A DNA stretch of 64,000 bases from Blastocatellia bacterium (GTDB lineage: Bacteria; Acidobacteriota; Blastocatellia; Chloracidobacteriales; JADJPF01), in the NCBI GenBank assembly GCA_039812885.1, contig JBDIBI010000023.1:19395-83394 (forward strand), in the 5' to 3' direction. The notes under the pieces are model-generated. The model did no database searches, was not told the origin of the DNA, and saw only the letters and a program-made list of their open reading frames with translations. Below, in pieces: positions 1-64,000 of this stretch. Position numbers and translations under genes: made by a program. Each line of letters opens with the position of its first letter. Within the stretch, counting starts at the first letter, position 1.

Positions 1-163
1 GAACAAGACCTTCTTCAGTCATTACAGGATCGCTAACTGCCAATGGTGCTACTTGATTGGCATCAGCACGTTCTGGTAACTGAGTAGAAGAATTCATCAT
101 TGCACTGCTAGCTAATAAAGTGCTTGCTAGCAATAGTGCAAATAAAAACAAGTATTTTCTCAT
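1..163 (-). CDS. hypothetical secreted protein, N-terminal fragment (continues off the left edge)
   Basis: ATG at 163-161 is preceded by AAGGA. My translation, MRKYLFLFALLLASTLLASSAMMNSS..., looks like a signal peptide. The frame stays open to position 1. Confidence 0.4.
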   Translation of the reverse strand, partial: MRKYLFLFALLLASTLLASSAMMNSSTQLPERADANQVAPLAVSDPVMTEEGLV

Positions 164-233
164 AGATTATTCCTTTGTTTTCCTAGCAGGATTAAATTAA
201 TTTTATGAGTAGTTTTGTGACTACTCATTTTAT

Positions 234-836
234 TTATTTCATTTTGGCAACTAGACCAGTTTTAATATCAGCAGAAATTGGAGAAGCACCTAACCAAATT
301 GACCAAATACCTCTAGCCAATACAGGATCTTGGAAAGTAGCTTTGGTTTGTCCATTAGCTATAAACTCAATTTTTCCGCCTTGAGTCCAATGCAAAACAA
401 TCTCTTGATTAGTCTTCATATCTACTTGTGCAGCTAAGAAAGCATCAGCATTTTTCTTTGCAGGAGAATTTGCATAATTAGGAATGTTGCTTTGTAAACT
501 TTCACCAAAAGCTTCTCTAATTTTTCCTGCATCAACGTCACGAACAAAATGCATGGTAATTTGCTTTGCTGGGCCATCGGAAAGTAATTGTGTATAAGGA
601 TCTGCTGCTTTGTTGATCTTGCTAGCATCCATATAGGAAGCAATTGCATAAACTTTGAAAATAGCTTTCTTTCTGATACCTACGCCAGTGATGGTTGCTT
701 TTGCTCCACCTACACTAACTTCAGCAGGAAAACTAACACCGCTAGATGGTTCAGTAACTTGTGCGTAAGTTGGTGAAAAACAAAATAGTAATGCTAATAG
801 TGCGAAAAAAGAAAAAACGAAATTTCTTCTAGACAT
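234..836 (-). CDS. chalcone-isomerase-fold (CHI-like) secreted protein
   Basis: 200-aa ORF with an N-terminal signal peptide (FSPTYAQV). The segment GVGIRKKAIFKVYAIASYMD resembles the bacterial CHI-like family. Confidence 0.5.
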   Translation of the reverse strand: MSRRNFVFSFFALLALLFCFSPTYAQVTEPSSGVSFPAEVSVGGAKATITGVGIRKKAIFKVYAIASYMDASKINKAADPYTQLLSDGPAKQITMHFVRDVDAGKIREAFGESLQSNIPNYANSPAKKNADAFLAAQVDMKTNQEIVLHWTQGGKIEFIANGQTKATFQDPVLARGIWSIWLGASPISADIKTGLVAKMK

Positions 837-1183
837 CTTTAAACTTTTGCTCCTTAAATTGATTATTTTTGAGATTATATATTTGGATTAGAAGATTTTC
901 CCTCGATTAGCTCAATATAGCAAGTCTTTTTATATAATCTGCTTTCCATTGCTAGGCTATATATTTTAACTATGGATCACTACATTTTATTGATTTATTT
1001 ATGGGTTATAATACTTTTGGCTTTCTAAGATTAGTAGGAAAGTTTTTATTTTTTATTTTTTATTTCTGATTTTTACTAGTGTAATTTTGTAGGTAAAATT
1101 AGAATATTACTTTGGGAACATAAATATTTCTTTTAGAGTCTAATAATAAAAATCTATTTTTGTATAACTAAGGGTGAAACTAT

Positions 1184-4100
1184 ATGAGAAAAGCAGGCAA
1201 AAATACCTTTGCTATTTTTGTTCTAGTCTCGATTATTGCACTGTTTGCAGGTGTTTGGCTTTATTTTTATCCTCAACAAGTGAAAAAGACAATTACTAAA
1301 AATTTTATAGTCTCTACAACTAAAAAAGGTTTGCAGTTTCGCTTGAGTGAAGGTGAAATGGAAGTTCCAACAAATGTCCCTATCGCTAAAGCAACAAAAC
1401 TCTCAGATAGTGAAGCCGAAAAAGTGTTAAGTAGGCTAGAACCACTAAAAGCTGATGAAGAAGACAAACAAGATTTTGCCTTAAGAGAAAAATCTCTTCC
1501 ACCTCCTAAGACAGGAGAGGTAATAACAACAAAATTTCCTCCTGACCAAAATATCAAGGCTGAAGAAGTAGCAAAAGGCCCTTTACAGGTGTTGCGCTAT
1601 TCTCCTAAGGATGATGTACCAATAGCTCCTAATGTAAGCATTACATTTTCACAGCCAATGGTTGCATTAAGTTCTCAGGAAGAAGCAAGCAAAACTGTTC
1701 CTGCAAAAATTAGCCCTGAAGTAGCAGGACATTGGCGATGGTTAGGCACAAAAACATTAGTCTTTGAGCCTAAAGATAAACGCTTGCCAATGTCTACTGA
1801 ATACACTGTAGAAGTTCCAGCAGGGACTAAATCTGTTATAGGTCAAAGTTTAGCTTCTGCTGTAACTTGGAAGTTTAGAACTCCTACTTTGACTCTAAAA
1901 AAATATTTTCCAACGGAAAATTCTGTTAATACTAATCCATTGATTTATTTAGAGTTTGACCAAGCTATAGACAAAAATCTTTTATTAAATCATCTTTCCC
2001 TAGTAGGAGCTACTAATAAGGAATATAAACTTAGACTTGCTACAGAAAATGAAATTCAAGATGAAGCTGATAAAAATACAAATGTCAGAACTCTAATCAA
2101 TGCAGCTAAAGACAAATGCTGGTTAGCTGTAAAGGTTGACAACAAACTGTTAGGAGATGTTGTAGACCTTTTGCCCAAAGATACTAATTTTGTGGTAAGT
2201 GTTGTAAGAGGAACCCCATCAACTGAAGGCTCGCTTACAACAACTAACAAACAAGATTTTTACTTCAGAACCTATAGTCCACTGAAAATAATTTCACAAT
2301 CTTGTAAAGATTATGTATGTGATCCAACATCCAATATAGAAGTTAAGCTAAATAATAAAATTAATCCTGATTCTATAGATATTTCTAAAGTAGTAATAAA
2401 CCCTACATTGCCAGGAATGAAGTTAATAATTTCAGAAAATACAGTCTACATAGAAGGTAAACTAAGAGGAGAGGCAAATTATATTCTCAAGCTTGAAAAA
2501 GAGTTTGCCAAAGACGTTTTTGGTCAATATCTTGAGCATTCTGAGGTTTTGAATTTTCCAATATCAAAGGCAAAAAAACAGCTAAATTCTCTGGGTGCGG
2601 ATTTTTTAATCTTAGATCCTTTTGCCTCAGCTAAATTGCCTGTCTTTAGCACAAATCACAATGAGCTTAAAGTAAGCGTTTATGCTGTTTCACCTGAAGA
2701 CTGGAAAGATTTTGCTAAGATGCAGGAAAATTTTTCTGCATCTTATGACAAACCCGTTAATTATCAACGTCCTGTAGGAAAATTTCTATATTCAAAAGTG
2801 ATAACACCTGCAAATCAACCTGATGAGCAGGTGGAAACAGATATAGATCTAAGTGAAGCATTCCAAAATGGAAGAAGCCAAGCTTTTGTTTTTATTGAGC
2901 CTACAACTCAGCCCAAAAGTTATTGGGAACGACAATACATAAGAAAATGGGTTCAATATAGCCAAATAGGCTTGGATGCAGCCGTAGACAATGAAGAAAT
3001 GCTAGTTTGGGCTAATTCTATAAAAACAGGTAAACCGTTGGCTGGGGTAGAAGTTTCCTTAAGAAACTCAACTGCTGTTACTGGTGCAGATGGACTTGCT
3101 CATCTCAAGCTTGAAAATGCTAGTTCAAAGGACAAACCTAGTTTTTTAATAGCAAAAAGTAAGAACGATACAGCTATTTTACCTAAAATTAGTTATTATA
3201 ATACAGCTATTTTATCTAGGACTGAGTACTCTGATGAAACTTGGTCAACCATCACAACACCAGACACACTATCTTGGTATGTAATTGATGACAGAAAGAC
3301 TTACAAGCCAGGTGAAAAAGTAACAATAAAAGGATGGGTAAGAGTTAGCGAAAATAAAAAAGGTGGAGATATAAAACTTGCAGGTCAAATAAAAACAATC
3401 AATTACACACTTAACGATAGTCAAGGTAATAAAATATCCACAGGAACGTTACAAGTTAATCCACTAGGTGGTTTTAATGGAGAACTTGCTTTGCCTAGTA
3501 CTATGAATTTGGGTAATGCTTATTTAACATTGGAAGCTTTGCCAAAGGCATATGAAAATCAAACATACTCACATACTTTTCAGGTACAAGAATTTAGACG
3601 ACCTGAATTTGAAGTTTCAACAAAAGCTGATTCAAATGCTTATTTGATAGGTGAGTATGCAAATGTAACCGTATCAGCTAATTACTATGCTGGAGGAACC
3701 TTAAACAATGCTGATGTTAATTGGCAAGTTAGTTCTTCTCCAACTACTTACACTCCTCCAAATCGTAGTGAATACATTTTTGGCAAATGGACTCCTTGGT
3801 GGGGAAGTTTTGATTATGAAGGTTATAGTCGTAGAGGACGCTATAGTAGTTACACAACAAGCGAAGATAGTGAATATAATTCAGAGCGTTTTGCAGGAAA
3901 AACTAGCCCAACAGGAACACATAACCTAAGAATAGATTTTGATGCTGTTAATCCTATAACTCCAAGCAGCATTAATGTTCAAGCTTCAGTAAGTGATGTT
4001 AATAGACAAACTTGGACATCAACTTCTACTTTGCTAGTACATCCATCAAGTCTTTATGTAGGGCTAAAGAGTGAAAAAACTTTTGTTGGACAAAATGAAC

Positions 4101-7100
4101 CTTTCATTCTTAAATCAATAGTATGTGATATAGATGGAAAACTTATTCCTAACACTTCCATAAATTTTAAGTTAGTCAGACTTGACTATGAATATGACAG
4201 TCAAGGCAGATACAAGAGCAAAGAAGTTGATCCACAAACTCAAACAATAACATCAAAAGATGATGCAGTAGAAGTTAGGTTTGTTCCTAAAGAAGGAGGC
4301 TCTTACAAACTTACAGCAACAGTAGTTGACCAAAAAGGACGTAAAAATCAAACAGAGCTAACTCTTTGGGTTACTGGTGGTAAAGTCTTACCAAGCAGAG
4401 ATTTAACACAAGAAAAGATTCAATTAATTCCTGATAAGAAAGAATATGCTGTTGGTCAAACTGCTCAAATCTTGCTTCAAGCTCCTTTCTATCCAGCAGA
4501 AGGACTCTTAACCTTGCACCGCTTAGGCATTGTTAAAACTGAGCGATTTACTGTTGATTCAGCTACTTACATAATCAAAATTCCTATTGAAGAAAGATAT
4601 TTGCCTAATATTGAACTTCAAGTTGAATTGATAGGAGAATCAAGCAGGAAACAATCGTCTGATAACTCAAATGATCAATTATCAAAGCGACCAGCCTTTG
4701 CAGTAGGGCAGTTGAATTTATCAATTCCACCTGCTTCACGTAGTTTAACGGTAGAAGCAACACCTAGAGAAAAAGCCATTGAGCCAGCAGGAGAAACAAC
4801 TATAGACTTAAAACTTACAGATGCTTCAAAACGAGCCGTTGCAAATGCTGAAGTAGCTTTGTTTGTTGTAGATGAGGCTATTTTAGCTCTTTCTAATTAT
4901 CAAATGAGTAACCCGTTAGACGTTTTTTATGCTTCTCGACCATCTTCTGTAACAAATAGCCATTCGCGAAGTTATGTTTTTTTAGCTAATCCCAAAGATG
5001 TAGAAACACAAGGCGAGTTAGTAATAAATGCCAATACATCAGTTCCGACATCAGAGCCTCGTACAGAGAACACAGGTTCTATTGTGACAAAAGATTTAGG
5101 TGGAGTAGCAGATGGAGTAGTCGGTGGAATAGTCGGTGGAGTAGTTGGTGGAGTAGTTGGAAGTAGCTCTGCTTCTGAACCACCACCACCGCCGCCTATG
5201 AGCTATAAAGATAGGCCAGCTAATAAAGCTACTTTTTTAATAAGAAGATCTGAAGGTGTAACAAGGTCTCATTTTGCACGTGAACAACTTCAACCATCTA
5301 TAAAAGTTAGAGAAAACTTTAATGCTTTAGCAGTGTTTGAAGCAGCATTATCAACAGACAACAATGGACATGCAGAGGTAAAAGTAAAACTTCCAGATAG
5401 CTTAACCAAATACAGAATAATGGCAATAGCAGTGGCAGGTGAAAACCGCTTTGGTTCAGGAGAATCAAGCATTACAGCGCGTATGCCATTGATGGTTAGA
5501 CCATCAGCACCACGTTTTCTAAACTTTGGAGATAGATTTGAATTTCCAGTAGTAGTGCAAAATCAGACAGATAAACCAATGAGTGTAGATGTAGCAATGC
5601 GTGCTACAAATGCAACTTTGACAGAGGGGTTAGGTCGTCGAGTAGATGTTCCAGCAAATGAACGGGTAGAGGTTCGTTTTCCTGTTTCTGCTGAAATGGC
5701 AGGTAAAGCTAGATTCCAAGTAGGAGTAGTGTCAGGCAAATGGAGCGATGCAGCTCAAGTTAGTTTACCTGTTTGGACTCCAGCCACTACAGAAGCTTTT
5801 GCTACATATGGGACATTTGAAAGTAATGCCATAATTCAACCAGTTAAAGCTCCTGCTGATACATATAAACAGTTTGGAGGTTTAGAGGTATCTACTTCAT
5901 CAACACAACTTCAAGAGTTAACAGATGCAGTACTTTACATAGTGTCTTATCCTTATGAGTGTTCTGAGCAAATTTCTTCTAGAATCCTTGCAATTGCAGC
6001 ATTGAAAGATGTTTTGTCAGCATTTAAGGCAAAAGGTTTACCTAGTGAGGAAGAAATAAATGCAAGAGTTGCAAAAGACCTAGATAAGCTTAAAAACATG
6101 CAAGGCTATGACGGAGGGTTTGGTTTCTGGAGGCCAAATGATACAAATCCATTTGTGACAATTCACGTAGCACACGCACTACAACGAGCTAAACTAAAAG
6201 GCTATAACATTCCTCAAGATATGTTAGACCGTGTTCATGAATACTTAAGGAACATAGAATCACATATTAATGGCTACTCACCAGAAACCACAATGTCAGT
6301 TATTGCCTATTCACTTTACGTAAGAAATTTAATGGGTGATAAAGATGTTGCCAAAGCTAAGAGTATTCTCAATTCAGTTTCACTAGATAAAACACCAATG
6401 GAAACAATAGGTTGGTTATGGCCTGTGTTTACAGGGGATTCAAGCTCAACCAAGGAATTAGAAGCTATTAGAAAGTTTGTTAACAATAGAGCCACTGAAA
6501 CTGCTGCAACTGCTCATTTTGTAACAAATTATGCTGAATCAAACTACTTGTTATTAGCTTCTAATTTTAGAACAGATGCAATACTTCTAGATGCTTTAAT
6601 AGGGGATCAACCTAATAGCGATTTAATACCTAAGCTAGTTAGAGGGCTTCTAGATCATAGAACAGCAGGAAGATGGGAAAGCACTCAAGAAAATGCTTAT
6701 GTATTGCTAGCACTTGACCGATATTTTAGAACATATGAGAAAGTAACACCTAACTTTATAGCTAGAGTTTGGTTAGGCGATAATTATGCTGGAGAACATT
6801 CATTTGTTGGGCGAACTACTGAAAAGTACCAGGTAAATATCCCAATGAGTTATTTAACAAATAGTGAGCAAAACCTTGTAATAAGCAAAGATGGAGCAGG
6901 TAGAATTTATTATCGAGCAGCTATGAATTATGCACCAAAGAGTTTGGATTTACCTGCGGCAGATTATGGTTTTGTTGTTGAAAGGAAATATGAAGCAGTA
7001 GACAATCCTTCAGATGTAACAAAGACTTCAGATGGAACATGGCGAATCAAAGCAGGTGCTAGAGTTAGAGTTAAATTAAGTATGGTTGCACAATCAATGC

Positions 7101-7450
7101 GCTATCATGTTGCACTAGTAGATCCACTAGCAGCAGGACTAGAAGCATTAAATCCAGCACTTGCTAATACAGGTGCAGTGCCTCCAGAGAATAACCTTAG
7201 TCAGCAAAATAATGCTTCTAGATATTGGTGGTGGAGTGGATTTTGGTATCAACATGAAAACTTTAGAGATGAACGAATAGAAGCATTTACTACATTACTT
7301 TTGGATGGTGTTTACTCTTATAGCTATGTAGCAAGAGCTACTACAATAGGGAGCTTTGTTGTTGCTCCTACAAAGGCTGAAGAGATGTATCATCCTGAAA
7401 CTTTTGGTAGAAGCAAGACTGATAAGGTTGTTGTTTATGAGGCAAAATAG
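1184..7450 (+). CDS. alpha-2-macroglobulin family protein, thioester-containing, membrane-anchored (copy A)
   Basis: 2088-aa ORF with one N-terminal TM helix (FAIFVLVSIIALFAGVWLYF) and no lipobox Cys. The thioester motif YPYECSEQ has its Cys codon at 5960-5962. Size and layout fit bacterial A2M/ECAM-like proteins. GGGTGA lies upstream of the ATG. Confidence 0.85.
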   Translation: MRKAGKNTFAIFVLVSIIALFAGVWLYFYPQQVKKTITKNFIVSTTKKGLQFRLSEGEMEVPTNVPIAKATKLSDSEAEKVLSRLEPLKADEEDKQDFALREKSLPPPKTGEVITTKFPPDQNIKAEEVAKGPLQVLRYSPKDDVPIAPNVSITFSQPMVALSSQEEASKTVPAKISPEVAGHWRWLGTKTLVFEPKDKRLPMSTEYTVEVPAGTKSVIGQSLASAVTWKFRTPTLTLKKYFPTENSVNTNPLIYLEFDQAIDKNLLLNHLSLVGATNKEYKLRLATENEIQDEADKNTNVRTLINAAKDKCWLAVKVDNKLLGDVVDLLPKDTNFVVSVVRGTPSTEGSLTTTNKQDFYFRTYSPLKIISQSCKDYVCDPTSNIEVKLNNKINPDSIDISKVVINPTLPGMKLIISENTVYIEGKLRGEANYILKLEKEFAKDVFGQYLEHSEVLNFPISKAKKQLNSLGADFLILDPFASAKLPVFSTNHNELKVSVYAVSPEDWKDFAKMQENFSASYDKPVNYQRPVGKFLYSKVITPANQPDEQVETDIDLSEAFQNGRSQAFVFIEPTTQPKSYWERQYIRKWVQYSQIGLDAAVDNEEMLVWANSIKTGKPLAGVEVSLRNSTAVTGADGLAHLKLENASSKDKPSFLIAKSKNDTAILPKISYYNTAILSRTEYSDETWSTITTPDTLSWYVIDDRKTYKPGEKVTIKGWVRVSENKKGGDIKLAGQIKTINYTLNDSQGNKISTGTLQVNPLGGFNGELALPSTMNLGNAYLTLEALPKAYENQTYSHTFQVQEFRRPEFEVSTKADSNAYLIGEYANVTVSANYYAGGTLNNADVNWQVSSSPTTYTPPNRSEYIFGKWTPWWGSFDYEGYSRRGRYSSYTTSEDSEYNSERFAGKTSPTGTHNLRIDFDAVNPITPSSINVQASVSDVNRQTWTSTSTLLVHPSSLYVGLKSEKTFVGQNEPFILKSIVCDIDGKLIPNTSINFKLVRLDYEYDSQGRYKSKEVDPQTQTITSKDDAVEVRFVPKEGGSYKLTATVVDQKGRKNQTELTLWVTGGKVLPSRDLTQEKIQLIPDKKEYAVGQTAQILLQAPFYPAEGLLTLHRLGIVKTERFTVDSATYIIKIPIEERYLPNIELQVELIGESSRKQSSDNSNDQLSKRPAFAVGQLNLSIPPASRSLTVEATPREKAIEPAGETTIDLKLTDASKRAVANAEVALFVVDEAILALSNYQMSNPLDVFYASRPSSVTNSHSRSYVFLANPKDVETQGELVINANTSVPTSEPRTENTGSIVTKDLGGVADGVVGGIVGGVVGGVVGSSSASEPPPPPPMSYKDRPANKATFLIRRSEGVTRSHFAREQLQPSIKVRENFNALAVFEAALSTDNNGHAEVKVKLPDSLTKYRIMAIAVAGENRFGSGESSITARMPLMVRPSAPRFLNFGDRFEFPVVVQNQTDKPMSVDVAMRATNATLTEGLGRRVDVPANERVEVRFPVSAEMAGKARFQVGVVSGKWSDAAQVSLPVWTPATTEAFATYGTFESNAIIQPVKAPADTYKQFGGLEVSTSSTQLQELTDAVLYIVSYPYECSEQISSRILAIAALKDVLSAFKAKGLPSEEEINARVAKDLDKLKNMQGYDGGFGFWRPNDTNPFVTIHVAHALQRAKLKGYNIPQDMLDRVHEYLRNIESHINGYSPETTMSVIAYSLYVRNLMGDKDVAKAKSILNSVSLDKTPMETIGWLWPVFTGDSSSTKELEAIRKFVNNRATETAATAHFVTNYAESNYLLLASNFRTDAILLDALIGDQPNSDLIPKLVRGLLDHRTAGRWESTQENAYVLLALDRYFRTYEKVTPNFIARVWLGDNYAGEHSFVGRTTEKYQVNIPMSYLTNSEQNLVISKDGAGRIYYRAAMNYAPKSLDLPAADYGFVVERKYEAVDNPSDVTKTSDGTWRIKAGARVRVKLSMVAQSMRYHVALVDPLAAGLEALNPALANTGAVPPENNLSQQNNASRYWWWSGFWYQHENFRDERIEAFTTLLLDGVYSYSYVARATTIGSFVVAPTKAEEMYHPETFGRSKTDKVVVYEAK

Positions 7451-7667
7451 GCAAGTAAGTTTTATATACAAGGTTTTATTCAGTTAATAATTTTGAAAGC
7501 AACAAAATGTTATTTGGGAAAATATGGACTCTGTTACATGGCATGAGCTATTATTGCTTAATCAGTTTCCAGAATGTATTTAAGGTTTCAATTAAGCTGA
7601 AAGAAATCGCTCAACTCAGCTTTATTTTTAAGTTTTTGTAAGAAAAATATAGTATGTTAAGGAGTAT

Positions 7668-8393
7668 ATGATTGTGAAAGATACCAGAGTAATTTCTCAC
7701 TATTTTTATAGTCTGTTATTTACTATTGCAATGGTTCTATTTATAAGTTTACCAGCAAAAGCTGATGATCAAATTGTTACTGATCCAGTGCTTAATACTG
7801 CTCTAAATCAAATAGAGAAGCTATTTCCTACAATAATTCAGCAAGAGCCTAGCTTAACAATAGGTGCAGTACCAGAGATTGATTTAGCTGGGAGCAAAGG
7901 TTCATTGAGCTTTTCTTTTGAGCAAGATAATGGAAGCTTTGCAATTAATTTTGATAGCTTAAAATTTTCTCCTACTAATCCAATTAGTGCTAATAAATTT
8001 AACATTACCTTAACTGCTAAAAATATTACATTAGCTGGTTCTGCCACTATTATGGTTATGGCTAATGGTCAGCAATACACATTGCAATGCCAAGATAGTC
8101 AGTTTGTTATTGGCCCAATCTCTTTTACCGCAGAGGCTGAAATTACAAAAGAAGACATCAATGTAGATAATCCAAAACTAGATTTTGATCCTGCTAACTT
8201 AATGATTGATATGCCTTGTTTAATGCAATCTGTTGCTGGTCGTGATGGTAAAGCCATTCCAATGGATGTTCTTAAAAAGCTCCAAAGTGCAATAAAATCA
8301 TCTGCTAGTAAACGTAAATCATCTGTATCCAAAGCTACACGTATGAGTTTTATGTTATTAAGTTCAGCAATTACTTTTCGTGGTGCTAATTAA
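7668..8393 (+). CDS. hypothetical secreted/anchored protein between the two A2M genes
   Basis: 241-aa ORF with a strong AAGGAG RBS 5 nt upstream of the ATG. The N-terminal hydrophobic segment ends in PAKADD and the C-terminal tail is basic and Ser-rich. I recognise no domain. Confidence 0.6.
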   Translation: MIVKDTRVISHYFYSLLFTIAMVLFISLPAKADDQIVTDPVLNTALNQIEKLFPTIIQQEPSLTIGAVPEIDLAGSKGSLSFSFEQDNGSFAINFDSLKFSPTNPISANKFNITLTAKNITLAGSATIMVMANGQQYTLQCQDSQFVIGPISFTAEAEITKEDINVDNPKLDFDPANLMIDMPCLMQSVAGRDGKAIPMDVLKKLQSAIKSSASKRKSSVSKATRMSFMLLSSAITFRGAN

Positions 8394-8421
8394 CTAAATA
8401 ATTTCTAAAATTTTTTTCAGG

Positions 8422-8456
8422 ATGGCAGCCTTTTCAATTGGCTGCCATTATCTTTT
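8422..8456 (+). terminator. putative intrinsic terminator after the 241-aa gene
   Basis: Stem ATGGCAGCC (8422-8430) pairs with GGCTGCCAT (8440-8448) across a 9-nt loop, followed by TTATCTTTT. Confidence 0.5.
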
Positions 8457-8630
8457 AGCCACTTTTTAGATCTTAGATTGAAACATTTAATCTAGCGAAT
8501 TTTACAATAAACTCTTCTTTTTCTAAGGAACATTATTGGCAGTTGTGCGACTATAGGTTAAGCGCTAGAAAACTAGTGCATTTATCTAATTTTAAAAGAC
8601 TTCCAAAAGTTCTAAAAATAGGTGGAATTT

Positions 8631-11600
8631 ATGAGAAAAGCTGGAAAAAGTACGTTTGCTATTTTTGCTCTAGTCTCGATGGTTGCAAGTATTGCGGGTG
8701 TTTGGCTTTATTTTCACCCGGAACAAGTGAAAAGCCTAAAGAAGGCTATTGCAAAAAATTTTACAGTTTCTAAAAGCAAAAAAGGTTTGCAGTTTCGCTT
8801 GAGTGAAGGTGAAATGGAAGTTCCAACAAATGTCCCTATCGCTAAAGCAACAAAACTCTCAGATAGTGAAGCCGAAAAAGTGTTAAGTAGGCTAGAACCA
8901 CTAAAAGCTGATGAAGAAGACAAACAAGATTTTGCCTTAAGAGAAAAATCTCTTCCACCTCCTAAGACAGGAGAGGTAATAACAACAAAATTTCCTCCTG
9001 ACCAAAATATCAAGGCTGAAGAAGTAGCAAAAGGCCCTTTACAGGTGTTGCGCTATTCTCCTAAGGATGATGTACCAATAGCTCCTAATGTAAGCATTAC
9101 ATTTTCACAGCCAATGGTTGCATTAAGTTCTCAGGAAGAAGCAAGCAAAACTGTTCCTGCAAAAATTAGCCCTGAAGTAGCAGGACATTGGCGATGGTTA
9201 GGCACAAAAACATTAGTCTTTGAGCCTAAAGATAAACGCTTGCCAATGTCTACTGAATACACTGTAGAAGTTCCAGCAGGGACTAAATCTGTTATAGGTC
9301 AAAGTTTAGCTTCTGCTGTAACTTGGAAGTTTAGAACTCCTACTTTGACTCTAAAAAAATATTTTCCAACGGAAAATTCTGTTAATACTAATCCATTGAT
9401 TTATTTAGAGTTTGACCAAGCTATAGACAAAAATCTTTTATTAAATAGTCTTTCTTTAATAGGATATAACGAAAATGACAAGAACTATAAGCTTAGGCTT
9501 GCAACAGAAAGTGAAATCCAAGAAGAAGTAGATAAAGATATAAATTTTAAAATTCTACTCAATGAAGCTAAAGATAAATATTGGCTAGCTGTAAAAGTTG
9601 ATAACACTGTGTTAGGTAATATTGAAGAACCTTTACCTAAGGACAGTAACTTTGGTGTAATTGTAAACATTGGTGCTTCAGGGGAAGGAGCACTTAAAAC
9701 AACTAGTAAACAAGAGTTTTCCTTTAAGACTTATAGTCCACTAAGAGTGACTTGGCAATCTTGCAAGGATTATGAATGCCGACCTGTAGACTATTTGCAA
9801 TTCAGTCTAAATAATCAACTTAGACCAAATTCTTTGGATATTTCTAAAGCAACAATAGAACCTAAAATACCAGGAATGACTATGATAGTTTCTGGTACTG
9901 TTGTAACAATTAGAGGTAAGTTGAAGGGAAGAATAACTTATAAGCTAAAGCTTGAAAAAGAATTTATTAAAGATACTTTCGGTCAATATCTTGAAAAAAC
10001 TCAAGAAATTAACTTCCCAATATCAGCAGCAAAAAAACAACTCACTTCAATAGGTGGTGAATTAATAGCACTAGATCCATTTGCTCCTGCTAAATTGCCA
10101 GTTTTTAGCACAAATCACAATGAACTTAAAGTAACTATTTATTCTATTTCTGCCGAAGAATGGAAAAATTTTAGTAGAATTAAAGAGGAAATTGCTCAAG
10201 CCTACAATAACCCAACTGCTTATCAAAGACCTGTGGGAACCCTTTTATATTCAAAAGTGATAACACCTGCAAATAAACCTGATGAGCAAGTGGAAACAGA
10301 TATAGACCTAAGTGCAGCATTCCAAAATGGAAGAGGCCAAGCTTTTGTTTTTATTGAACCTACAACTCAACCTAAAAATTATTGGGAACGAGAATACATA
10401 AGAAAATGGGTTCAATATACTCAAATAGGTTTGGATGCAGCTGTAGACAATGAAGAAATGCTAGTTTGGGCTAACTCTCTAAAAACAGGTAAGCCTTTGG
10501 CTGGTGTAGAAGTTTCCTTAAAAAACTCAACTGCTGTTACTGGTGCAGATGGACTTGCTCACCTCAAGCTTGAAAATGCTGCTCCAAAAGATGTGCCTGT
10601 TTTGATTGCAAAAAGTGGTAATGATACAGCTATTTTACCTCAGTCATCTTATGGTTATTATAGTACCACTTGGGCAAAAGCTAACACCTCAGATACGTTA
10701 TCTTGGTATGTAGTTGATGATAGAAAGACTTACAAGCCAGGTGAAAAAGTAACAATAAAAGGATGGGTAAGAGTTAGCGAAAATAAAAAAGGTGGAGATA
10801 TAAAACTTGCAGGTCAAATAAAAACAGTGAGTTACACACTTAATGATAGTCAAGGCAACAAAATATCCACAGGAACATTACAAGTTAATCCGCTAGGTGG
10901 TTTTAATGGAGAACTTGCTTTGCCTGGTACTATGAATTTGGGTAATGCTTATTTAACATTGGAAGCTTTGCCAAAGGCATATGAAAATCAAACATACTCA
11001 CATACTTTTCAGGTACAAGAATTTAGACGACCTGAATTTGAAGTTTCAACAAAAGCTGATTCAAATGCTTATTTGATAGGTGAGTATGCAAATGTAACCG
11101 TATCAGCTAATTACTATGCTGGAGGAACCTTAAACAATGCTGATGTTAATTGGCAAGTTAGTTCTTCTCCAACTACTTACACTCCTCCAAATCGTAGTGA
11201 ATACATTTTTGGCAAATGGACTCCTTGGTGGGGAAGTTTTGATTATGAAGGTTATAGTCGTAGAGGACGCTATAGTAGTTACACAACAAGCGAAGATAGT
11301 GAATATAATTCAGAGCGTTTTGCAGGAAAAACTAGCCCAACAGGAACACATAACCTAAGAATAGATTTTGATGCTGTTAATCCTATAACTCCAAGCAGCA
11401 TTAATGTTCAAGCTTCAGTAAGTGATGTTAATAGACAAACTTGGACATCAACTTCTACTTTGCTAGTACATCCATCAAGTCTTTATGTAGGGCTAAAGAG
11501 TGAAAAAACTTTTGTTGGACAAAATGAACCTTTCATTCTTAAATCAATAGTATGTGATATAGATGGAAAACTTATTCCTAACACTTCCATAAATTTTAAG

Positions 11601-14600
11601 TTAGTCAGACTTGACTATGAATATGACAGTCAAGGCAGATACAAGAGCAAAGAAGTTGATCCACAAACTCAAACAATAACATCAAAAGATGATGCAGTAG
11701 AAGTTAGGTTTGTTCCTAAAGAAGGAGGCTCTTACAAACTTACAGCAACAGTAGTTGACCAAAAAGGACGTAAAAATCAAACAGAGTTAACTCTTTGGGT
11801 TACTGGTGGTAAAGTGTTACCAAGCAGAGATTTAACACAAGAAAAAATTCAATTAATTCCTGACAAGAAAGAATATGCTGTTGGTCAAACTGCTCAAATC
11901 ATGCTTCAAGCTCCTTTCTATCCAGCAGAAGGACTCTTAACCTTGCGCCGCTTAGGCATTGTTAAGACCGAGCGATTTACTGTTGATTCAGCTACTTACA
12001 CAATCAAAGTTCCTATTGAAGAAAGCTATTTACCTAATGTTGAACTTCATGTTGATTTAGTGGGTGAGTCAGAAAGAAATCCAGATTCTAGTAGCCCAGG
12101 TTCTCAACTGTTAAAACGGCCAGCCTTTGCAGTAGGGCAGTTGAATTTATCAATTCCACCAGTTTCACGTAGTTTAACGGTAGAAGCAACACCTAGAGAA
12201 AAAGCCATTGAGCCAGCAGGAGAAACAACTATAGACTTAAAGCTTACAGATGCTTCAAAACGAGCTGTTGCAAATGCTGAAGTAGCTTTGTTTGTTGTAG
12301 ATGAGGCTATTTTAGCTCTTTCTAACTATCAAATGAGTAATCCGTTAAGTGTTTTTTATGCTTCTCGGCCAGCATCAGTATCAGACCATCATTTAAGAAG
12401 TTCTGTTGTACTAGCTAATCCTGAAGATATAGAAGCACAAGAGGAACTTGCTAGAAATAAAGAGGCAGGAAAACCTAAACCAATACCTTCAGCTGATAAA
12501 CTTGCTGAAATGGATGATGTGCTTGGAGGTGTGGAAGGTGGCGTAGCTGGTGGTGCAATGAACCGAGTTGCTGCTGCTCCTGCTGCTGAACCTCCTATGG
12601 CACCAATGGAAGCTAAAAAAGCTGAAAGAGCAGATGTAGCTAATGCAGTTCCAGCTAGGTCTTTAAAGGCTTCAAAACCTCCTGCATCCAATTCTCCTAT
12701 AAAAGTTAGAGAAAACTTTAATGCCTTGGCAGTGTTTGAAGCAGCATTATCAACAGACAGCAATGGACATGCAGAGGTAAAAGTAAAACTTCCAGATAGC
12801 TTAACCAAATACAGAATAATGGCAATAGCAGTAGCAGGTGAAAACCGCTTTGGTTCAGGAGAATCAAGCATTACAGCGCGTATGCCATTGATGGTTAGAC
12901 CATCAGCACCACGTTTTCTAAACTTTGGAGATAAGTTTGAATTTCCAGTAGTAGTGCAAAATCAGACAAATAAACCAATGAGTGTAGATGTAGCAATGCG
13001 TGCTACAAATGCAACTTTGACAGAGGGGTTAGGTCGTCGAGTAGATGTTCCAGCAAATGAACGGGTAGAGGTTCGTTTTCCTGTTTCTGCTGAAATGGCA
13101 GGTAAAGCTAGATTCCAAGTAGGAGTAGTGTCAGGCAAATGGAGCGATGCAGCTCAAGTTAGTTTACCTGTTTGGACTCCAGCCACTACAGAAGCTTTTG
13201 CTACATATGGGACATTTGAAAGTAATGCCATAATTCAACCAGTTAAAGCTCCTGCTGATACATATAAACAGTTTGGAGGTTTAGAGGTATCTACTTCATC
13301 AACACAACTTCAAGAGTTAACAGATGCAGTACTTTACATAGTGTCTTATCCTTATGAGTGTTCTGAGCAAATTTCTTCTAGAATCCTTGCAATTGCAGCA
13401 TTGAAAGATGTTTTGTCAGCATTTAAGGCAAAAGGTTTACCTAGTGAGGAAGAAATAAATGCAAGAGTTGCAAAAGACCTAGATAAGCTTAAAAACATGC
13501 AAGGCTATGACGGAGGGTTTGGTTTCTGGAGGCCAAATGATACAAATCCATTTGTGACAATTCACGTAGCACACGCACTACAACGAGCTAAACTAAAAGG
13601 CTATAACATTCCTCAAGATATGTTAGACCGTGTTCATGAATACTTAAGGAACATAGAATCACATATTAATGGCTACTCACCAGAAACCACAATGTCAGTT
13701 ATTGCCTATTCACTTTACGTAAGAAATTTAATGGGTGATAAAGATGTTGCCAAAGCTAAGAGTATTCTCAATTCAGTTTCACTAGATAAAACACCAATGG
13801 AAACAATAGGTTGGTTATGGCCTGTGTTTACAGGGGATTCAAGCTCAACCAAGGAATTAGAAGCTATTAGAAAGTTTGTTAACAATAGAGCCACTGAAAC
13901 TGCTGCAACTGCTCATTTTGTAACAAATTATGCTGAATCAAACTACTTGTTATTAGCTTCTAATTTTAGAACAGATGCAATACTTCTAGATGCTTTAATA
14001 GGGGATCAACCTAATAGCGATTTAATACCTAAGCTAGTTAGAGGGCTTCTAGATCATAGAACAGCAGGAAGATGGGAAAGCACTCAAGAAAATGCTTATG
14101 TATTGCTAGCACTTGACCGATATTTTAGAACATATGAGAAAGTAACACCTAACTTTATAGCTAGAGTTTGGTTAGGCGATAATTATGCTGGAGAACATTC
14201 ATTTGTTGGGCGAACTACTGAAAAGTACCAGGTAAATATCCCAATGAGTTATTTAACAAATAGTGAGCAAAACCTTGTAATAAGCAAAGATGGAGCAGGT
14301 AGAATTTATTATCGAGCAGCTATGAATTATGCACCAAAGAGTTTGGATTTACCTGCGGCAGATTATGGTTTTGTTGTTGAAAGGAAATATGAAGCAGTAG
14401 ACAATCCTTCAGATGTAACAAAGACTTCAGATGGAACATGGCGAATCAAAGCAGGTGCTAGAGTTAGAGTTAAATTAAGTATGGTTGCACAATCAATGCG
14501 CTATCATGTTGCACTAGTAGATCCACTAGCAGCAGGACTAGAAGCATTAAATCCAGCACTTGCTAATACAGGTGCAGTGCCTCCAGAGAATAACCTTAGT

Positions 14601-14852
14601 CAGCAAAATAATGCTTCTAGATATTGGTGGTGGAGTGGATTTTGGTATCAACATGAAAACTTTAGAGATGAACGAATAGAAGCATTTACTACATTACTTT
14701 TGGATGGTGTTTACTCTTATAGCTATGTAGCAAGAGCTACTACAATAGGGAGCTTTGTTGTTGCTCCTACAAAGGCTGAAGAGATGTATCATCCTGAAAC
14801 TTTTGGTAGAAGCAAGACTGATAAGGTTGTTGTTTATGAGGCAGGAAAATAA
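8631..14852 (+). CDS. alpha-2-macroglobulin family protein, thioester-containing, membrane-anchored (copy B)
   Basis: The ORF track starts at a GTG (8622). The ATG at 8631 is homologous to the copy A start (MRKAGK) and has an AGGTGG RBS. The same YPYECSEQ motif is present (Cys codon 13359-13361). The C-terminal ~715 residues match copy A except for 3 substitutions and the last residues. Confidence 0.85.
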   Translation: MRKAGKSTFAIFALVSMVASIAGVWLYFHPEQVKSLKKAIAKNFTVSKSKKGLQFRLSEGEMEVPTNVPIAKATKLSDSEAEKVLSRLEPLKADEEDKQDFALREKSLPPPKTGEVITTKFPPDQNIKAEEVAKGPLQVLRYSPKDDVPIAPNVSITFSQPMVALSSQEEASKTVPAKISPEVAGHWRWLGTKTLVFEPKDKRLPMSTEYTVEVPAGTKSVIGQSLASAVTWKFRTPTLTLKKYFPTENSVNTNPLIYLEFDQAIDKNLLLNSLSLIGYNENDKNYKLRLATESEIQEEVDKDINFKILLNEAKDKYWLAVKVDNTVLGNIEEPLPKDSNFGVIVNIGASGEGALKTTSKQEFSFKTYSPLRVTWQSCKDYECRPVDYLQFSLNNQLRPNSLDISKATIEPKIPGMTMIVSGTVVTIRGKLKGRITYKLKLEKEFIKDTFGQYLEKTQEINFPISAAKKQLTSIGGELIALDPFAPAKLPVFSTNHNELKVTIYSISAEEWKNFSRIKEEIAQAYNNPTAYQRPVGTLLYSKVITPANKPDEQVETDIDLSAAFQNGRGQAFVFIEPTTQPKNYWEREYIRKWVQYTQIGLDAAVDNEEMLVWANSLKTGKPLAGVEVSLKNSTAVTGADGLAHLKLENAAPKDVPVLIAKSGNDTAILPQSSYGYYSTTWAKANTSDTLSWYVVDDRKTYKPGEKVTIKGWVRVSENKKGGDIKLAGQIKTVSYTLNDSQGNKISTGTLQVNPLGGFNGELALPGTMNLGNAYLTLEALPKAYENQTYSHTFQVQEFRRPEFEVSTKADSNAYLIGEYANVTVSANYYAGGTLNNADVNWQVSSSPTTYTPPNRSEYIFGKWTPWWGSFDYEGYSRRGRYSSYTTSEDSEYNSERFAGKTSPTGTHNLRIDFDAVNPITPSSINVQASVSDVNRQTWTSTSTLLVHPSSLYVGLKSEKTFVGQNEPFILKSIVCDIDGKLIPNTSINFKLVRLDYEYDSQGRYKSKEVDPQTQTITSKDDAVEVRFVPKEGGSYKLTATVVDQKGRKNQTELTLWVTGGKVLPSRDLTQEKIQLIPDKKEYAVGQTAQIMLQAPFYPAEGLLTLRRLGIVKTERFTVDSATYTIKVPIEESYLPNVELHVDLVGESERNPDSSSPGSQLLKRPAFAVGQLNLSIPPVSRSLTVEATPREKAIEPAGETTIDLKLTDASKRAVANAEVALFVVDEAILALSNYQMSNPLSVFYASRPASVSDHHLRSSVVLANPEDIEAQEELARNKEAGKPKPIPSADKLAEMDDVLGGVEGGVAGGAMNRVAAAPAAEPPMAPMEAKKAERADVANAVPARSLKASKPPASNSPIKVRENFNALAVFEAALSTDSNGHAEVKVKLPDSLTKYRIMAIAVAGENRFGSGESSITARMPLMVRPSAPRFLNFGDKFEFPVVVQNQTNKPMSVDVAMRATNATLTEGLGRRVDVPANERVEVRFPVSAEMAGKARFQVGVVSGKWSDAAQVSLPVWTPATTEAFATYGTFESNAIIQPVKAPADTYKQFGGLEVSTSSTQLQELTDAVLYIVSYPYECSEQISSRILAIAALKDVLSAFKAKGLPSEEEINARVAKDLDKLKNMQGYDGGFGFWRPNDTNPFVTIHVAHALQRAKLKGYNIPQDMLDRVHEYLRNIESHINGYSPETTMSVIAYSLYVRNLMGDKDVAKAKSILNSVSLDKTPMETIGWLWPVFTGDSSSTKELEAIRKFVNNRATETAATAHFVTNYAESNYLLLASNFRTDAILLDALIGDQPNSDLIPKLVRGLLDHRTAGRWESTQENAYVLLALDRYFRTYEKVTPNFIARVWLGDNYAGEHSFVGRTTEKYQVNIPMSYLTNSEQNLVISKDGAGRIYYRAAMNYAPKSLDLPAADYGFVVERKYEAVDNPSDVTKTSDGTWRIKAGARVRVKLSMVAQSMRYHVALVDPLAAGLEALNPALANTGAVPPENNLSQQNNASRYWWWSGFWYQHENFRDERIEAFTTLLLDGVYSYSYVARATTIGSFVVAPTKAEEMYHPETFGRSKTDKVVVYEAGK

Positions 14853-15190
14853 AGGATATTTCCAACAAATAGCTGTGAAGTTTATCTAGGGGGAATTTCA
14901 CCTTTTGCCTGTGGATAACTGCGCAAATTTTATTCTACAGAAAGGCATTCTTGGCAAGTTAGAATAAAGACAAGTAGATTATTAGAAATAAGTGGAGTGT
15001 TGTGTTAGGTTAGATTTTAAATACAGAGTTTTATGATTTTCTATTAGCTTCCTATAACAAGTTATTTAAGAACTAGTTACTAAAAACTCAATTTAGCTGT
15101 AACTAGGATAAAAAGATGCAACTATGGAACAAAAGTTGCGAGTTATTTATTGCTATTATGCCCCACTATTTAATTGTTTAGGAGGTTATT

Positions 15191-15724
15191 ATGAAATCTG
15201 AAGCAACAGTAAAGGCAAAAGTAGAGAATCTGCTAAAACCAATATTTGTCGAAGCAAAAGAACTTTTTGGTGAGATAAAGAAGCTAGAAGAAGCCATTGC
15301 AAAACGTGCTTATGAGTTTTTTGAAAAACGTGGAGGCAAGCATGGAAATGACTTAAATGATTGGTTTTTAGCTGAATCTGAATTACTAAAACCTGTACCA
15401 ATAGAGATCAAAGATACAGAAGACATTGTAACTGTAATAGCTGAAGTCCCAGGATTTGCAGCAGAAGATATAAAAGTTAGTGTAGAAGATAACGTACTTA
15501 TGATTAATGGGAAATTCACAAAGACTGAGGAAAAGAAAGAAGAAGGCAAAGTTGTCTTTTCAGAAATTAAATCTACTCAGTTCTTGCGCGAGTTAGTACT
15601 TCCAGCAATAGTAGATATGTCAAAGGCCGAAGCAGTTCTAAAAGACGGTGTTTTGACTCTTACTTTACCTAAGCTAGTTATTGCAGAAAAGGAAAAAAAG
15701 GAAATAGAGGTAAAGATTGTTTAG
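15191..15724 (+). CDS. Hsp20/alpha-crystallin small heat-shock protein with an N-terminal DUF2934-like extension
   Basis: The alpha-crystallin-like core runs IEIKDTEDIVTVIAEVPGFAAEDIKVSVEDNVLMINGK...LKDGVLTLTLPK. The N-terminal segment IAKRAYEFFEKRGGKHGNDLNDWFLAE looks like DUF2934. A GGAGG RBS is present. Confidence 0.8.
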   Translation: MKSEATVKAKVENLLKPIFVEAKELFGEIKKLEEAIAKRAYEFFEKRGGKHGNDLNDWFLAESELLKPVPIEIKDTEDIVTVIAEVPGFAAEDIKVSVEDNVLMINGKFTKTEEKKEEGKVVFSEIKSTQFLRELVLPAIVDMSKAEAVLKDGVLTLTLPKLVIAEKEKKEIEVKIV

Positions 15725-15761
15725 TAAAAACCACTGTGTAAGGGTAAATTTAGCAAAAAAA

Positions 15762-15800
15762 TAAGCCGCAAGTGGTAGGGCTACTTGTGGCTTATTTTAT
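15762..15800. terminator. bidirectional intrinsic terminator between convergent hsp20 and the NHL gene
   Basis: AAGCCGCAAGT ... ACTTGTGGCTT stem with an A-run on one side and TTATTTTATTTT on the other. Confidence 0.6.
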
Positions 15801-15880
15801 TTTGTTAAATGAGCTAGAAATATAAGTTAAGAGAGCTAATTTAGGGTTAAGTAAGTCTTAACCCTAGTATTATGCGTTGT

Positions 15881-17947
15881 TTAGCGTACACCAGAAGGTT
15901 GGTTAAATTGACCAACTTTAAGTCCAGCAGGGCCAACTACAGTTGCAGTACCACCCATAGCAGGTTTCTTTTGAATACGGTTGTTTCCTGTGTCACCAAT
16001 GAAAACATTGCCTGACAATGCATATACTATACCTTGAGGAGCATTAACTGAACCTGCTGCGGTTCCTGGCCCCATAAAGAGTGAGAAAGTTAAACTAGGA
16101 ACGGCAGGAGCGATGCCAACATTGTTAGTTGTCACTTGAACACGATTGTTAAGAGTATCAGCAATATAGATATGGTTTGAGCCATCAACATAAATACCTG
16201 TTGCACCGTTAACTGAACCTAGAGCTGTACCTGCACTTGCTATAGTAGTCCAGCTAGTAGTAAACATTTGAACACGATTGTTTCCTGTATCTGCTACATA
16301 GACATTGCCTGTGCTATCTACAGCAATTCCACGAGGTTGATTAAATTGACCAACTGCTGTTCCTACTGTTGCCATTATTGAGAAACTAGGAGTTGAACTT
16401 GCGTTGGTAACTTTCAAGATACGGTTATTTCCTGTATCTGCAATATATAAAATATTGTTTGTTTGATCATAAGCTAAGGCTTGAGGTCTATTTACTTGGC
16501 TAGAAGAAGTTCCAGCAGAAGCAATTACTGACCAAGTTGTTCCACCATTTGTAGAGCGTTGAACCCGGTTGTTGTTGGTATCTGCAACAAAGATTAATGT
16601 ATCAGTAGAATCAGCAGTTACACCTTTAGGAGCATTAAATTGACCTAAACCAACACCAGCACCAAAGCCTACTGTTTGCCAGCTTAGTCCATCATTTGTA
16701 GAGCGTTGAATACGATTGTTTAGCGTATCAGCTACATAAATTGTGTTGTGGTCTAAAGTAGCTTGAATTCCACGAGGTGCAGGAGGATAAGTTGCTCCAT
16801 ACAGAACTGTACTATTAGGAACGCTTGTTGTGTTCAAAAATGTTAAAGCACCGGTTGTTTGGTTAATTTGATAAACATCTAAATTAGGAGATCCATCTTC
16901 GTTAAAGATGAAAAGCAAGTTACCTTTTTGGTTAATGATTCCATTGTTAGGATCAACTGAACCTCCAAAAAATGGTGAACCAGTAATTTCAGTAAGACTA
17001 CCACTAGAGTTTATGGTAGCTACAATAATTTGCTCATTGTCTTCGTCAAAAATATAAAGGAATTTATTATCAGCGCTGACTAAAACATTTGCCAGACTAT
17101 TTCCATTAGTGAAAGTAAAAGGGGCGCCAGATAATTCTGTTAAAGTACCTGTTGGGCTAACGCTATAAGCGTCAACTTGGTTTGTATCTGACAAACCAAG
17201 GTATAGAAACTTGCTATCTTGAGTAAAATCTAACCCTACATTGCCATCACTACTGAAACTAACTTCAAAAGGTGAGCCAGTAACTTCGCTGAGACTACCA
17301 CTTGATGCAATATTTAGCATATGGACAGTGCCCATCCAGCCATCAGAAAAAGCTAAAAATTTTCCATTTGGAGATATTACAAATCCATCTAGTTGAGCAG
17401 CAGTAGAGCTAAAATCAAAAGGTGAACCAGTAACTTCAGATAATATTCCATTAGAAGCTATAGAGAAGACTGTGATTTTACGGCTATCAGTACCACCTAT
17501 AAACAAAAATTTTCCATCAGGAGATACTGCCATAGTTATATCAAAATTGGTTGATATTCCTGTGGAAAAAGGTGAATTAGTGAGGGCAGTCAAAGCTCCA
17601 GTTGATGGGTTTATAGAGAAAGCACTAACTGAACCAATACCAGTTCCACCAAAAGAGTTTGATTCAGAATTACCAACATATAGAAAATTTCCTACAGTGA
17701 TTATACCTTTTACAGGGGTTTCATCAAAAGCCGCAAAACCAGTACCATTGCCGCCTGTAGAAAAAGGTGAGCCTGTAACAGTAGTAAGTGTTCCTGTAGG
17801 GCTTACAGAAAAAGCTGATACTGTGTTTGGAACTTGGTTGTCTTGAATGTATATATAGTTATTTTGTGTTTGCGCATATGCAAATAAATTACACAAAAGC
17901 ATTGCGCAAATAGCAAAGAGTAATTTCTTTACTGAAAAGTGAGGCAT
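15881..17947 (-). CDS. secreted beta-propeller protein (lactonase-like propeller fused to NHL repeats)
   Basis: 688 aa with a signal peptide. The N-terminal half carries repeated S(V/I)SP(T/N)G.L..(V/I)TGSPF blades. The C-terminal half carries repeated (Y/F)(V/I)ADT.NNR(V/I)Q NHL-type motifs. Confidence 0.7.
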   Translation of the reverse strand: MPHFSVKKLLFAICAMLLCNLFAYAQTQNNYIYIQDNQVPNTVSAFSVSPTGTLTTVTGSPFSTGGNGTGFAAFDETPVKGIITVGNFLYVGNSESNSFGGTGIGSVSAFSINPSTGALTALTNSPFSTGISTNFDITMAVSPDGKFLFIGGTDSRKITVFSIASNGILSEVTGSPFDFSSTAAQLDGFVISPNGKFLAFSDGWMGTVHMLNIASSGSLSEVTGSPFEVSFSSDGNVGLDFTQDSKFLYLGLSDTNQVDAYSVSPTGTLTELSGAPFTFTNGNSLANVLVSADNKFLYIFDEDNEQIIVATINSSGSLTEITGSPFFGGSVDPNNGIINQKGNLLFIFNEDGSPNLDVYQINQTTGALTFLNTTSVPNSTVLYGATYPPAPRGIQATLDHNTIYVADTLNNRIQRSTNDGLSWQTVGFGAGVGLGQFNAPKGVTADSTDTLIFVADTNNNRVQRSTNGGTTWSVIASAGTSSSQVNRPQALAYDQTNNILYIADTGNNRILKVTNASSTPSFSIMATVGTAVGQFNQPRGIAVDSTGNVYVADTGNNRVQMFTTSWTTIASAGTALGSVNGATGIYVDGSNHIYIADTLNNRVQVTTNNVGIAPAVPSLTFSLFMGPGTAAGSVNAPQGIVYALSGNVFIGDTGNNRIQKKPAMGGTATVVGPAGLKVGQFNQPSGVR

Positions 17948-18195
17948 AGTTTGTTCTCCTGAGAAATGAAGTACTAATAGTTTTTACTTGCTAAAAGACT
18001 TTAAAAGAACTCTGTCATTTTACTCTAGGTTAGTATTAAGCCAAAGAATTATTAGCAATTTTAACAAATATTTAATAATCAAAGAGTTAAACTAATAGTA
18101 TGTATCTGAGTAATACGTTAGATAAATAAAGCTAGCTGTATTTATTAGGTAGGTTTTTAACAGGATAATAAAGTAAAGCTAAAAATCTGTCAAAA

Positions 18196-18232
18196 TAAAA
18201 AACCTTGCAGATAATCTACAAGGTTTTATTTT
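18196..18232 (-). terminator. intrinsic terminator after the glucosidase gene
   Basis: AACCTTG (18201-18207) pairs with CAAGGTT (18219-18225). On the minus strand it is followed by TTTTTTATTTT. Confidence 0.55.
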
Positions 18233-18250
18233 GAATTTGTTTGTTTAGTG

Positions 18251-20920
18251 CTACTTACGCCATTCATCAATTAAGGAAGCTATCAAACCTGTCCAACCAG
18301 TTTGATGAGCTGCTCCTAAGCCTGCCCCTGTGTCACCGTGGAAATATTCATAGAAATGTAAGTAGTCGCGCCAATGTGGATCTTCTTGGAATTTTTTGAT
18401 TTTGCCATAGATTTGACGATTACCTTGATCATTGCGAGAAAACATTCTAATCATACGATTTGCAATTTCTTCAGCCATTTTATCCAAAGAATAATCAGAA
18501 CCATCTGGGCCTTTTACCGTAAAGTCTGTTCCATAAGCTTTTCCAAGCTTGCGTAATGATTCAATTAAAAGGAAAGAAGTTGGGAACCAAATAGGGCCAC
18601 GCCAGTTAGAGTTTCCACCTTTAATCTTACAATCTGCTTCAGCTGGCTCATAACGCACTTCACTTCGACCAAATACAAATGGGTGTTTCTCATGTACTTT
18701 AGAAAGACTACGTATACCCCAGTCTGATAAAAACTCTTCAGGATCAAGTATGCGTTGTAGTAGTCCTCTTAATTGGTCTTCATTAACTATAGCTAGAACG
18801 TGAACTTGTTTACCTTCACGTTCAACTGTGTAACAACAACGTTGGACTACGTCTTGACGATTTTCTAAGAACCAGTTTAAGTTAGTGTTAAACTCTTTAA
18901 ATGGTTGAATCCAATCAACTTCTATACGTTCAATTGCATAAATTGGAATAACTCCAACTAGTGAACGAACGCGGAATTTGTGGAAAGAACCATCAGGGTA
19001 GCGCAAGACATCATAGAAGAATCCATCTTTTTCATCCCAAAGTGAATAGTTCTTGCCGCCCATTTTCTTCATTGCTGCACCAACATAAATGTAGTGTTGG
19101 AAGAACTTAGTTGCTAGGCTCTCATAAACATGGTTTTCTTTAGCTAGTTCTAGGGCAATGCGCATTAGATTTAAGCAATACATACCCATCCAACCTGTAG
19201 CATCAGATTGTTCTAGGACTACGCCACCTGGCAATTTTTCACTACGATCAATAACAGTAATGTTATCTAGACCAAGGAATCCACCTTCAAAAACGTTGTT
19301 TCCTTCAGAGTCAACTTTGTTAATCCACCAAGCAAAATTAATTAACAGTTTATGGAAGCATTTTTCTAGAAAAGCTCTATCTCCTACGCCTGTTCTGACA
19401 CGTTCCATATTGTAAACACGCCAACAAGCCCAAGCTAAAACAGGTGGGTTAAGATCAGAAAACTCCCATTCATAAGCTGGAATTTGACCGTTAGGATGTT
19501 GAAATTGCTCAAAGAGCATTAACCAAAGCTGTTCTTTTGCAAATTCTGGATCTACTAACGCTAAAGCAATACAGTGGAAAGCTAAATCCCAAGCAGCAAA
19601 CCAAGGATATTCCCATTTATCAGGCATAGAAAGAATACGCATTGAATTTAAGTGCATCCAATGTTGATTACGAATCTTCCATCTGGAATCTGGTGGTGGA
19701 CAGTTAGGATTATCACCTTCTAGCCAACGATGTATATCAAATAGATATATTTGCTTAGTCCAAAGCATACCTGCTAGAGCTTGACGTTGAATTAGTTTTT
19801 CATCTTCTGAGGCATTTTTAGGATGGACTACATTGTAAAAATCATCAGCATCAGTTTTACGTTGAGTGACTAACTTGTCAAAATCTTTTAATGGATTATC
19901 AAGTTTTTCTGGAGTTAAACGCAGCCGTAAAACAACAGATTTTCCAGCAGGAACATTTAATTCATAATGCAAACAGCTTTTAGTTCCTTTGTTATCAGGT
20001 CTAATAGCTGCTTCGTTGCCATAAACAACATACTCATGAAAAGCATCCTTAAAATACTTTCTTTCTGTATGTGAATGTGGGCCATAAACCCGTTTCATAT
20101 TGGTTTCATTGTCAGTAAAAAGTACTTTAGCTGTTGATTCTGCATAAAGATAACGTGGCCCAAGACGATAAGTAAAAGGTAGGTTCTTAAGCATATCTGC
20201 TGAAGTGTCATCAGCTACAATACAAGTAAAATCTTTTCCAGACTGTCCAAGTTGAATAACAGGTTCAGACTTATATTGTTCACCCCAAGCCCAAGTGTTT
20301 CTAAACCATAGATGAGGGAGTACATGAAGAGGAGCATCTTCAGTGCCTCTATTAAAAGCTTCTATGCGGATATAAATATCTTCTGGACTAGCTTTGGCAT
20401 ATTCAACAAAAACATCAAAATATTTGTTTTGATCAAAAATTCCTGTATCTAAGAGTTCATATTCTTCACCACGTCCATGGCGGCTTTGATTTTCTTGGAT
20501 TAACTCCCAATAAGGATAGGTAGCTTGTGGATATTTATAAAGATACTTCATGTAAGAATGTGTAGGTGTACTATCTAGGTAAAAATAATATTCCTTAACA
20601 TCTTCACCATGGTTACCTTCACTAGGTACAACGCCAAAAGCGCGCTCTTTAAGAATAGGATCATGGCCATTCCAAAGAGCAAGAGCAAAAACTAGAAGTT
20701 GATAACGATCACAAATACCTGCTAGACCGTCTTCTCCCCAACGATAAGCTTTGCTACGTGCTTTATCGTGAGGTAAATATTCCCAAGCATTGCCATCAGG
20801 ACTATAATCTTCTCTTACTGTTCCCCAAGCACGCTCGCTTACATATGGTCCCCAGCGTCGCCAAGACGACTGGCCTTCAGCTTTAGCTTTTAATCTGTTA
20901 TGTTCAGCAGTGGTTGACAT
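18251..20920 (-). CDS. GH63-like (MGH1-like) glucosidase
   Basis: 889 aa. The N-terminus [29 protein letters not shown] and the overall length match the widespread ~890-aa bacterial glucosidase family, recalled from memory. Confidence 0.6.
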
Positions 20921-21116
20921 AATGGTTTGCCCTCTTAAGATTTTTAGGAGTTTCCCAAAGTACGGGGGGGAGTGCGATTATACACACAATCGCCTAATAT
21001 AAGATAGGCCAAAGTTTATGGCAAGTCGCTAAGGCTATGTTCTAAGATAAATTTTGTATTTGTTAATATAACCTAGATAGTCATATTTACGTTATTTATC
21101 TTGCTATTTTGTTTAC

Positions 21117-21224
21117 ATATTAATAACCCCAGGTTACGCTCGTTTATTAATAACCCCAGGTTGCGCTCGTTTATTAATAACCCTAGGTTACGCTCGTTTA
21201 TTAATAACCCCAGGTTGCGCTCGT
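21117..21224 (+). repeat. 4 tandem 27-bp units, consensus TTATTAATAACCCCAGGTTRCGCTCGT (left-arm-only half hairpins)
   Basis: The CCCC cores sit at 21127, 21154, 21181 and 21208, read directly from the sequence. Confidence 0.95.
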
Positions 21225-21245
21225 TACACTCGCTAAAACCTGGGG
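21208..21245 (+). repeat. conserved hairpin, variant 1
   Basis: CCCCAGGTT (21208-21216) pairs with AACCTGGGG (21237-21245). The loop is GCGCTCGTTACACTCGCTAA, followed by CTAATATGGGTTGAGCG. Confidence 0.9.
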
Positions 21246-21313
21246 CTAATATGGGTTGAGCGAATTATAATTTGAACTAATTTAATAAATGAGTTTGTTT
21301 CCAACAGAGTCAT

Positions 21314-21422
21314 TTATTAGTAACTCCCAGGTTGCGCTCGTTTATTAATAACCCCAGGTTACGCTCGTTTATTAATAACCCCAGGTTGCGCTCGTTTATT
21401 AATAACCCCAGGTTGCGCTCGT
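21314..21422 (+). repeat. second block of 4 tandem 27-bp units (first unit 28 bp)
   Basis: Cores sit at 21325, 21352, 21379 and 21406. With the following hairpin and spacer this forms a ~198-bp higher-order repeat of 21117-21313. Confidence 0.95.
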
Positions 21423-21443
21423 TACACTCGCTAAAACCTGGGG
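21406..21443 (+). repeat. conserved hairpin, variant 1 (second copy)
   Basis: CCCCAGGTT (21406-21414) pairs with AACCTGGGG (21435-21443). The sequence is identical to 21208-21245. Confidence 0.9.
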
Positions 21444-21519
21444 CTAATATGGGTTGAGCGAATTATAATTTGAACTAATTCAAATAATTAGATTCGTTTC
21501 CAACAGAGTCATATATTAG

Positions 21520-21645
21520 CCCGGGGTTTTAGCGAAGCGCAACCCCGGGTTCAAGGGGTTTTAGCGAAGCGCAACCCCGGGTTCAAGGGGTTTTAGCGAA
21601 GCGCAACCCTGGGTTCAAGGGGTTTTAGCAAAGCGCAACCCTGGG
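21520..21645 (-). repeat. 4 tandem 32-bp hairpin units (GGGGTTTTAGCGAAGCGCAACCCCGGGTTCAA), family hairpin variant 2 in inverted orientation
   Basis: GGGG starts at 21523, 21555, 21587 and 21619. The first unit pairs CCCGGGGTT (21520-21528) with AACCCCGGG (21541-21549). On the minus strand it continues CTAATATATGAC like the canonical element. Confidence 0.9.
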
Positions 21646-21663
21646 AATGGAGTGCAAGGAAAA

Positions 21664-22806
21664 TCAATGAAAATGAGGCATAACTTCTTTTGCAAACATT
21701 TCCATATTTTTGTTTACTAAATCTTCTGGCATATCTCCAGCATGTGCGCCACCTATGAGTATTCCAGCTTTCATTTCCTCAGTGTATATACTAAGTTTTT
21801 CTATTACTGTAGCAGGGCTTCCAACAATAATATAACCTTGATCAATTAATTCTTGGAAAGTAAGTTTATGGAAAGGTTTAATACCTGAGCCAAGTAATGA
21901 GGCTAAGGATTTTTCTGTTACATAACCTGGTGGAAAGTTAAAATGTTGAGGAACATGCAAGCCTTTATGGAAAAGCCACATAACATGGGGTTCAGCTTCT
22001 TTTCTTGCAATTTCGTCTGTTTCTGCAACAAAGGTTGGTATAGCAAAAGCTAATTGATTGGGTTGGGCTTGATAGCCAAATTTTTCTTCTGCTATTTGTC
22101 TATAAAGCGCATAGGCTTTACGTTGGTAAGTTTGAGGAGAAAAAACCATCATAAATGGATAGCGGTGTTTAGCTGCAAACTCAATAGTTTCAAGACTTCC
22201 AGTGCCAGGGAGCCAAATTGGAGGATGAGGTTTTTGCAAAGGTCGAGGCCAAATATTTACATAGCGATAGTTATAATGTTGTCCTTCAAATGCAAAAGGC
22301 CCGGCTTTAGTCCAAGCTTGAATTATTAAATCATGTGCTTCATAAAAACGATCACGAGAATGAGCAGGATTAATATTATAAGAAAAATATTCCATTCCTG
22401 TTCCACGAACAAAGCCAGAAATGATTCTGCCTCCGCTAATTACATCTAGCATAGCTATTTCTTCTGCTACTCTTAGTGGATCATCATGCAAAGGTAAGGC
22501 GTTACCAACAATTGCAATTTTGGCCTTTTGAATTCTATGTACAAGCATTGCTGCAATAATATTAGGTGAAGGCATAGTTCCATATGCAGTTTGATGATGT
22601 TCATTAACGCATACTCCATCCCAGCCTAATTCTGCTGCTTTAACTAGCTCGTCTATATAGCGGTTATAAAGCTTATGACCTTTTTCTGGATCATATAAAC
22701 TATTAGGTAATGTAATCCAAGTTGAATCATATTGTTTATGAAAATCTGGTGGCAAGTAAGGATATGGCATTAAGTGAAAGTAATAAAACTCCATCTTTTT
22801 TGTCAT
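21664..22806 (-). CDS. LLM-class (luciferase-like) flavin-dependent oxidoreductase
   Basis: 380 aa. WDGVCVNEHHQTAYGTMPSP and RVAEEIAMLDVISGGR are typical of luciferase-like monooxygenases. Confidence 0.75.
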   Translation of the reverse strand: MTKKMEFYYFHLMPYPYLPPDFHKQYDSTWITLPNSLYDPEKGHKLYNRYIDELVKAAELGWDGVCVNEHHQTAYGTMPSPNIIAAMLVHRIQKAKIAIVGNALPLHDDPLRVAEEIAMLDVISGGRIISGFVRGTGMEYFSYNINPAHSRDRFYEAHDLIIQAWTKAGPFAFEGQHYNYRYVNIWPRPLQKPHPPIWLPGTGSLETIEFAAKHRYPFMMVFSPQTYQRKAYALYRQIAEEKFGYQAQPNQLAFAIPTFVAETDEIARKEAEPHVMWLFHKGLHVPQHFNFPPGYVTEKSLASLLGSGIKPFHKLTFQELIDQGYIIVGSPATVIEKLSIYTEEMKAGILIGGAHAGDMPEDLVNKNMEMFAKEVMPHFH

Positions 22807-22819
22807 TGATTTTCTGCTC

Positions 22820-23602
22820 CTATTGGTTGAGAAACTCTAAAATCAAGTTAGTAGTTTGTTCGCTTTGTTCCACTATAGGTACATGACCGCATTCATCTAT
22901 TATAGCTAGTTTAGCATTAGGAATTAAATTGCAGTATTGTTGTGCATGAGCAGTAGAAACTATTTTGTCATTTTTTCCCCAAACTATCAAAGTTGGCATA
23001 CAAGCACGGCGCAATCTTCTAGCTAATTTAGGATTATACCCTAATTTCCAAGCCAGTTTGGCTGCCATAGTTCGTTCTCGGTAATCTTGTAAGATTAGTT
23101 TTTGTATATTTGACATATCACGCTGACTTGCAATTACCATAGCTTTGTTAGGGTCTTCAAAGCAAACCATTGGGAGTAGTTCAGGAGAAAGTGCAAAAAT
23201 GTCTGTTATAGGCGAACCTGCTACACGTAAACCGCCTGCTGCAATAAGAACAAGCTTATTTATTCTATCAGGAAAAAACGATGCTATTTCTGCTGCAATC
23301 CAACCTCCTAGAGAATGACCAACTAAGTTTATAGAGCTAAGATTTAATACGTCTAGGAGTTCCACATAATGGATGATAAAATCTTCCATAGAGTCAAACC
23401 AATCTGGATTAGAAGAAAGTCCAAACCCAGGATGATCAGGAGCATAAACTTTATAATGTTCAGCTAAAGCTTGATGAAAAGGTAACCAAAGGTTTGATAG
23501 TCCTAGACCATGCAGATAAAGCAATGGGCTACCTTGACCAGCAATTTTTAGGTGAGTCTCTACATTAGATATAGAGATAAATTCCTCTATTACATTGCTC
23601 AC
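22820..23602 (-). CDS. alpha/beta-fold hydrolase (MhpC/BphD-like)
   Basis: 260 aa with an HGLG oxyanion region, a GHSLGG nucleophile elbow and a C-terminal CGHVP histidine. It ends 13 nt upstream of the LLM gene on the same strand. Confidence 0.75.
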   Translation of the reverse strand: MSNVIEEFISISNVETHLKIAGQGSPLLYLHGLGLSNLWLPFHQALAEHYKVYAPDHPGFGLSSNPDWFDSMEDFIIHYVELLDVLNLSSINLVGHSLGGWIAAEIASFFPDRINKLVLIAAGGLRVAGSPITDIFALSPELLPMVCFEDPNKAMVIASQRDMSNIQKLILQDYRERTMAAKLAWKLGYNPKLARRLRRACMPTLIVWGKNDKIVSTAHAQQYCNLIPNAKLAIIDECGHVPIVEQSEQTTNLILEFLNQ

Positions 23603-23963
23603 AAAATTGTTCCTCCTGTGAATTAATCAGATGGTTAATTTAGCATATAAAAAATTTTTTTTAGCATTAAAATAAAACTAAAAAGATCTAGCTAAAAAAC
23701 TAAAGCTATTTTGTAGGCAAAATTCAGTAAGTCCAGTAAAAGAAACAAAGTAGTAGAAATCTCAGGTAGTTATTTAGAATAATAAATTTTGTTAAATCTA
23801 GGTTTATCAAAAAGATAGATGAGAGAAAATTTCTATAGAGTTTTTTGATAGAAAATGCTAGTAAATAAATAGTTAATTTCTTATTTGGGGAAAGTTATCT
23901 TTATTGTTGCCAGATAATAAATATTCTCTTACACTTGAGCAGATAATGCTTAGAGGCAAAAGT

Positions 23964-25049
23964 ATGTCCGAAAAATATGAGACTTTAACCAGAATGTCAA
24001 CTTATCGTAGTCATTTAGAAGATTTTCAACTATTTTCTACGATACATCGGTTTTTTGCTTCTCTTTCTCAGGTTAGCGATCAACTACAAGATGAACTAGA
24101 TTTTGATGTTAATGGGCTAGAATCTGATATTTTATCCTGCAAAGAGGGTGAAAATCTTAATGAGCAAGAAATAGAGATTGCATCTCGTCTTTCTCTTTGG
24201 CGGCAAGCTTTAGAGAAATTTGATAGTGATCTTTCTGCTAGCTCTTTGCGCCAATATTTTGAACAAGTTGCTATCCCAGATGCTGATACTTTAGAAATTA
24301 TACTTTCTTTTTATCTTAGCAAATCAGTAAAAACTGGCAATGATCGCGATAAAATAGATCTAATTGCTACTTGGTGGGGACAACTTCTATTAAAACAGGA
24401 TGAAATTGAAATTATTTCTCTTTCACAACTCCCAATTCTAAGGGAAAGACTAGAGAGAATTTACTTAAGCTTTGGCTTAAAACCAATGCCAGTCAATGAA
24501 GCAAAAGATGCTATTGAAATATTAGAATTTGAACGTAAACGCCTTCTTACTGTACGTTCTCTAAGAGAATTAATTGAAAAACAAGTATTGTTACGACTGC
24601 GTAAGCTAAAAAGCGGTTTAGGAGATTTGTTATTTCAACCAGCAATTTTAACTGAGATAGTAGCTTTAAATATAGATATAAGAACAACTTTTAGATCTTT
24701 ATTTTTAGCAGAGCAATCCCGCTTAGCAAACTTTTTCCATCCTATGCCTAAGACTTACACTATTGAAGCAGTGGAAAAGACATTAGATGAAATCCCAATA
24801 GAGCCTCTAGATAAAGATACAAATGAATACGATGAAGAGAGCTTTGGAGAAATTCCCAGAATAAGCCAGGAAAGAATAAGCAAAATAGGGGCAGAAGTTT
24901 TAGCGCAACACTTATCAACTATTTCACAACCCGAAAACAATATAACTTTGGATAAAAGAGAACTTCTAAAAGCTATTCAAAGTATTCGTGCTGCAATACA
25001 GATTCTAGATAAAAACCTAGAGCCATTACTAAAAAAACTTAATGAATAA
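23964..25049 (+). CDS. hypothetical protein
   Basis: The track ORF starts at a TTG (23904). I prefer the ATG at 23964 (MSEKYE), which has AGAGG upstream. The sequence looks helical and I recognise no domain. Confidence 0.5.
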   Translation: MSEKYETLTRMSTYRSHLEDFQLFSTIHRFFASLSQVSDQLQDELDFDVNGLESDILSCKEGENLNEQEIEIASRLSLWRQALEKFDSDLSASSLRQYFEQVAIPDADTLEIILSFYLSKSVKTGNDRDKIDLIATWWGQLLLKQDEIEIISLSQLPILRERLERIYLSFGLKPMPVNEAKDAIEILEFERKRLLTVRSLRELIEKQVLLRLRKLKSGLGDLLFQPAILTEIVALNIDIRTTFRSLFLAEQSRLANFFHPMPKTYTIEAVEKTLDEIPIEPLDKDTNEYDEESFGEIPRISQERISKIGAEVLAQHLSTISQPENNITLDKRELLKAIQSIRAAIQILDKNLEPLLKKLNE

Positions 25050-25186
25050 AAATGTAAGTTTACTTTTCACAAAAAATTATTTTCAACAAGCGCTTTTTCA
25101 TTTGCTCTGTTATAATTATCCTATTTTCAATAACACAAAAATTTTTAAGGTTTAATCCTACCCTATTTTGGGCTGGGAGGCTTTTG

Positions 25187-26722
25187 ATGAAAGAAATTCA
25201 GCCAAACTTAGATTTGCAACCCACCAACAAAAAAGTAATAAGCTTTAACCAACTATTTCCTGAAAAAGTGGTAACAATTAAATTAACAGGCCCAGGTTTA
25301 ATCATAAGCCTTGTCTTTGTTTTACTTACAGGTGTTGGAATAGGGTCGTTAGTTGTTAACCATGCTAGTGCTACTCCACAAACACCTGCTCAAATACGTA
25401 TGAATGTGGAAAGTAGCTCAGCTTTTTCTCTTTCTGCGGCCTTTGCTAATGCTACAAAAGCTGTAGAAAGCAGTGTGGTGTATATTACTACGGTAGATAT
25501 TGATGGTGATAGAGATGCATTTTTAAGTCAGAGTAGTGGATCTGGTTTTGTTGTTGACTCTACAGGCTATATTTTAACTAATTATCATGTGGTAAAAGAC
25601 GCTAGTAAGATCAAAGTAAGATTTATAGATGGTTTAATCTTAACTGGTGTTATGATTGGTTTTGATGAAGAAACCGATTTAGCCGTAGTTAAAGTAAATG
25701 CAGGTAAGAGTCTAAAAGCTGCCCATATTGGAGATTCAGAGCATGTAATAGTAGGGGATTGGGTTTTGGCTATTGGAAGCCCATTTGGTTTAGAGCAAAC
25801 TGTTACAGCAGGAATTATTAGTGCTAAAGAACGTGTTACAGATCAAAGTCGTAATTTTCAGCAATTTTTACAAACTGATGCTGCTATTAATCCAGGAAAC
25901 TCTGGTGGGCCTTTAATTAATTTATCTGGTGAGGTTATTGGGGTTAACTCTCAAATAGCTACACGTAAAGGAAGTTTTGAAGGTATAGGTTTTGCGGTTC
26001 CTTCAGCAATTTTTACTGATGTTTATAATCAACTAATTACTAGTGGAAGGGTTTCAAGAGGTTATCTAGGAGTTTATCCTAGTAAGGTAACAAGTCAATT
26101 TGCACAAGTTTATGGCTTAAAAGAGCCTATTGGAGCACTAGTTAATGATCTTACAGAAGTAGATGGGCCTGCTGCTAAAGCTGGGTTAAAGAGTGGAGAT
26201 GTAATTTTAGAGTTTGATGGCCATTCTGTTAAAGATGATAGAGATTTGGTTCGTTATATTGTTTCTACTAGAATAAATAAACCAACACCAGTAAAATACT
26301 TAAGAAATGGCTTAATGCAATCAACTATGGTAACTTTAGTAGAAAGACAAGCTAAGCCAACTCCTAATGTACTTCGCAACATTCAAGAAACTAAGCCTAA
26401 ACTAGCTAGATCTGAAAAAGATATAGTTACAAAATTAGGTTTATCAATAGCTTCCTTAACAGAAGTTCGAGCTCAACAACTAGGTGCTAAATCGACAAGC
26501 GGAGTTGTTGTAAGAACGGTCAATGTAGATAATATTGCTTATGATTCAGGGCTTCGAGATGGAGATATAATCAAAGAAATCAACAAGTTACCTGTAAGTA
26601 AGGAAGAAGATTTTACACAAGTAATTAACAAATTAAAAACAGGGGATTCATTAGTACTTTTTGTTGAAAGGACTTCTCGTTTAAGTGCCTCTCATCGTTA
26701 TATATCGCTTACGATTCCATAA
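25187..26722 (+). CDS. htrA: HtrA/DegP-family periplasmic serine protease with two PDZ domains
   Basis: TNYHVV (His), DLAVVKV (Asp) and GNSGGPL (Ser) are present, plus two PDZ-like C-terminal segments and an N-terminal TM anchor. A GGGAGG RBS precedes the ATG at 25187. Confidence 0.85.
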   Translation: MKEIQPNLDLQPTNKKVISFNQLFPEKVVTIKLTGPGLIISLVFVLLTGVGIGSLVVNHASATPQTPAQIRMNVESSSAFSLSAAFANATKAVESSVVYITTVDIDGDRDAFLSQSSGSGFVVDSTGYILTNYHVVKDASKIKVRFIDGLILTGVMIGFDEETDLAVVKVNAGKSLKAAHIGDSEHVIVGDWVLAIGSPFGLEQTVTAGIISAKERVTDQSRNFQQFLQTDAAINPGNSGGPLINLSGEVIGVNSQIATRKGSFEGIGFAVPSAIFTDVYNQLITSGRVSRGYLGVYPSKVTSQFAQVYGLKEPIGALVNDLTEVDGPAAKAGLKSGDVILEFDGHSVKDDRDLVRYIVSTRINKPTPVKYLRNGLMQSTMVTLVERQAKPTPNVLRNIQETKPKLARSEKDIVTKLGLSIASLTEVRAQQLGAKSTSGVVVRTVNVDNIAYDSGLRDGDIIKEINKLPVSKEEDFTQVINKLKTGDSLVLFVERTSRLSASHRYISLTIP

Positions 26723-26725
26723 ATT

Positions 26726-27673
26726 ATGCAAATTCACAAAATAGTAGTTCCTACACCTTTTTATGTTGGGCCAGTTAATGTTTATTTAGTTCGTCATGAT
26801 CCATTAACATTAATTGATGTTGGGCCTAACACAGAAGAAGCCTACCAAGCTTTATCCAAAGGAGTTGAAGAGTTTGGAGTAAAGCTAAAAGATATTAAAC
26901 GCATAATAATTTCACATGCTCATGAAGATCATTATGGTTTAGCTTCAAGAGTACAAGAAGTTTCTGGTGCAGAAATCTTTTTACATTCTTGGGAAGAGAA
27001 AAAAGTTCAAAATAATCAAGATTACTCTGAACACAAAAAATTGCTAAATCGTGCTGGAGTTCCTAAAGATATAATTGAGCGGTTTGAGGAAGGGTACTTG
27101 CGTTTTGCTCCTTTAGGTGGAGACAGTCTTTCAACTACTCCTCTTGAAGATGAGCAAGAAATAGTTTTTGAAAAAGGTTCTTTAAAAGTCTTACACACTC
27201 CTGGACATACTCCTGGAAGCATATGTTTACTTCGTGAAAGTAATAGAGAACTAATAGCTGCCGACACAGTAATTAAACATATCAGTCCTAACCCTATGTT
27301 GCATGTTGATCCATTGGATTGTCATAGGCGTTTTCCTTCACTTTCAGAGTATCTTTGTTCAGTAGCTAGAATTAAGGAAATAGCTCCTACTTTTATTCAC
27401 TCAGGACATGGTCATCCTATATTGGATTATGGGGAACATTTTCACCGTTTAGTAATACGTACTCAAGAACGGCAAATGAAGGTAATTTCTCTATTGCCTA
27501 AGAGAGGAACTACAGCTTGGGAAGTTTCTGGGCTTCTTTTTCCAACAGTTCAAGGTGTTCATAGGTATTTAGCTGTATCTGAAGCTCAAGCTCATTTGGA
27601 TATGGCTGTTGCAGATGGACGATTGATATTAGAAAAACATGATGAAACAGAATATTTTCGAGTCAAGGATTAA
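26726..27673 (+). CDS. MBL-fold metallo-hydrolase
   Basis: 315 aa with the HAHEDH (HxHxDH) motif, a downstream HTPGHT and SGHG. It starts 4 nt after the htrA stop. Confidence 0.75.
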   Translation: MQIHKIVVPTPFYVGPVNVYLVRHDPLTLIDVGPNTEEAYQALSKGVEEFGVKLKDIKRIIISHAHEDHYGLASRVQEVSGAEIFLHSWEEKKVQNNQDYSEHKKLLNRAGVPKDIIERFEEGYLRFAPLGGDSLSTTPLEDEQEIVFEKGSLKVLHTPGHTPGSICLLRESNRELIAADTVIKHISPNPMLHVDPLDCHRRFPSLSEYLCSVARIKEIAPTFIHSGHGHPILDYGEHFHRLVIRTQERQMKVISLLPKRGTTAWEVSGLLFPTVQGVHRYLAVSEAQAHLDMAVADGRLILEKHDETEYFRVKD

Positions 27674-27680
27674 TAAACTT

Positions 27681-27706
27681 ATGGGGGAAGCAGTTGCAAC
27701 CCCCAT
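27681..27706. terminator. hairpin between convergent genes (possible terminator)
   Basis: ATGGGGG (27681-27687) pairs with CCCCCAT (27700-27706). The flanking T-runs are weak. Confidence 0.3.
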
Positions 27707-27737
27707 TATGAACTTCTTATGAATTGTTGCTTATCAG

Positions 27738-28109
27738 CTATTTCCACCCTTTTTGTGCTTTATCCCAAACATACTTTGATACAGCATCAATTTCGGCAGG
27801 TTTTAAGCTGTCTTTGAAAGCTGGCATAACACCTGCACCTTCCATAACTCGTTTCTTTACATCATCAGCACTGTTAAACCCAAACTTCTTAAGTGCATCT
27901 AGTTTTAGGGTTTTTTCATTTTCTATAGAGTTATCACCTTTAGCATGACAGGCTGTACATTCTCTATCAAAAATGGTTGCACCTATGTTTGCAGTACCCT
28001 TAGATTTTCCTTTTGAACGTTTTTTTTGTGTGCCTAAAACAGGGCTAATTAAAGTTAGAGATAGGATAAAAATAAAAGTAAACAGCGCTAGAATTTTAGC
28101 TTTTTTCAT
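27738..28109 (-). CDS. class I c-type cytochrome (c6/c553-like), secreted
   Basis: CTACH haem motif, GVMPAF Met ligand region and a C-terminal WDKAQKGWK. I prefer the ATG at 28109 (MKKAKIL), which has an AAGGAG RBS, over the track start at 28142. Confidence 0.75.
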   Translation of the reverse strand: MKKAKILALFTFIFILSLTLISPVLGTQKKRSKGKSKGTANIGATIFDRECTACHAKGDNSIENEKTLKLDALKKFGFNSADDVKKRVMEGAGVMPAFKDSLKPAEIDAVSKYVWDKAQKGWK

Positions 28110-28223
28110 CCAAAATAGCTCCTTAGTGTAAAATTTTGGCAATTATAACATAGCAATCTATAAATAGAAGTACGCTAAAACGGTAGCAGTTGGATGGTAT
28201 TAGCTAGGTTAAAAGATGTATTT

Positions 28224-29084
28224 TTATACAAAACTTTGCCTCCAAAGTTTTAACTTTTCAATTAACTCTGGATAATAGTTTATATTAGGAATAATTCTAT
28301 TAGATATTGGTAAAGATGGTAAATCAAGAGGTAAATTTTGGACTAATCGGTTACAAGCTAGCTCTAACAAAGGCTTAAGCCCTACAATATCTTCTGCATT
28401 ATACCTAAGTAAAGTAGGAAGTGCACGAGAATCACCTTGCTTATGTAGTCGCCATAAGAAAACAGCATCATAGCCATCTAATTGACCTAATTCATCTTGC
28501 TCACGAGCTAAATTGGTTTGGCGCTCTATATATTTAAGTCCACCTTTTAGATTGACTTGTCTTAGAACAAAACGTAGGTCAATATGAGCTTTAGGAAGTC
28601 GTATTTTATAAAATGCTGATTCTATAACTGGAATATCAAAAAGCTTTCCATTAAAAGTTACTAGTAAATCATATTCTTCTATATCATCTGCAAAATCTTT
28701 TAGGTTATATCCTTGTATGTATTGTTTTACATTTATACCATCAAAGACACCTATTACAGTAATGCTATCTAGACCAATATTTGAACCATCTGTTTCAATG
28801 TCTAGATAAGCAACTCGCAAGTTGCTAGTGTAGGAAAATTGAGGGTAAAGTCTCCAAGTTTCAGAAGTTGGCAGAAGTTTATTAAAAAAGGCAAAGTCAC
28901 GATTTTCTAGTGCTTTAAATGAATCATCTAAATAAGACTGTAAAAGTAACTCTGGAATCCCAAAGCTTTTATAGCTTGAAATTTCTTGAGCTTCTTCCCA
29001 AGTTCTTATTCCAGATTGCCAGATTTTTGATTCTGTAAGTTTCCCTATTCTTGGTATATGTATAAAACTATGTTTTAGCATCAA
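28224..29084 (-). CDS. RNase-H-fold 3'-5' exonuclease-like protein (YprB-like)
   Basis: 286 aa. AYLDIETDG and TFNGKLFDIPV resemble the DEDD/RNase_H_2 (YprB) family. Confidence 0.5.
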   Translation of the reverse strand: MMLKHSFIHIPRIGKLTESKIWQSGIRTWEEAQEISSYKSFGIPELLLQSYLDDSFKALENRDFAFFNKLLPTSETWRLYPQFSYTSNLRVAYLDIETDGSNIGLDSITVIGVFDGINVKQYIQGYNLKDFADDIEEYDLLVTFNGKLFDIPVIESAFYKIRLPKAHIDLRFVLRQVNLKGGLKYIERQTNLAREQDELGQLDGYDAVFLWRLHKQGDSRALPTLLRYNAEDIVGLKPLLELACNRLVQNLPLDLPSLPISNRIIPNINYYPELIEKLKLWRQSFV

Positions 29085-29213
29085 GCAATAAAAGCATATT
29101 TATTAGTAAGTTGTCAAAAGATTTTGGTTATACCAGTGTTAGGTTTTACTTTGTAGACAAGCCAACTTCATGCTAAAATCCTTAACCAAAATAGTAAAAA
29201 TCTATGGAATTTA

Positions 29214-30317
29214 ATGGGCAGATTTATGCAAAAAATAAAAAATAAACGTTTTTTCTTACTTATTATTACAGTCCTCTTTAGTTTTAATTTAACACCTTCT
29301 CAATCTGTTAGAAATATTTTAAGACCTTCTAGTTTATTAACTCAACAATCACCTCAGCAATCAAATACTCAATCAAAACAAGAAACACAAAATTCTCAAA
29401 ATCCACAACCCTCTCAAAATGAAGAAGAAGATCAATCAGTTGATCCTATCAAAATAGGTGGGGAAATAGTGTTACTTAATGTATTAGTAACAGATATAAA
29501 AAACCGCTATGTGGAAAGTATAACAAAGGGAGAATTTGAGCTATTTGAAGATGGAAAAAAACAAGAAATAAGTTTTTTCTCTAGACAAAATGAACCTATA
29601 AGTATTTGTATTTTAATAGATGCTTCTACTTCTATGATAGATAACGGAAAATTGATAGAAGCACTTAAAGCTGCTAAAGCATTGATTGCTAATAGCAACC
29701 CAAAAGATGAAGTATGTTTAATGAAGTTTGATGATCGTGTTACTTTAATTCAAGATTTTACTACAGATGCAAATTTACTAAATGAGCAAACTCAACGTAT
29801 TAAGCCTTTTGGCGGTACGGCAATGTATGATGCATTAACAAGAGCAATGACTCATACTAATAAGAACTCTAAAAAACTACGTCAAGCTATTGTTATGATT
29901 ACTGATGGTATAGACCAACATAGCCGCAAAAAGTTTACAGATGTTATTCCAATTGCCCAATTAACAGGTATTCCATGTTATGTAATAGGTGTTTATACTC
30001 CTGAAGAAAAACAAGCTTTTGCTACAGGTCAGCAAAAACTTAAACTTGATAATGGAGAATATGTTGATAACCCAGAGAATATATTACGTAATTTAGCAGA
30101 AGAAACAGCAGGAAGAGCTTTCTTTCCAAATAGTGAAAGAGAACTTGTTCCAATAGCTCTACAGATAGCTAGTGAGTTAAGAAGCGGATATGCTGTAGGT
30201 TATTACCCACCAAGTAATTCTTTAGATGGAAAATATCACTCAATCTCTGTAGTATCAAAATCCAAGAAATATACTGTTAGAGCACGCCGCGGTTATATTT
30301 CCAAACTACCAGAATAA
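29214..30317 (+). CDS. VWA-domain protein (acidobacterial VWFA-related type)
   Basis: Signal peptide, Q-rich linker and MIDAS motif DASTSM, plus GGTAMYDAL and MITDGID. The layout resembles the TIGR03436 family. The start may be the ATG at 29226. Confidence 0.7.
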   Translation: MGRFMQKIKNKRFFLLIITVLFSFNLTPSQSVRNILRPSSLLTQQSPQQSNTQSKQETQNSQNPQPSQNEEEDQSVDPIKIGGEIVLLNVLVTDIKNRYVESITKGEFELFEDGKKQEISFFSRQNEPISICILIDASTSMIDNGKLIEALKAAKALIANSNPKDEVCLMKFDDRVTLIQDFTTDANLLNEQTQRIKPFGGTAMYDALTRAMTHTNKNSKKLRQAIVMITDGIDQHSRKKFTDVIPIAQLTGIPCYVIGVYTPEEKQAFATGQQKLKLDNGEYVDNPENILRNLAEETAGRAFFPNSERELVPIALQIASELRSGYAVGYYPPSNSLDGKYHSISVVSKSKKYTVRARRGYISKLPE

Positions 30318-30331
30318 ATAGTTAAAAGAAC

Positions 30332-30371
30332 AAATCTATAAACTGTTGCTTTTGCAACAGTTTATAGATTT
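30332..30371. terminator. bidirectional hairpin terminator between convergent genes
   Basis: An 18-bp perfect palindrome, AAATCTATAAACTGTTGC tttt GCAACAGTTTATAGATTT. Confidence 0.5.
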
Positions 30372-30408
30372 AGAATTAAAAATAGAAGTTAGTTTCTAGA
30401 AGTTAATT

Positions 30409-30753
30409 CTATTTCCAATCATCTTGGGCTTTTGTCCAAACAAATTCGCTTACTGCCTCTATATCTTCAATTTCTAGACTATCTTTATATGAAGGCATAA
30501 CACCTTTGCCTCCTTTAACAATTTTCTTTATATGTGTAGAACTTACATAACCATTCTTTTTAAGATCAGCCAATTTTAATGTTTTAGATGGTTCAATAGT
30601 GTTATCTCCTCCTTTATGGCAATTTACACATTGACTTTGAAATACTTTATTGCCTTTTTTTAGCTGAGCTTCTTTATCATCAATATGACCACTAGTTTCA
30701 GATAAACAGATAAACAGAATTAGAAAAGAAAAAAATATGGCTTTTTGCATCAT
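30409..30753 (-). CDS. class I c-type cytochrome (c6/c553-like), secreted
   Basis: CVNCH motif, GVMPSY and a C-terminal WTKAQDDWK. It is a paralogue of 27738-28109. Confidence 0.75.
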   Translation of the reverse strand: MMQKAIFFSFLILFICLSETSGHIDDKEAQLKKGNKVFQSQCVNCHKGGDNTIEPSKTLKLADLKKNGYVSSTHIKKIVKGGKGVMPSYKDSLEIEDIEAVSEFVWTKAQDDWK

Positions 30754-30814
30754 GCTTTAATTCCCTTTGCATAAAAAATATTTCTAAACCATCTCAAAAG
30801 ATGGAGTTATAAAT

Positions 30815-32230
30815 TTAGTTCAAACTTAATATCCAACTAGAAAGATCTTCATAATCTTTTTCTTTTAAATCTGTAAATGCAGGCATTACATTGTTTAACC
30901 CAAAATCAGAAGGTTTTTTTATTAGATTGATTAGGTCATTATGAGTTCGTTTTGGTTTATTATTTAAGTTATGTAAATTAGGGCCAATTACTCCTTCTCC
31001 AGAATTTCCATGACAACCAGCACATTTTTCAATGTAAATAGCTGGAGATTTTGTTGTTTGGGCTATTGTTTGAGCATTTACAGATTGTGCAACAAAAGGT
31101 TTATGTAAAAATTCTTTAGCTTCTTCTGATTGTTGAGCAAGGCGTTTGCTAACAAGAGGATCATTTTTATCATCTAACTTGGCAATAACCATTAAGCCTA
31201 TAATTGCAAGTAGTAAAAGAGATGCTATAACACTGCAAATAGGCCGTTTAAAGGGATTACGCTCTTGCTTTCTATCAAAAAATGGTAAAACACCAAGCAC
31301 TGTAAAGATAAGACCAGGAATAATCATTGTTGGAAGTAAAACAAGACGACCATTAAAATACTTAAGTAGCTGGAAAAGTGGAAGAAAATACCACTCTGGT
31401 CTAGCTATATAGTTAACATCAGCCGGATTTGCTTGTGGTTCAAGCGAAGCAGGCATATACAAACTTATAGATAGTAGTACGATAAATATTAGTGATGAAA
31501 AAACTGCATTAAGGAAAAATTGTTTGGGGTAAAAAGTTTCAGTTTTTTCTTCTAAATTCTTTGAAGTATATGCTCCAGCAGGTTTTGCATACCAGAAAAG
31601 TAATATATGAACTATTGAAGATATTCCTAAAATTAATGGTAGAACTACTACATGAATAACAAAAAACCTTGAAAGTGTAAGAGTTGAAAGGTTACTTCCC
31701 CCTAAAACAATTCTTTCAATAGTTGAGCCTATAATAGGTATAGTTGACATTATGCTAACACCTACTTTAGTTCCGAAATAAGCTTTTTGATCCCAAGGTA
31801 GCAAATAGCCAGTAAAAGAAAACCCAAGTACTAATAAAAACAATAGGATACCAACTAACCAAAGTAATTCACGTTTCTTTTTATAAGCTCCCCATAGAAA
31901 TGTTTGTAAAAAATGCAAGACTACTAAAATCACCATTGCACTTGAGCCATAATGGTGAATACCTCTTATTATTGCACCACAAAGCACTTCTTTTTGAATA
32001 TAGGCTACACTAGTATGAGCATGATCAGAAGTAGGTACATAATAAAGCAACAATAGAATGCCTGTAAATAACTGTAAAACAAAGACAAACAGTAATGCAC
32101 TTCCAAAAACATAAGAAAACTTAGCACCGCCTGGAATTTCTTCCTCTTGTACTCTAGGTAAAAGGCTTTTTATTCCTGTCCTATCATCTATCCAATTTCC
32201 TGTTGCTACTAAATGACTATGTATAGACAT
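30815..32230 (-). CDS. cytochrome b fused to a subunit-IV-like region and a C-terminal monohaem cytochrome c
   Basis: 471 aa and multi-TM, with conserved His pairs in helices (HHYGSS, VVLHFL, FFVIHV), the PEWYFLPLF motif and a C-terminal CAGCH domain. Confidence 0.8.
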   Translation of the reverse strand: MSIHSHLVATGNWIDDRTGIKSLLPRVQEEEIPGGAKFSYVFGSALLFVFVLQLFTGILLLLYYVPTSDHAHTSVAYIQKEVLCGAIIRGIHHYGSSAMVILVVLHFLQTFLWGAYKKKRELLWLVGILLFLLVLGFSFTGYLLPWDQKAYFGTKVGVSIMSTIPIIGSTIERIVLGGSNLSTLTLSRFFVIHVVVLPLILGISSIVHILLFWYAKPAGAYTSKNLEEKTETFYPKQFFLNAVFSSLIFIVLLSISLYMPASLEPQANPADVNYIARPEWYFLPLFQLLKYFNGRLVLLPTMIIPGLIFTVLGVLPFFDRKQERNPFKRPICSVIASLLLLAIIGLMVIAKLDDKNDPLVSKRLAQQSEEAKEFLHKPFVAQSVNAQTIAQTTKSPAIYIEKCAGCHGNSGEGVIGPNLHNLNNKPKRTHNDLINLIKKPSDFGLNNVMPAFTDLKEKDYEDLSSWILSLN

Positions 32231-32244
32231 AAAAAATCCATAGA

Positions 32245-32766
32245 CTAAGTTAATGGAACCTTTTGTTCAAGGCCATGGGTGAAGGATTCATACTTGATTT
32301 CAAGATTATTGTTATTAACTCGATGGTCTAATGTATCTAGGCTTCTAGGTGTAGGGCCTGATATTTTTGCTCCATCATCTTGCCATTTACTCATATGACA
32401 AAGACAAGCAAAGCAATCTCCTTGACGTGTAACTGTACAGCCTTCATGCGGACAAACAGCAGAATAAACATCTATTTGTTGGCCTTTACGAGCAATCCAA
32501 ACAGCTTGGCAACTGCTAGATTCTTGCCAACCATTTTGCTCAGTAATATTTACTGTAAATTGTGTAAAACCTTCTGGAATTTGCTCTAGTTTACCTATTG
32601 TTTGCCAGGATAAATCTTTTTTACTCTTGCCAAAAAAAGCAGGAAATGTTGCATAAATACCAGATACTACTCCCATTACAAGTCCAATAAAACCTAGAAA
32701 AATAGCTCCAAGTATACCAAGAAAGCTACGTCTTGAATTTTGTGGTTCTGAGTTTGTTGTTGACAT
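32245..32766 (-). CDS. Rieske 2Fe-2S subunit of the cytochrome bc complex
   Basis: Twin-arginine-like SRRSFLG, plus CPHEGC and CLCH cluster-binding boxes. I prefer the ATG at 32766, which has an AAGGAAG RBS. Confidence 0.8.
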   Translation of the reverse strand: MSTTNSEPQNSRRSFLGILGAIFLGFIGLVMGVVSGIYATFPAFFGKSKKDLSWQTIGKLEQIPEGFTQFTVNITEQNGWQESSSCQAVWIARKGQQIDVYSAVCPHEGCTVTRQGDCFACLCHMSKWQDDGAKISGPTPRSLDTLDHRVNNNNLEIKYESFTHGLEQKVPLT

Positions 32767-32839
32767 CTCTTCCTTTTTAATAGCTAGTAGTCGCAACTAC
32801 TAGCTATTATGACATTGTAATCTAGTATAAGATTATAAA

Positions 32840-33157
32840 TTAAGGTTTATCACTAGATGATTCAGCCTCATTATGAATTACAAGAGGTTGAACTTGTTTT
32901 TTCATAAAGGCTAAAACAGAACTTGCTTCATTTTTTGTAAGATGGGCACGAACTCTCATATGTAACATAATTGTTTGCCAGCCTGCACTTGAGCGTTGAG
33001 TTGGTTCTGGCGCTCTGTGACAACGAACACAAACACTTCCATAGATTTTTGCACCATCAGTTTCTTGTTTTTCTGTTTTACCATTTGCTACTTGCCCAAA
33101 AATTAGACTAGCTAGCATGGTAAATAATATAAGAGAAATTTTAAGGTTTTTCTTCAT
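32840..33157 (-). CDS. small secreted monohaem c-type cytochrome
   Basis: Signal peptide and a single CVRCH motif. I prefer the ATG at 33157, which has an AAGGAA RBS. Confidence 0.55.
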   Translation of the reverse strand: MKKNLKISLILFTMLASLIFGQVANGKTEKQETDGAKIYGSVCVRCHRAPEPTQRSSAGWQTIMLHMRVRAHLTKNEASSVLAFMKKQVQPLVIHNEAESSSDKP

Positions 33158-33193
33158 TGTATTATTCCTTATAAGCACTGTATTTTGAATATG

Positions 33194-34654
33194 TTAGAAA
33201 GCATATGCTAGTTGTAAATGGGCTCCATTTGTATAAGGGCCAGCAACAAGCCGTTCACGGGTATATTCCATTTTCCAAACAACTGATGGAGTAAGCCAAT
33301 AATCTAGACCTATTGAATGTTGACGTTCATGAACTCCAGCTTGCTCTTGTGCGCTAAAGCGATATATTGGCTCTAAATTCTTGAGAAATGGTTTATCAAT
33401 ATTCTTAAAAGCATAGGACATTTCAGCATACCACCCAGATCTTCTATCTAAACCAAAAGGAGTTTCTCGTTGTAAATTGATATATTCTCCACGAAAATCT
33501 AAGGATTTCTTTTGATACTCAAAATCTACTCCAGTAGCTCTTAAATTATGTGTGCCGGTCTTGTCCCATTTACCTTTTAGTACTGAGGCTCCAATTCTTA
33601 ATTGACCAATTTTGGAATCATAGGAAAAAGGTCTAATACCAACTCTTGTTATAAGAGTTTTGTTTCCATTGATATCTGGGAAATTATCTGCTGTGCCAGC
33701 TCCAATTTCATCAGATTCATAAGACTGTCCATTTGAAATAGCTATAGAGTAATCAAGCACTTGTCCTCGATCACCAAAAGGAATAGCGCTTCTTACCTGT
33801 AATCCAACATCGGAGAAATTAAGTAAGCCTCCTTCATCTCCTTCACGTAGCGGTAAAGGATTGCTTACAAGCTTGTTAATCCAAGGCATATGACGATGCT
33901 CAACAAAATCTCCAAATGGAGTTAAATACTTGCCAAAAATTACAGTAGCATATTTATGAGCAATCCAATCAATTTGAGCTGTTTCAAGGTTAGTTTCTAC
34001 AGTACTTTGACCAGTTACATCATCGCGTGAGAGTTTAATTTCTAATTCACCCTCAAAAAGAAGATTAGGACGTATTCCAAAGAGGAATATAGGGTTAAAT
34101 GAAGCTAAAAAGCTGTTGCCTTGAGGACTTGCGTCATAACGACCTGTACCATAACCGCCAAATATAAAATTATGAGTTCCATGTGGTAATTCAGATTGAA
34201 GAGCTGTTTCAATGTTTTTAGTTCGTTCAGCTAGACTATCAATTTCTCGTCTAGTTTCTTCTCTTTCTGAAGATTTGTTAGGTGCTATAGTAGTAGTGAC
34301 TACAGTGTTATTAGCAGCATTTTCAACAGGTTGTGATGCTTTAACTTCTGTTGGTTGTGCTGTTAAAGCAGTTTTTTCAGTAAGTAGTTTTTCCATCTGC
34401 TTTACTTTTTCATCTAGGTATTTTAGCTTGTTAACTTGATCTTCTAACTCAGACACTCTTTTTTTAAGAATTTCAACTGTTTCTGCATCACTGTTTTTAG
34501 CAGGTTTATCTGATGTTGTTGGGTCAGAATAAGCTACTTTTTCTACAATTTTTTTATTAACAATAGGAGTCAGATTTTGACCGTAAGTCGTTTTTATTGT
34601 TAGTACAAAAAATAAAACTATACTAACAAATATGATGAATTTGTTTTTAGACAT
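33194..34654 (-). CDS. outer-membrane porin-like beta-barrel protein with an N-terminal coiled coil
   Basis: Signal peptide, a coiled-coil stretch (VSELEDQVNKLKYLDEKVKQMEKLL), alternating beta-strand patterns and a C-terminal aromatic ending LQLAYAF. Confidence 0.45.
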   Translation of the reverse strand: MSKNKFIIFVSIVLFFVLTIKTTYGQNLTPIVNKKIVEKVAYSDPTTSDKPAKNSDAETVEILKKRVSELEDQVNKLKYLDEKVKQMEKLLTEKTALTAQPTEVKASQPVENAANNTVVTTTIAPNKSSEREETRREIDSLAERTKNIETALQSELPHGTHNFIFGGYGTGRYDASPQGNSFLASFNPIFLFGIRPNLLFEGELEIKLSRDDVTGQSTVETNLETAQIDWIAHKYATVIFGKYLTPFGDFVEHRHMPWINKLVSNPLPLREGDEGGLLNFSDVGLQVRSAIPFGDRGQVLDYSIAISNGQSYESDEIGAGTADNFPDINGNKTLITRVGIRPFSYDSKIGQLRIGASVLKGKWDKTGTHNLRATGVDFEYQKKSLDFRGEYINLQRETPFGLDRRSGWYAEMSYAFKNIDKPFLKNLEPIYRFSAQEQAGVHERQHSIGLDYWLTPSVVWKMEYTRERLVAGPYTNGAHLQLAYAF

Positions 34655-34868
34655 TGTTCCTCCTAAAAATATATAAGCCCAATTTTATGAATAAGTTTAG
34701 TATTAGTTACTAACTGTTTGATAGCTATTCGCTTACGTATATCTAGCTGTTAAAGCGCTTTTCTATTTTTAGCCAAAACTTTGAAAGGGGGGAGTTTTAG
34801 CTTTTAGTCGTTAGCAAATTTGTATTCTTATTAAACTATATTTTTTTGTCCTGTAACGTAGTGAGATG

Positions 34869-34911
34869 GTTAATAAACTGTAAAGAATTGTTATTTACTG
34901 TTAATAAACTG
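34869..34911. promoter_or_regulatory. candidate operator: direct repeats GTTAATAAACTG (34869, 34900) plus the related GTTATTTACTG (34890)
   Basis: Read from the sequence. The repeats lie in the 458-bp gap between the two-component genes and the porin/cytochrome cluster. Confidence 0.2.
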
Positions 34912-35112
34912 GTAAAGTTATTGAAAAATACCTATAAAAAAGTAACTAATAAAATAAGTAATAAATAAAAAGAACTTCTTAGATAAAACTAGTAAGTCCA
35001 AATTCTACAATTAATAACCTTGCTAAAAAGCTTTCAATCCCTAACAATTTAATTTTAACCAATGGTAGATGAATAGAAGATTAACGCGGTTTAGTTTTGA
35101 CGGGTTATAAGG

Positions 35113-36507
35113 TTATAAGGGTAAGGACACTATAAATTTACTTCCTTTATTGAGAAGACTTTCAACTTCTATAGAACCTTGATGTGCTTCTACAATGCAT
35201 TTTGCTATTGCTAGACCTAATCCGCTTCCACCCTCAGAGCGAGAACGGGCTTTGTCTACTCTATAAAAGCGCTCAAAGATTTTTTTTAGTGAATCTTCTG
35301 CAATTCCAACACCATTATCTGAAACAACTATTTTCACTTTTTTAGCTTCGTTAATTAGCTCTAATGTTACAGTTCCTTCATTAAGAGTATATTTAATTGC
35401 ATTATCTAGAAGGTTTAGTATTAACCTTTTAAGCATTTCTTCATCACCCTTAAAAGGAGTTTCAGATAATGGGCTAAGTATTAAATTAATATGTTTACGA
35501 CTAGCCAATACTTTAGAGGTTTTATAGCAACTTTCTATAAGATCATTAAGGTAGAACAGTTCTACTTTAGGTTTATATTGACCAGCATCAGCCGAAGCTA
35601 AGGCCAGTAAATCATTTACCATTTTAGATAAACGAACTGTTTCATCATTGATTATTGATAAGGTTTCTTGGTACTCAACAGGCTCTCTAGCTTGGAGTAG
35701 AGCTACATCAATTTCTCCTTTTATTATTGTTAGTGGAGTGCGCAACTCATGAGAGGCATCTGCTATAAATCGTTTCATATTTTCAAATGAATTGTTAAGT
35801 CTTAAGAGAAGTTCATTAAATGTTTCTGCTAGTTGGCCAAGTTCATCATTACGGTTTTTGACTGTAAGTCTTTCATAAAGATTATTTGCACTAATATGTT
35901 TGACTTGGTTTGACATAGCAACAACAGGCGATAAGCTTTTTTTAGCTAAAAGAAATCCTCCTAGTGCAGCTATTATTAAGGTAGAAGGTAGGGTAATGGC
36001 AAAGATTTCTTTTATAGGTTGAATTTGTTCTCTAGCACTTTCAAGAGGTTCTGCCAAAATAACAAAAAATTCTTTTCCTTCTGCTTCAACTAACAATGAA
36101 GCAATTCTTACTTCTTCTTTGCCAGCATATCTAGTAGACAAAACTACTTGCCCATTTGATTTTTTTGCAGAATCAGTAATTTCTTTAACTAATACATCAT
36201 CAAGGTTTTCTGTAAAATTTGAAGCTAAGAGATTTGTACCTGAAAATATTCCTATGGGTGAGTTTAAAGACATTTCACTTAAAGCCTCTAGAGCCGCTGC
36301 TCGATTATTTCCAGGATTTTCTTTAAGCTCACTTAACATTGTTGCAATAGCATGATGAGAGTCTTTAACTAGATAGTTATCAAGTCGATCATGTATATCT
36401 TTTTTTATAAGAAAGTAGGTAAAAGCACAAAATCCTGCTAATAAAATTCCAAAAAAGAATAAATACCACAAAGTTAAACGGAAACGAACACTACTAAACA
36501 AGCTCAT
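35113..36507 (-). CDS. sensor histidine kinase (TM-HAMP-HisKA-HATPase)
   Basis: H-box ADASHELRTPL, N-box LLDNAIKYT, G-boxes DNGVGI and GSGLGLAI, and two TM segments. The ATG at 36507 overlaps the regulator stop by 14 nt. Confidence 0.85.
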   Translation of the reverse strand: MSLFSSVRFRLTLWYLFFFGILLAGFCAFTYFLIKKDIHDRLDNYLVKDSHHAIATMLSELKENPGNNRAAALEALSEMSLNSPIGIFSGTNLLASNFTENLDDVLVKEITDSAKKSNGQVVLSTRYAGKEEVRIASLLVEAEGKEFFVILAEPLESAREQIQPIKEIFAITLPSTLIIAALGGFLLAKKSLSPVVAMSNQVKHISANNLYERLTVKNRNDELGQLAETFNELLLRLNNSFENMKRFIADASHELRTPLTIIKGEIDVALLQAREPVEYQETLSIINDETVRLSKMVNDLLALASADAGQYKPKVELFYLNDLIESCYKTSKVLASRKHINLILSPLSETPFKGDEEMLKRLILNLLDNAIKYTLNEGTVTLELINEAKKVKIVVSDNGVGIAEDSLKKIFERFYRVDKARSRSEGGSGLGLAIAKCIVEAHQGSIEVESLLNKGSKFIVSLPL

Positions 36508-37183
36508 TATTTGCACCAATGGTTAAAATATAACCTTCACCCCGGCGTGTATGGATTAGATTTTTATTAAACTCGTCATCAATTTTCTTTCTCAAGCGCC
36601 TAATATAAACATCTACAATATTTGAAAATGGGTCAAAATGTTCATCCCAAACATGTTCTGCTATTTCTTCACGACTTACAACTTTATCTTTTCTTAATAA
36701 AAGAAATTCAAGCAGTGCATATTCTTTAGCCGTTAATATAATACTTTGACCTGCACGAGAAACTTCATGGCTTACAGTATTAAGACTTAAATCTGCTATT
36801 GTTAGAATTTCTGGCCGGATTTCTGCTTGTCTCCTAAAAAGTGCACGCAGATGAGCAAGTAACTCCTTAAATTCAAATGGCTTAGATAAATAATCATCTG
36901 CCCCTGAATCTAACCCTGTAATACGATCATCAACTGTATTGCGTGCAGAAAGCATCATAATTGGAATTTTGAAACCACGACCACGTAGTTCTTTGCAAGT
37001 AAGAAACCCATCTTTTTTAGGAATCATAATATCTAAAATAATTAGATCATAACTATTTATACTGGCTTTATATAAAGCATCATCTCCATCTGATGATATG
37101 TCTACTGCATAACTTTGCTCACGTAACCCTCTAGCAATAAAACTTGCAACTCGTGGTTCATCTTCAACTAATAAAATTCTCAT
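36494..37183 (-). CDS. OmpR-family response regulator
   Basis: MRILLVEDE, the phospho-acceptor DLIILDIMIP and a winged-helix C-terminus (LTAKEYALLEFLL ... RGEGY). I prefer the ATG at 37183 over the TTG at 37198. Confidence 0.85.
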   Translation of the reverse strand: MRILLVEDEPRVASFIARGLREQSYAVDISSDGDDALYKASINSYDLIILDIMIPKKDGFLTCKELRGRGFKIPIMMLSARNTVDDRITGLDSGADDYLSKPFEFKELLAHLRALFRRQAEIRPEILTIADLSLNTVSHEVSRAGQSIILTAKEYALLEFLLLRKDKVVSREEIAEHVWDEHFDPFSNIVDVYIRRLRKKIDDEFNKNLIHTRRGEGYILTIGANNELV

Positions 37184-37375
37184 GCTTATAAATACCAATT
37201 TTTCTGTGTAGAAATAAAAATTATCTTAACATTCTGCTTGGCTTAAAGATAACTTGAACTTACCCTCATTTTCTATATTTTGAAGCTTTTACCTGCCTCC
37301 TGAATTGACTTAGGTAACTTCCTTTTGCTATGCTCTTTTATCCTCCACACAAATAAAAATTTTCAAGGTATATTT

Positions 37376-38740
37376 ATGGGCAAAAACTTACGTAACACTC
37401 CTAGTAGAGTTGTTGTTATTGGTGGTGGACTTGCTGGAATGACTGCTGCAAAAAGGCTTTTAGATGCTGGTTATGAAGTTAAACTTTATGAAGGTAGACG
37501 GCTACTTGGAGGTAAAGTTTCTGCTTGGCAAGACCAGGATGGGGATTGGATAGAAAGTGGATTACATGTATTTTTTGGAGCTTATGAAGAAATTTATGAG
37601 CTAATGAAAGAACTTAACCTTTATGATCAAATCATTTGGAAAGAACATGTTCTAACTTACACTTTAGATCAAGGTGAACGTTTTGAGTTTCGCACAATAA
37701 ATCTACCTAGTCCTTTTCATTTGCTGCCTGCTGTTTTTCAAAACCAATTTTTTAACTGGTCTGAAAAACTTTCTTTGGCTAAAGCGCTTTATCCAATGCT
37801 ATTTGGCACACCTGAATATTTTTCTAGTCAAGATATAAAAAGCTATAGTGAATGGCATAGAGAATTTGGCATTAGTGATAGAATGCTAAAAAAAATGTTC
37901 CTACCTATGTCCCTAGCACTTAAATTCCTCCCACCAGAAGAACTTTCTGCTAAAATTGTTTTAGATGTATCAGGTACTTTCTTGCGTACTCCTACGGCTT
38001 CAAAAATGGGATTTCTAAATGGCTCACCAGCTGAAAAGCTTACAAAACCATTAGCTGACTATATAACCAAAAAAGGTGGGCAAATTTTTTTAAATTCTCC
38101 TGTAGAACGCTTAGAGTTTGAATCAAACCATATCAAAGCTGCTATATTAAAAACAGGTGAAAAAATTGAGGCTGATTATTATCTATTAGCTTTGCCTATT
38201 CATAAGCTTCAACAGATTCTGCCTAAAGAACTTAGGAAAGATAAATTCTTTGATAATTTATATGAATTTGAAGGTGTTCCTGTAATTACTGTACAACTTT
38301 GGTTTGACCGACAAGTTACTGAAGTAGATAACATTTTATTTTCTCCTGATGGAATAATTCCTGTGTATGCTGACTTAGGCAATACTACGAAAGATTATTC
38401 TTGTAATGGTAAATCTAGAATTGAAGCAGTAGTTGCACCAGCCCGTAAAATATGGGATTGGGATGATAAAAAAATTGTGGATGAAGTAGTTGCTAATATT
38501 AAAAGCTATTTTCCTAAACTTTCAGTTAATGCTAAGATGGTAAAATCTACTATAGTTAGAATCCCTAGGTCTGTTTATTGGCCAAAACCTGGAACTGATA
38601 AGTTCAGGCCAACACAAACAACACCTATTGGAAATCTATTTTTAGCAGGAGGTTACACCCAACAGCGGTTTTATGACAGTATGGAAGGGGCTGTAAGTAG
38701 TGGTAACAAAGCAGCAAAAGCTATTTTAGCAGCTAAATAA
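37376..38740 (+). CDS. plant/cyanobacterial-type carotene desaturase (CrtP/CrtQ, PDS/ZDS family)
   Basis: FAD fingerprint VVVIGGGLAGMTAAK. The segment LGGKVSAWQDQDGDWIESGLHVFFGAYEE closely parallels cyanobacterial PDS (recalled sequence). ATG at 37376. Confidence 0.75.
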   Translation: MGKNLRNTPSRVVVIGGGLAGMTAAKRLLDAGYEVKLYEGRRLLGGKVSAWQDQDGDWIESGLHVFFGAYEEIYELMKELNLYDQIIWKEHVLTYTLDQGERFEFRTINLPSPFHLLPAVFQNQFFNWSEKLSLAKALYPMLFGTPEYFSSQDIKSYSEWHREFGISDRMLKKMFLPMSLALKFLPPEELSAKIVLDVSGTFLRTPTASKMGFLNGSPAEKLTKPLADYITKKGGQIFLNSPVERLEFESNHIKAAILKTGEKIEADYYLLALPIHKLQQILPKELRKDKFFDNLYEFEGVPVITVQLWFDRQVTEVDNILFSPDGIIPVYADLGNTTKDYSCNGKSRIEAVVAPARKIWDWDDKKIVDEVVANIKSYFPKLSVNAKMVKSTIVRIPRSVYWPKPGTDKFRPTQTTPIGNLFLAGGYTQQRFYDSMEGAVSSGNKAAKAILAAK

Positions 38741-38762
38741 TTTTGATTTACAGAATAACAAA

Positions 38763-39647
38763 ATGAGCCAAGATCTCTTTAACAAGGCTAAAGAAGCTTT
38801 TAATCATTGTGAGAAAATCGTTTCTCATCACGCAAAAAGTTTTTATTTTTGTAGTCATTTTTTGCCATTTCAGAAGCGTATTGCAATGTTTGCTATTTAT
38901 GCTTTATGTAGAACTTTAGATGATATTGTAGATGAATGTCCTAAAGAAAATAAGTCTTTAGCTAAAGAAGCTTTAGTTAAATGGCAGGAAAAGATAGAAC
39001 TTTTATATAGCGGAAAGCACCCTAAAGAACCTATTTTAGAGGCAATGAACGCAGTCATTAGTGTTTATCCAGTAGATAAAAAGCCTTTTTTGGATTTGAT
39101 TGCTGGTGTTGAAATGGATTTAGAAGAATGCTCATATAAGACATTTTCTGATTTAAGGCTTTATTGTTATAGAGTAGCTGCTACAGTTGGATTAATGGGT
39201 TCAGAAGTCTTTGGATATAGCAGTAAAGACGCTTTACCCTATGCTGAAAGCCTAGGTATAGCCATGCAACTTACTAATATCTTACGAGATGTTGGTGAGG
39301 ATTTATATTTAGGACGTATTTACTTGCCAACAGAAGACTTAGAAAAATTTAACTATAGCCAAACTGACTTAAGAGCAAAAAGGATAAATGAAAATTTTAT
39401 TGAGTTAATGAAATTTGAAATTGCTCGTGCTAGAAGCTTTTATAAACAAGCAGATGAAGGAATAAAAATGCTTAGTCCTGACAGCCGACTTACAGTTTTA
39501 GCTGCTAGCCGACTTTATGGAGCAATACTAGACCAAATAGAACGCAATTGCTACGATGTTTTTTCACGTCGGGCAAGTCTGAGTTTAAGTGCTAAATTAA
39601 TGTATTTACCTAAGATTTGGTTTATTCGCCAAATGCAATTTGCTTAA
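38763..39647 (+). CDS. crtB: phytoene synthase
   Basis: 294 aa. YALCRTLDDIVDE and NILRDVGEDLYLGRIYLP are the two Asp-rich squalene/phytoene synthase signatures. Confidence 0.85.
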   Translation: MSQDLFNKAKEAFNHCEKIVSHHAKSFYFCSHFLPFQKRIAMFAIYALCRTLDDIVDECPKENKSLAKEALVKWQEKIELLYSGKHPKEPILEAMNAVISVYPVDKKPFLDLIAGVEMDLEECSYKTFSDLRLYCYRVAATVGLMGSEVFGYSSKDALPYAESLGIAMQLTNILRDVGEDLYLGRIYLPTEDLEKFNYSQTDLRAKRINENFIELMKFEIARARSFYKQADEGIKMLSPDSRLTVLAASRLYGAILDQIERNCYDVFSRRASLSLSAKLMYLPKIWFIRQMQFA

Positions 39648-39670
39648 GTTTTTATTCTTGAGAGGATTAA

Positions 39671-40660
39671 ATGTTTAGTATTTCAAATAGCAACGCTTTT
39701 CAATTGTTGGCTCAAAGATGGAGTCCGGTTATTGAGAAAAAATTGCAAGACGAACTACCTAGCTTTGAATACTCTGTTGATCCAATTTGGCAAAAAGCTG
39801 TAACTGCTGCTGTTTTTGATGGTGGTAAAAGAACTAGGCCGTTTTTGACTATTTTGGGCTGGCAAACCTTTGTAAATGAGCCAATTAACCCTCAACATAC
39901 TCTGGAAATTGAAGCTGTCTTAAATATAGCGGTTGCTGTAGAGCTAATTCACTCTAGCTCATTGATTTTTGATGATTTACCTTGTATGGATAATGCTACT
40001 TTAAGACGTGGCAATCAAGCCTTGCATTTAGAAATTGGCGAAGACAAAGCTATTTTAGTTGCTTTAGCACTGCTAATGAAAGGAATTCAGTTAGTAATAC
40101 TGGCTACTAATACCCTTTCTTCAAAACTCATCAGAGATAAAATTTCAATCCAATTACTTGATTGTATTGGTACTAAAGGCTTAATTTGTGGTCAATGGTT
40201 TGACTTATCTAGTAAACAAAGTGTTAGGGATAATCATAATGATAGTAACCTATTAGCCTTACGTAATTTAAAGACTATGCCGCTAATTAGATTTGCTTTG
40301 CTTAGTGGAGCAATTTTAGCTAATGCAACAGAAAATCAACAAAACATATTAGCTAATTTTGCTGAACAAATAGGAGAAGCTTACCAACAACTTGATGACT
40401 TATTAGATTTGACTACAGATTCTAACTTGTTAGGAAAAGACTTAGCTTTAGATAAAAAAAATGACCGTATAAATGATGCTTATGTAAGTTTAGATAGTGC
40501 AATTATGGAAATTGAAAGAAAATTTACTAAAGCACATAGCTTAATAGAAGAAAACTTCCCAAATAATACTAATATAAAACCATTAATAGGCTTTGTAGAC
40601 AGTCTTTATGCTCGCTTTAAAGAAGTGCTAGAAAGCTTTTCTAATACAAAAGTAGACTGA
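39671..40660 (+). CDS. polyprenyl (probably geranylgeranyl) diphosphate synthase
   Basis: First Asp-rich motif LIFDDLPCMDNATLRRG and second motif YQQLDDLLD. Confidence 0.75.
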   Translation: MFSISNSNAFQLLAQRWSPVIEKKLQDELPSFEYSVDPIWQKAVTAAVFDGGKRTRPFLTILGWQTFVNEPINPQHTLEIEAVLNIAVAVELIHSSSLIFDDLPCMDNATLRRGNQALHLEIGEDKAILVALALLMKGIQLVILATNTLSSKLIRDKISIQLLDCIGTKGLICGQWFDLSSKQSVRDNHNDSNLLALRNLKTMPLIRFALLSGAILANATENQQNILANFAEQIGEAYQQLDDLLDLTTDSNLLGKDLALDKKNDRINDAYVSLDSAIMEIERKFTKAHSLIEENFPNNTNIKPLIGFVDSLYARFKEVLESFSNTKVD

Positions 40661-40699
40661 ATTTTAGAAAATACTTATCATTTCTCTAGGTTATAAATT

Positions 40700-41701
40700 A
40701 TGGAAGATATAAAAACACTACTTTTAGATAAAGACAAAAATAATAATTTAATTGCACTTAAAATCTTAAGAAAACAAGTAATTAAAGGAACTACATTAGT
40801 TGACTATGTGCAAGAAATACTTTCTTTATTTGCTACCTCAAATGACTTAGAAATAAAAAACCTAATTTTAAAGGTACTAGAAAACTACTTAAATTATAAT
40901 TCTTACTCAAATAAAGCTTGTAAGGTAAAACAACACCAAAACTTATTTGTCTCTATATGTTTGTTAGGAGTTTGTGATAAAACCGCTAGCATTCGCAAAA
41001 GTGCTATATATTTGATGGAGAAAGTGTGTAATTTTTTTGGTGGCTCGGAGCCCTCAGTAGTGCTTGACAAGGCTGCTTTGAAGACAATCGCTCCTTTAGT
41101 TGCTGATACTGGTTCTAACTTGAGTGATTTAGGGGAGCCGCTAGAAACTAGAGGAACTTTAACTATTGCAGAAAAAGCTTATAGAATAATTAGTGAATTT
41201 CCTAGCAAAACAGATTTCACAGATGTTTTTCATGTTTTAATACCTGCTTTAGAAAAAATGCACTACTACATATCAAATGGTATTATCGATAATGCTTATG
41301 GACAAAAAGTTATTGAAAAAATAATAAATGTTTTTGAATTATTGCTAGCATTTAGACGTGTTGAGCTTCCTGTTTCTAAATTCCCTGAAATTTATCCAAA
41401 CTATCTAGTAGAGTTAATTTGTTTTATCAATGATCCTAAATTTCATACTATTTCTGACACTTCTATGAATCGATTACGTAGACAGTTAATTGTTTCTAAA
41501 AATTACTTTAAAGATATGATTAAAGTATTGGAACTTGATGATTATACAGAAGTTAAAATTTCAGTGCTTTATCTTATTGCTAGAGCTGTTGAAAGAGGGC
41601 ATTCCATCAATTACTTTATTCCTCAAATTAAACAGGCCATCTTAGATGGAAAGATAGAACAAAATTCAATTCCTGATTTGTTATTACCACTAATTGCTTA
41701 A
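40700..41701 (+). CDS. hypothetical helical-repeat (HEAT/ARM-like) protein
   Basis: 333-aa ORF directly after the carotenoid genes. It has a repetitive helical Leu/Ile-rich pattern and I recognise no motif. Confidence 0.35.
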   Translation: MEDIKTLLLDKDKNNNLIALKILRKQVIKGTTLVDYVQEILSLFATSNDLEIKNLILKVLENYLNYNSYSNKACKVKQHQNLFVSICLLGVCDKTASIRKSAIYLMEKVCNFFGGSEPSVVLDKAALKTIAPLVADTGSNLSDLGEPLETRGTLTIAEKAYRIISEFPSKTDFTDVFHVLIPALEKMHYYISNGIIDNAYGQKVIEKIINVFELLLAFRRVELPVSKFPEIYPNYLVELICFINDPKFHTISDTSMNRLRRQLIVSKNYFKDMIKVLELDDYTEVKISVLYLIARAVERGHSINYFIPQIKQAILDGKIEQNSIPDLLLPLIA

Positions 41702-41971
41702 ATATTGTTGTTCTATCTGCGGGCTTTTCTATTAGGTTTATTTATTATCGTCTTTATTACTGCCATAATATTATTTCTGTGGTTAATATTCGCTTAGTAT
41801 TGTACTTTATTATATTAACAGATTTTATTTTACTGATATTTTGGGTTAAAGCCTAAGAGAAACCTGCCTGTACACTCGTTAAAATGCGGTAGCTTGCGGC
41901 AGGTTTAAGATTTGTTAGTTTGGAATAAAAGTTTCTTCTAGTGATATAACTCGAGTAATATAACTAGGAAA

Positions 41972-42637
41972 TTATCTTTTCTTAGATAACCTTTCTTTTA
42001 GTACAGATTCAACAAATAACATACTTTCTTTATCATCCATATTTCCAATTAAACGAATACGTTTTCCGCTCTTTAGAATGAGATTTAAGCGATCTTCATT
42101 GCCAATTCTTTCATATGCAAAGTCGCTTATATCATCAATGTTTATAACCTTTTTGGGTATGATGTTAATAGGTTTGCTTATTTTACAAATTTGATTATCA
42201 GAAATAGTTATATAAGTTTTGTTTAGTATTACTGATAAAATAAGTAAAAAGTAAATTGGAAATATAAAAAGAAATATCCAATTTGAAAAACTTCCATTAA
42301 ATCCTGATCTAGTAAAAGCTGTAATAAAAGAAGGGAAAGCTGTAGACATTAGCAAAAATATAAAACCTAATCTTTTGGTTGAAAACCATTTATAAACAAT
42401 TGTAAATGAATGACCTAACTCTTCAAGGCTTACAGCACTGGGGATTACTATTTGTCTATTAGGAGAATTAATAGCTGCTAACACATTGCTTAGTTTAGTA
42501 TTTGTTTTTAAGGCAGGAAGATTTTTAACATCACCACATCTTGAACATGAATTTGTTTTTGGATCAAAATAGTCAGATTGGTGACAAATTTCACATCTAT
42601 AAGGTGTTGATTCTTTTAGAATAGTTAGTTTACTCAT
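41972..42637 (-). CDS. hypothetical membrane protein with an N-terminal zinc ribbon
   Basis: CEICH...CSRCG (two CxxC pairs), followed by 2-3 TM helices and a small C-terminal domain. Confidence 0.4.
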   Translation of the reverse strand: MSKLTILKESTPYRCEICHQSDYFDPKTNSCSRCGDVKNLPALKTNTKLSNVLAAINSPNRQIVIPSAVSLEELGHSFTIVYKWFSTKRLGFIFLLMSTAFPSFITAFTRSGFNGSFSNWIFLFIFPIYFLLILSVILNKTYITISDNQICKISKPINIIPKKVINIDDISDFAYERIGNEDRLNLILKSGKRIRLIGNMDDKESMLFVESVLKERLSKKR

Positions 42638-42972
42638 ATATGTTTAGTAGAAACTCGCAAGGTATCCACTTTAAGCAAATATTAACAAGGTAAAGTGGAA
42701 ATAAATATATCAGCTTTTTTATTTTACGATTTATTTTATCTAAAGTTTTTAATTTTCCTCGATCAAAGGCAAGAAAAACAACATAAACCTGATTTTTAGT
42801 TAGTCTATAAACTTTCTTATGGATTATTGTAATTGCTAAGATTTATATCAAGACTAACTAATTTCTAGTATGCTAAAATACCTTTGTGAAAAGCTTTATA
42901 AAAATAGATAATAGTATTATAAGCAGTGAAAGTCTACTATACATAAACTAACTATGGAGACAAAGAAATAGT

Positions 42973-43779
42973 ATGGATTTCAAAGGTAAAAGTATCATTA
43001 TTACAGGAGCTTCTCTTGGTATAGGAAAAGTTTTAGCTATTGAACTAGCTAAAAAAGGGGCTAATTTGACTCTAGCTGCTCGTGACAGAAAAAATTTAGG
43101 AGAGACTGTTGAGCAATGTCTTAAAGTAGGTGGGAAAGCGATTGCTGTTATTACAGATGTAGCAGAAATCAAAGATTGTCAAAATCTAATTGAACAAGCC
43201 GTTAAAGCTTATGGTCAAATTGATGTATTAGTTAATAATGCAGGTATTTCTATGTGGGCTAGATTTGAAGATATTAAAGATCTATCTATGTTTGAAAAGA
43301 TGATAAAAATCAATTATTTAGGAGCTGTTTATTGTACATATTATGCCTTACCATACATTAAAAAAACAAAGGGTTTAATTGTTGGGGTTTCTTCTGTAAC
43401 TGGTAAAACAGGTGTTCCAACACGTTCTGGTTATGCTGCTAGTAAACATGCTATGCATGGTTTTTTTGATTCACTAAGAATAGAATTACGTGGTACGGGT
43501 GTTGGTATTTCATTGATTTGTCCAGGGTTTGTTGCTACTGGTATCAGAGATAGAGCTTTAGGTGTAGAAGGTCGCTCTATTGGTCAAAGCCCTCGTGATG
43601 AAAACCAAAATAATATGAGTGTGGAAGAATGTGTCCAACTAATGATAGATGCTATGGAAAAAAGAAAAAGAGAGTTAATTATGACAACTAAAGCTAGATT
43701 AGGCCAATGGATAAAGCTACTTGCCCCAGAAATTGTTGACACTATTGCAGAAAAAGCTGTTAAAGAAAAGGGTTCATAA
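42973..43779 (+). CDS. short-chain dehydrogenase/reductase (classical SDR)
   Basis: TGASLGIGK, NNAG and the catalytic YAASKHA motif. Confidence 0.85.
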   Translation: MDFKGKSIIITGASLGIGKVLAIELAKKGANLTLAARDRKNLGETVEQCLKVGGKAIAVITDVAEIKDCQNLIEQAVKAYGQIDVLVNNAGISMWARFEDIKDLSMFEKMIKINYLGAVYCTYYALPYIKKTKGLIVGVSSVTGKTGVPTRSGYAASKHAMHGFFDSLRIELRGTGVGISLICPGFVATGIRDRALGVEGRSIGQSPRDENQNNMSVEECVQLMIDAMEKRKRELIMTTKARLGQWIKLLAPEIVDTIAEKAVKEKGS

Positions 43780-44020
43780 AAACTCTTAAAAATTTTAGTT
43801 GCTAAAACCTTAAACATAATCTCAGTGATCCAACCTATATTTGCTTACCAAAAAAGCTACTCAAACACCATAACCTACTATAAGGAAATTTATGTAGGGA
43901 ATGTGTAGATAATAATCTGCAAAAATTTTTCCAGTATTCTGTATGTATTTTTCTTTCAAGTACGTCTTAAAAACTAACACTCAATAAAAATAATCAAATT
44001 AAATTTTGTGAGGAAGTCGT

Positions 44021-45316
44021 ATGAGAAACCATCGCCACAATCTAGAAAACACCTTAGCAGATTGTCTTACAGAGACAGACATTATTGCTGGCGGAACAGT
44101 TGTATTAGGAAAATATGAAGTCATTGGTTTGTTAGGGCAAGGTGGAATGGGACAAGTATACTTAGCTCAAGATTTACAACTTAAGCGTCTAGTAGCAGTA
44201 AAGACCATTTCATTAACAAATAGCTACAATGAAGAGCACTGTGCTCGTTTCTTACGCGAAGCTCAAATGGCATCTTCAATCAACCATCCTAATGTGTTAA
44301 CTGTTTACGAAATTGGCTCACAAGATAATAGACCTTTTTTAGTAATGGAATATGTAGAAGGAAATACTCTTAGAGATTTACTAAAAAATAATCAAATGGA
44401 TTTACCATTAGCTATAAATTTAGCTATCCAATTAGCTCAAGGTTTACAAGCAATACACCAATTAGGCATCATTCATCGTGACCTTAAATTGGATAACTTT
44501 ATTCTACGTAAAGATGGATATTTAAAAATATTAGATTTTGGTTTAGCTAAAAATACTAGTGAAGTACAAAACAACAACAAGTTTGAAACAAGAGTAGGTA
44601 TGGTTTTAGGCACTCCTCGTTATATGTCTCCAGAACAAGCTAGAGGCCGTGAATTAGATGCTCGTTCAGATATTTTCTCTTTTGGAACAGTGCTTTATGA
44701 ACTTTTAACACATCACCTAGCTTTTGATGATGAAGATGATATGCAAGCTGTTTACCAAGTAGTCTTTCATCAACCAGAACCAATGTCTGAAGAAATTCCA
44801 GAAAGATTACGTAAATTAGTAGAAAGAATAATGCAAAAATCCTTAAAAGCTCGCCCAGAATCTATGCAAGAAGTTTTAGATGAACTCTTAGCTATTCGCG
44901 AAGAACTTTCACTAGTAACTAATAAAGTTAAAGTTGATTATTTATTTGCTAGCACTTTTATTGTTCCTGTAAATAGAAAAAGTGAAACAAAACAAGAAGT
45001 AGTTTTTGAAAAAAAAGTTGAAGTGACAATTAGTACTAATGAAAAACTACTGCTCGATTTAGCAAATGGGAATTTATCACAAGATTCATTGCAATCATGG
45101 TCAATGGATTCTCTCATCGCTCCTGTTGGAGTTAGAAATTTTTCTAGCTCCAACAATTTTTCTAGCTCAAAAGGTAATGTTTTAAGTATGGTTTTTCAAG
45201 AACCTTTTAAAAAGTTACAAACTCATTCACTAGTTAATATTAATAACATTGGACAAAATGTTTATCAAAAGAAAAGAAATGTTCCTAAGTTTGCTACTAT
45301 AAGAGGGTATAGCTAG
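44021..45316 (+). CDS. Hanks-type Ser/Thr protein kinase
   Basis: GQGGMGQVY, VAVK, HRDLKLDN, DFGLAK and GTPRYMSPEQ. The C-terminal ~140 aa has no recognisable domain or TM segment. Confidence 0.85.
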   Translation: MRNHRHNLENTLADCLTETDIIAGGTVVLGKYEVIGLLGQGGMGQVYLAQDLQLKRLVAVKTISLTNSYNEEHCARFLREAQMASSINHPNVLTVYEIGSQDNRPFLVMEYVEGNTLRDLLKNNQMDLPLAINLAIQLAQGLQAIHQLGIIHRDLKLDNFILRKDGYLKILDFGLAKNTSEVQNNNKFETRVGMVLGTPRYMSPEQARGRELDARSDIFSFGTVLYELLTHHLAFDDEDDMQAVYQVVFHQPEPMSEEIPERLRKLVERIMQKSLKARPESMQEVLDELLAIREELSLVTNKVKVDYLFASTFIVPVNRKSETKQEVVFEKKVEVTISTNEKLLLDLANGNLSQDSLQSWSMDSLIAPVGVRNFSSSNNFSSSKGNVLSMVFQEPFKKLQTHSLVNINNIGQNVYQKKRNVPKFATIRGYS

Positions 45317-45360
45317 GAGCAATAGTAAGCAAAACTCCTAGCTAGAGATTAGAGGAGAAG

Positions 45361-46425
45361 TTATTTTTCGGTTAGTCTTGTGTAAGTACGATCGATTGCC
45401 GATTCTGAAGAGCGCTCAAATCCATTAAATTTCTTTGAATATTTTTCTGATAAAGCAGCTTTAACTAATTTTTTAGTTTCTTCTTTACTTTTACCAGCAG
45501 CGATTTGTTCTTTTACCCCAGCTACCATATCAAGCATAAAATCTTTGAGTAAAGTTAATCGTTCTTTACTTTCTTGTACTGCTCCATGTCCAGGAATAAT
45601 ACGAGAAATATTTAGCTTTTCTATTCCAGCTAGAGTTTGCCCCCAATCTTGAGGATAAGCATCTCTCATAAAAGGAATACCTCCAGTAAGCAAGTCGCCA
45701 GTAACTAAAATGCCTTCTTTAGGCAAAAAAACTACAACATCACCAGCCGTATGACCTCGGCCAAAATAAAGTACTTGAACTTCACGATCTCCAGCTTGCA
45801 AAAAGAGACTGCGGTCAAAAGTAAGGTTAGGCAAAGTTATTTGTAAGTTTTCTAAATCAGTTTGTAATACCTTGGTTTCTTTAAGGTCTTTTTCTAGTTC
45901 TTGACGCTTTTCTGCTGTTAAGTCTTTCCCATCCTCAGCTTTTCCAGAAGTTAATTGTTTTTCTATATTTTTTATATCTTCTTCAAACTCTTTTTTTATG
46001 TCTTTTAAACTAGGGATTTCCTTGTCTATAATGTCTTGTCTTGTGTTGACATGAGCAATTATGTCTAAGGCTTCAGGGAAATTAGATGAATAAGTGCTAT
46101 TGCCTTGTACATGATCTGGATGCCAATGAGTATTAATTAAATAGTGAATTGGCTTATTTCCTACAGTAGCTTTGATTAAGCGTGTTGCCTCACGTGCCGC
46201 AGCAGGGGTAAAGTGGGAATCTACAATAGCAACCCTATCTCCTACTATAAAAAAAGCAGAATTAGAGACTGCTTGAATTGGAGAGTTAGGCTTAACTATC
46301 AGTGCCCAAACTTGTGGAGCTACTTCTTGGACTGTAAAAACATTTGACTCAACTCCTTTGTCTTGAGCTTGTGCTACTTGAACTAAAGCTATTAACATAA
46401 TTATCAAAATTAAAAATTTACGCAT
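45361..46425 (-). CDS. secreted MBL-fold metallo-hydrolase with a charged coiled insertion
   Basis: Signal peptide MRKFLILIIMLIALVQVAQA, THWHPDH motif and GHTAGD. I prefer the ATG at 46425, which has an AAAGGA RBS, over the TTG at 46431. Confidence 0.7.
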   Translation of the reverse strand: MRKFLILIIMLIALVQVAQAQDKGVESNVFTVQEVAPQVWALIVKPNSPIQAVSNSAFFIVGDRVAIVDSHFTPAAAREATRLIKATVGNKPIHYLINTHWHPDHVQGNSTYSSNFPEALDIIAHVNTRQDIIDKEIPSLKDIKKEFEEDIKNIEKQLTSGKAEDGKDLTAEKRQELEKDLKETKVLQTDLENLQITLPNLTFDRSLFLQAGDREVQVLYFGRGHTAGDVVVFLPKEGILVTGDLLTGGIPFMRDAYPQDWGQTLAGIEKLNISRIIPGHGAVQESKERLTLLKDFMLDMVAGVKEQIAAGKSKEETKKLVKAALSEKYSKKFNGFERSSESAIDRTYTRLTEK

Positions 46426-46442
46426 TCTCAATCCTTTCGCAA

Positions 46443-46481
46443 CCTGGGGTTGCGCTCGCTAACGCTCGCTAAAACCCCAGG
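46443..46481 (+). repeat. conserved hairpin, variant 3
   Basis: CCTGGGGTT (46443-46451) pairs with AACCCCAGG (46473-46481). The loop is GCGCTCGCTAACGCTCGCTAA, followed by CTAATATATATA. It begins 18 nt from the MBL gene ATG. Confidence 0.9.
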
Positions 46482-46577
46482 CTAATATATATATCCTAAA
46501 ATTTGAGTTTGGCTAAATCCCGAAAACTTAATATTTTATTAGCTAAACTCTTGAATTTAATATGCTTATAATAAGTC

Positions 46578-46900
46578 CAACTCATATTAGCCCAGACTAA
46601 AAAACCTCTTGAGTTAGAAATGCTCTTATTTGTTGAAATAAATCTAATTTAATTAGCTCAACTCATATTAGCCCAGACTAAAAAACCTCTTGAGTTAGAA
46701 ACGCTCTTATTTGTTGAAATAAATCTAATTTAATTAGTTCAACCCATATTAGCCCAGACTAAAAACCTCTTGAGTTAGAAACGCTCTTATTTGTTGAAAT
46801 AAATCTAATTTAATTAGCTCAACTCATATTAGCCCAGACTAAAAAACCTCTTGAGTTAGAAACGCTCTTATTTGTTGAAATGAATCTAATTTAATTAGTT
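46578..46900 (-). repeat. 4 tandem 81-bp units (one is 80 bp), degenerate copies of the hairpin-plus-tail element
   Basis: Unit starts (CAAC[TC]CATATTAGCCC) are at 46578, 46659, 46740, 46820 and 46901. The reverse complement contains GGGCTAATATGRGTTGARCTAATT, shared with locus 1. Confidence 0.95.
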
Positions 46901-46913
46901 CAACCCATATTAG

Positions 46914-46951
46914 CCCCAGGTTTTAGCGAGTGAAACGAGCGCAACCTGGGG
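46914..46951 (-). repeat. conserved hairpin, variant 1, inverted relative to locus 1
   Basis: CCCCAGGTT (46914-46922) pairs with AACCTGGGG (46943-46951). The reverse complement reads CCCCAGGTTGCGCTCGTTTCACTCGCTAAAACCTGGGGCTAATATGGGTTGAACTAATT. Confidence 0.9.
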
Positions 46952-47031
46952 ATTACAAAAAACGAGCGCAACCTGGGGATTACAAAAAACGAGCGCAACC
47001 TGGGGATTACAAAAAACGAGCGCAACCTGGG
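46934..47031 (-). repeat. 4 tandem 27-bp units AACGAGCGCAACCTGGGGATTACAAAA (last unit truncated), half-hairpin arms
   Basis: Units start at 46934, 46961, 46988 and 47015. The reverse-complement core CCCCAGGTTGCGCTCGTT is identical to the locus 1 core, but the 9-nt linker differs. Confidence 0.95.
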
Positions 47032-47036
47032 TCAAA

Positions 47037-49124
47037 TTATTTTTTTCCTTCTAATTCATCTGCTAGTGCTCCGGCATTATATACCTTACGTAGAGCTTCT
47101 AGTATGCCAGCACTATGTACAGCCATTGCTCGTCCTTTGTCCTCTGTATAAATGTAACGAGAAACAAAACGATGAACATTACTATCAAAGTTTACGCCTA
47201 CGATTTCTCCCTTACGGTTAATTACAGGGCTACCAGAATTACCTCCAATTGTGTCTGCTGTGTAGACAAAATCCATTGCTACATTTTGATCAACGGCTGA
47301 TTTATTAGCTGCTAGTTTTGGAGCTAAGTCAAAAGGAGGTTTGTTATCAAAGCTAGCTGCACGATCATAAAGACCTGCAAAAGTTGTTTTATAAGGTACT
47401 AAAGTTGTTCCTAGTTCATACCCTTTTACTACTCCATAACTAAAACGTAAGGTAAAATTAGCATCAGGAGCTATACTGCGACCATAGACGGCAAAACGAG
47501 CTTTAGCTACTTTTTCTCCTGCTGCGGCTCTTTGTCCATCAAAGTTTTCTTTAACAAATTTATCTATTTCTCTAATTATAGGATCTATTTTAAGTGAAGC
47601 TTCAATTAAAGGATCTCCAGACTTTTCTAATGTAGCTAAATCGCCTTCTAATAAAGCTTTTCTATAGTTTACGTCAGACAATTTAGTTTTTGAAATCCAT
47701 TCTTTAGCAACTTCTGCTGGGTTACGGCCGTTTAGAGTGGCTTTAACAAAAGGATCCGCCTTTCCAAGTTCTTCTTGAATTTCTTGTAACCGGTCAGCTA
47801 ACAAAACTTCTTCCATATCTGAATAAATTGGGGCAGGGGAAAGAAGTTGGTATTTTAATGACTCTAAATTTGAATCCCGAAAAGCTGGCAAGCGTTCTGA
47901 ATTAGGCTTTTTAACTTCCACTACATATTGAGCAATAGTAAAAGCTATTCTAGCAAGTTGTGAAGAATTTAAGTTTGAGTAAACTAAGCGTTTATACATT
48001 GGACGTAAGTTTTGGTAAGCTTTAGCCATTTCATCCCAAGCTGAGCCATAAGCTTTTTGTAATTCTGGATTTTCTGCTACACGTTGACGAAGCTCTTTTT
48101 CTTCATTAACTTTTTGTTGCATTAATTTTTCTGTGAGTAAGCCTTCTTGCTGCCCAGTTAAACGCTTTAACCCATTATTTATTCCAGAAATTGTATCTGA
48201 TGCACGACGTTCTGATTCAGTACTTTGCCCAGAGTATTTTACTAGCAAATCTCTTTGACGAGTAGAGCTTTTTAGTTGAATTGCATTAGATACATCTCTT
48301 TGAAACTCAATTTGTGCAAGGGTTCTTAGCCTATCAGTTGATCCAGGATTACCAATAACAAAAATTAATTCATTATCTTCTGGGCCATGACTACTCCAAC
48401 GAAAATAATGTTCAAGCTTAGCAGGCTTACCATTTTCATAGACTCTAACAAATGCAAAATCTAGAGCATAACGAGGATAGGTGAAATTATCATAATCTCC
48501 ACCAAATTCAGCTGCTTGTGCTTCAGGAGCAAATACCATACGTACGTCAGTATATTTTTTGTATTGATAAAGCCAATACTCTCCACCTTCATAAAGTGAA
48601 ATTACTGTAGATTTAAAACCTGTTTTTTCTAAAGATTCTTTTTCAATTTTAGCAACTTCAGCTCGTCTTTTTTCTTCAGCTAGTTTTAAGTCATTTGCTG
48701 TTTGAGTTACAGCACGAATTTGTTCAGTAACATTTTCCATTCCAACAAGCACATTTAGTTCTAAATCTGGACACTTTAGCTCATCAGCATAAGTAGGAGC
48801 ATAAAAACCTGTTTTTAACAAATTACGCTCAGATGTAGAGAGTTTTGCTAGAGTAGAACGTACAATATGGTGATTAGTCAAAGCTAGCCCATCAGCAGAT
48901 ACAAATGAGCCTGAACCATTGTTAAATCGGACTGCTGAAAGCCTTGCATGATCTAACCATTGTTGATCAGGAGAGAAATTATATTTTTCCTTAAGCTGTT
49001 TTAGTGGAGGATTCCCAAAAATCCACATACCTTCATCTGCTTTTACCGCTTTTAATGAAGTAGCAAGAAAACAAAAAAGTAAAACTAAAACAAAAGCTCG
49101 GCTTAAAGTTTTGGTTGTATGCAT
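47037..49124 (-). CDS. S46-family dipeptidyl-peptidase (DPP7/DPP11-like), secreted
   Basis: 695 aa. A signal peptide is followed by ADEGMW. TNHHIV (His) and GGNSGSPVINRKGEIVGVNFD (Ser) are present. Confidence 0.8.
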   Translation of the reverse strand: MHTTKTLSRAFVLVLLFCFLATSLKAVKADEGMWIFGNPPLKQLKEKYNFSPDQQWLDHARLSAVRFNNGSGSFVSADGLALTNHHIVRSTLAKLSTSERNLLKTGFYAPTYADELKCPDLELNVLVGMENVTEQIRAVTQTANDLKLAEEKRRAEVAKIEKESLEKTGFKSTVISLYEGGEYWLYQYKKYTDVRMVFAPEAQAAEFGGDYDNFTYPRYALDFAFVRVYENGKPAKLEHYFRWSSHGPEDNELIFVIGNPGSTDRLRTLAQIEFQRDVSNAIQLKSSTRQRDLLVKYSGQSTESERRASDTISGINNGLKRLTGQQEGLLTEKLMQQKVNEEKELRQRVAENPELQKAYGSAWDEMAKAYQNLRPMYKRLVYSNLNSSQLARIAFTIAQYVVEVKKPNSERLPAFRDSNLESLKYQLLSPAPIYSDMEEVLLADRLQEIQEELGKADPFVKATLNGRNPAEVAKEWISKTKLSDVNYRKALLEGDLATLEKSGDPLIEASLKIDPIIREIDKFVKENFDGQRAAAGEKVAKARFAVYGRSIAPDANFTLRFSYGVVKGYELGTTLVPYKTTFAGLYDRAASFDNKPPFDLAPKLAANKSAVDQNVAMDFVYTADTIGGNSGSPVINRKGEIVGVNFDSNVHRFVSRYIYTEDKGRAMAVHSAGILEALRKVYNAGALADELEGKK

Positions 49125-49349
49125 AAAGACACCTACGCTATGTAAATTAAGTATTAGAAATTTTAATTTGTAAACGACAATACTAACATTCTTTTGATGC
49201 TTTTGGGAGGCAGATGGAAAGGTTCCAGCTCTATTTTAAGCTGGTTAAGATAAACTATAATAGTAAGTAGTTATAAGTATTTTTGTTATATACTAATCAA
49301 AGCTATAAGATCTATCCAAAAAATTTTTCCTAGAAAAGTTTTTGGTAAT

Positions 49350-50585
49350 TTATTTTGACATTTCACTTCTATCATCAATAAATAGCAAAGTTGAACTCAT
49401 GTCAAAATCTAGGAGAGCTTGTCCAACCAGTTCATAGTTAAAAGGTGCAACACATACATGCTGACCAGCAGTGCGTATATCTCTTAAACAACGCTCAAGT
49501 GGATTACCTGTATAAAGTGCTGAAGCTCCTCCAGCATTAAACATAAGATCAACAGCTTGTGTAGCCATTGTTGTAGCTTGTGTAGCTGCAAGCCACAATA
49601 TTGAGCGTTGTTTAACTGAAAGTGTATTTCCTTTACTAACTTCTTGCCAGGCATCAGTGAGACTTTCATATAGGAATGCTCGTGCTGATCTTAGAAGCGC
49701 TTCAGCTCGTGCTATATCTATTTGTACTGTAGCATGATGACGTAATGTATATTTTGTACGAGTTGGAGTTTTAACGTCTGTTAATTTAATAAGGGTATTA
49801 ATAGCGTTTCTGGCAATTCCTAATGGAACAGCCGCAATACATAGACCAAAAAGTGCAATGGTGGGAAAAGAATATAACGATCCTGAATTGATAGGAGATT
49901 CTCTAAAGGATAACGACCAAGTTTTAGGAATAAATAATTCTGATACAGTAAAATCATTGCTTCCTGTTCCACGTAAGCCGGTTGAATGCCAGGTATCTAT
50001 AATCTTACAGGAACTAGCAGGGAAAAACATAATACGTGTAACAGGATTACCACTATTTAAAGATTGCTCTTGACCATCAAAAATACGGCAGCCTCCTACA
50101 AGCCAAGTGCAATGCTGACAACCACTAGCAAAAGGCCAGCGACCAGTAACATAGTATCCTTCATCTGTAGCTACTGCTTGACCAGTTGGACGAAATGATC
50201 CGCCTGTTATAACATTTGGATCGCTACCATATATTTCACCAGCTATTTTTATAGGTAAAAGCCCTGCAAATAAACCATAAGCTCCTCCTATCATTAAACA
50301 CCAACCTGTAGCGCTATCTATGGTAGAAATCTCTTCTACAACACGAACAAAAGTTATTGGGTCAGATTCTAGTCCACCTAAATCTTTAGGGATAAATAGT
50401 TGAAAAAGTCTTTCTTTTAAAAGGATTTTAATTAATTGTATAGGGAGTTGTCTTGTAAGTTCTATTTCTTCGGTATAAGTTTGTATAATTGGGGCAAGCG
50501 ATTGCGCTATCTCAAGAAAGTGTTTTGAAAAAGCTGTGGTCATAACTTGTTCTCGAAACATTGATTTATAAAATACTTTCGCCAT
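49350..50585 (-). CDS. acyl-CoA-dehydrogenase-fold flavoprotein (possibly a group D flavin monooxygenase)
   Basis: 411 aa. WHSTGLRGTGSNDFTVSELFIP and the C-terminal helical domain are typical of the ACAD type 2 / DszC-like family. The start is uncertain, with in-frame Met at codons 9 and 15. Confidence 0.6.
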   Translation of the reverse strand: MAKVFYKSMFREQVMTTAFSKHFLEIAQSLAPIIQTYTEEIELTRQLPIQLIKILLKERLFQLFIPKDLGGLESDPITFVRVVEEISTIDSATGWCLMIGGAYGLFAGLLPIKIAGEIYGSDPNVITGGSFRPTGQAVATDEGYYVTGRWPFASGCQHCTWLVGGCRIFDGQEQSLNSGNPVTRIMFFPASSCKIIDTWHSTGLRGTGSNDFTVSELFIPKTWSLSFRESPINSGSLYSFPTIALFGLCIAAVPLGIARNAINTLIKLTDVKTPTRTKYTLRHHATVQIDIARAEALLRSARAFLYESLTDAWQEVSKGNTLSVKQRSILWLAATQATTMATQAVDLMFNAGGASALYTGNPLERCLRDIRTAGQHVCVAPFNYELVGQALLDFDMSSTLLFIDDRSEMSK

Positions 50586-50829
50586 GAAAAGTGTTTAACT
50601 TATCTCTTCTAAAGTAACTCTGCATTTGTTTTAAATTTGCAATAGATTTAAGGTCATGACGTGGATAAATATAAAGACGTATTTTTTTTGCAAAAATATA
50701 CAACTTATAAAAATTTTTAGATTAATTTTTTCTGAATATTTAGTAAAAAACAAAGATAAGGCAAAAATTTTCTATAAACTTTTTAGGAAATACCTATCAA
50801 AAATTAAGCAAAGTTATAGAAACTACTAA

Positions 50830-50979
50830 AGAAGAGTAGAAGGTTATTTAGATAAATTGATAGCTATCTTTGATAAAGAAGTTAGCATTGGTGAGACAGC
50901 TTTTTATTATGGTATCATTCAAAAAAACAAGTATCATTATGGTCAAATTGCTTTGCTAAAAGGGCATTGTAGTTGTTGA
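50830..50979 (+). pseudogene. possible remnant of a DinB-family gene (C-terminal fragment only)
   Basis: A 49-codon open stretch with no ATG ends ...GETAFYYGIIQKNKYHYGQIALLKGHCSC*. The YHYGQI segment resembles the C-terminal H-x-x-x-H-x-G-Q motif of the DinB superfamily. It lies 57 nt upstream of an intact DinB-like gene. Confidence 0.25.
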
Positions 50980-51035
50980 AACTTTTAAAATTTAAGTGAT
51001 AGAAAACAGAAAATAGTAATATTGGGAGTATTAAG

Positions 51036-51509
51036 ATGGCAGAACTAAGTAACTATAAATATAGAGGGGCACGTGCTCTTATACTTTTACATGAATCACA
51101 CATGAAAATTTGGTTTGAAACTTGGAAAAAGGCAAAAGAATTAGGAGTTTCTTTACCCATAACAGAAGATCCCAATTACCAATCACTTGATACGTTGCTT
51201 TATCACACATTAAGAGCTGCAAGAGGTTATATGCAATGGATGTGTGAGAAATTAGAGTTACCTGATCCTAAAATTGAAAATCCTCCTGCATTAGAAGAAA
51301 TAGAAAAAACCGCTAATGATTATCTTGAACATTTGCTTAAACAGTGGCGATTACCACTACAAGATATAGAAGAAGAACGTTTTTATAATCCTTCTTATAA
51401 ATCACGTTGGGGTGTAGATTATTGTATTGATGCAATGCTTGAACATGCTGTAATGCATCCTATTAGGCATTATTTCCAGCTTCAGGAATTAATAGAGAAT
51501 AAAAAGTAA
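51036..51509 (+). CDS. DinB/YfiT-like four-helix-bundle protein
   Basis: 157 aa. The conserved His positions (LLHESH, LYHTLRAARGY, LEHAVMHPIRH) fit the DinB superfamily pattern. Confidence 0.5.
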   Translation: MAELSNYKYRGARALILLHESHMKIWFETWKKAKELGVSLPITEDPNYQSLDTLLYHTLRAARGYMQWMCEKLELPDPKIENPPALEEIEKTANDYLEHLLKQWRLPLQDIEEERFYNPSYKSRWGVDYCIDAMLEHAVMHPIRHYFQLQELIENKK

Positions 51510-51536
51510 TGATTTTTGAAGCAATAAAGTGAATTT

Positions 51537-53306
51537 TTAGGTCAAAATATATAAGTCATCTACATTTAACTGGGGTTTTTGTGAGCCATTCCATTCATTG
51601 ATTTCTATTTTGCCTAGTAGGGCAATATTAGTCCCTACTTTTAGTTGGTCATAAAAATCTGAATGGTGCCACCAAATAGCTTCTAGTGAAGGGCCACGGC
51701 CTGCAAGTCTCAATCGCAAATGCTTGTTGGCAATTATTCTTACTTCAATTAAGCGGCCTCTAACAATAAAAGATGGACGAGGATTGTCTATTCCATGAGG
51801 CTCAAGTAATGCAAGTGTTTTGATTAAGTCTACAGTAACTTCTGTGGGTATTAATTCTCCCTCATAAGTTCTAGTATGAATTAAATCTTCAGAAGTTAAA
51901 TTTTTCTGTGCATAAGCATTAATACGACGGCGTAATTCTCCTATACGACTGGCTTCTAATGAAAATCCTGCTGCTGCTGTGTGACCACCAAATTTATTTA
52001 GTAGCCCATCTGAAATAGCTTCTAAGGCTTGGACAATATTAAACTGTTTGATGCTTCGTGCTGAGCCATGAGCTATGCCATTACGAATTGAACAAACTAA
52101 AGCTGGACGACCATAACGCTCAACTATTTTAGCAGCTGCAATTCCAACTACACCTTGATGCCAACCTTCTTCATGCTCGCCACCAAAAACATAAACTAAA
52201 TCTTGACAACCTTCCTGTTCAATTTTTTTAAGTATTTGTTCAATTAACCATTGTTGAACAGCTTGACGTTGGCGGTTAAGTTCATCAATTTGTGTAGCAA
52301 TAGACCAAGCATCTTCTTTATTTGTAGAATCTAGCAGGCTAATTACTTGTAGTGTAGTTCCATCCATACGACCTGCTGCATTAATTCTTGGGCCTAACTT
52401 AAAGCCTAGATCATAGCTGGTAATTTTATGATTATGCAGCCCAGAAATGCCTAACAATGCATCTAACCCTTTGTTAGGAGAACCACTATTAAGACCACGT
52501 AATCCAGCTTGAACAATAGCCCGATTGGAATAGCTACTTAGCGGTACCATATCAGAAATAGTGCCTATAGCAACTAACTTACATAAAGATTGTAAAATAG
52601 CATCTCGATTTTTGTGCTCATTAAGTAAAACTCTGGAGAGTTGTAAAGAAATTCCACAAGCAGCTAAGTCTTTTTCAGGATACTGACAACCTGCTTGTTT
52701 AGGGCAAAGTACTATGGCATCTTCTGGAGCACGGCTACCTAAAACTGTATGATGGTCAATACAAATTCCTGTAAGCCCTTTTTCTTTGGCCATTGTCCAT
52801 TCTGAGTGCGCTGTAATGCCAATGTCTACAGAAATTAAAATCTTGACCCCATCAGAAGCGGCTTTCTCTATAATTCCTGGATTCAGCCCATATCCATCTT
52901 TTTCACGATCTGGAACATGATAGGAAATATTTTTTGTAGCAGCAGGATTTATTAAGCGAAACGCCTGTAGTAATGTAATTAGCCCTGTTGTTCCATCACA
53001 ATCATAATCTCCAACTATGCGAATAGGCGTGCCTTTTTGAAGTGCATCAATCAAAATGCTTTGGGCTTTATCCATATTTAGCATTTTTTGTGGGTCAGGG
53101 ATATTACTTAAGGATGCTGAGATAAAGCTTTGAGCCTTAGTAAAATCATTTAATCCACGCCAAGTAAGGGCTCTGGCAACGATTGGGTGAATATGAAGCT
53201 TATTGCTTAATTCCTGGGTTTTCTCTGGATCAACTTCTGCAGCAACCCAACGACAATTAGTAATAGAAAGCCCGGAAAATTCTGCTGTATTTTGCATACT
53301 AGCCAT
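51537..53306 (-). CDS. recJ: single-stranded-DNA-specific exonuclease RecJ
   Basis: 589 aa with the DHH-family motifs GDYDCDGTTG, SVDIG, CIDHH and GGHTAAAG. Confidence 0.9.
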   Translation of the reverse strand: MASMQNTAEFSGLSITNCRWVAAEVDPEKTQELSNKLHIHPIVARALTWRGLNDFTKAQSFISASLSNIPDPQKMLNMDKAQSILIDALQKGTPIRIVGDYDCDGTTGLITLLQAFRLINPAATKNISYHVPDREKDGYGLNPGIIEKAASDGVKILISVDIGITAHSEWTMAKEKGLTGICIDHHTVLGSRAPEDAIVLCPKQAGCQYPEKDLAACGISLQLSRVLLNEHKNRDAILQSLCKLVAIGTISDMVPLSSYSNRAIVQAGLRGLNSGSPNKGLDALLGISGLHNHKITSYDLGFKLGPRINAAGRMDGTTLQVISLLDSTNKEDAWSIATQIDELNRQRQAVQQWLIEQILKKIEQEGCQDLVYVFGGEHEEGWHQGVVGIAAAKIVERYGRPALVCSIRNGIAHGSARSIKQFNIVQALEAISDGLLNKFGGHTAAAGFSLEASRIGELRRRINAYAQKNLTSEDLIHTRTYEGELIPTEVTVDLIKTLALLEPHGIDNPRPSFIVRGRLIEVRIIANKHLRLRLAGRGPSLEAIWWHHSDFYDQLKVGTNIALLGKIEINEWNGSQKPQLNVDDLYILT

Positions 53307-53485
53307 TCTAGCGGAAAAATCTTATTAAAGATAGCATCAGAGGTAATTAAGAACCAGATTTTAACTTTTGTGTCTGCTCTAGCCTTTAACTGTGGTTTGC
53401 CACAATGTTAGAAACTAATAAAAAAACTAGAATGGCTTAAAGTTAAAATGAACTAAATTTTTGTAGAATCCATAAGGAGCAAGAA

Positions 53486-54778
53486 ATGGTTAAAAGAATT
53501 ATTGCCATAGTGATTATTTATATATTTACTACAATTGCTTGGATGATTTTAGGTGCAACTATATTTTCCCGCACTTATAATCTAGATAACCGATTAGATG
53601 ACAAAGTTGCTTCTACTTGGGGATCAGAGCAAAATCAATCTCCTCCCAATGCTATTACAGGAAAAACTATCACTAAGGAAACAACTACAGTAGAAGATGG
53701 TAAAGTAATAACCCGTAGTGCAAATGAATTTGTTTCAACACCATTACCTCTAGAGAGCAGTGATATTGATGTAAGTTTTGAATTAGAACATCGTCAAAAA
53801 GGATTACTTTGGTATAGCACTTATAAAGTTAATTTTAGTGGTACTTATACTTTTGTTAATAATACAGATAGTGAGAAGGCTACATTTACTTTTAACTTTC
53901 CTTCCTCAAATGCTATTTATGCAGACTTAATCTTTACAGTAAATGATGCAGTTGTAAATCTAACAAATAAAGAAAATGTAGCAACAGCTAATGCTCAAAT
54001 ACCTATTGGAAAACCAGCTACATTAAAAATAGCTTATCGTTCTCAAGGTTTAAATGAATGGCGTTATAATTTTGGGAATGAAGTAGCTCAAGTTAAAAAC
54101 TTTTCAATGAGAATGAAAACAAACTTTTCAGACATAGATTTTCCTGAAAACACGCTTTCTCCTAGTGAGAAACGGGAAACAGGTCAAGGATGGGAATTAA
54201 TTTGGTCTTATAAGAGTTTAGTTTCAGGTTTTAAGATTGGAATGGTAATGCCTGAAAAACTTCAGCCTGGCCCATTAGCAGGAAAAATAAGTTTTTTTGC
54301 TCCTGTGTCTTTGTTTTTCTTCTTCTTTATAATGTTTATCATTACTACAATGCGCAATATAGAATTACATCCAATGAATTATTTCTTTATTGCTACAGGG
54401 TTTTTTGCTTTCCACTTGTTGATGGCTTACCTAGTAGATCATTTATCAATCCATAGTTCATTTATAATTAGCTCAGCTGTTTCTATCTTCTTGGTTGTGA
54501 GTTATTTACGATTAGTGGTAGGAATGCAGTTTGCTGCTCGTGAAGCTATGCTAGCTCAATTTGTTTATTTAGTGTTATTTTCTTATGCATTCTTCTTTAA
54601 GGGATTTACTGGTTTAACAATAACCATAGGTTCAATTTTAACATTATTTGTTGTAATGCAGCTTACAGGTCGTATTCGTTGGGAAGAAAAATTTGCCACT
54701 AAGATGGTTTACATTCCAAAAGATGATAAAGCTCAAGAAACAAAGGCTCAAGAAGTAAAAGTTGATTCTCAAATGTAG
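53486..54778 (+). CDS. creD: CreD-family inner membrane protein
   Basis: 430 aa: an N-terminal TM, a large periplasmic domain and a C-terminal multi-TM block. ELHPMNYFFIATGFFAFHLLMAYLVDH parallels E. coli CreD RLHPMQYLLVGLSL... (recalled sequence). Confidence 0.65.
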   Translation: MVKRIIAIVIIYIFTTIAWMILGATIFSRTYNLDNRLDDKVASTWGSEQNQSPPNAITGKTITKETTTVEDGKVITRSANEFVSTPLPLESSDIDVSFELEHRQKGLLWYSTYKVNFSGTYTFVNNTDSEKATFTFNFPSSNAIYADLIFTVNDAVVNLTNKENVATANAQIPIGKPATLKIAYRSQGLNEWRYNFGNEVAQVKNFSMRMKTNFSDIDFPENTLSPSEKRETGQGWELIWSYKSLVSGFKIGMVMPEKLQPGPLAGKISFFAPVSLFFFFFIMFIITTMRNIELHPMNYFFIATGFFAFHLLMAYLVDHLSIHSSFIISSAVSIFLVVSYLRLVVGMQFAAREAMLAQFVYLVLFSYAFFFKGFTGLTITIGSILTLFVVMQLTGRIRWEEKFATKMVYIPKDDKAQETKAQEVKVDSQM

Positions 54779-55074
54779 AAGTTCTTATATTTTACTTTTA
54801 AGTGTTATTCTAGTTAAGTAGTTTACACCCAAATTATTTAATTATGTAATAACACTTATAATTATTTAATTAGCTTTATGTCGCTTACGTATAATAGCTC
54901 TATAATAACATATTGTTGTACATGTATTTATTAGTGGATTTTTAAGTTAGTATTTTCCCTGGATCGAAATGTTTATCCGAGTAGATTAGATTTCTCCAAG
55001 TCTATATATTACAATAAATGCTTCTTTTTAAAGCCAAAATTTTAGTTTGTTAGAAGTTTATTAAGGAAGCAATT

Positions 55075-57357
55075 ATGTCTGTTAATTTTAATAAAGAATT
55101 AACTTTAAAACGCGCAGAACTTTACTTACAACAAAACCAGATAAATTCTGCTATTGATGAATATAAAAAAATAGTAGAAACGACAAAAGATATAAATCTG
55201 ATGAACCTTTTAGGAGATTTATATATTCGAATTGGAGACAATGAAAAGGCAATAAATTGTTTTATTCCTGTTGCAGAAGAATACTCTGCAATGGATTTTA
55301 ACCTTAAAGCCATTGCAATGTATAAAAAAATCTACAAGCTTGATACTAATAACAAAGTAATACTGCTAAAAATAGCAGATCTACATGTAAAAAATAAACA
55401 TCCAATGGAGGCTATTAATCTTTATAATCAAGTATTAGAGAGTTATAAAAGCATAGAAAATCGCCAAGGAATTATTAAAGTACTTAAGCGAATTGTAAAA
55501 TTAGAGCCTGAAAATATAAGTAAAAAGCAAGAGTTAGCTTCAAATTATCAACTAGAAGGGCTATTTTCAGAAGCTGAAAATATTTACCTAGAAATAGGTG
55601 AAAAACTATTAGGACAACAAAAATTAGAAGAAGCTATAAAAATTTTTGACAAAATTCTTTTTCATAATCCTATTCACAAAACTGCTCTAAAAAATCAAGT
55701 AAACGCACTCTTACAAGCTAAACAAGTAGAAAGAAGTTTAGAAATTATCAAAAAAGCCATTGAAAAAAATTTTGAAGATATGGATTTCTTTGTTCTTTTA
55801 GGAAAAACTTACTTATCTTTAAATAAACTAGATGAAGCCGAAAAAACATTTATTGACTTAGTTACTAAAGATAGCTCACGTTATGCTTATTTACTAGAAA
55901 TAGCAAAAGTATTTTTGGTAGAAAAAGAATTTGATAGAACTGTGGGACTTATAGAACTTTTTATTGATGTTATTTTAGAAAAAAAGCAAAAGAGAAAAAT
56001 TACAAATCTACTAACAGAAATTCTTAAGCAAGATCCTAATCATCTTAAAACTATCAAATGTTTGGCTTATATTTATAGGAAGTTACAAGAAAAAGGTAGT
56101 TTAATATCTACTTTAAAAATGTTAGTCAAAACAGCCCTTAGCCATGGTGAAGAAAAAGAAGCAATTGAAGCACTTAATTCTTTAATAGAACTAGAATCTG
56201 ATAATGAATCTTATAAAAAAGAACTGGAAAATATAAAGAATAGTTCTATAAGTTCAAAAAACTTTACCAATCTATTGCAATCAACTGTAAAGGATTCAAA
56301 AAGTCAACTAACAAATAAATTTCTTAAAACAGAATCAGAAATAAATGCTGATCCTACTTCTACACAGGAATTGTTAGAAGGCATGATGGCAGGAAATATC
56401 TCTTATTTGGATGCTCAGCAAAATTTGCTGGAAGCTATGGTGGCAGCATATCCAGATTATTTAGAAGCTAGAATTAAACTAAAAAATATTTATCTACAGA
56501 AAGATTTAAAGCAAAAAGCAGCACAAGAGTGTTTAGAAATAGCGAAAATTTATAAAGAGTTAAATCAAAAAGAGAAAGCTAAAAAGACATTAAAAGAAGC
56601 TTATGAAAATGATCCAACTTTAAGGAAAGATGCAATAGACTCACAAGAAACTTTTGGTGATAGTGATGAAAAGATAGTTTCTAAAGAAACAGAGTTGCTT
56701 ACTGATCCCAAAATAAGTAATATTACCGCTCAACAAAGTAAATTACCCTCAGAAGTTATAAGCTGTCACAATAAAAATAACACTGAAGTAGATTTAACTA
56801 GTATATTTTCAAATCAAGTGGTAACTAATCCACCTATTTCCAACAAAATAGCTGCTCAAAAATTACCTAATGAGAGTCTTTCACCTTTATCTTTTGTAGA
56901 TATAACCTTTTTACAAGAGAAAAATGCTTTGCTTGATAGAGAATGGCGTAGAGCTGTTCGTAGTAATGAAGAAATCTCACTAGTAGCTGTTAAGATTGAT
57001 GGTTTTATGGATTATTTATGGAATTTGGGAGAAGCGTTTATAGAAGAGTGTAGAACTAAAATTTTAAAAGCAATTCAAGATACATTATTTCGAGGGGGTG
57101 ATCAGGTAGTTAATTGCATTAGAAAAGATATACTTATACTTATATTACCTGATACTTCAAGAGAAGGAGCAATATTAATTGTTGAGCGAATTAACTCTTC
57201 TATTGCTAAAATAAAACTTGATCAATTAAATTCGTCTTTGACTTTGAGTCAAGTTATTGCTAGCGCAAAGCCAAAACGTAATAATAACCCTTCTATATTA
57301 TTAGAACAGTTGGTAAATAATTACTCTAAACTAACAACAAACAATCAAATTATTTAA
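55075..57357 (+). CDS. TPR-repeat protein with a C-terminal degenerate GGDEF-like domain
   Basis: 760 aa. The N-terminal ~500 aa are TPR-like helical repeats. The C-terminus (LVAVKIDGFMDY ... RGGDQVVNCIRKDILILILPDTSREGAILIVERI) follows the GGDEF-domain pattern but has no GG(D/E)EF signature. Confidence 0.5.
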   Translation: MSVNFNKELTLKRAELYLQQNQINSAIDEYKKIVETTKDINLMNLLGDLYIRIGDNEKAINCFIPVAEEYSAMDFNLKAIAMYKKIYKLDTNNKVILLKIADLHVKNKHPMEAINLYNQVLESYKSIENRQGIIKVLKRIVKLEPENISKKQELASNYQLEGLFSEAENIYLEIGEKLLGQQKLEEAIKIFDKILFHNPIHKTALKNQVNALLQAKQVERSLEIIKKAIEKNFEDMDFFVLLGKTYLSLNKLDEAEKTFIDLVTKDSSRYAYLLEIAKVFLVEKEFDRTVGLIELFIDVILEKKQKRKITNLLTEILKQDPNHLKTIKCLAYIYRKLQEKGSLISTLKMLVKTALSHGEEKEAIEALNSLIELESDNESYKKELENIKNSSISSKNFTNLLQSTVKDSKSQLTNKFLKTESEINADPTSTQELLEGMMAGNISYLDAQQNLLEAMVAAYPDYLEARIKLKNIYLQKDLKQKAAQECLEIAKIYKELNQKEKAKKTLKEAYENDPTLRKDAIDSQETFGDSDEKIVSKETELLTDPKISNITAQQSKLPSEVISCHNKNNTEVDLTSIFSNQVVTNPPISNKIAAQKLPNESLSPLSFVDITFLQEKNALLDREWRRAVRSNEEISLVAVKIDGFMDYLWNLGEAFIEECRTKILKAIQDTLFRGGDQVVNCIRKDILILILPDTSREGAILIVERINSSIAKIKLDQLNSSLTLSQVIASAKPKRNNNPSILLEQLVNNYSKLTTNNQII

Positions 57358-57382
57358 GCTTAAATTTAGAAACATAACAACT

Positions 57383-58417
57383 ATGCAACAGTATGCTAAA
57401 TTAATTGATGTATCAAAATGTGTAGGATGTAGGGCTTGTGAGGTAGCTTGCAAAGAATGGAATGAAACAGGAATAGACGATCCAGCAGAACATCCCTTTG
57501 GCTATCAAAGTCATGAAGATTTAACCCATCGCACTTGGAATGTTGTGAAGTTCTATGAGTTAGGTAACAAGAAAAAAGAGCTAGCAAATGAAAACTTACT
57601 AACTAAAGAACCACATCATCAACCACATCATCAAGAAACACACAAAGACAAGGTTTTAGCTCAATATGAAGCATTGTTAGGGCCAGAGCCTGGGGATTTA
57701 GTTGTAAATGATTTGCCAGAAGAAGAGCTAAATTATAGTGTTTGGCAAGTCACAGAATTCTTTAAGCAAGATAACAGTGTTACCCATAATGATTTGCCTC
57801 GCTGGGCGTTTCGTAAGCATGGTTGTATGCATTGTAGTGATGCTGCTTGTGTAAAGAGTTGTCCTGTAGATGCCTTAGAGAGAAATGATATTTTAGGCTA
57901 TGTACGCTTAAATGTATCTACTTGTACTGGTTGCGGCTATTGTGTAGATGCTTGTCCTTTTGATGTGCCTAAACTAGCGTCAGGTGCAGTTTTTGGGTTT
58001 GGTAAAGTAAGTAAATGCCGTTTATGTTCAGACCGTATTCAGCATGATAAGCAACCAGCTTGTGTTCAATCTTGCCCGCCAAATGCTCTTGAATTTGGAA
58101 TTAGAGAAGAAATGATTAAACTAGGACAAAATAGAATTGAAGACTTAAAATCACGTGGCTATAAAGATGCTTATCTTTATGGTGAAAGTGAGTTAGGCGG
58201 ACTAAATGTATTGACAGTTTTACCTAGTAAACCAGAGGATTTTGACTTACCTTCGGATCCAAAAGTTCCTAGCTATCTAACTACATGGAAAGAAGTTGTT
58301 AAACCTTTAGGTGCTTTAGCTATTGCAGGAACAGCATTAATGTTAGGATTTAGCTTTATTAACAGCACTTTCTTTAGTTCAAATAAAGGAAAAGGTCATA
58401 ATGACTCAAGAGACTGA
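57383..58417 (+). CDS. FdnH-like four-cluster [4Fe-4S] ferredoxin subunit with a C-terminal TM anchor
   Basis: AKLIDVSKCVGCRACEVAC, RKHGCMHCSDAACVKSCP, CTGCGYCVDACP and CRLCSDR...PACVQSCP closely parallel E. coli FdnH (recalled sequence). The hydrophobic C-terminal helix is LGALAIAGTALMLGFSFI. Confidence 0.8.
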   Translation: MQQYAKLIDVSKCVGCRACEVACKEWNETGIDDPAEHPFGYQSHEDLTHRTWNVVKFYELGNKKKELANENLLTKEPHHQPHHQETHKDKVLAQYEALLGPEPGDLVVNDLPEEELNYSVWQVTEFFKQDNSVTHNDLPRWAFRKHGCMHCSDAACVKSCPVDALERNDILGYVRLNVSTCTGCGYCVDACPFDVPKLASGAVFGFGKVSKCRLCSDRIQHDKQPACVQSCPPNALEFGIREEMIKLGQNRIEDLKSRGYKDAYLYGESELGGLNVLTVLPSKPEDFDLPSDPKVPSYLTTWKEVVKPLGALAIAGTALMLGFSFINSTFFSSNKGKGHNDSRD

Positions 58418-59090
58418 TAATACTGCCTTAGCTAAAACTACAGAGCAACGAGTAGAAAGAATTAAGCCGCATGAACGACTAGCCCATGCTGTAAATGCAA
58501 TAGGTTTTCTTTTGGCTGCTGGCACAGGATTAGTACTTTTCTTTAAGGGACTAAAAAAACTTAGTGGAGGGACTCGCTCACGCCAGTTACACAGAGTTGG
58601 AGCAGCTTTAATGATTGCTGCACCATTTTTTGTTTGGGGTAAGGATTGGCAAGGCTGGAAAAAAACTTGGCGCGAAATAGTTTATTTTTCTAAAGAGGAT
58701 AGAGAATTTCTAAAACGCATTCCGCTCTATATGTTAGGCTTTTCAGTAAAAATGCCTCCTCAAGGTAAGTTTAATGCTGGGCAGAAAATGAATTTTTTAA
58801 TGGTGACACTTAATGGTGCAGGATTTGTTTTAACTGGTGGGCTTTTAATGGCACGTAGACATTTACCTGAAAAAGTTTTCCCCTATTTAATTATTGCCCA
58901 TGACATTCAAGCAATTGTTGGGATTTGTGGATTTATGGCACATGCTTACTTAGCACTTCTTCATCCAGACACAAAACCCTCACTTAGTGCAATTATTGAT
59001 GGCACTGTACCTTTAGAATATGCAATGGGTCATCATGCTTTGTGGTACAAAGAAGAATTTGAAAAAGATATTAAACAACTAAAAGAATAA
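58401..59090 (+). CDS. FdnI-like membrane di-haem cytochrome b subunit
   Basis: 229 aa with four TM helices and conserved His residues (ERLAHAVNA, IIAHDIQ, AHAYLALLH). It overlaps the upstream gene by 17 nt, which suggests translational coupling. Confidence 0.7.
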   Translation: MTQETDNTALAKTTEQRVERIKPHERLAHAVNAIGFLLAAGTGLVLFFKGLKKLSGGTRSRQLHRVGAALMIAAPFFVWGKDWQGWKKTWREIVYFSKEDREFLKRIPLYMLGFSVKMPPQGKFNAGQKMNFLMVTLNGAGFVLTGGLLMARRHLPEKVFPYLIIAHDIQAIVGICGFMAHAYLALLHPDTKPSLSAIIDGTVPLEYAMGHHALWYKEEFEKDIKQLKE

Positions 59091-59110
59091 CATTAGTTAG
59101 TATAACTATG

Positions 59111-60097
59111 CTAATACTTATTTATTATGTTGCTTAAGCGAGATAAATCAATGTTTCTCCCTGATACTATTACACCTATGTTACTATACTGATCTAAGTT
59201 TACTGTATTAGCTAATAATGCAGCACTAGCGACAGCCCCAGAGCCTTCTACAACAAAATGATCATAATGTAGAAAATTAAAAATTGTTTGTTCAATTTCT
59301 TCTTCTGTTACAGTAAAAATATCTTTTACATACTTTTTAACAATAGGGAAGGTACAGGTGTTATCTTCTAAATTTCCTGCTAATCCATCAGCACAAGTTG
59401 AAGATTCTTCTACTTTTACAATTTCACCAGCCCGAAAAGAGTTTTGCATAGCTGTTGAATTGGCTGGTTGAACTCCAATAACATCTATTTGGCGAGTGGG
59501 GTTAAGTTTTGCAACTAATCCTGTTCCTGAAAGCAAACCTCCGCCACCAACAGGACTAATTAATAAATCTAGATTAGTTTTTTGTAACATTTCTAAGGCT
59601 ACTGTTGCTTGACCAACTATAATTTCTGGATCGTTATATGGAGAAACAAATTCAATATTTTTTTCATTGGCTAACTGACGAGCTATTAACTCTGCTTCAT
59701 CATAACTATCACCTTTAGCTAAAAGTTTTGCCCCTAGTTGTTCTATAGCCCTTACTTTTGTAACAGCAGCTGTTTTAGGCACAATTACCGTAGCTTTCAT
59801 TGAAAGTAACTGTGCTGCATAAGCTATACCTAGGCCATGATTTCCTGCTGAAACAGCTAAAACTTCCTCTACTCCTTGTTCTTTTAGACGAAGCATTTTA
59901 TAAAGTGCTCCACGCAATTTAAAAGAACCTGTTAATTGCAGATTCTCCCATTTAACCCAAATTTTCTTTGGATTGGTAGGATAATGGTTGTTAACTACAT
60001 CTGATAACCAATGATTAATTAACATTGGAGTTTGAAATATATAAGGAGTTATAAGTTGAGAAGCTTGCTCAATAGTTTGAAAGTCTATTTCTATCAT
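59111..60097 (-). CDS. PLP-dependent threonine/serine dehydratase (threonine ammonia-lyase family, no regulatory domain)
   Basis: 328 aa with the PLP-lysine motif TGSFKLRGA, SAGNHG and the glycine loop VGGGGLLSG. Confidence 0.8.
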   Translation of the reverse strand: MIEIDFQTIEQASQLITPYIFQTPMLINHWLSDVVNNHYPTNPKKIWVKWENLQLTGSFKLRGALYKMLRLKEQGVEEVLAVSAGNHGLGIAYAAQLLSMKATVIVPKTAAVTKVRAIEQLGAKLLAKGDSYDEAELIARQLANEKNIEFVSPYNDPEIIVGQATVALEMLQKTNLDLLISPVGGGGLLSGTGLVAKLNPTRQIDVIGVQPANSTAMQNSFRAGEIVKVEESSTCADGLAGNLEDNTCTFPIVKKYVKDIFTVTEEEIEQTIFNFLHYDHFVVEGSGAVASAALLANTVNLDQYSNIGVIVSGRNIDLSRLSNIINKY

Positions 60098-60417
60098 AAA
60101 AGTTCTTTCTTAATTATTTTGTGAATTGCTATTTGGTATGCCTACTACACTAAATGGTATCTAAAAAAACAATAAATTCAGACCATTGTGGACGAAAAGC
60201 ATTTGTTTAGTGCAAGATAAACTTTTCGTTAAAATTTCATTAACATGGCATAAATTTTGCGGAAGGTGTCTATCAACAAACCCGGTCTAAAATAAAATTT
60301 AAAGAGAGCCTTATGATAGACAATTCACCACATATAAAAAATATCAGTGTATTTATAGCATTTATATTATTTTGGATAACTCTAAGTTTTTTAATAAAAT
60401 AATAGTCACTAATTAAG

Positions 60418-60759
60418 TCATTTTTTCCCAGCTTTTTCTAGTTCTTTTTTGATTTCTTCTGCTCTAGCAGGTGTGGTATATCCTCTATTACACCATTTAC
60501 AAGGAACTTTTCTTTCTTTACGTGCGCCTAAATTAGTATTTTGAGGTTGGCTGGTTTGCATTTGGCCATTTTCATCAAGTGTTGCACTAGGACCAGTTTC
60601 TATTTTTATACCTGGTAACACTGGATCTGTTGTGATCATTTCTCCAGTTCCATGACAGGCTGGGCATTCTGCTGTAAGTAACATATAACGAGCTATACCA
60701 TAACTATAGATACCATATACAGCAAGAACTAGTAGAACTACAAAAATAATTTTTTTCAT
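60418..60759 (-). CDS. hypothetical membrane-anchored small protein with a DnaJ-type CxxCxGxG zinc-finger motif
   Basis: 113 aa with an N-terminal TM, CPACHGTG, a second CKWC pair and a Lys-rich tail. Confidence 0.45.
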   Translation of the reverse strand: MKKIIFVVLLVLAVYGIYSYGIARYMLLTAECPACHGTGEMITTDPVLPGIKIETGPSATLDENGQMQTSQPQNTNLGARKERKVPCKWCNRGYTTPARAEEIKKELEKAGKK

Positions 60760-60860
60760 ATTGTCTCCTACAAAAGGGGAAATTAGTCTAAATAATAAAA
60801 TCTTCTAACTTTATTTTCCAAAACCTTTTTCTACAACTAAAATGCTAGCTTTTATTTTAA

Positions 60861-62015
<1,155 letters not shown>

Positions 62016-62091
62016 TTATTCTATGAATAATTAATTGGCAGTTGGAAAGACATATCAAGGCTTAAATTTAATAATACCACGAAGTTAAACA

Positions 62092-62433
62092 ATGGAACCC
62101 TTAGTAATATTTTTCCTTCAAGGCTCACAAGGCATTAGCCAAACAATTGTATTTCTAATGCCAATGCTCTTTATTATTCTGCTTTATCAATTTATGATAG
62201 CTAAACCTCAAAAAGAGCAAAGGCGTCTTCATGAAGAAATGCTAAAAAACCTTAAGCCAGGAGATAAAATTATTACTACTGGTGGAATTTATGGTTCTAT
62301 AACAGAAATTAATGAAAAAGACCCAAATGTAGTGCAACTACGTATTGCTGAAGCAGTAAAAATTAATATTGCTCGCAGTGCGATTGCTTCTCTACAAGAA
62401 ACCAAAACTGCTAAGGAAAGTGAAAAGAAGTAA
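62092..62433 (+). CDS. yajC: preprotein translocase subunit YajC
   Basis: A single TM, then KPQKEQRR ... LKPGDKIITTGGIYGSI, which is the typical YajC pattern. It lies directly upstream of secD. Confidence 0.85.
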   Translation: MEPLVIFFLQGSQGISQTIVFLMPMLFIILLYQFMIAKPQKEQRRLHEEMLKNLKPGDKIITTGGIYGSITEINEKDPNVVQLRIAEAVKINIARSAIASLQETKTAKESEKK

Positions 62434-62435
62434 TA

Positions 62436-64000
62436 ATGCGTAAGAATTTAAGATCAAGAGTATTTGTTATTGCTATTACTACTTTAATTAGTTTATTGCT
62501 GATTTTTTACCCTCGTACAACTGATGAACAAGGACACAAACGCACTGCTGGAGAAATGATAAAAGACTTTACTTCTTTATCAGCAATCAAAGCTAATGTT
62601 ACATCTCATATTAAACTAGGTTTGGATCTTAAAGGTGGTTCTCACTTAGTGATGCAAGTAAAAACTGAAGATGTGCTTAGGAAAATTACAGATAATGCTG
62701 CTGCTCAGTGTGGAGACTCGTTAAAGAAAGGAAATTTTCCTTTAAAAAGCTCAACTAGCCCAGGCGTAGGCCAAATAATCATTGAACTAAATGATGCTGG
62801 TCGTTATGACGAAGTTCGTACGAAGATACAAAATGAGTTAGGACGGGATTGGGAGTTTAGCAAGGGTGGCGCAACGATATTAAATTATACTCTTAATGCA
62901 ACTGCTGCTGATCAACGTCGTTCACAAGCTTTTCACCAAGCAATGGAAATTATTGAAAATCGCGTTAATGCTTTTGGTGTTGCTGAACCTACTATTCAAA
63001 GTCATGGCCCAGAAAAATCTTACCAAATCTTACTCCAACTTCCTGGTGTAGATGATCCAGAGCGTGTTAAAAAACTAATTCAAGCTGAGTCTACTTTAGA
63101 ATTAAAACCTGTAGCTGGCTCTCCTGTAGTTTCAAATACAAAAGAACAAGCTCTTCAAGCTGGTGGTGGTGGCCCAAATATTGAAGCACTAGAGTTGGTA
63201 GCTAAAGAATCAAACACTGGTGGAACACCACCAGAAACAGGCTTTATTGCTGTAGAAAAAAAACCTGTTATTAGTGGTGAAGATTTACGAGATGCTGCTG
63301 CTGTTCCCTCTCGTTATGGTGTTAGGGATTATGAAATTCATTTCACTTTAAATAGTGAAGGCGCTAAAAAATTTGAAGCTTGGACTGGAGCAAATATTGG
63401 AAAATATTTAGCTATCGTTCTGGATGGTAAGGTCAAATCTTTTCCTAGAATAAATGGTAAAATAAGCGATCGTGGACAAATAGAAGGTGATTTCACTAAA
63501 GAAAGTGGAGAAGACTTAGCCTTAGCTCTGCGTTCAGGTGCCTTACCTGCCAAGATTATTTACTTAGAAGAACGTACGGTAGGTCCTTCTTTAGGTGCTG
63601 ACTCTATTCGTCAAGGTATAGTTGCTTCTTTAGTAGGTTTAGCAATGGTAGTAGTTTTTATGTTATTTTACTATCGACTTTCTGGGCTAAACGCTATTAT
63701 TGCTTTGATACTAAACCTAGTTTTACTAGTAGCTGGTTTAGCTTTGTTTAAGGCAACTTTAACCTTACCAGGAATTGCAGGATTTATTCTTTTGATAGGT
63801 ATGGCAGTAGATTCTAACGTGTTGATTTTTGAACGTATCAGAGAAGAATTAAGACATGGAAAAATAGTTCCTTCTGCTGTAGAAAGTGGTTTTAACAAAG
63901 CATTTTTAACAATCATTGACACTCACGTTACTACAGTTGTTTCTGCGGTCTTTCTTTTTATTTTTGGTACAGGCCCAATAAGAGGTTTTGCTGTATCACT
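62436..64000 (+). CDS. secD: protein translocase subunit SecD (3' end outside the window)
   Basis: This gene is not in the ORF track because there is no stop inside the window. The ATG at 62436 opens MRKNLRSRVFVIAITT...LGLDLKGGSHLVMQV...LAIVLDGKV...TLPGIAGFILLIGMAVDSNVLIFERIREE, and the frame is open to 64000. Confidence 0.9.
   Translation, partial: MRKNLRSRVFVIAITTLISLLLIFYPRTTDEQGHKRTAGEMIKDFTSLSAIKANVTSHIKLGLDLKGGSHLVMQVKTEDVLRKITDNAAAQCGDSLKKGNFPLKSSTSPGVGQIIIELNDAGRYDEVRTKIQNELGRDWEFSKGGATILNYTLNATAADQRRSQAFHQAMEIIENRVNAFGVAEPTIQSHGPEKSYQILLQLPGVDDPERVKKLIQAESTLELKPVAGSPVVSNTKEQALQAGGGGPNIEALELVAKESNTGGTPPETGFIAVEKKPVISGEDLRDAAAVPSRYGVRDYEIHFTLNSEGAKKFEAWTGANIGKYLAIVLDGKVKSFPRINGKISDRGQIEGDFTKESGEDLALALRSGALPAKIIYLEERTVGPSLGADSIRQGIVASLVGLAMVVVFMLFYYRLSGLNAIIALILNLVLLVAGLALFKATLTLPGIAGFILLIGMAVDSNVLIFERIREELRHGKIVPSAVESGFNKAFLTIIDTHVTTVVSAVFLFIFGTGPIRGFAVS

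Follow-up and report, generated by a model that had tools for sequence, protein, structure and literature searches.

A probable REP/BIME-like hairpin-repeat mosaic between S46 peptidase and metallo-beta-lactamase-fold hydrolase genes of an uncultured Blastocatellia-like acidobacterium

In Neisseria, NIMEs consist of RS units flanked by dRS3 repeats. The dRS3 repeats serve as targets for recombinases or phages, whereas Correia elements are accompanied by target-site duplications. A 'long' REP has a basal stem, 7-20 nt in length and paired throughout, with a GC-rich base, an optional bulge of 1-3 nt with a second stem of 1-10 nt, and a loop of 2-5 nt (PMC6006769). In RAYT-associated REPs, the tetranucleotide GT[AG]G precedes the hairpin on its 5' side at a distance of 0-2 nt (PMC6006769). 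Some REP clusters are built from single REPs or dimers that recur as tandem copies with flanking DNA, some REP loop sequences are common to different species, and GTGG-footed REPs are known in Verrucomicrobia, e.g., in Opitutus terrae (PMC3733652). The 'atypical secondary structures' of class 3 TnpA-Y1 have been described in Planctomycetes, Acidobacteria, and Legionella, and their consensus comprises a CnGA foot, CCGAGCCGCGACCGTAAGGGAGCGGA, and the hairpin GCCGCGACCGTxAGGGAGCG (PMC6006769). In this study, we analyzed a repeat block of about 590 bp, here called locus 2, within a window of 64 kb (the whole stretch of DNA analyzed). We consider it probable, though well short of certain, that a REP/BIME-like mosaic makes up this array and that it represents one insertion of a non-coding hairpin family dispersed in an uncultured Blastocatellia-like acidobacterium of low GC content (34.6% in the window). 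We take the family to be an apparently new one within a well-known class of bacterial repeats, not a new type of regulatory element.

The block lies at window positions 46438-47031, between two genes on the minus strand. One encodes an S46 family peptidase (695 aa, 47037-49124; Pfam Peptidase_S46, E 6e-196), whose best named homologs were from Blastocatellia, Pyrinomonadaceae, and Acidobacteriota. The other is intact and encodes a secreted metallo-beta-lactamase-fold hydrolase (MBL, 354 aa, 45361-46425; Pfam Lactamase_B, E 6e-19). As the earlier note had claimed, the gap between the two co-oriented genes is filled almost edge to edge. The S46 stop codon is 5 nt from the array, and 15 nt are free toward MBL, or 12 nt if the partial repeat CGCAACCTGGGG, which begins at 46438, is included. 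AAGGA, the Shine-Dalgarno sequence of MBL (46432-46436, minus strand), lies 6 nt ahead of the ATG and 6 nt from the nearest hairpin base, in agreement with the claim that the last hairpin stands beside the MBL ribosome-binding site.

Locus 2 contains two inverted 38-nt hairpins, four 81/80-bp units with a decayed fifth, and 3.7 perfect 27-mers, the exact 81- and 27-mer copy numbers being beyond the resolution of short contigs. Every part listed in the earlier note was recovered at or near its position by sequence reading, Tandem Repeats Finder, and repeat search. On the MBL side, a type c hairpin at 46438-46481 (hairpin proper 46443-46481, plus strand) reads CCTGGGGTT-GCGCTCGCTAACGCTCGCTAA-AACCCCAGG, with the partial half-repeat CGCAACC ahead of it. 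Its foot, CTAATAT (46482-46488, plus strand; TTAG on the opposite strand), adjoins it directly. The decayed fifth module of about 80 nt follows at 46489-46577 (minus strand), and then the four tandem 81/80-bp units at 46578-46909 (minus strand), which are 98-99% alike. The canonical type b hairpin with its TTAG foot occupies 46910-46951 in plus-strand coordinates (foot 46910-46913, hairpin 46914-46951); it is minus-oriented and reads TTAG-CCCCAGGTT-TTA-GCG-loop-CGC-AACCTGGGG on the plus strand. The half-hairpin 27-mers, each AACGAGCGCAACCTGGGG plus the linker ATTACAAAA, extend over 46933-47031 (plus strand; 3.7 copies, 100% identical, Tandem Repeats Finder score 198). The repeat anatomy of locus 2 is real and far beyond chance. 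A 16-nt core was found 12 times in the window, always inside locus 2 or the related locus 1, versus 0.00 occurrences expected from 100 shuffles.

The 27-mer corresponds to the foot-distal half of the hairpin plus a 9-nt linker. This linker is uniform inside each locus and differs between the loci (TTTTGTAAT in locus 2 versus TATTAATAA in locus 1), as had been observed before. The 81-bp array was placed by Tandem Repeats Finder at 46578-46916, with 4.2 copies, 96% matches, a score of 629, and spacings of 81, 81, and 80 bp. Each unit consists of one module of about 80 nt and a collapsed hairpin remnant, TTAG-TCTGGG-CTAA. Global alignment showed that the 81-mer is a colinear homologue of the ~80-nt tail of locus 1 (z 8.5-8.9; leaving out the first 15 nt, which are shared, 5.0-5.6). 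The 81-mers had been described as decayed copies of hairpin plus tail; this holds for the tail module, whereas only the collapsed remnant represents the hairpin. No significant fold was found for the 81-mers (z -0.1 to -0.3). A stretch of about 95 bp that had been called degenerate sequence is present, but it is actually the decayed fifth 81-mer copy. In the global alignment, 46489-46577 matched the 81-mer with a z of 5.6 (2.7 without the first 15 nt), and the repeat search gave 74% over 156 nt. The proposed relation 81 = 3 x 27 was rejected as a mere play on numbers, since the 81-mer and the 27-mer show no sequence relationship and one of the units measures 80 bp.

Complete hairpins in the window are confined to loci 1 and 2, and they comprise type a (two copies), type b (one), type c (one), and type d (four). 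With DNA parameters, all of them adopted a common fold. Its basal stem is GC-rich and 9 bp long, the TAA bulge measures 3 nt and the GCG/CGC helix 3 bp, and the apical loop is 3 nt in type d and 11-12 nt in types a, b, and c. The identical 7 nt, CTAATAT, stand 3' of all five terminal hairpins; read on the other strand (ATATTAG), they give the TTAG foot at 0 nt from the 5' stem base. An imperfect palindrome of 30-38 nt forms the basic repeat, comprising the TTAG foot, the basal stem, the bulge with the GCG/CGC helix, and the apical loop. The fold z ranged from -4.2 to -4.7 for the four window types and for a Verrucomicrobiota copy described below. Type c had a DNA fold of -13.4 kcal/mol (z -4.2) and a covariance-model match of 57.3 bits, and type b had -11.2 kcal/mol (z -4.7) and 61.7 bits. 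The outer stem occurs as CCCCAGG/CCTGGGG, CCTGGGG/CCCCAGG, and CCCGGGG/CCCCGGG, and the differences are compensatory; the inner core GGTTGCGCT...TCGCTAAAACC is invariant while the outer stem varies. In type c the arms are swapped (CCTGGGG...CCCCAGG) and CGCTCGCTAA is duplicated in the apical loop. The earlier note had listed this left hairpin as plus-oriented; its swap relative to the canonical hairpin is a compensatory change and not a simple inversion. In the hairpin alignment, 86.7% of cells were paired and five pairs had changed on both sides. The covariation score was 0.18 versus 0.10 in shuffles, none of 500 reaching 0.18, and slid-register controls were much lower.

Locus 1 (21117-21645, plus strand) carries a 198-bp block twice, followed by four inverted 32-bp type d hairpins. 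Each block contains four 27-mers, a type a hairpin, and the tail of about 80 nt. Locus 2 belongs to the same family in the opposite orientation, as had been proposed, and both loci follow one plan: half-hairpin 27-mers, a hairpin, a ~80-nt module, and an inverted hairpin. By analogy, this composite plan is that of a tail-to-tail hairpin dimer, like a REPIN. The amplified segment differs by locus, being the 198-bp block (two copies) and the 32-bp hairpin (four copies) at locus 1 and the module (five copies) at locus 2. The composite runs with transcription at locus 2 and against it at locus 1. The downstream neighbours of the locus-1 gene differ in relatives, which places locus 1 at a synteny break.

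We compared this family with the described systems. Like the REP/BIME repeats of Enterobacteria and Pseudomonas, it is built on a short imperfect palindrome with a GC-rich base, a bulge, and a second stem, has a tetranucleotide foot directly at the 5' base, is extragenic just downstream of a stop codon, and is present at about 10^2 copies per genome in a lineage-specific manner. The 9-bp basal stem (CCCC... at the base), the 3-nt bulge, and the 3-bp second stem agree with the long-REP rule, as does the 3-nt loop of type d, whereas the 11-12-nt loops of types a, b, and c exceed 2-5 nt. The foot is TTAG at 0 nt in all five terminal window hairpins, not GT[AG]G. Mixed-orientation clusters with intervening modules, as in BIMEs, were found at both loci: c(+) and b(-) at locus 2, and two a(+) and four d(-) at locus 1, with homologous ~80-nt modules between. 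Tandem reiteration together with adjacent DNA is likewise a feature of such clusters (PMC3733652). Like REPINs, the inverted REP doublets of Pseudomonas fluorescens (Bertels and Rainey), the hairpins are inverted with their feet inward and the ends pair in the global fold; unlike in typical REPINs, the ~80-nt spacer is longer and itself tandemly amplified. The likeness to class 3 TnpA-Y1 lies in a high-copy REP-like hairpin with sequence conserved between distant phyla, including Acidobacteria (PMC6006769). Membership in that class was rejected, as the sequences of Table S1 (PMC6006769) share neither foot nor core. An 11/12 match of GCGCTCGTTACA to Bacteroidetes subclass 2.6 REPs was judged to be at chance level for the table size. 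NIMEs and Correia elements resemble the array in being intergenic mosaics where short inverted repeats take turns with units of 50-150 bp, and they are commonly transcribed together with neighbouring genes, but there is no sequence relation. To our knowledge, tandem half-hairpin (27-mer) arrays are not a described feature of REPs. The hairpin family appears to be undescribed, departing from canonical REPs by its TTAG foot, its apical loops of up to 12 nt, and its homogeneous half-hairpin arrays.

The region occurs in activated-sludge and hot-spring-mat metagenomes, and we used summed contig depth in seven public runs to estimate copy number. The bin of the canonical (type b) hairpin reached a depth of 430-2200 compared with 3-11 in the flanking genes, a hairpin/flank ratio of about 70-210. 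Type c was at about 10-20 times the flanks. At locus 1, the depths were 405-1426 for type a, 250-940 for type d, and 183-546 for the start of the tail, versus 3-12 in the flanks; these three were at 35-145 times. The 81-mer was at only about 1-3 times the flanks, which marks it as a local variant of the unit. In addition, dozens of contigs with differing flanks terminate in the hairpin. The depth excess and the many flanks indicate that the hairpin, and less so the module, is a dispersed high-copy repeat. That the ratio changes little from one habitat to another speaks for this genome as the carrier of the copies. The hairpin is thus a genome-wide repeat with, as estimated from the summed metagenome contig depth, roughly 100-200 copies. 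High copy number (from depth) and dispersal are combined with an extragenic position, both window loci being intergenic. We also found a second strain haplotype that lacks 23 nt (47009-47031) at the S46-proximal edge of the 27-mer array; in runs X4, X6, X9, and X10, SNPs at 45915 and 47595 are linked with this indel. A direct S46-MBL junction was not found in any run.

We then compared the locus with relatives. A Logan contig from a sister lineage (L052) has the same gene order, with S46 88% identical and MBL 87% identical over its full length (L052:9315-10382). Its S46-MBL spacer is 36 nt and has no array, and the MBL ortholog is preceded by the same ribosome-binding motif, GAAAGGATTGA. Within this 'empty site', 13 nt of the module are present in inverted orientation, so the array may have been lost in the sister lineage instead of gained here. 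The best-supported history is that the S46-MBL spacer acquired the array, or at the least that the array is not conserved there, and that it was then locally expanded. No family copy was found by regex and covariance model in about 87 kb of relatives, represented by short-read contigs, which break at repeats. Among 185,579 representative genomes, the hairpin core gave 49 single matches, all stemless and as many as chance predicts, and viral contigs gave four, also stemless and at chance level.

A search of JGI metagenomes returned Verrucomicrobiota contigs only. Three hairpins on two contigs (L050 and L051) of one metagenome, at 62-65% GC, were the sole non-chance matches outside this organism; a neighbouring PSCyt/PSD1 protein places the source organism in Verrucomicrobiota. 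These hairpins have the same inner core GGTTGCGCT...TCGCTAAAACC, bulge, and GCG/CGC helix. At about 17-20 bp, their basal stem far exceeds that of the window hairpins and is unrelated in sequence, and a double foot, GTGG...CCAC, occupies the same strand and position as the TTAG foot. In contrast to them and to the GTGG REPs of Verrucomicrobia, the present family occurs in a low-GC host and has a 9-bp stem, a single TTAG foot, and 27- and 81-mer arrays; no such arrays were seen on L050 and L051. An 82%-identical relative lacks the hairpin. Pfam detected no transposase on the ORFs adjoining the hairpins. The conservation of the core across phyla with co-varying stems points to recognition of the folded hairpin.

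The earlier note had placed the array in the leader or intercistronic RNA of MBL. As one alternative reading, the array would be a selected cis-acting RNA element of an S46-MBL operon that affects mRNA stability, processing, or translational coupling, with copy number tuning MBL; we regard this as unlikely. It is compatible with the position of the array entirely within the intercistronic region of co-oriented genes, with the intact MBL gene, with a ribosome-binding site left free 6 nt from the last hairpin, with the strain variation at the array edge, and with the known stabilisation of upstream mRNA by REPs in other systems (PMC3733652). The promoter scan found no sigma-70-like promoter inside the array. 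MBL would then have to be read through from S46, and probably is, judging from the sequence; the array would be transcribed whenever MBL is expressed. RNA-seq runs X23 and X24 yielded just a few low-depth contigs, and coverage was thin. For a dedicated RNA role itself, however, we found nothing in favour, and the sister lineage keeps an intact, 87%-identical MBL behind its 36-nt spacer. The anti-orientation at locus 1, the roughly 100-200 hairpin copies genome-wide, and the lack of significant structure in the 81-mers, which make up the bulk of the array, are further evidence against regulation. No terminator-like site (GC-rich hairpin with U-run) was detected in 46200-47300, and the whole window gave no Rfam match at gathering thresholds. 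Relaxed-E matches (CRISPR-DR40, RsaB, snoRNA, and miRNA) were all sub-threshold and were taken as noise. The earlier note had also counted a lack of variation or conservation elsewhere against its proposal. Strain variation and family members elsewhere were both found; they fit a mobile repeat and do not show regulation. A dedicated regulatory role of the array is thus unlikely.

It is rather improbable, too, that the array is a MITE derived from a DDE-type insertion sequence, or belongs to an immobile family that spreads by recombination and slippage, with no HUH enzyme. The inverted copies of about 45 nt (hairpin plus foot) that bound locus 2 and pair in the global fold would suit such an origin, as would the clearly local tandem amplification and the window's lack of a RAYT gene. 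Nevertheless, no direct repeat or target-site duplication was read from the sequence around locus 1 or locus 2, despite the inverted ends. What is repeated is one hairpin of 30-38 nt whose foot, bulge, and inner helix are conserved; this is the Y1 substrate type and not a long terminal inverted repeat. The depth signal is dominated by solitary hairpins with many flanks, and the cross-phylum core with its co-varying stems also speaks against a MITE. A degenerate or orphan CRISPR-like array, in which the 81-bp period would be a 30-nt repeat plus a 51-nt spacer, is effectively refuted. A 31-nt segment of each 81-mer does weakly match CRISPR-DR40 (21.8-28.6 bits versus a gathering threshold of 42; best E 0.034), but this reading was rejected, as every unit carries the same 'spacer'. 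CRISPR spacers are unique and about 30-40 nt long, so that 51 nt would also be far outside the normal length; the window has no cas gene, and the unit aligns colinearly with the tail of locus 1, where no such arraying is seen. An assembly artefact, with a repeat mis-joined or expanded too far in the source contig, is very improbable. Tandem repeats are error-prone in assemblies, and the 81- and 27-mer copy numbers exceed what short contigs resolve. However, Logan contigs from other samples and several studies reproduced each junction type exactly (flank-hairpin, hairpin-degenerate unit, unit-unit, and 27-mer-S46), which indicates that the structure of locus 2 is not an assembly artefact. The 81-mer depth of about 1.5-3 times the flanks is consistent with several copies, and the direct S46-MBL junction is absent from all runs.

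Under the preferred reading of a REP/BIME-like mosaic, the repeats of the array are probably selfish. Copies would spread as single-stranded DNA hairpins with the help of a HUH/Y1 (RAYT-like) transposase that acts in trans and has its gene at another genomic site; Pfam detected no Y1/RAYT or other transposase gene among the 43 ORFs of the 64-kb window. Mobilisation by a RAYT-like enzyme is probable by analogy: the hairpin with its foot and bulge resembles a substrate of such enzymes, the core recurs across phyla while the stems co-vary, and the literature points the same way. The 27-, 32-, 81-, and 198-bp tandem expansions would have arisen by local replication slippage or by unequal recombination between repeats. 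On the S46-MBL transcript, the array would be mainly a passive structured spacer that is read through. Side effects on mRNA stability are possible, and stabilisation of the S46 message or damping of MBL, if any, would be such a side effect and not a selected function. The conspicuous 590-bp non-coding block would be explained by repeat insertion rather than as a regulatory device. A REP-like family would be added to Acidobacteriota (Blastocatellia), where high-copy hairpin repeats are barely described. Such arrays break short-read assemblies of a widespread activated-sludge organism and offer strain-typing markers. The cross-phylum hairpin core with co-varying stems provides a concrete handle toward the cognate enzyme.

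The inner module (TT / GCG...CGC / TAA bulge / AA) is common to the acidobacterium and the verrucomicrobium despite different stems and a 30-point GC gap, and homogeneous half-hairpin 27-mer arrays of about four units stand at each of two independent loci. A speculative and doubtful extension is that this module could be recognised by a hairpin-binding enzyme that is undescribed and horizontally transferred and would represent a new RAYT-like lineage with a TTAG/GTGG foot, and that the 27-mer arrays could be footprints of abortive or one-ended activity rather than slippage.

The core is also identical over 13 nt to the universal 16S rRNA 1100 segment, the site of the 1100 primer. An anti-16S function of the core was rejected because loci 1 and 2 present opposite strands to transcription. 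If the enzyme-recognition idea were true, this 13-nt identity would deserve a look. By the copy number from depth, the genome has more than 100 positions at which the core agrees over 13 nt with the universal 16S 1100 primer site.

The spacer between the S46 peptidase and MBL hydrolase genes, which is filled by the repeat array of locus 2 in the window, is 'empty' in the sister-lineage contig L052. We found that this 36-nt spacer (L052 9279-9314) nevertheless contains AGTTGAGCTAATT, which shares a 13-nt exact match with the beginning of the 81-mer/tail module, in an orientation relative to the genes opposite to that of the window's module. The match could be the leftover of an older element, which would mean loss in the sister lineage and not gain here, or it could be a coincidence.

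The S46-proximal end of the array also differs between strains. A second natural haplotype, seen in the metagenome runs X4, X6, X9, and X10, lacks 23 nt (window 47009-47031) at this end of the 27-mer array, and SNPs at 45915 and 47595 go with this difference. As the 23 nt do not equal one or more whole 27-mer units, the difference suggests that the array-S46 junction has been remodelled.

At locus 1, the related repeat cluster, the region 20921-21663 was compared with contigs L061 and L062 of relatives (84-87% identity). Other genes, an alanine racemase and a glycosyl-transferase-3 family gene, follow the luciferase-like monooxygenase after 60-78 nt in these relatives, in place of the window's GH63-like gene. 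Therefore, the locus-1 cluster lies at a synteny breakpoint.

The core of the repeats, AACGAGCGCAACC (opposite strand: GGTTGCGCTCGTT), occurs in the 27-mers at 46934-47031 and 21127-21421, and in the hairpins of the Verrucomicrobiota metagenome contigs L050 and L051. Along 13 nt it matches without a mismatch the f1100/r1100 universal 16S rRNA primer site, YAACGAGCGCAACCC / GGGTTGCGCTCGTTG (PMC10152446); a rough, post hoc estimate puts the chance of this identity at ~1e-3. An anti-16S role for the core is unlikely, because loci 1 and 2 show opposite strands to transcription. Through the core, universal 1100 primers or probes could bind >100 genomic sites.

A 31-nt segment at an equivalent position in every 81-mer (GTTGAACTAATTAAATTAGATTTATTTCAAC, window 46713-46743) scored up to 28.6 bits against Rfam CRISPR-DR40, below the gathering score of 42. 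We judged this match of an AT-rich, palindromic stretch to be fortuitous.

A eukaryote-like Ser/Thr protein kinase gene (44021-45316, plus strand) is convergent with the MBL gene, and several such kinases lie close to the S46 gene in relatives. A respiratory gene cluster (30409-34654) encodes a Rieske protein, a cytochrome b with a fused c-type cytochrome domain, and additional c-type cytochromes; two adjoining ORFs in it (32840-33178, 112 aa; 33194-34654, 486 aa) had no Pfam match. A carotenoid- or squalene-type cluster (37325-40660) encodes an amine-oxidase-like desaturase, an SQS_PSY synthase, and a polyprenyl synthase.

Two giant bacterial alpha-2-macroglobulin-like genes stand in tandem (1184-7450, 2088 aa; 8622-14852, 2076 aa), the first containing a 12-bp coding tandem repeat (5099-5157). 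The pair shares 87% overall identity. Because diverged blocks alternate with long blocks of 100% identity, the alignment suggests gene conversion between them.
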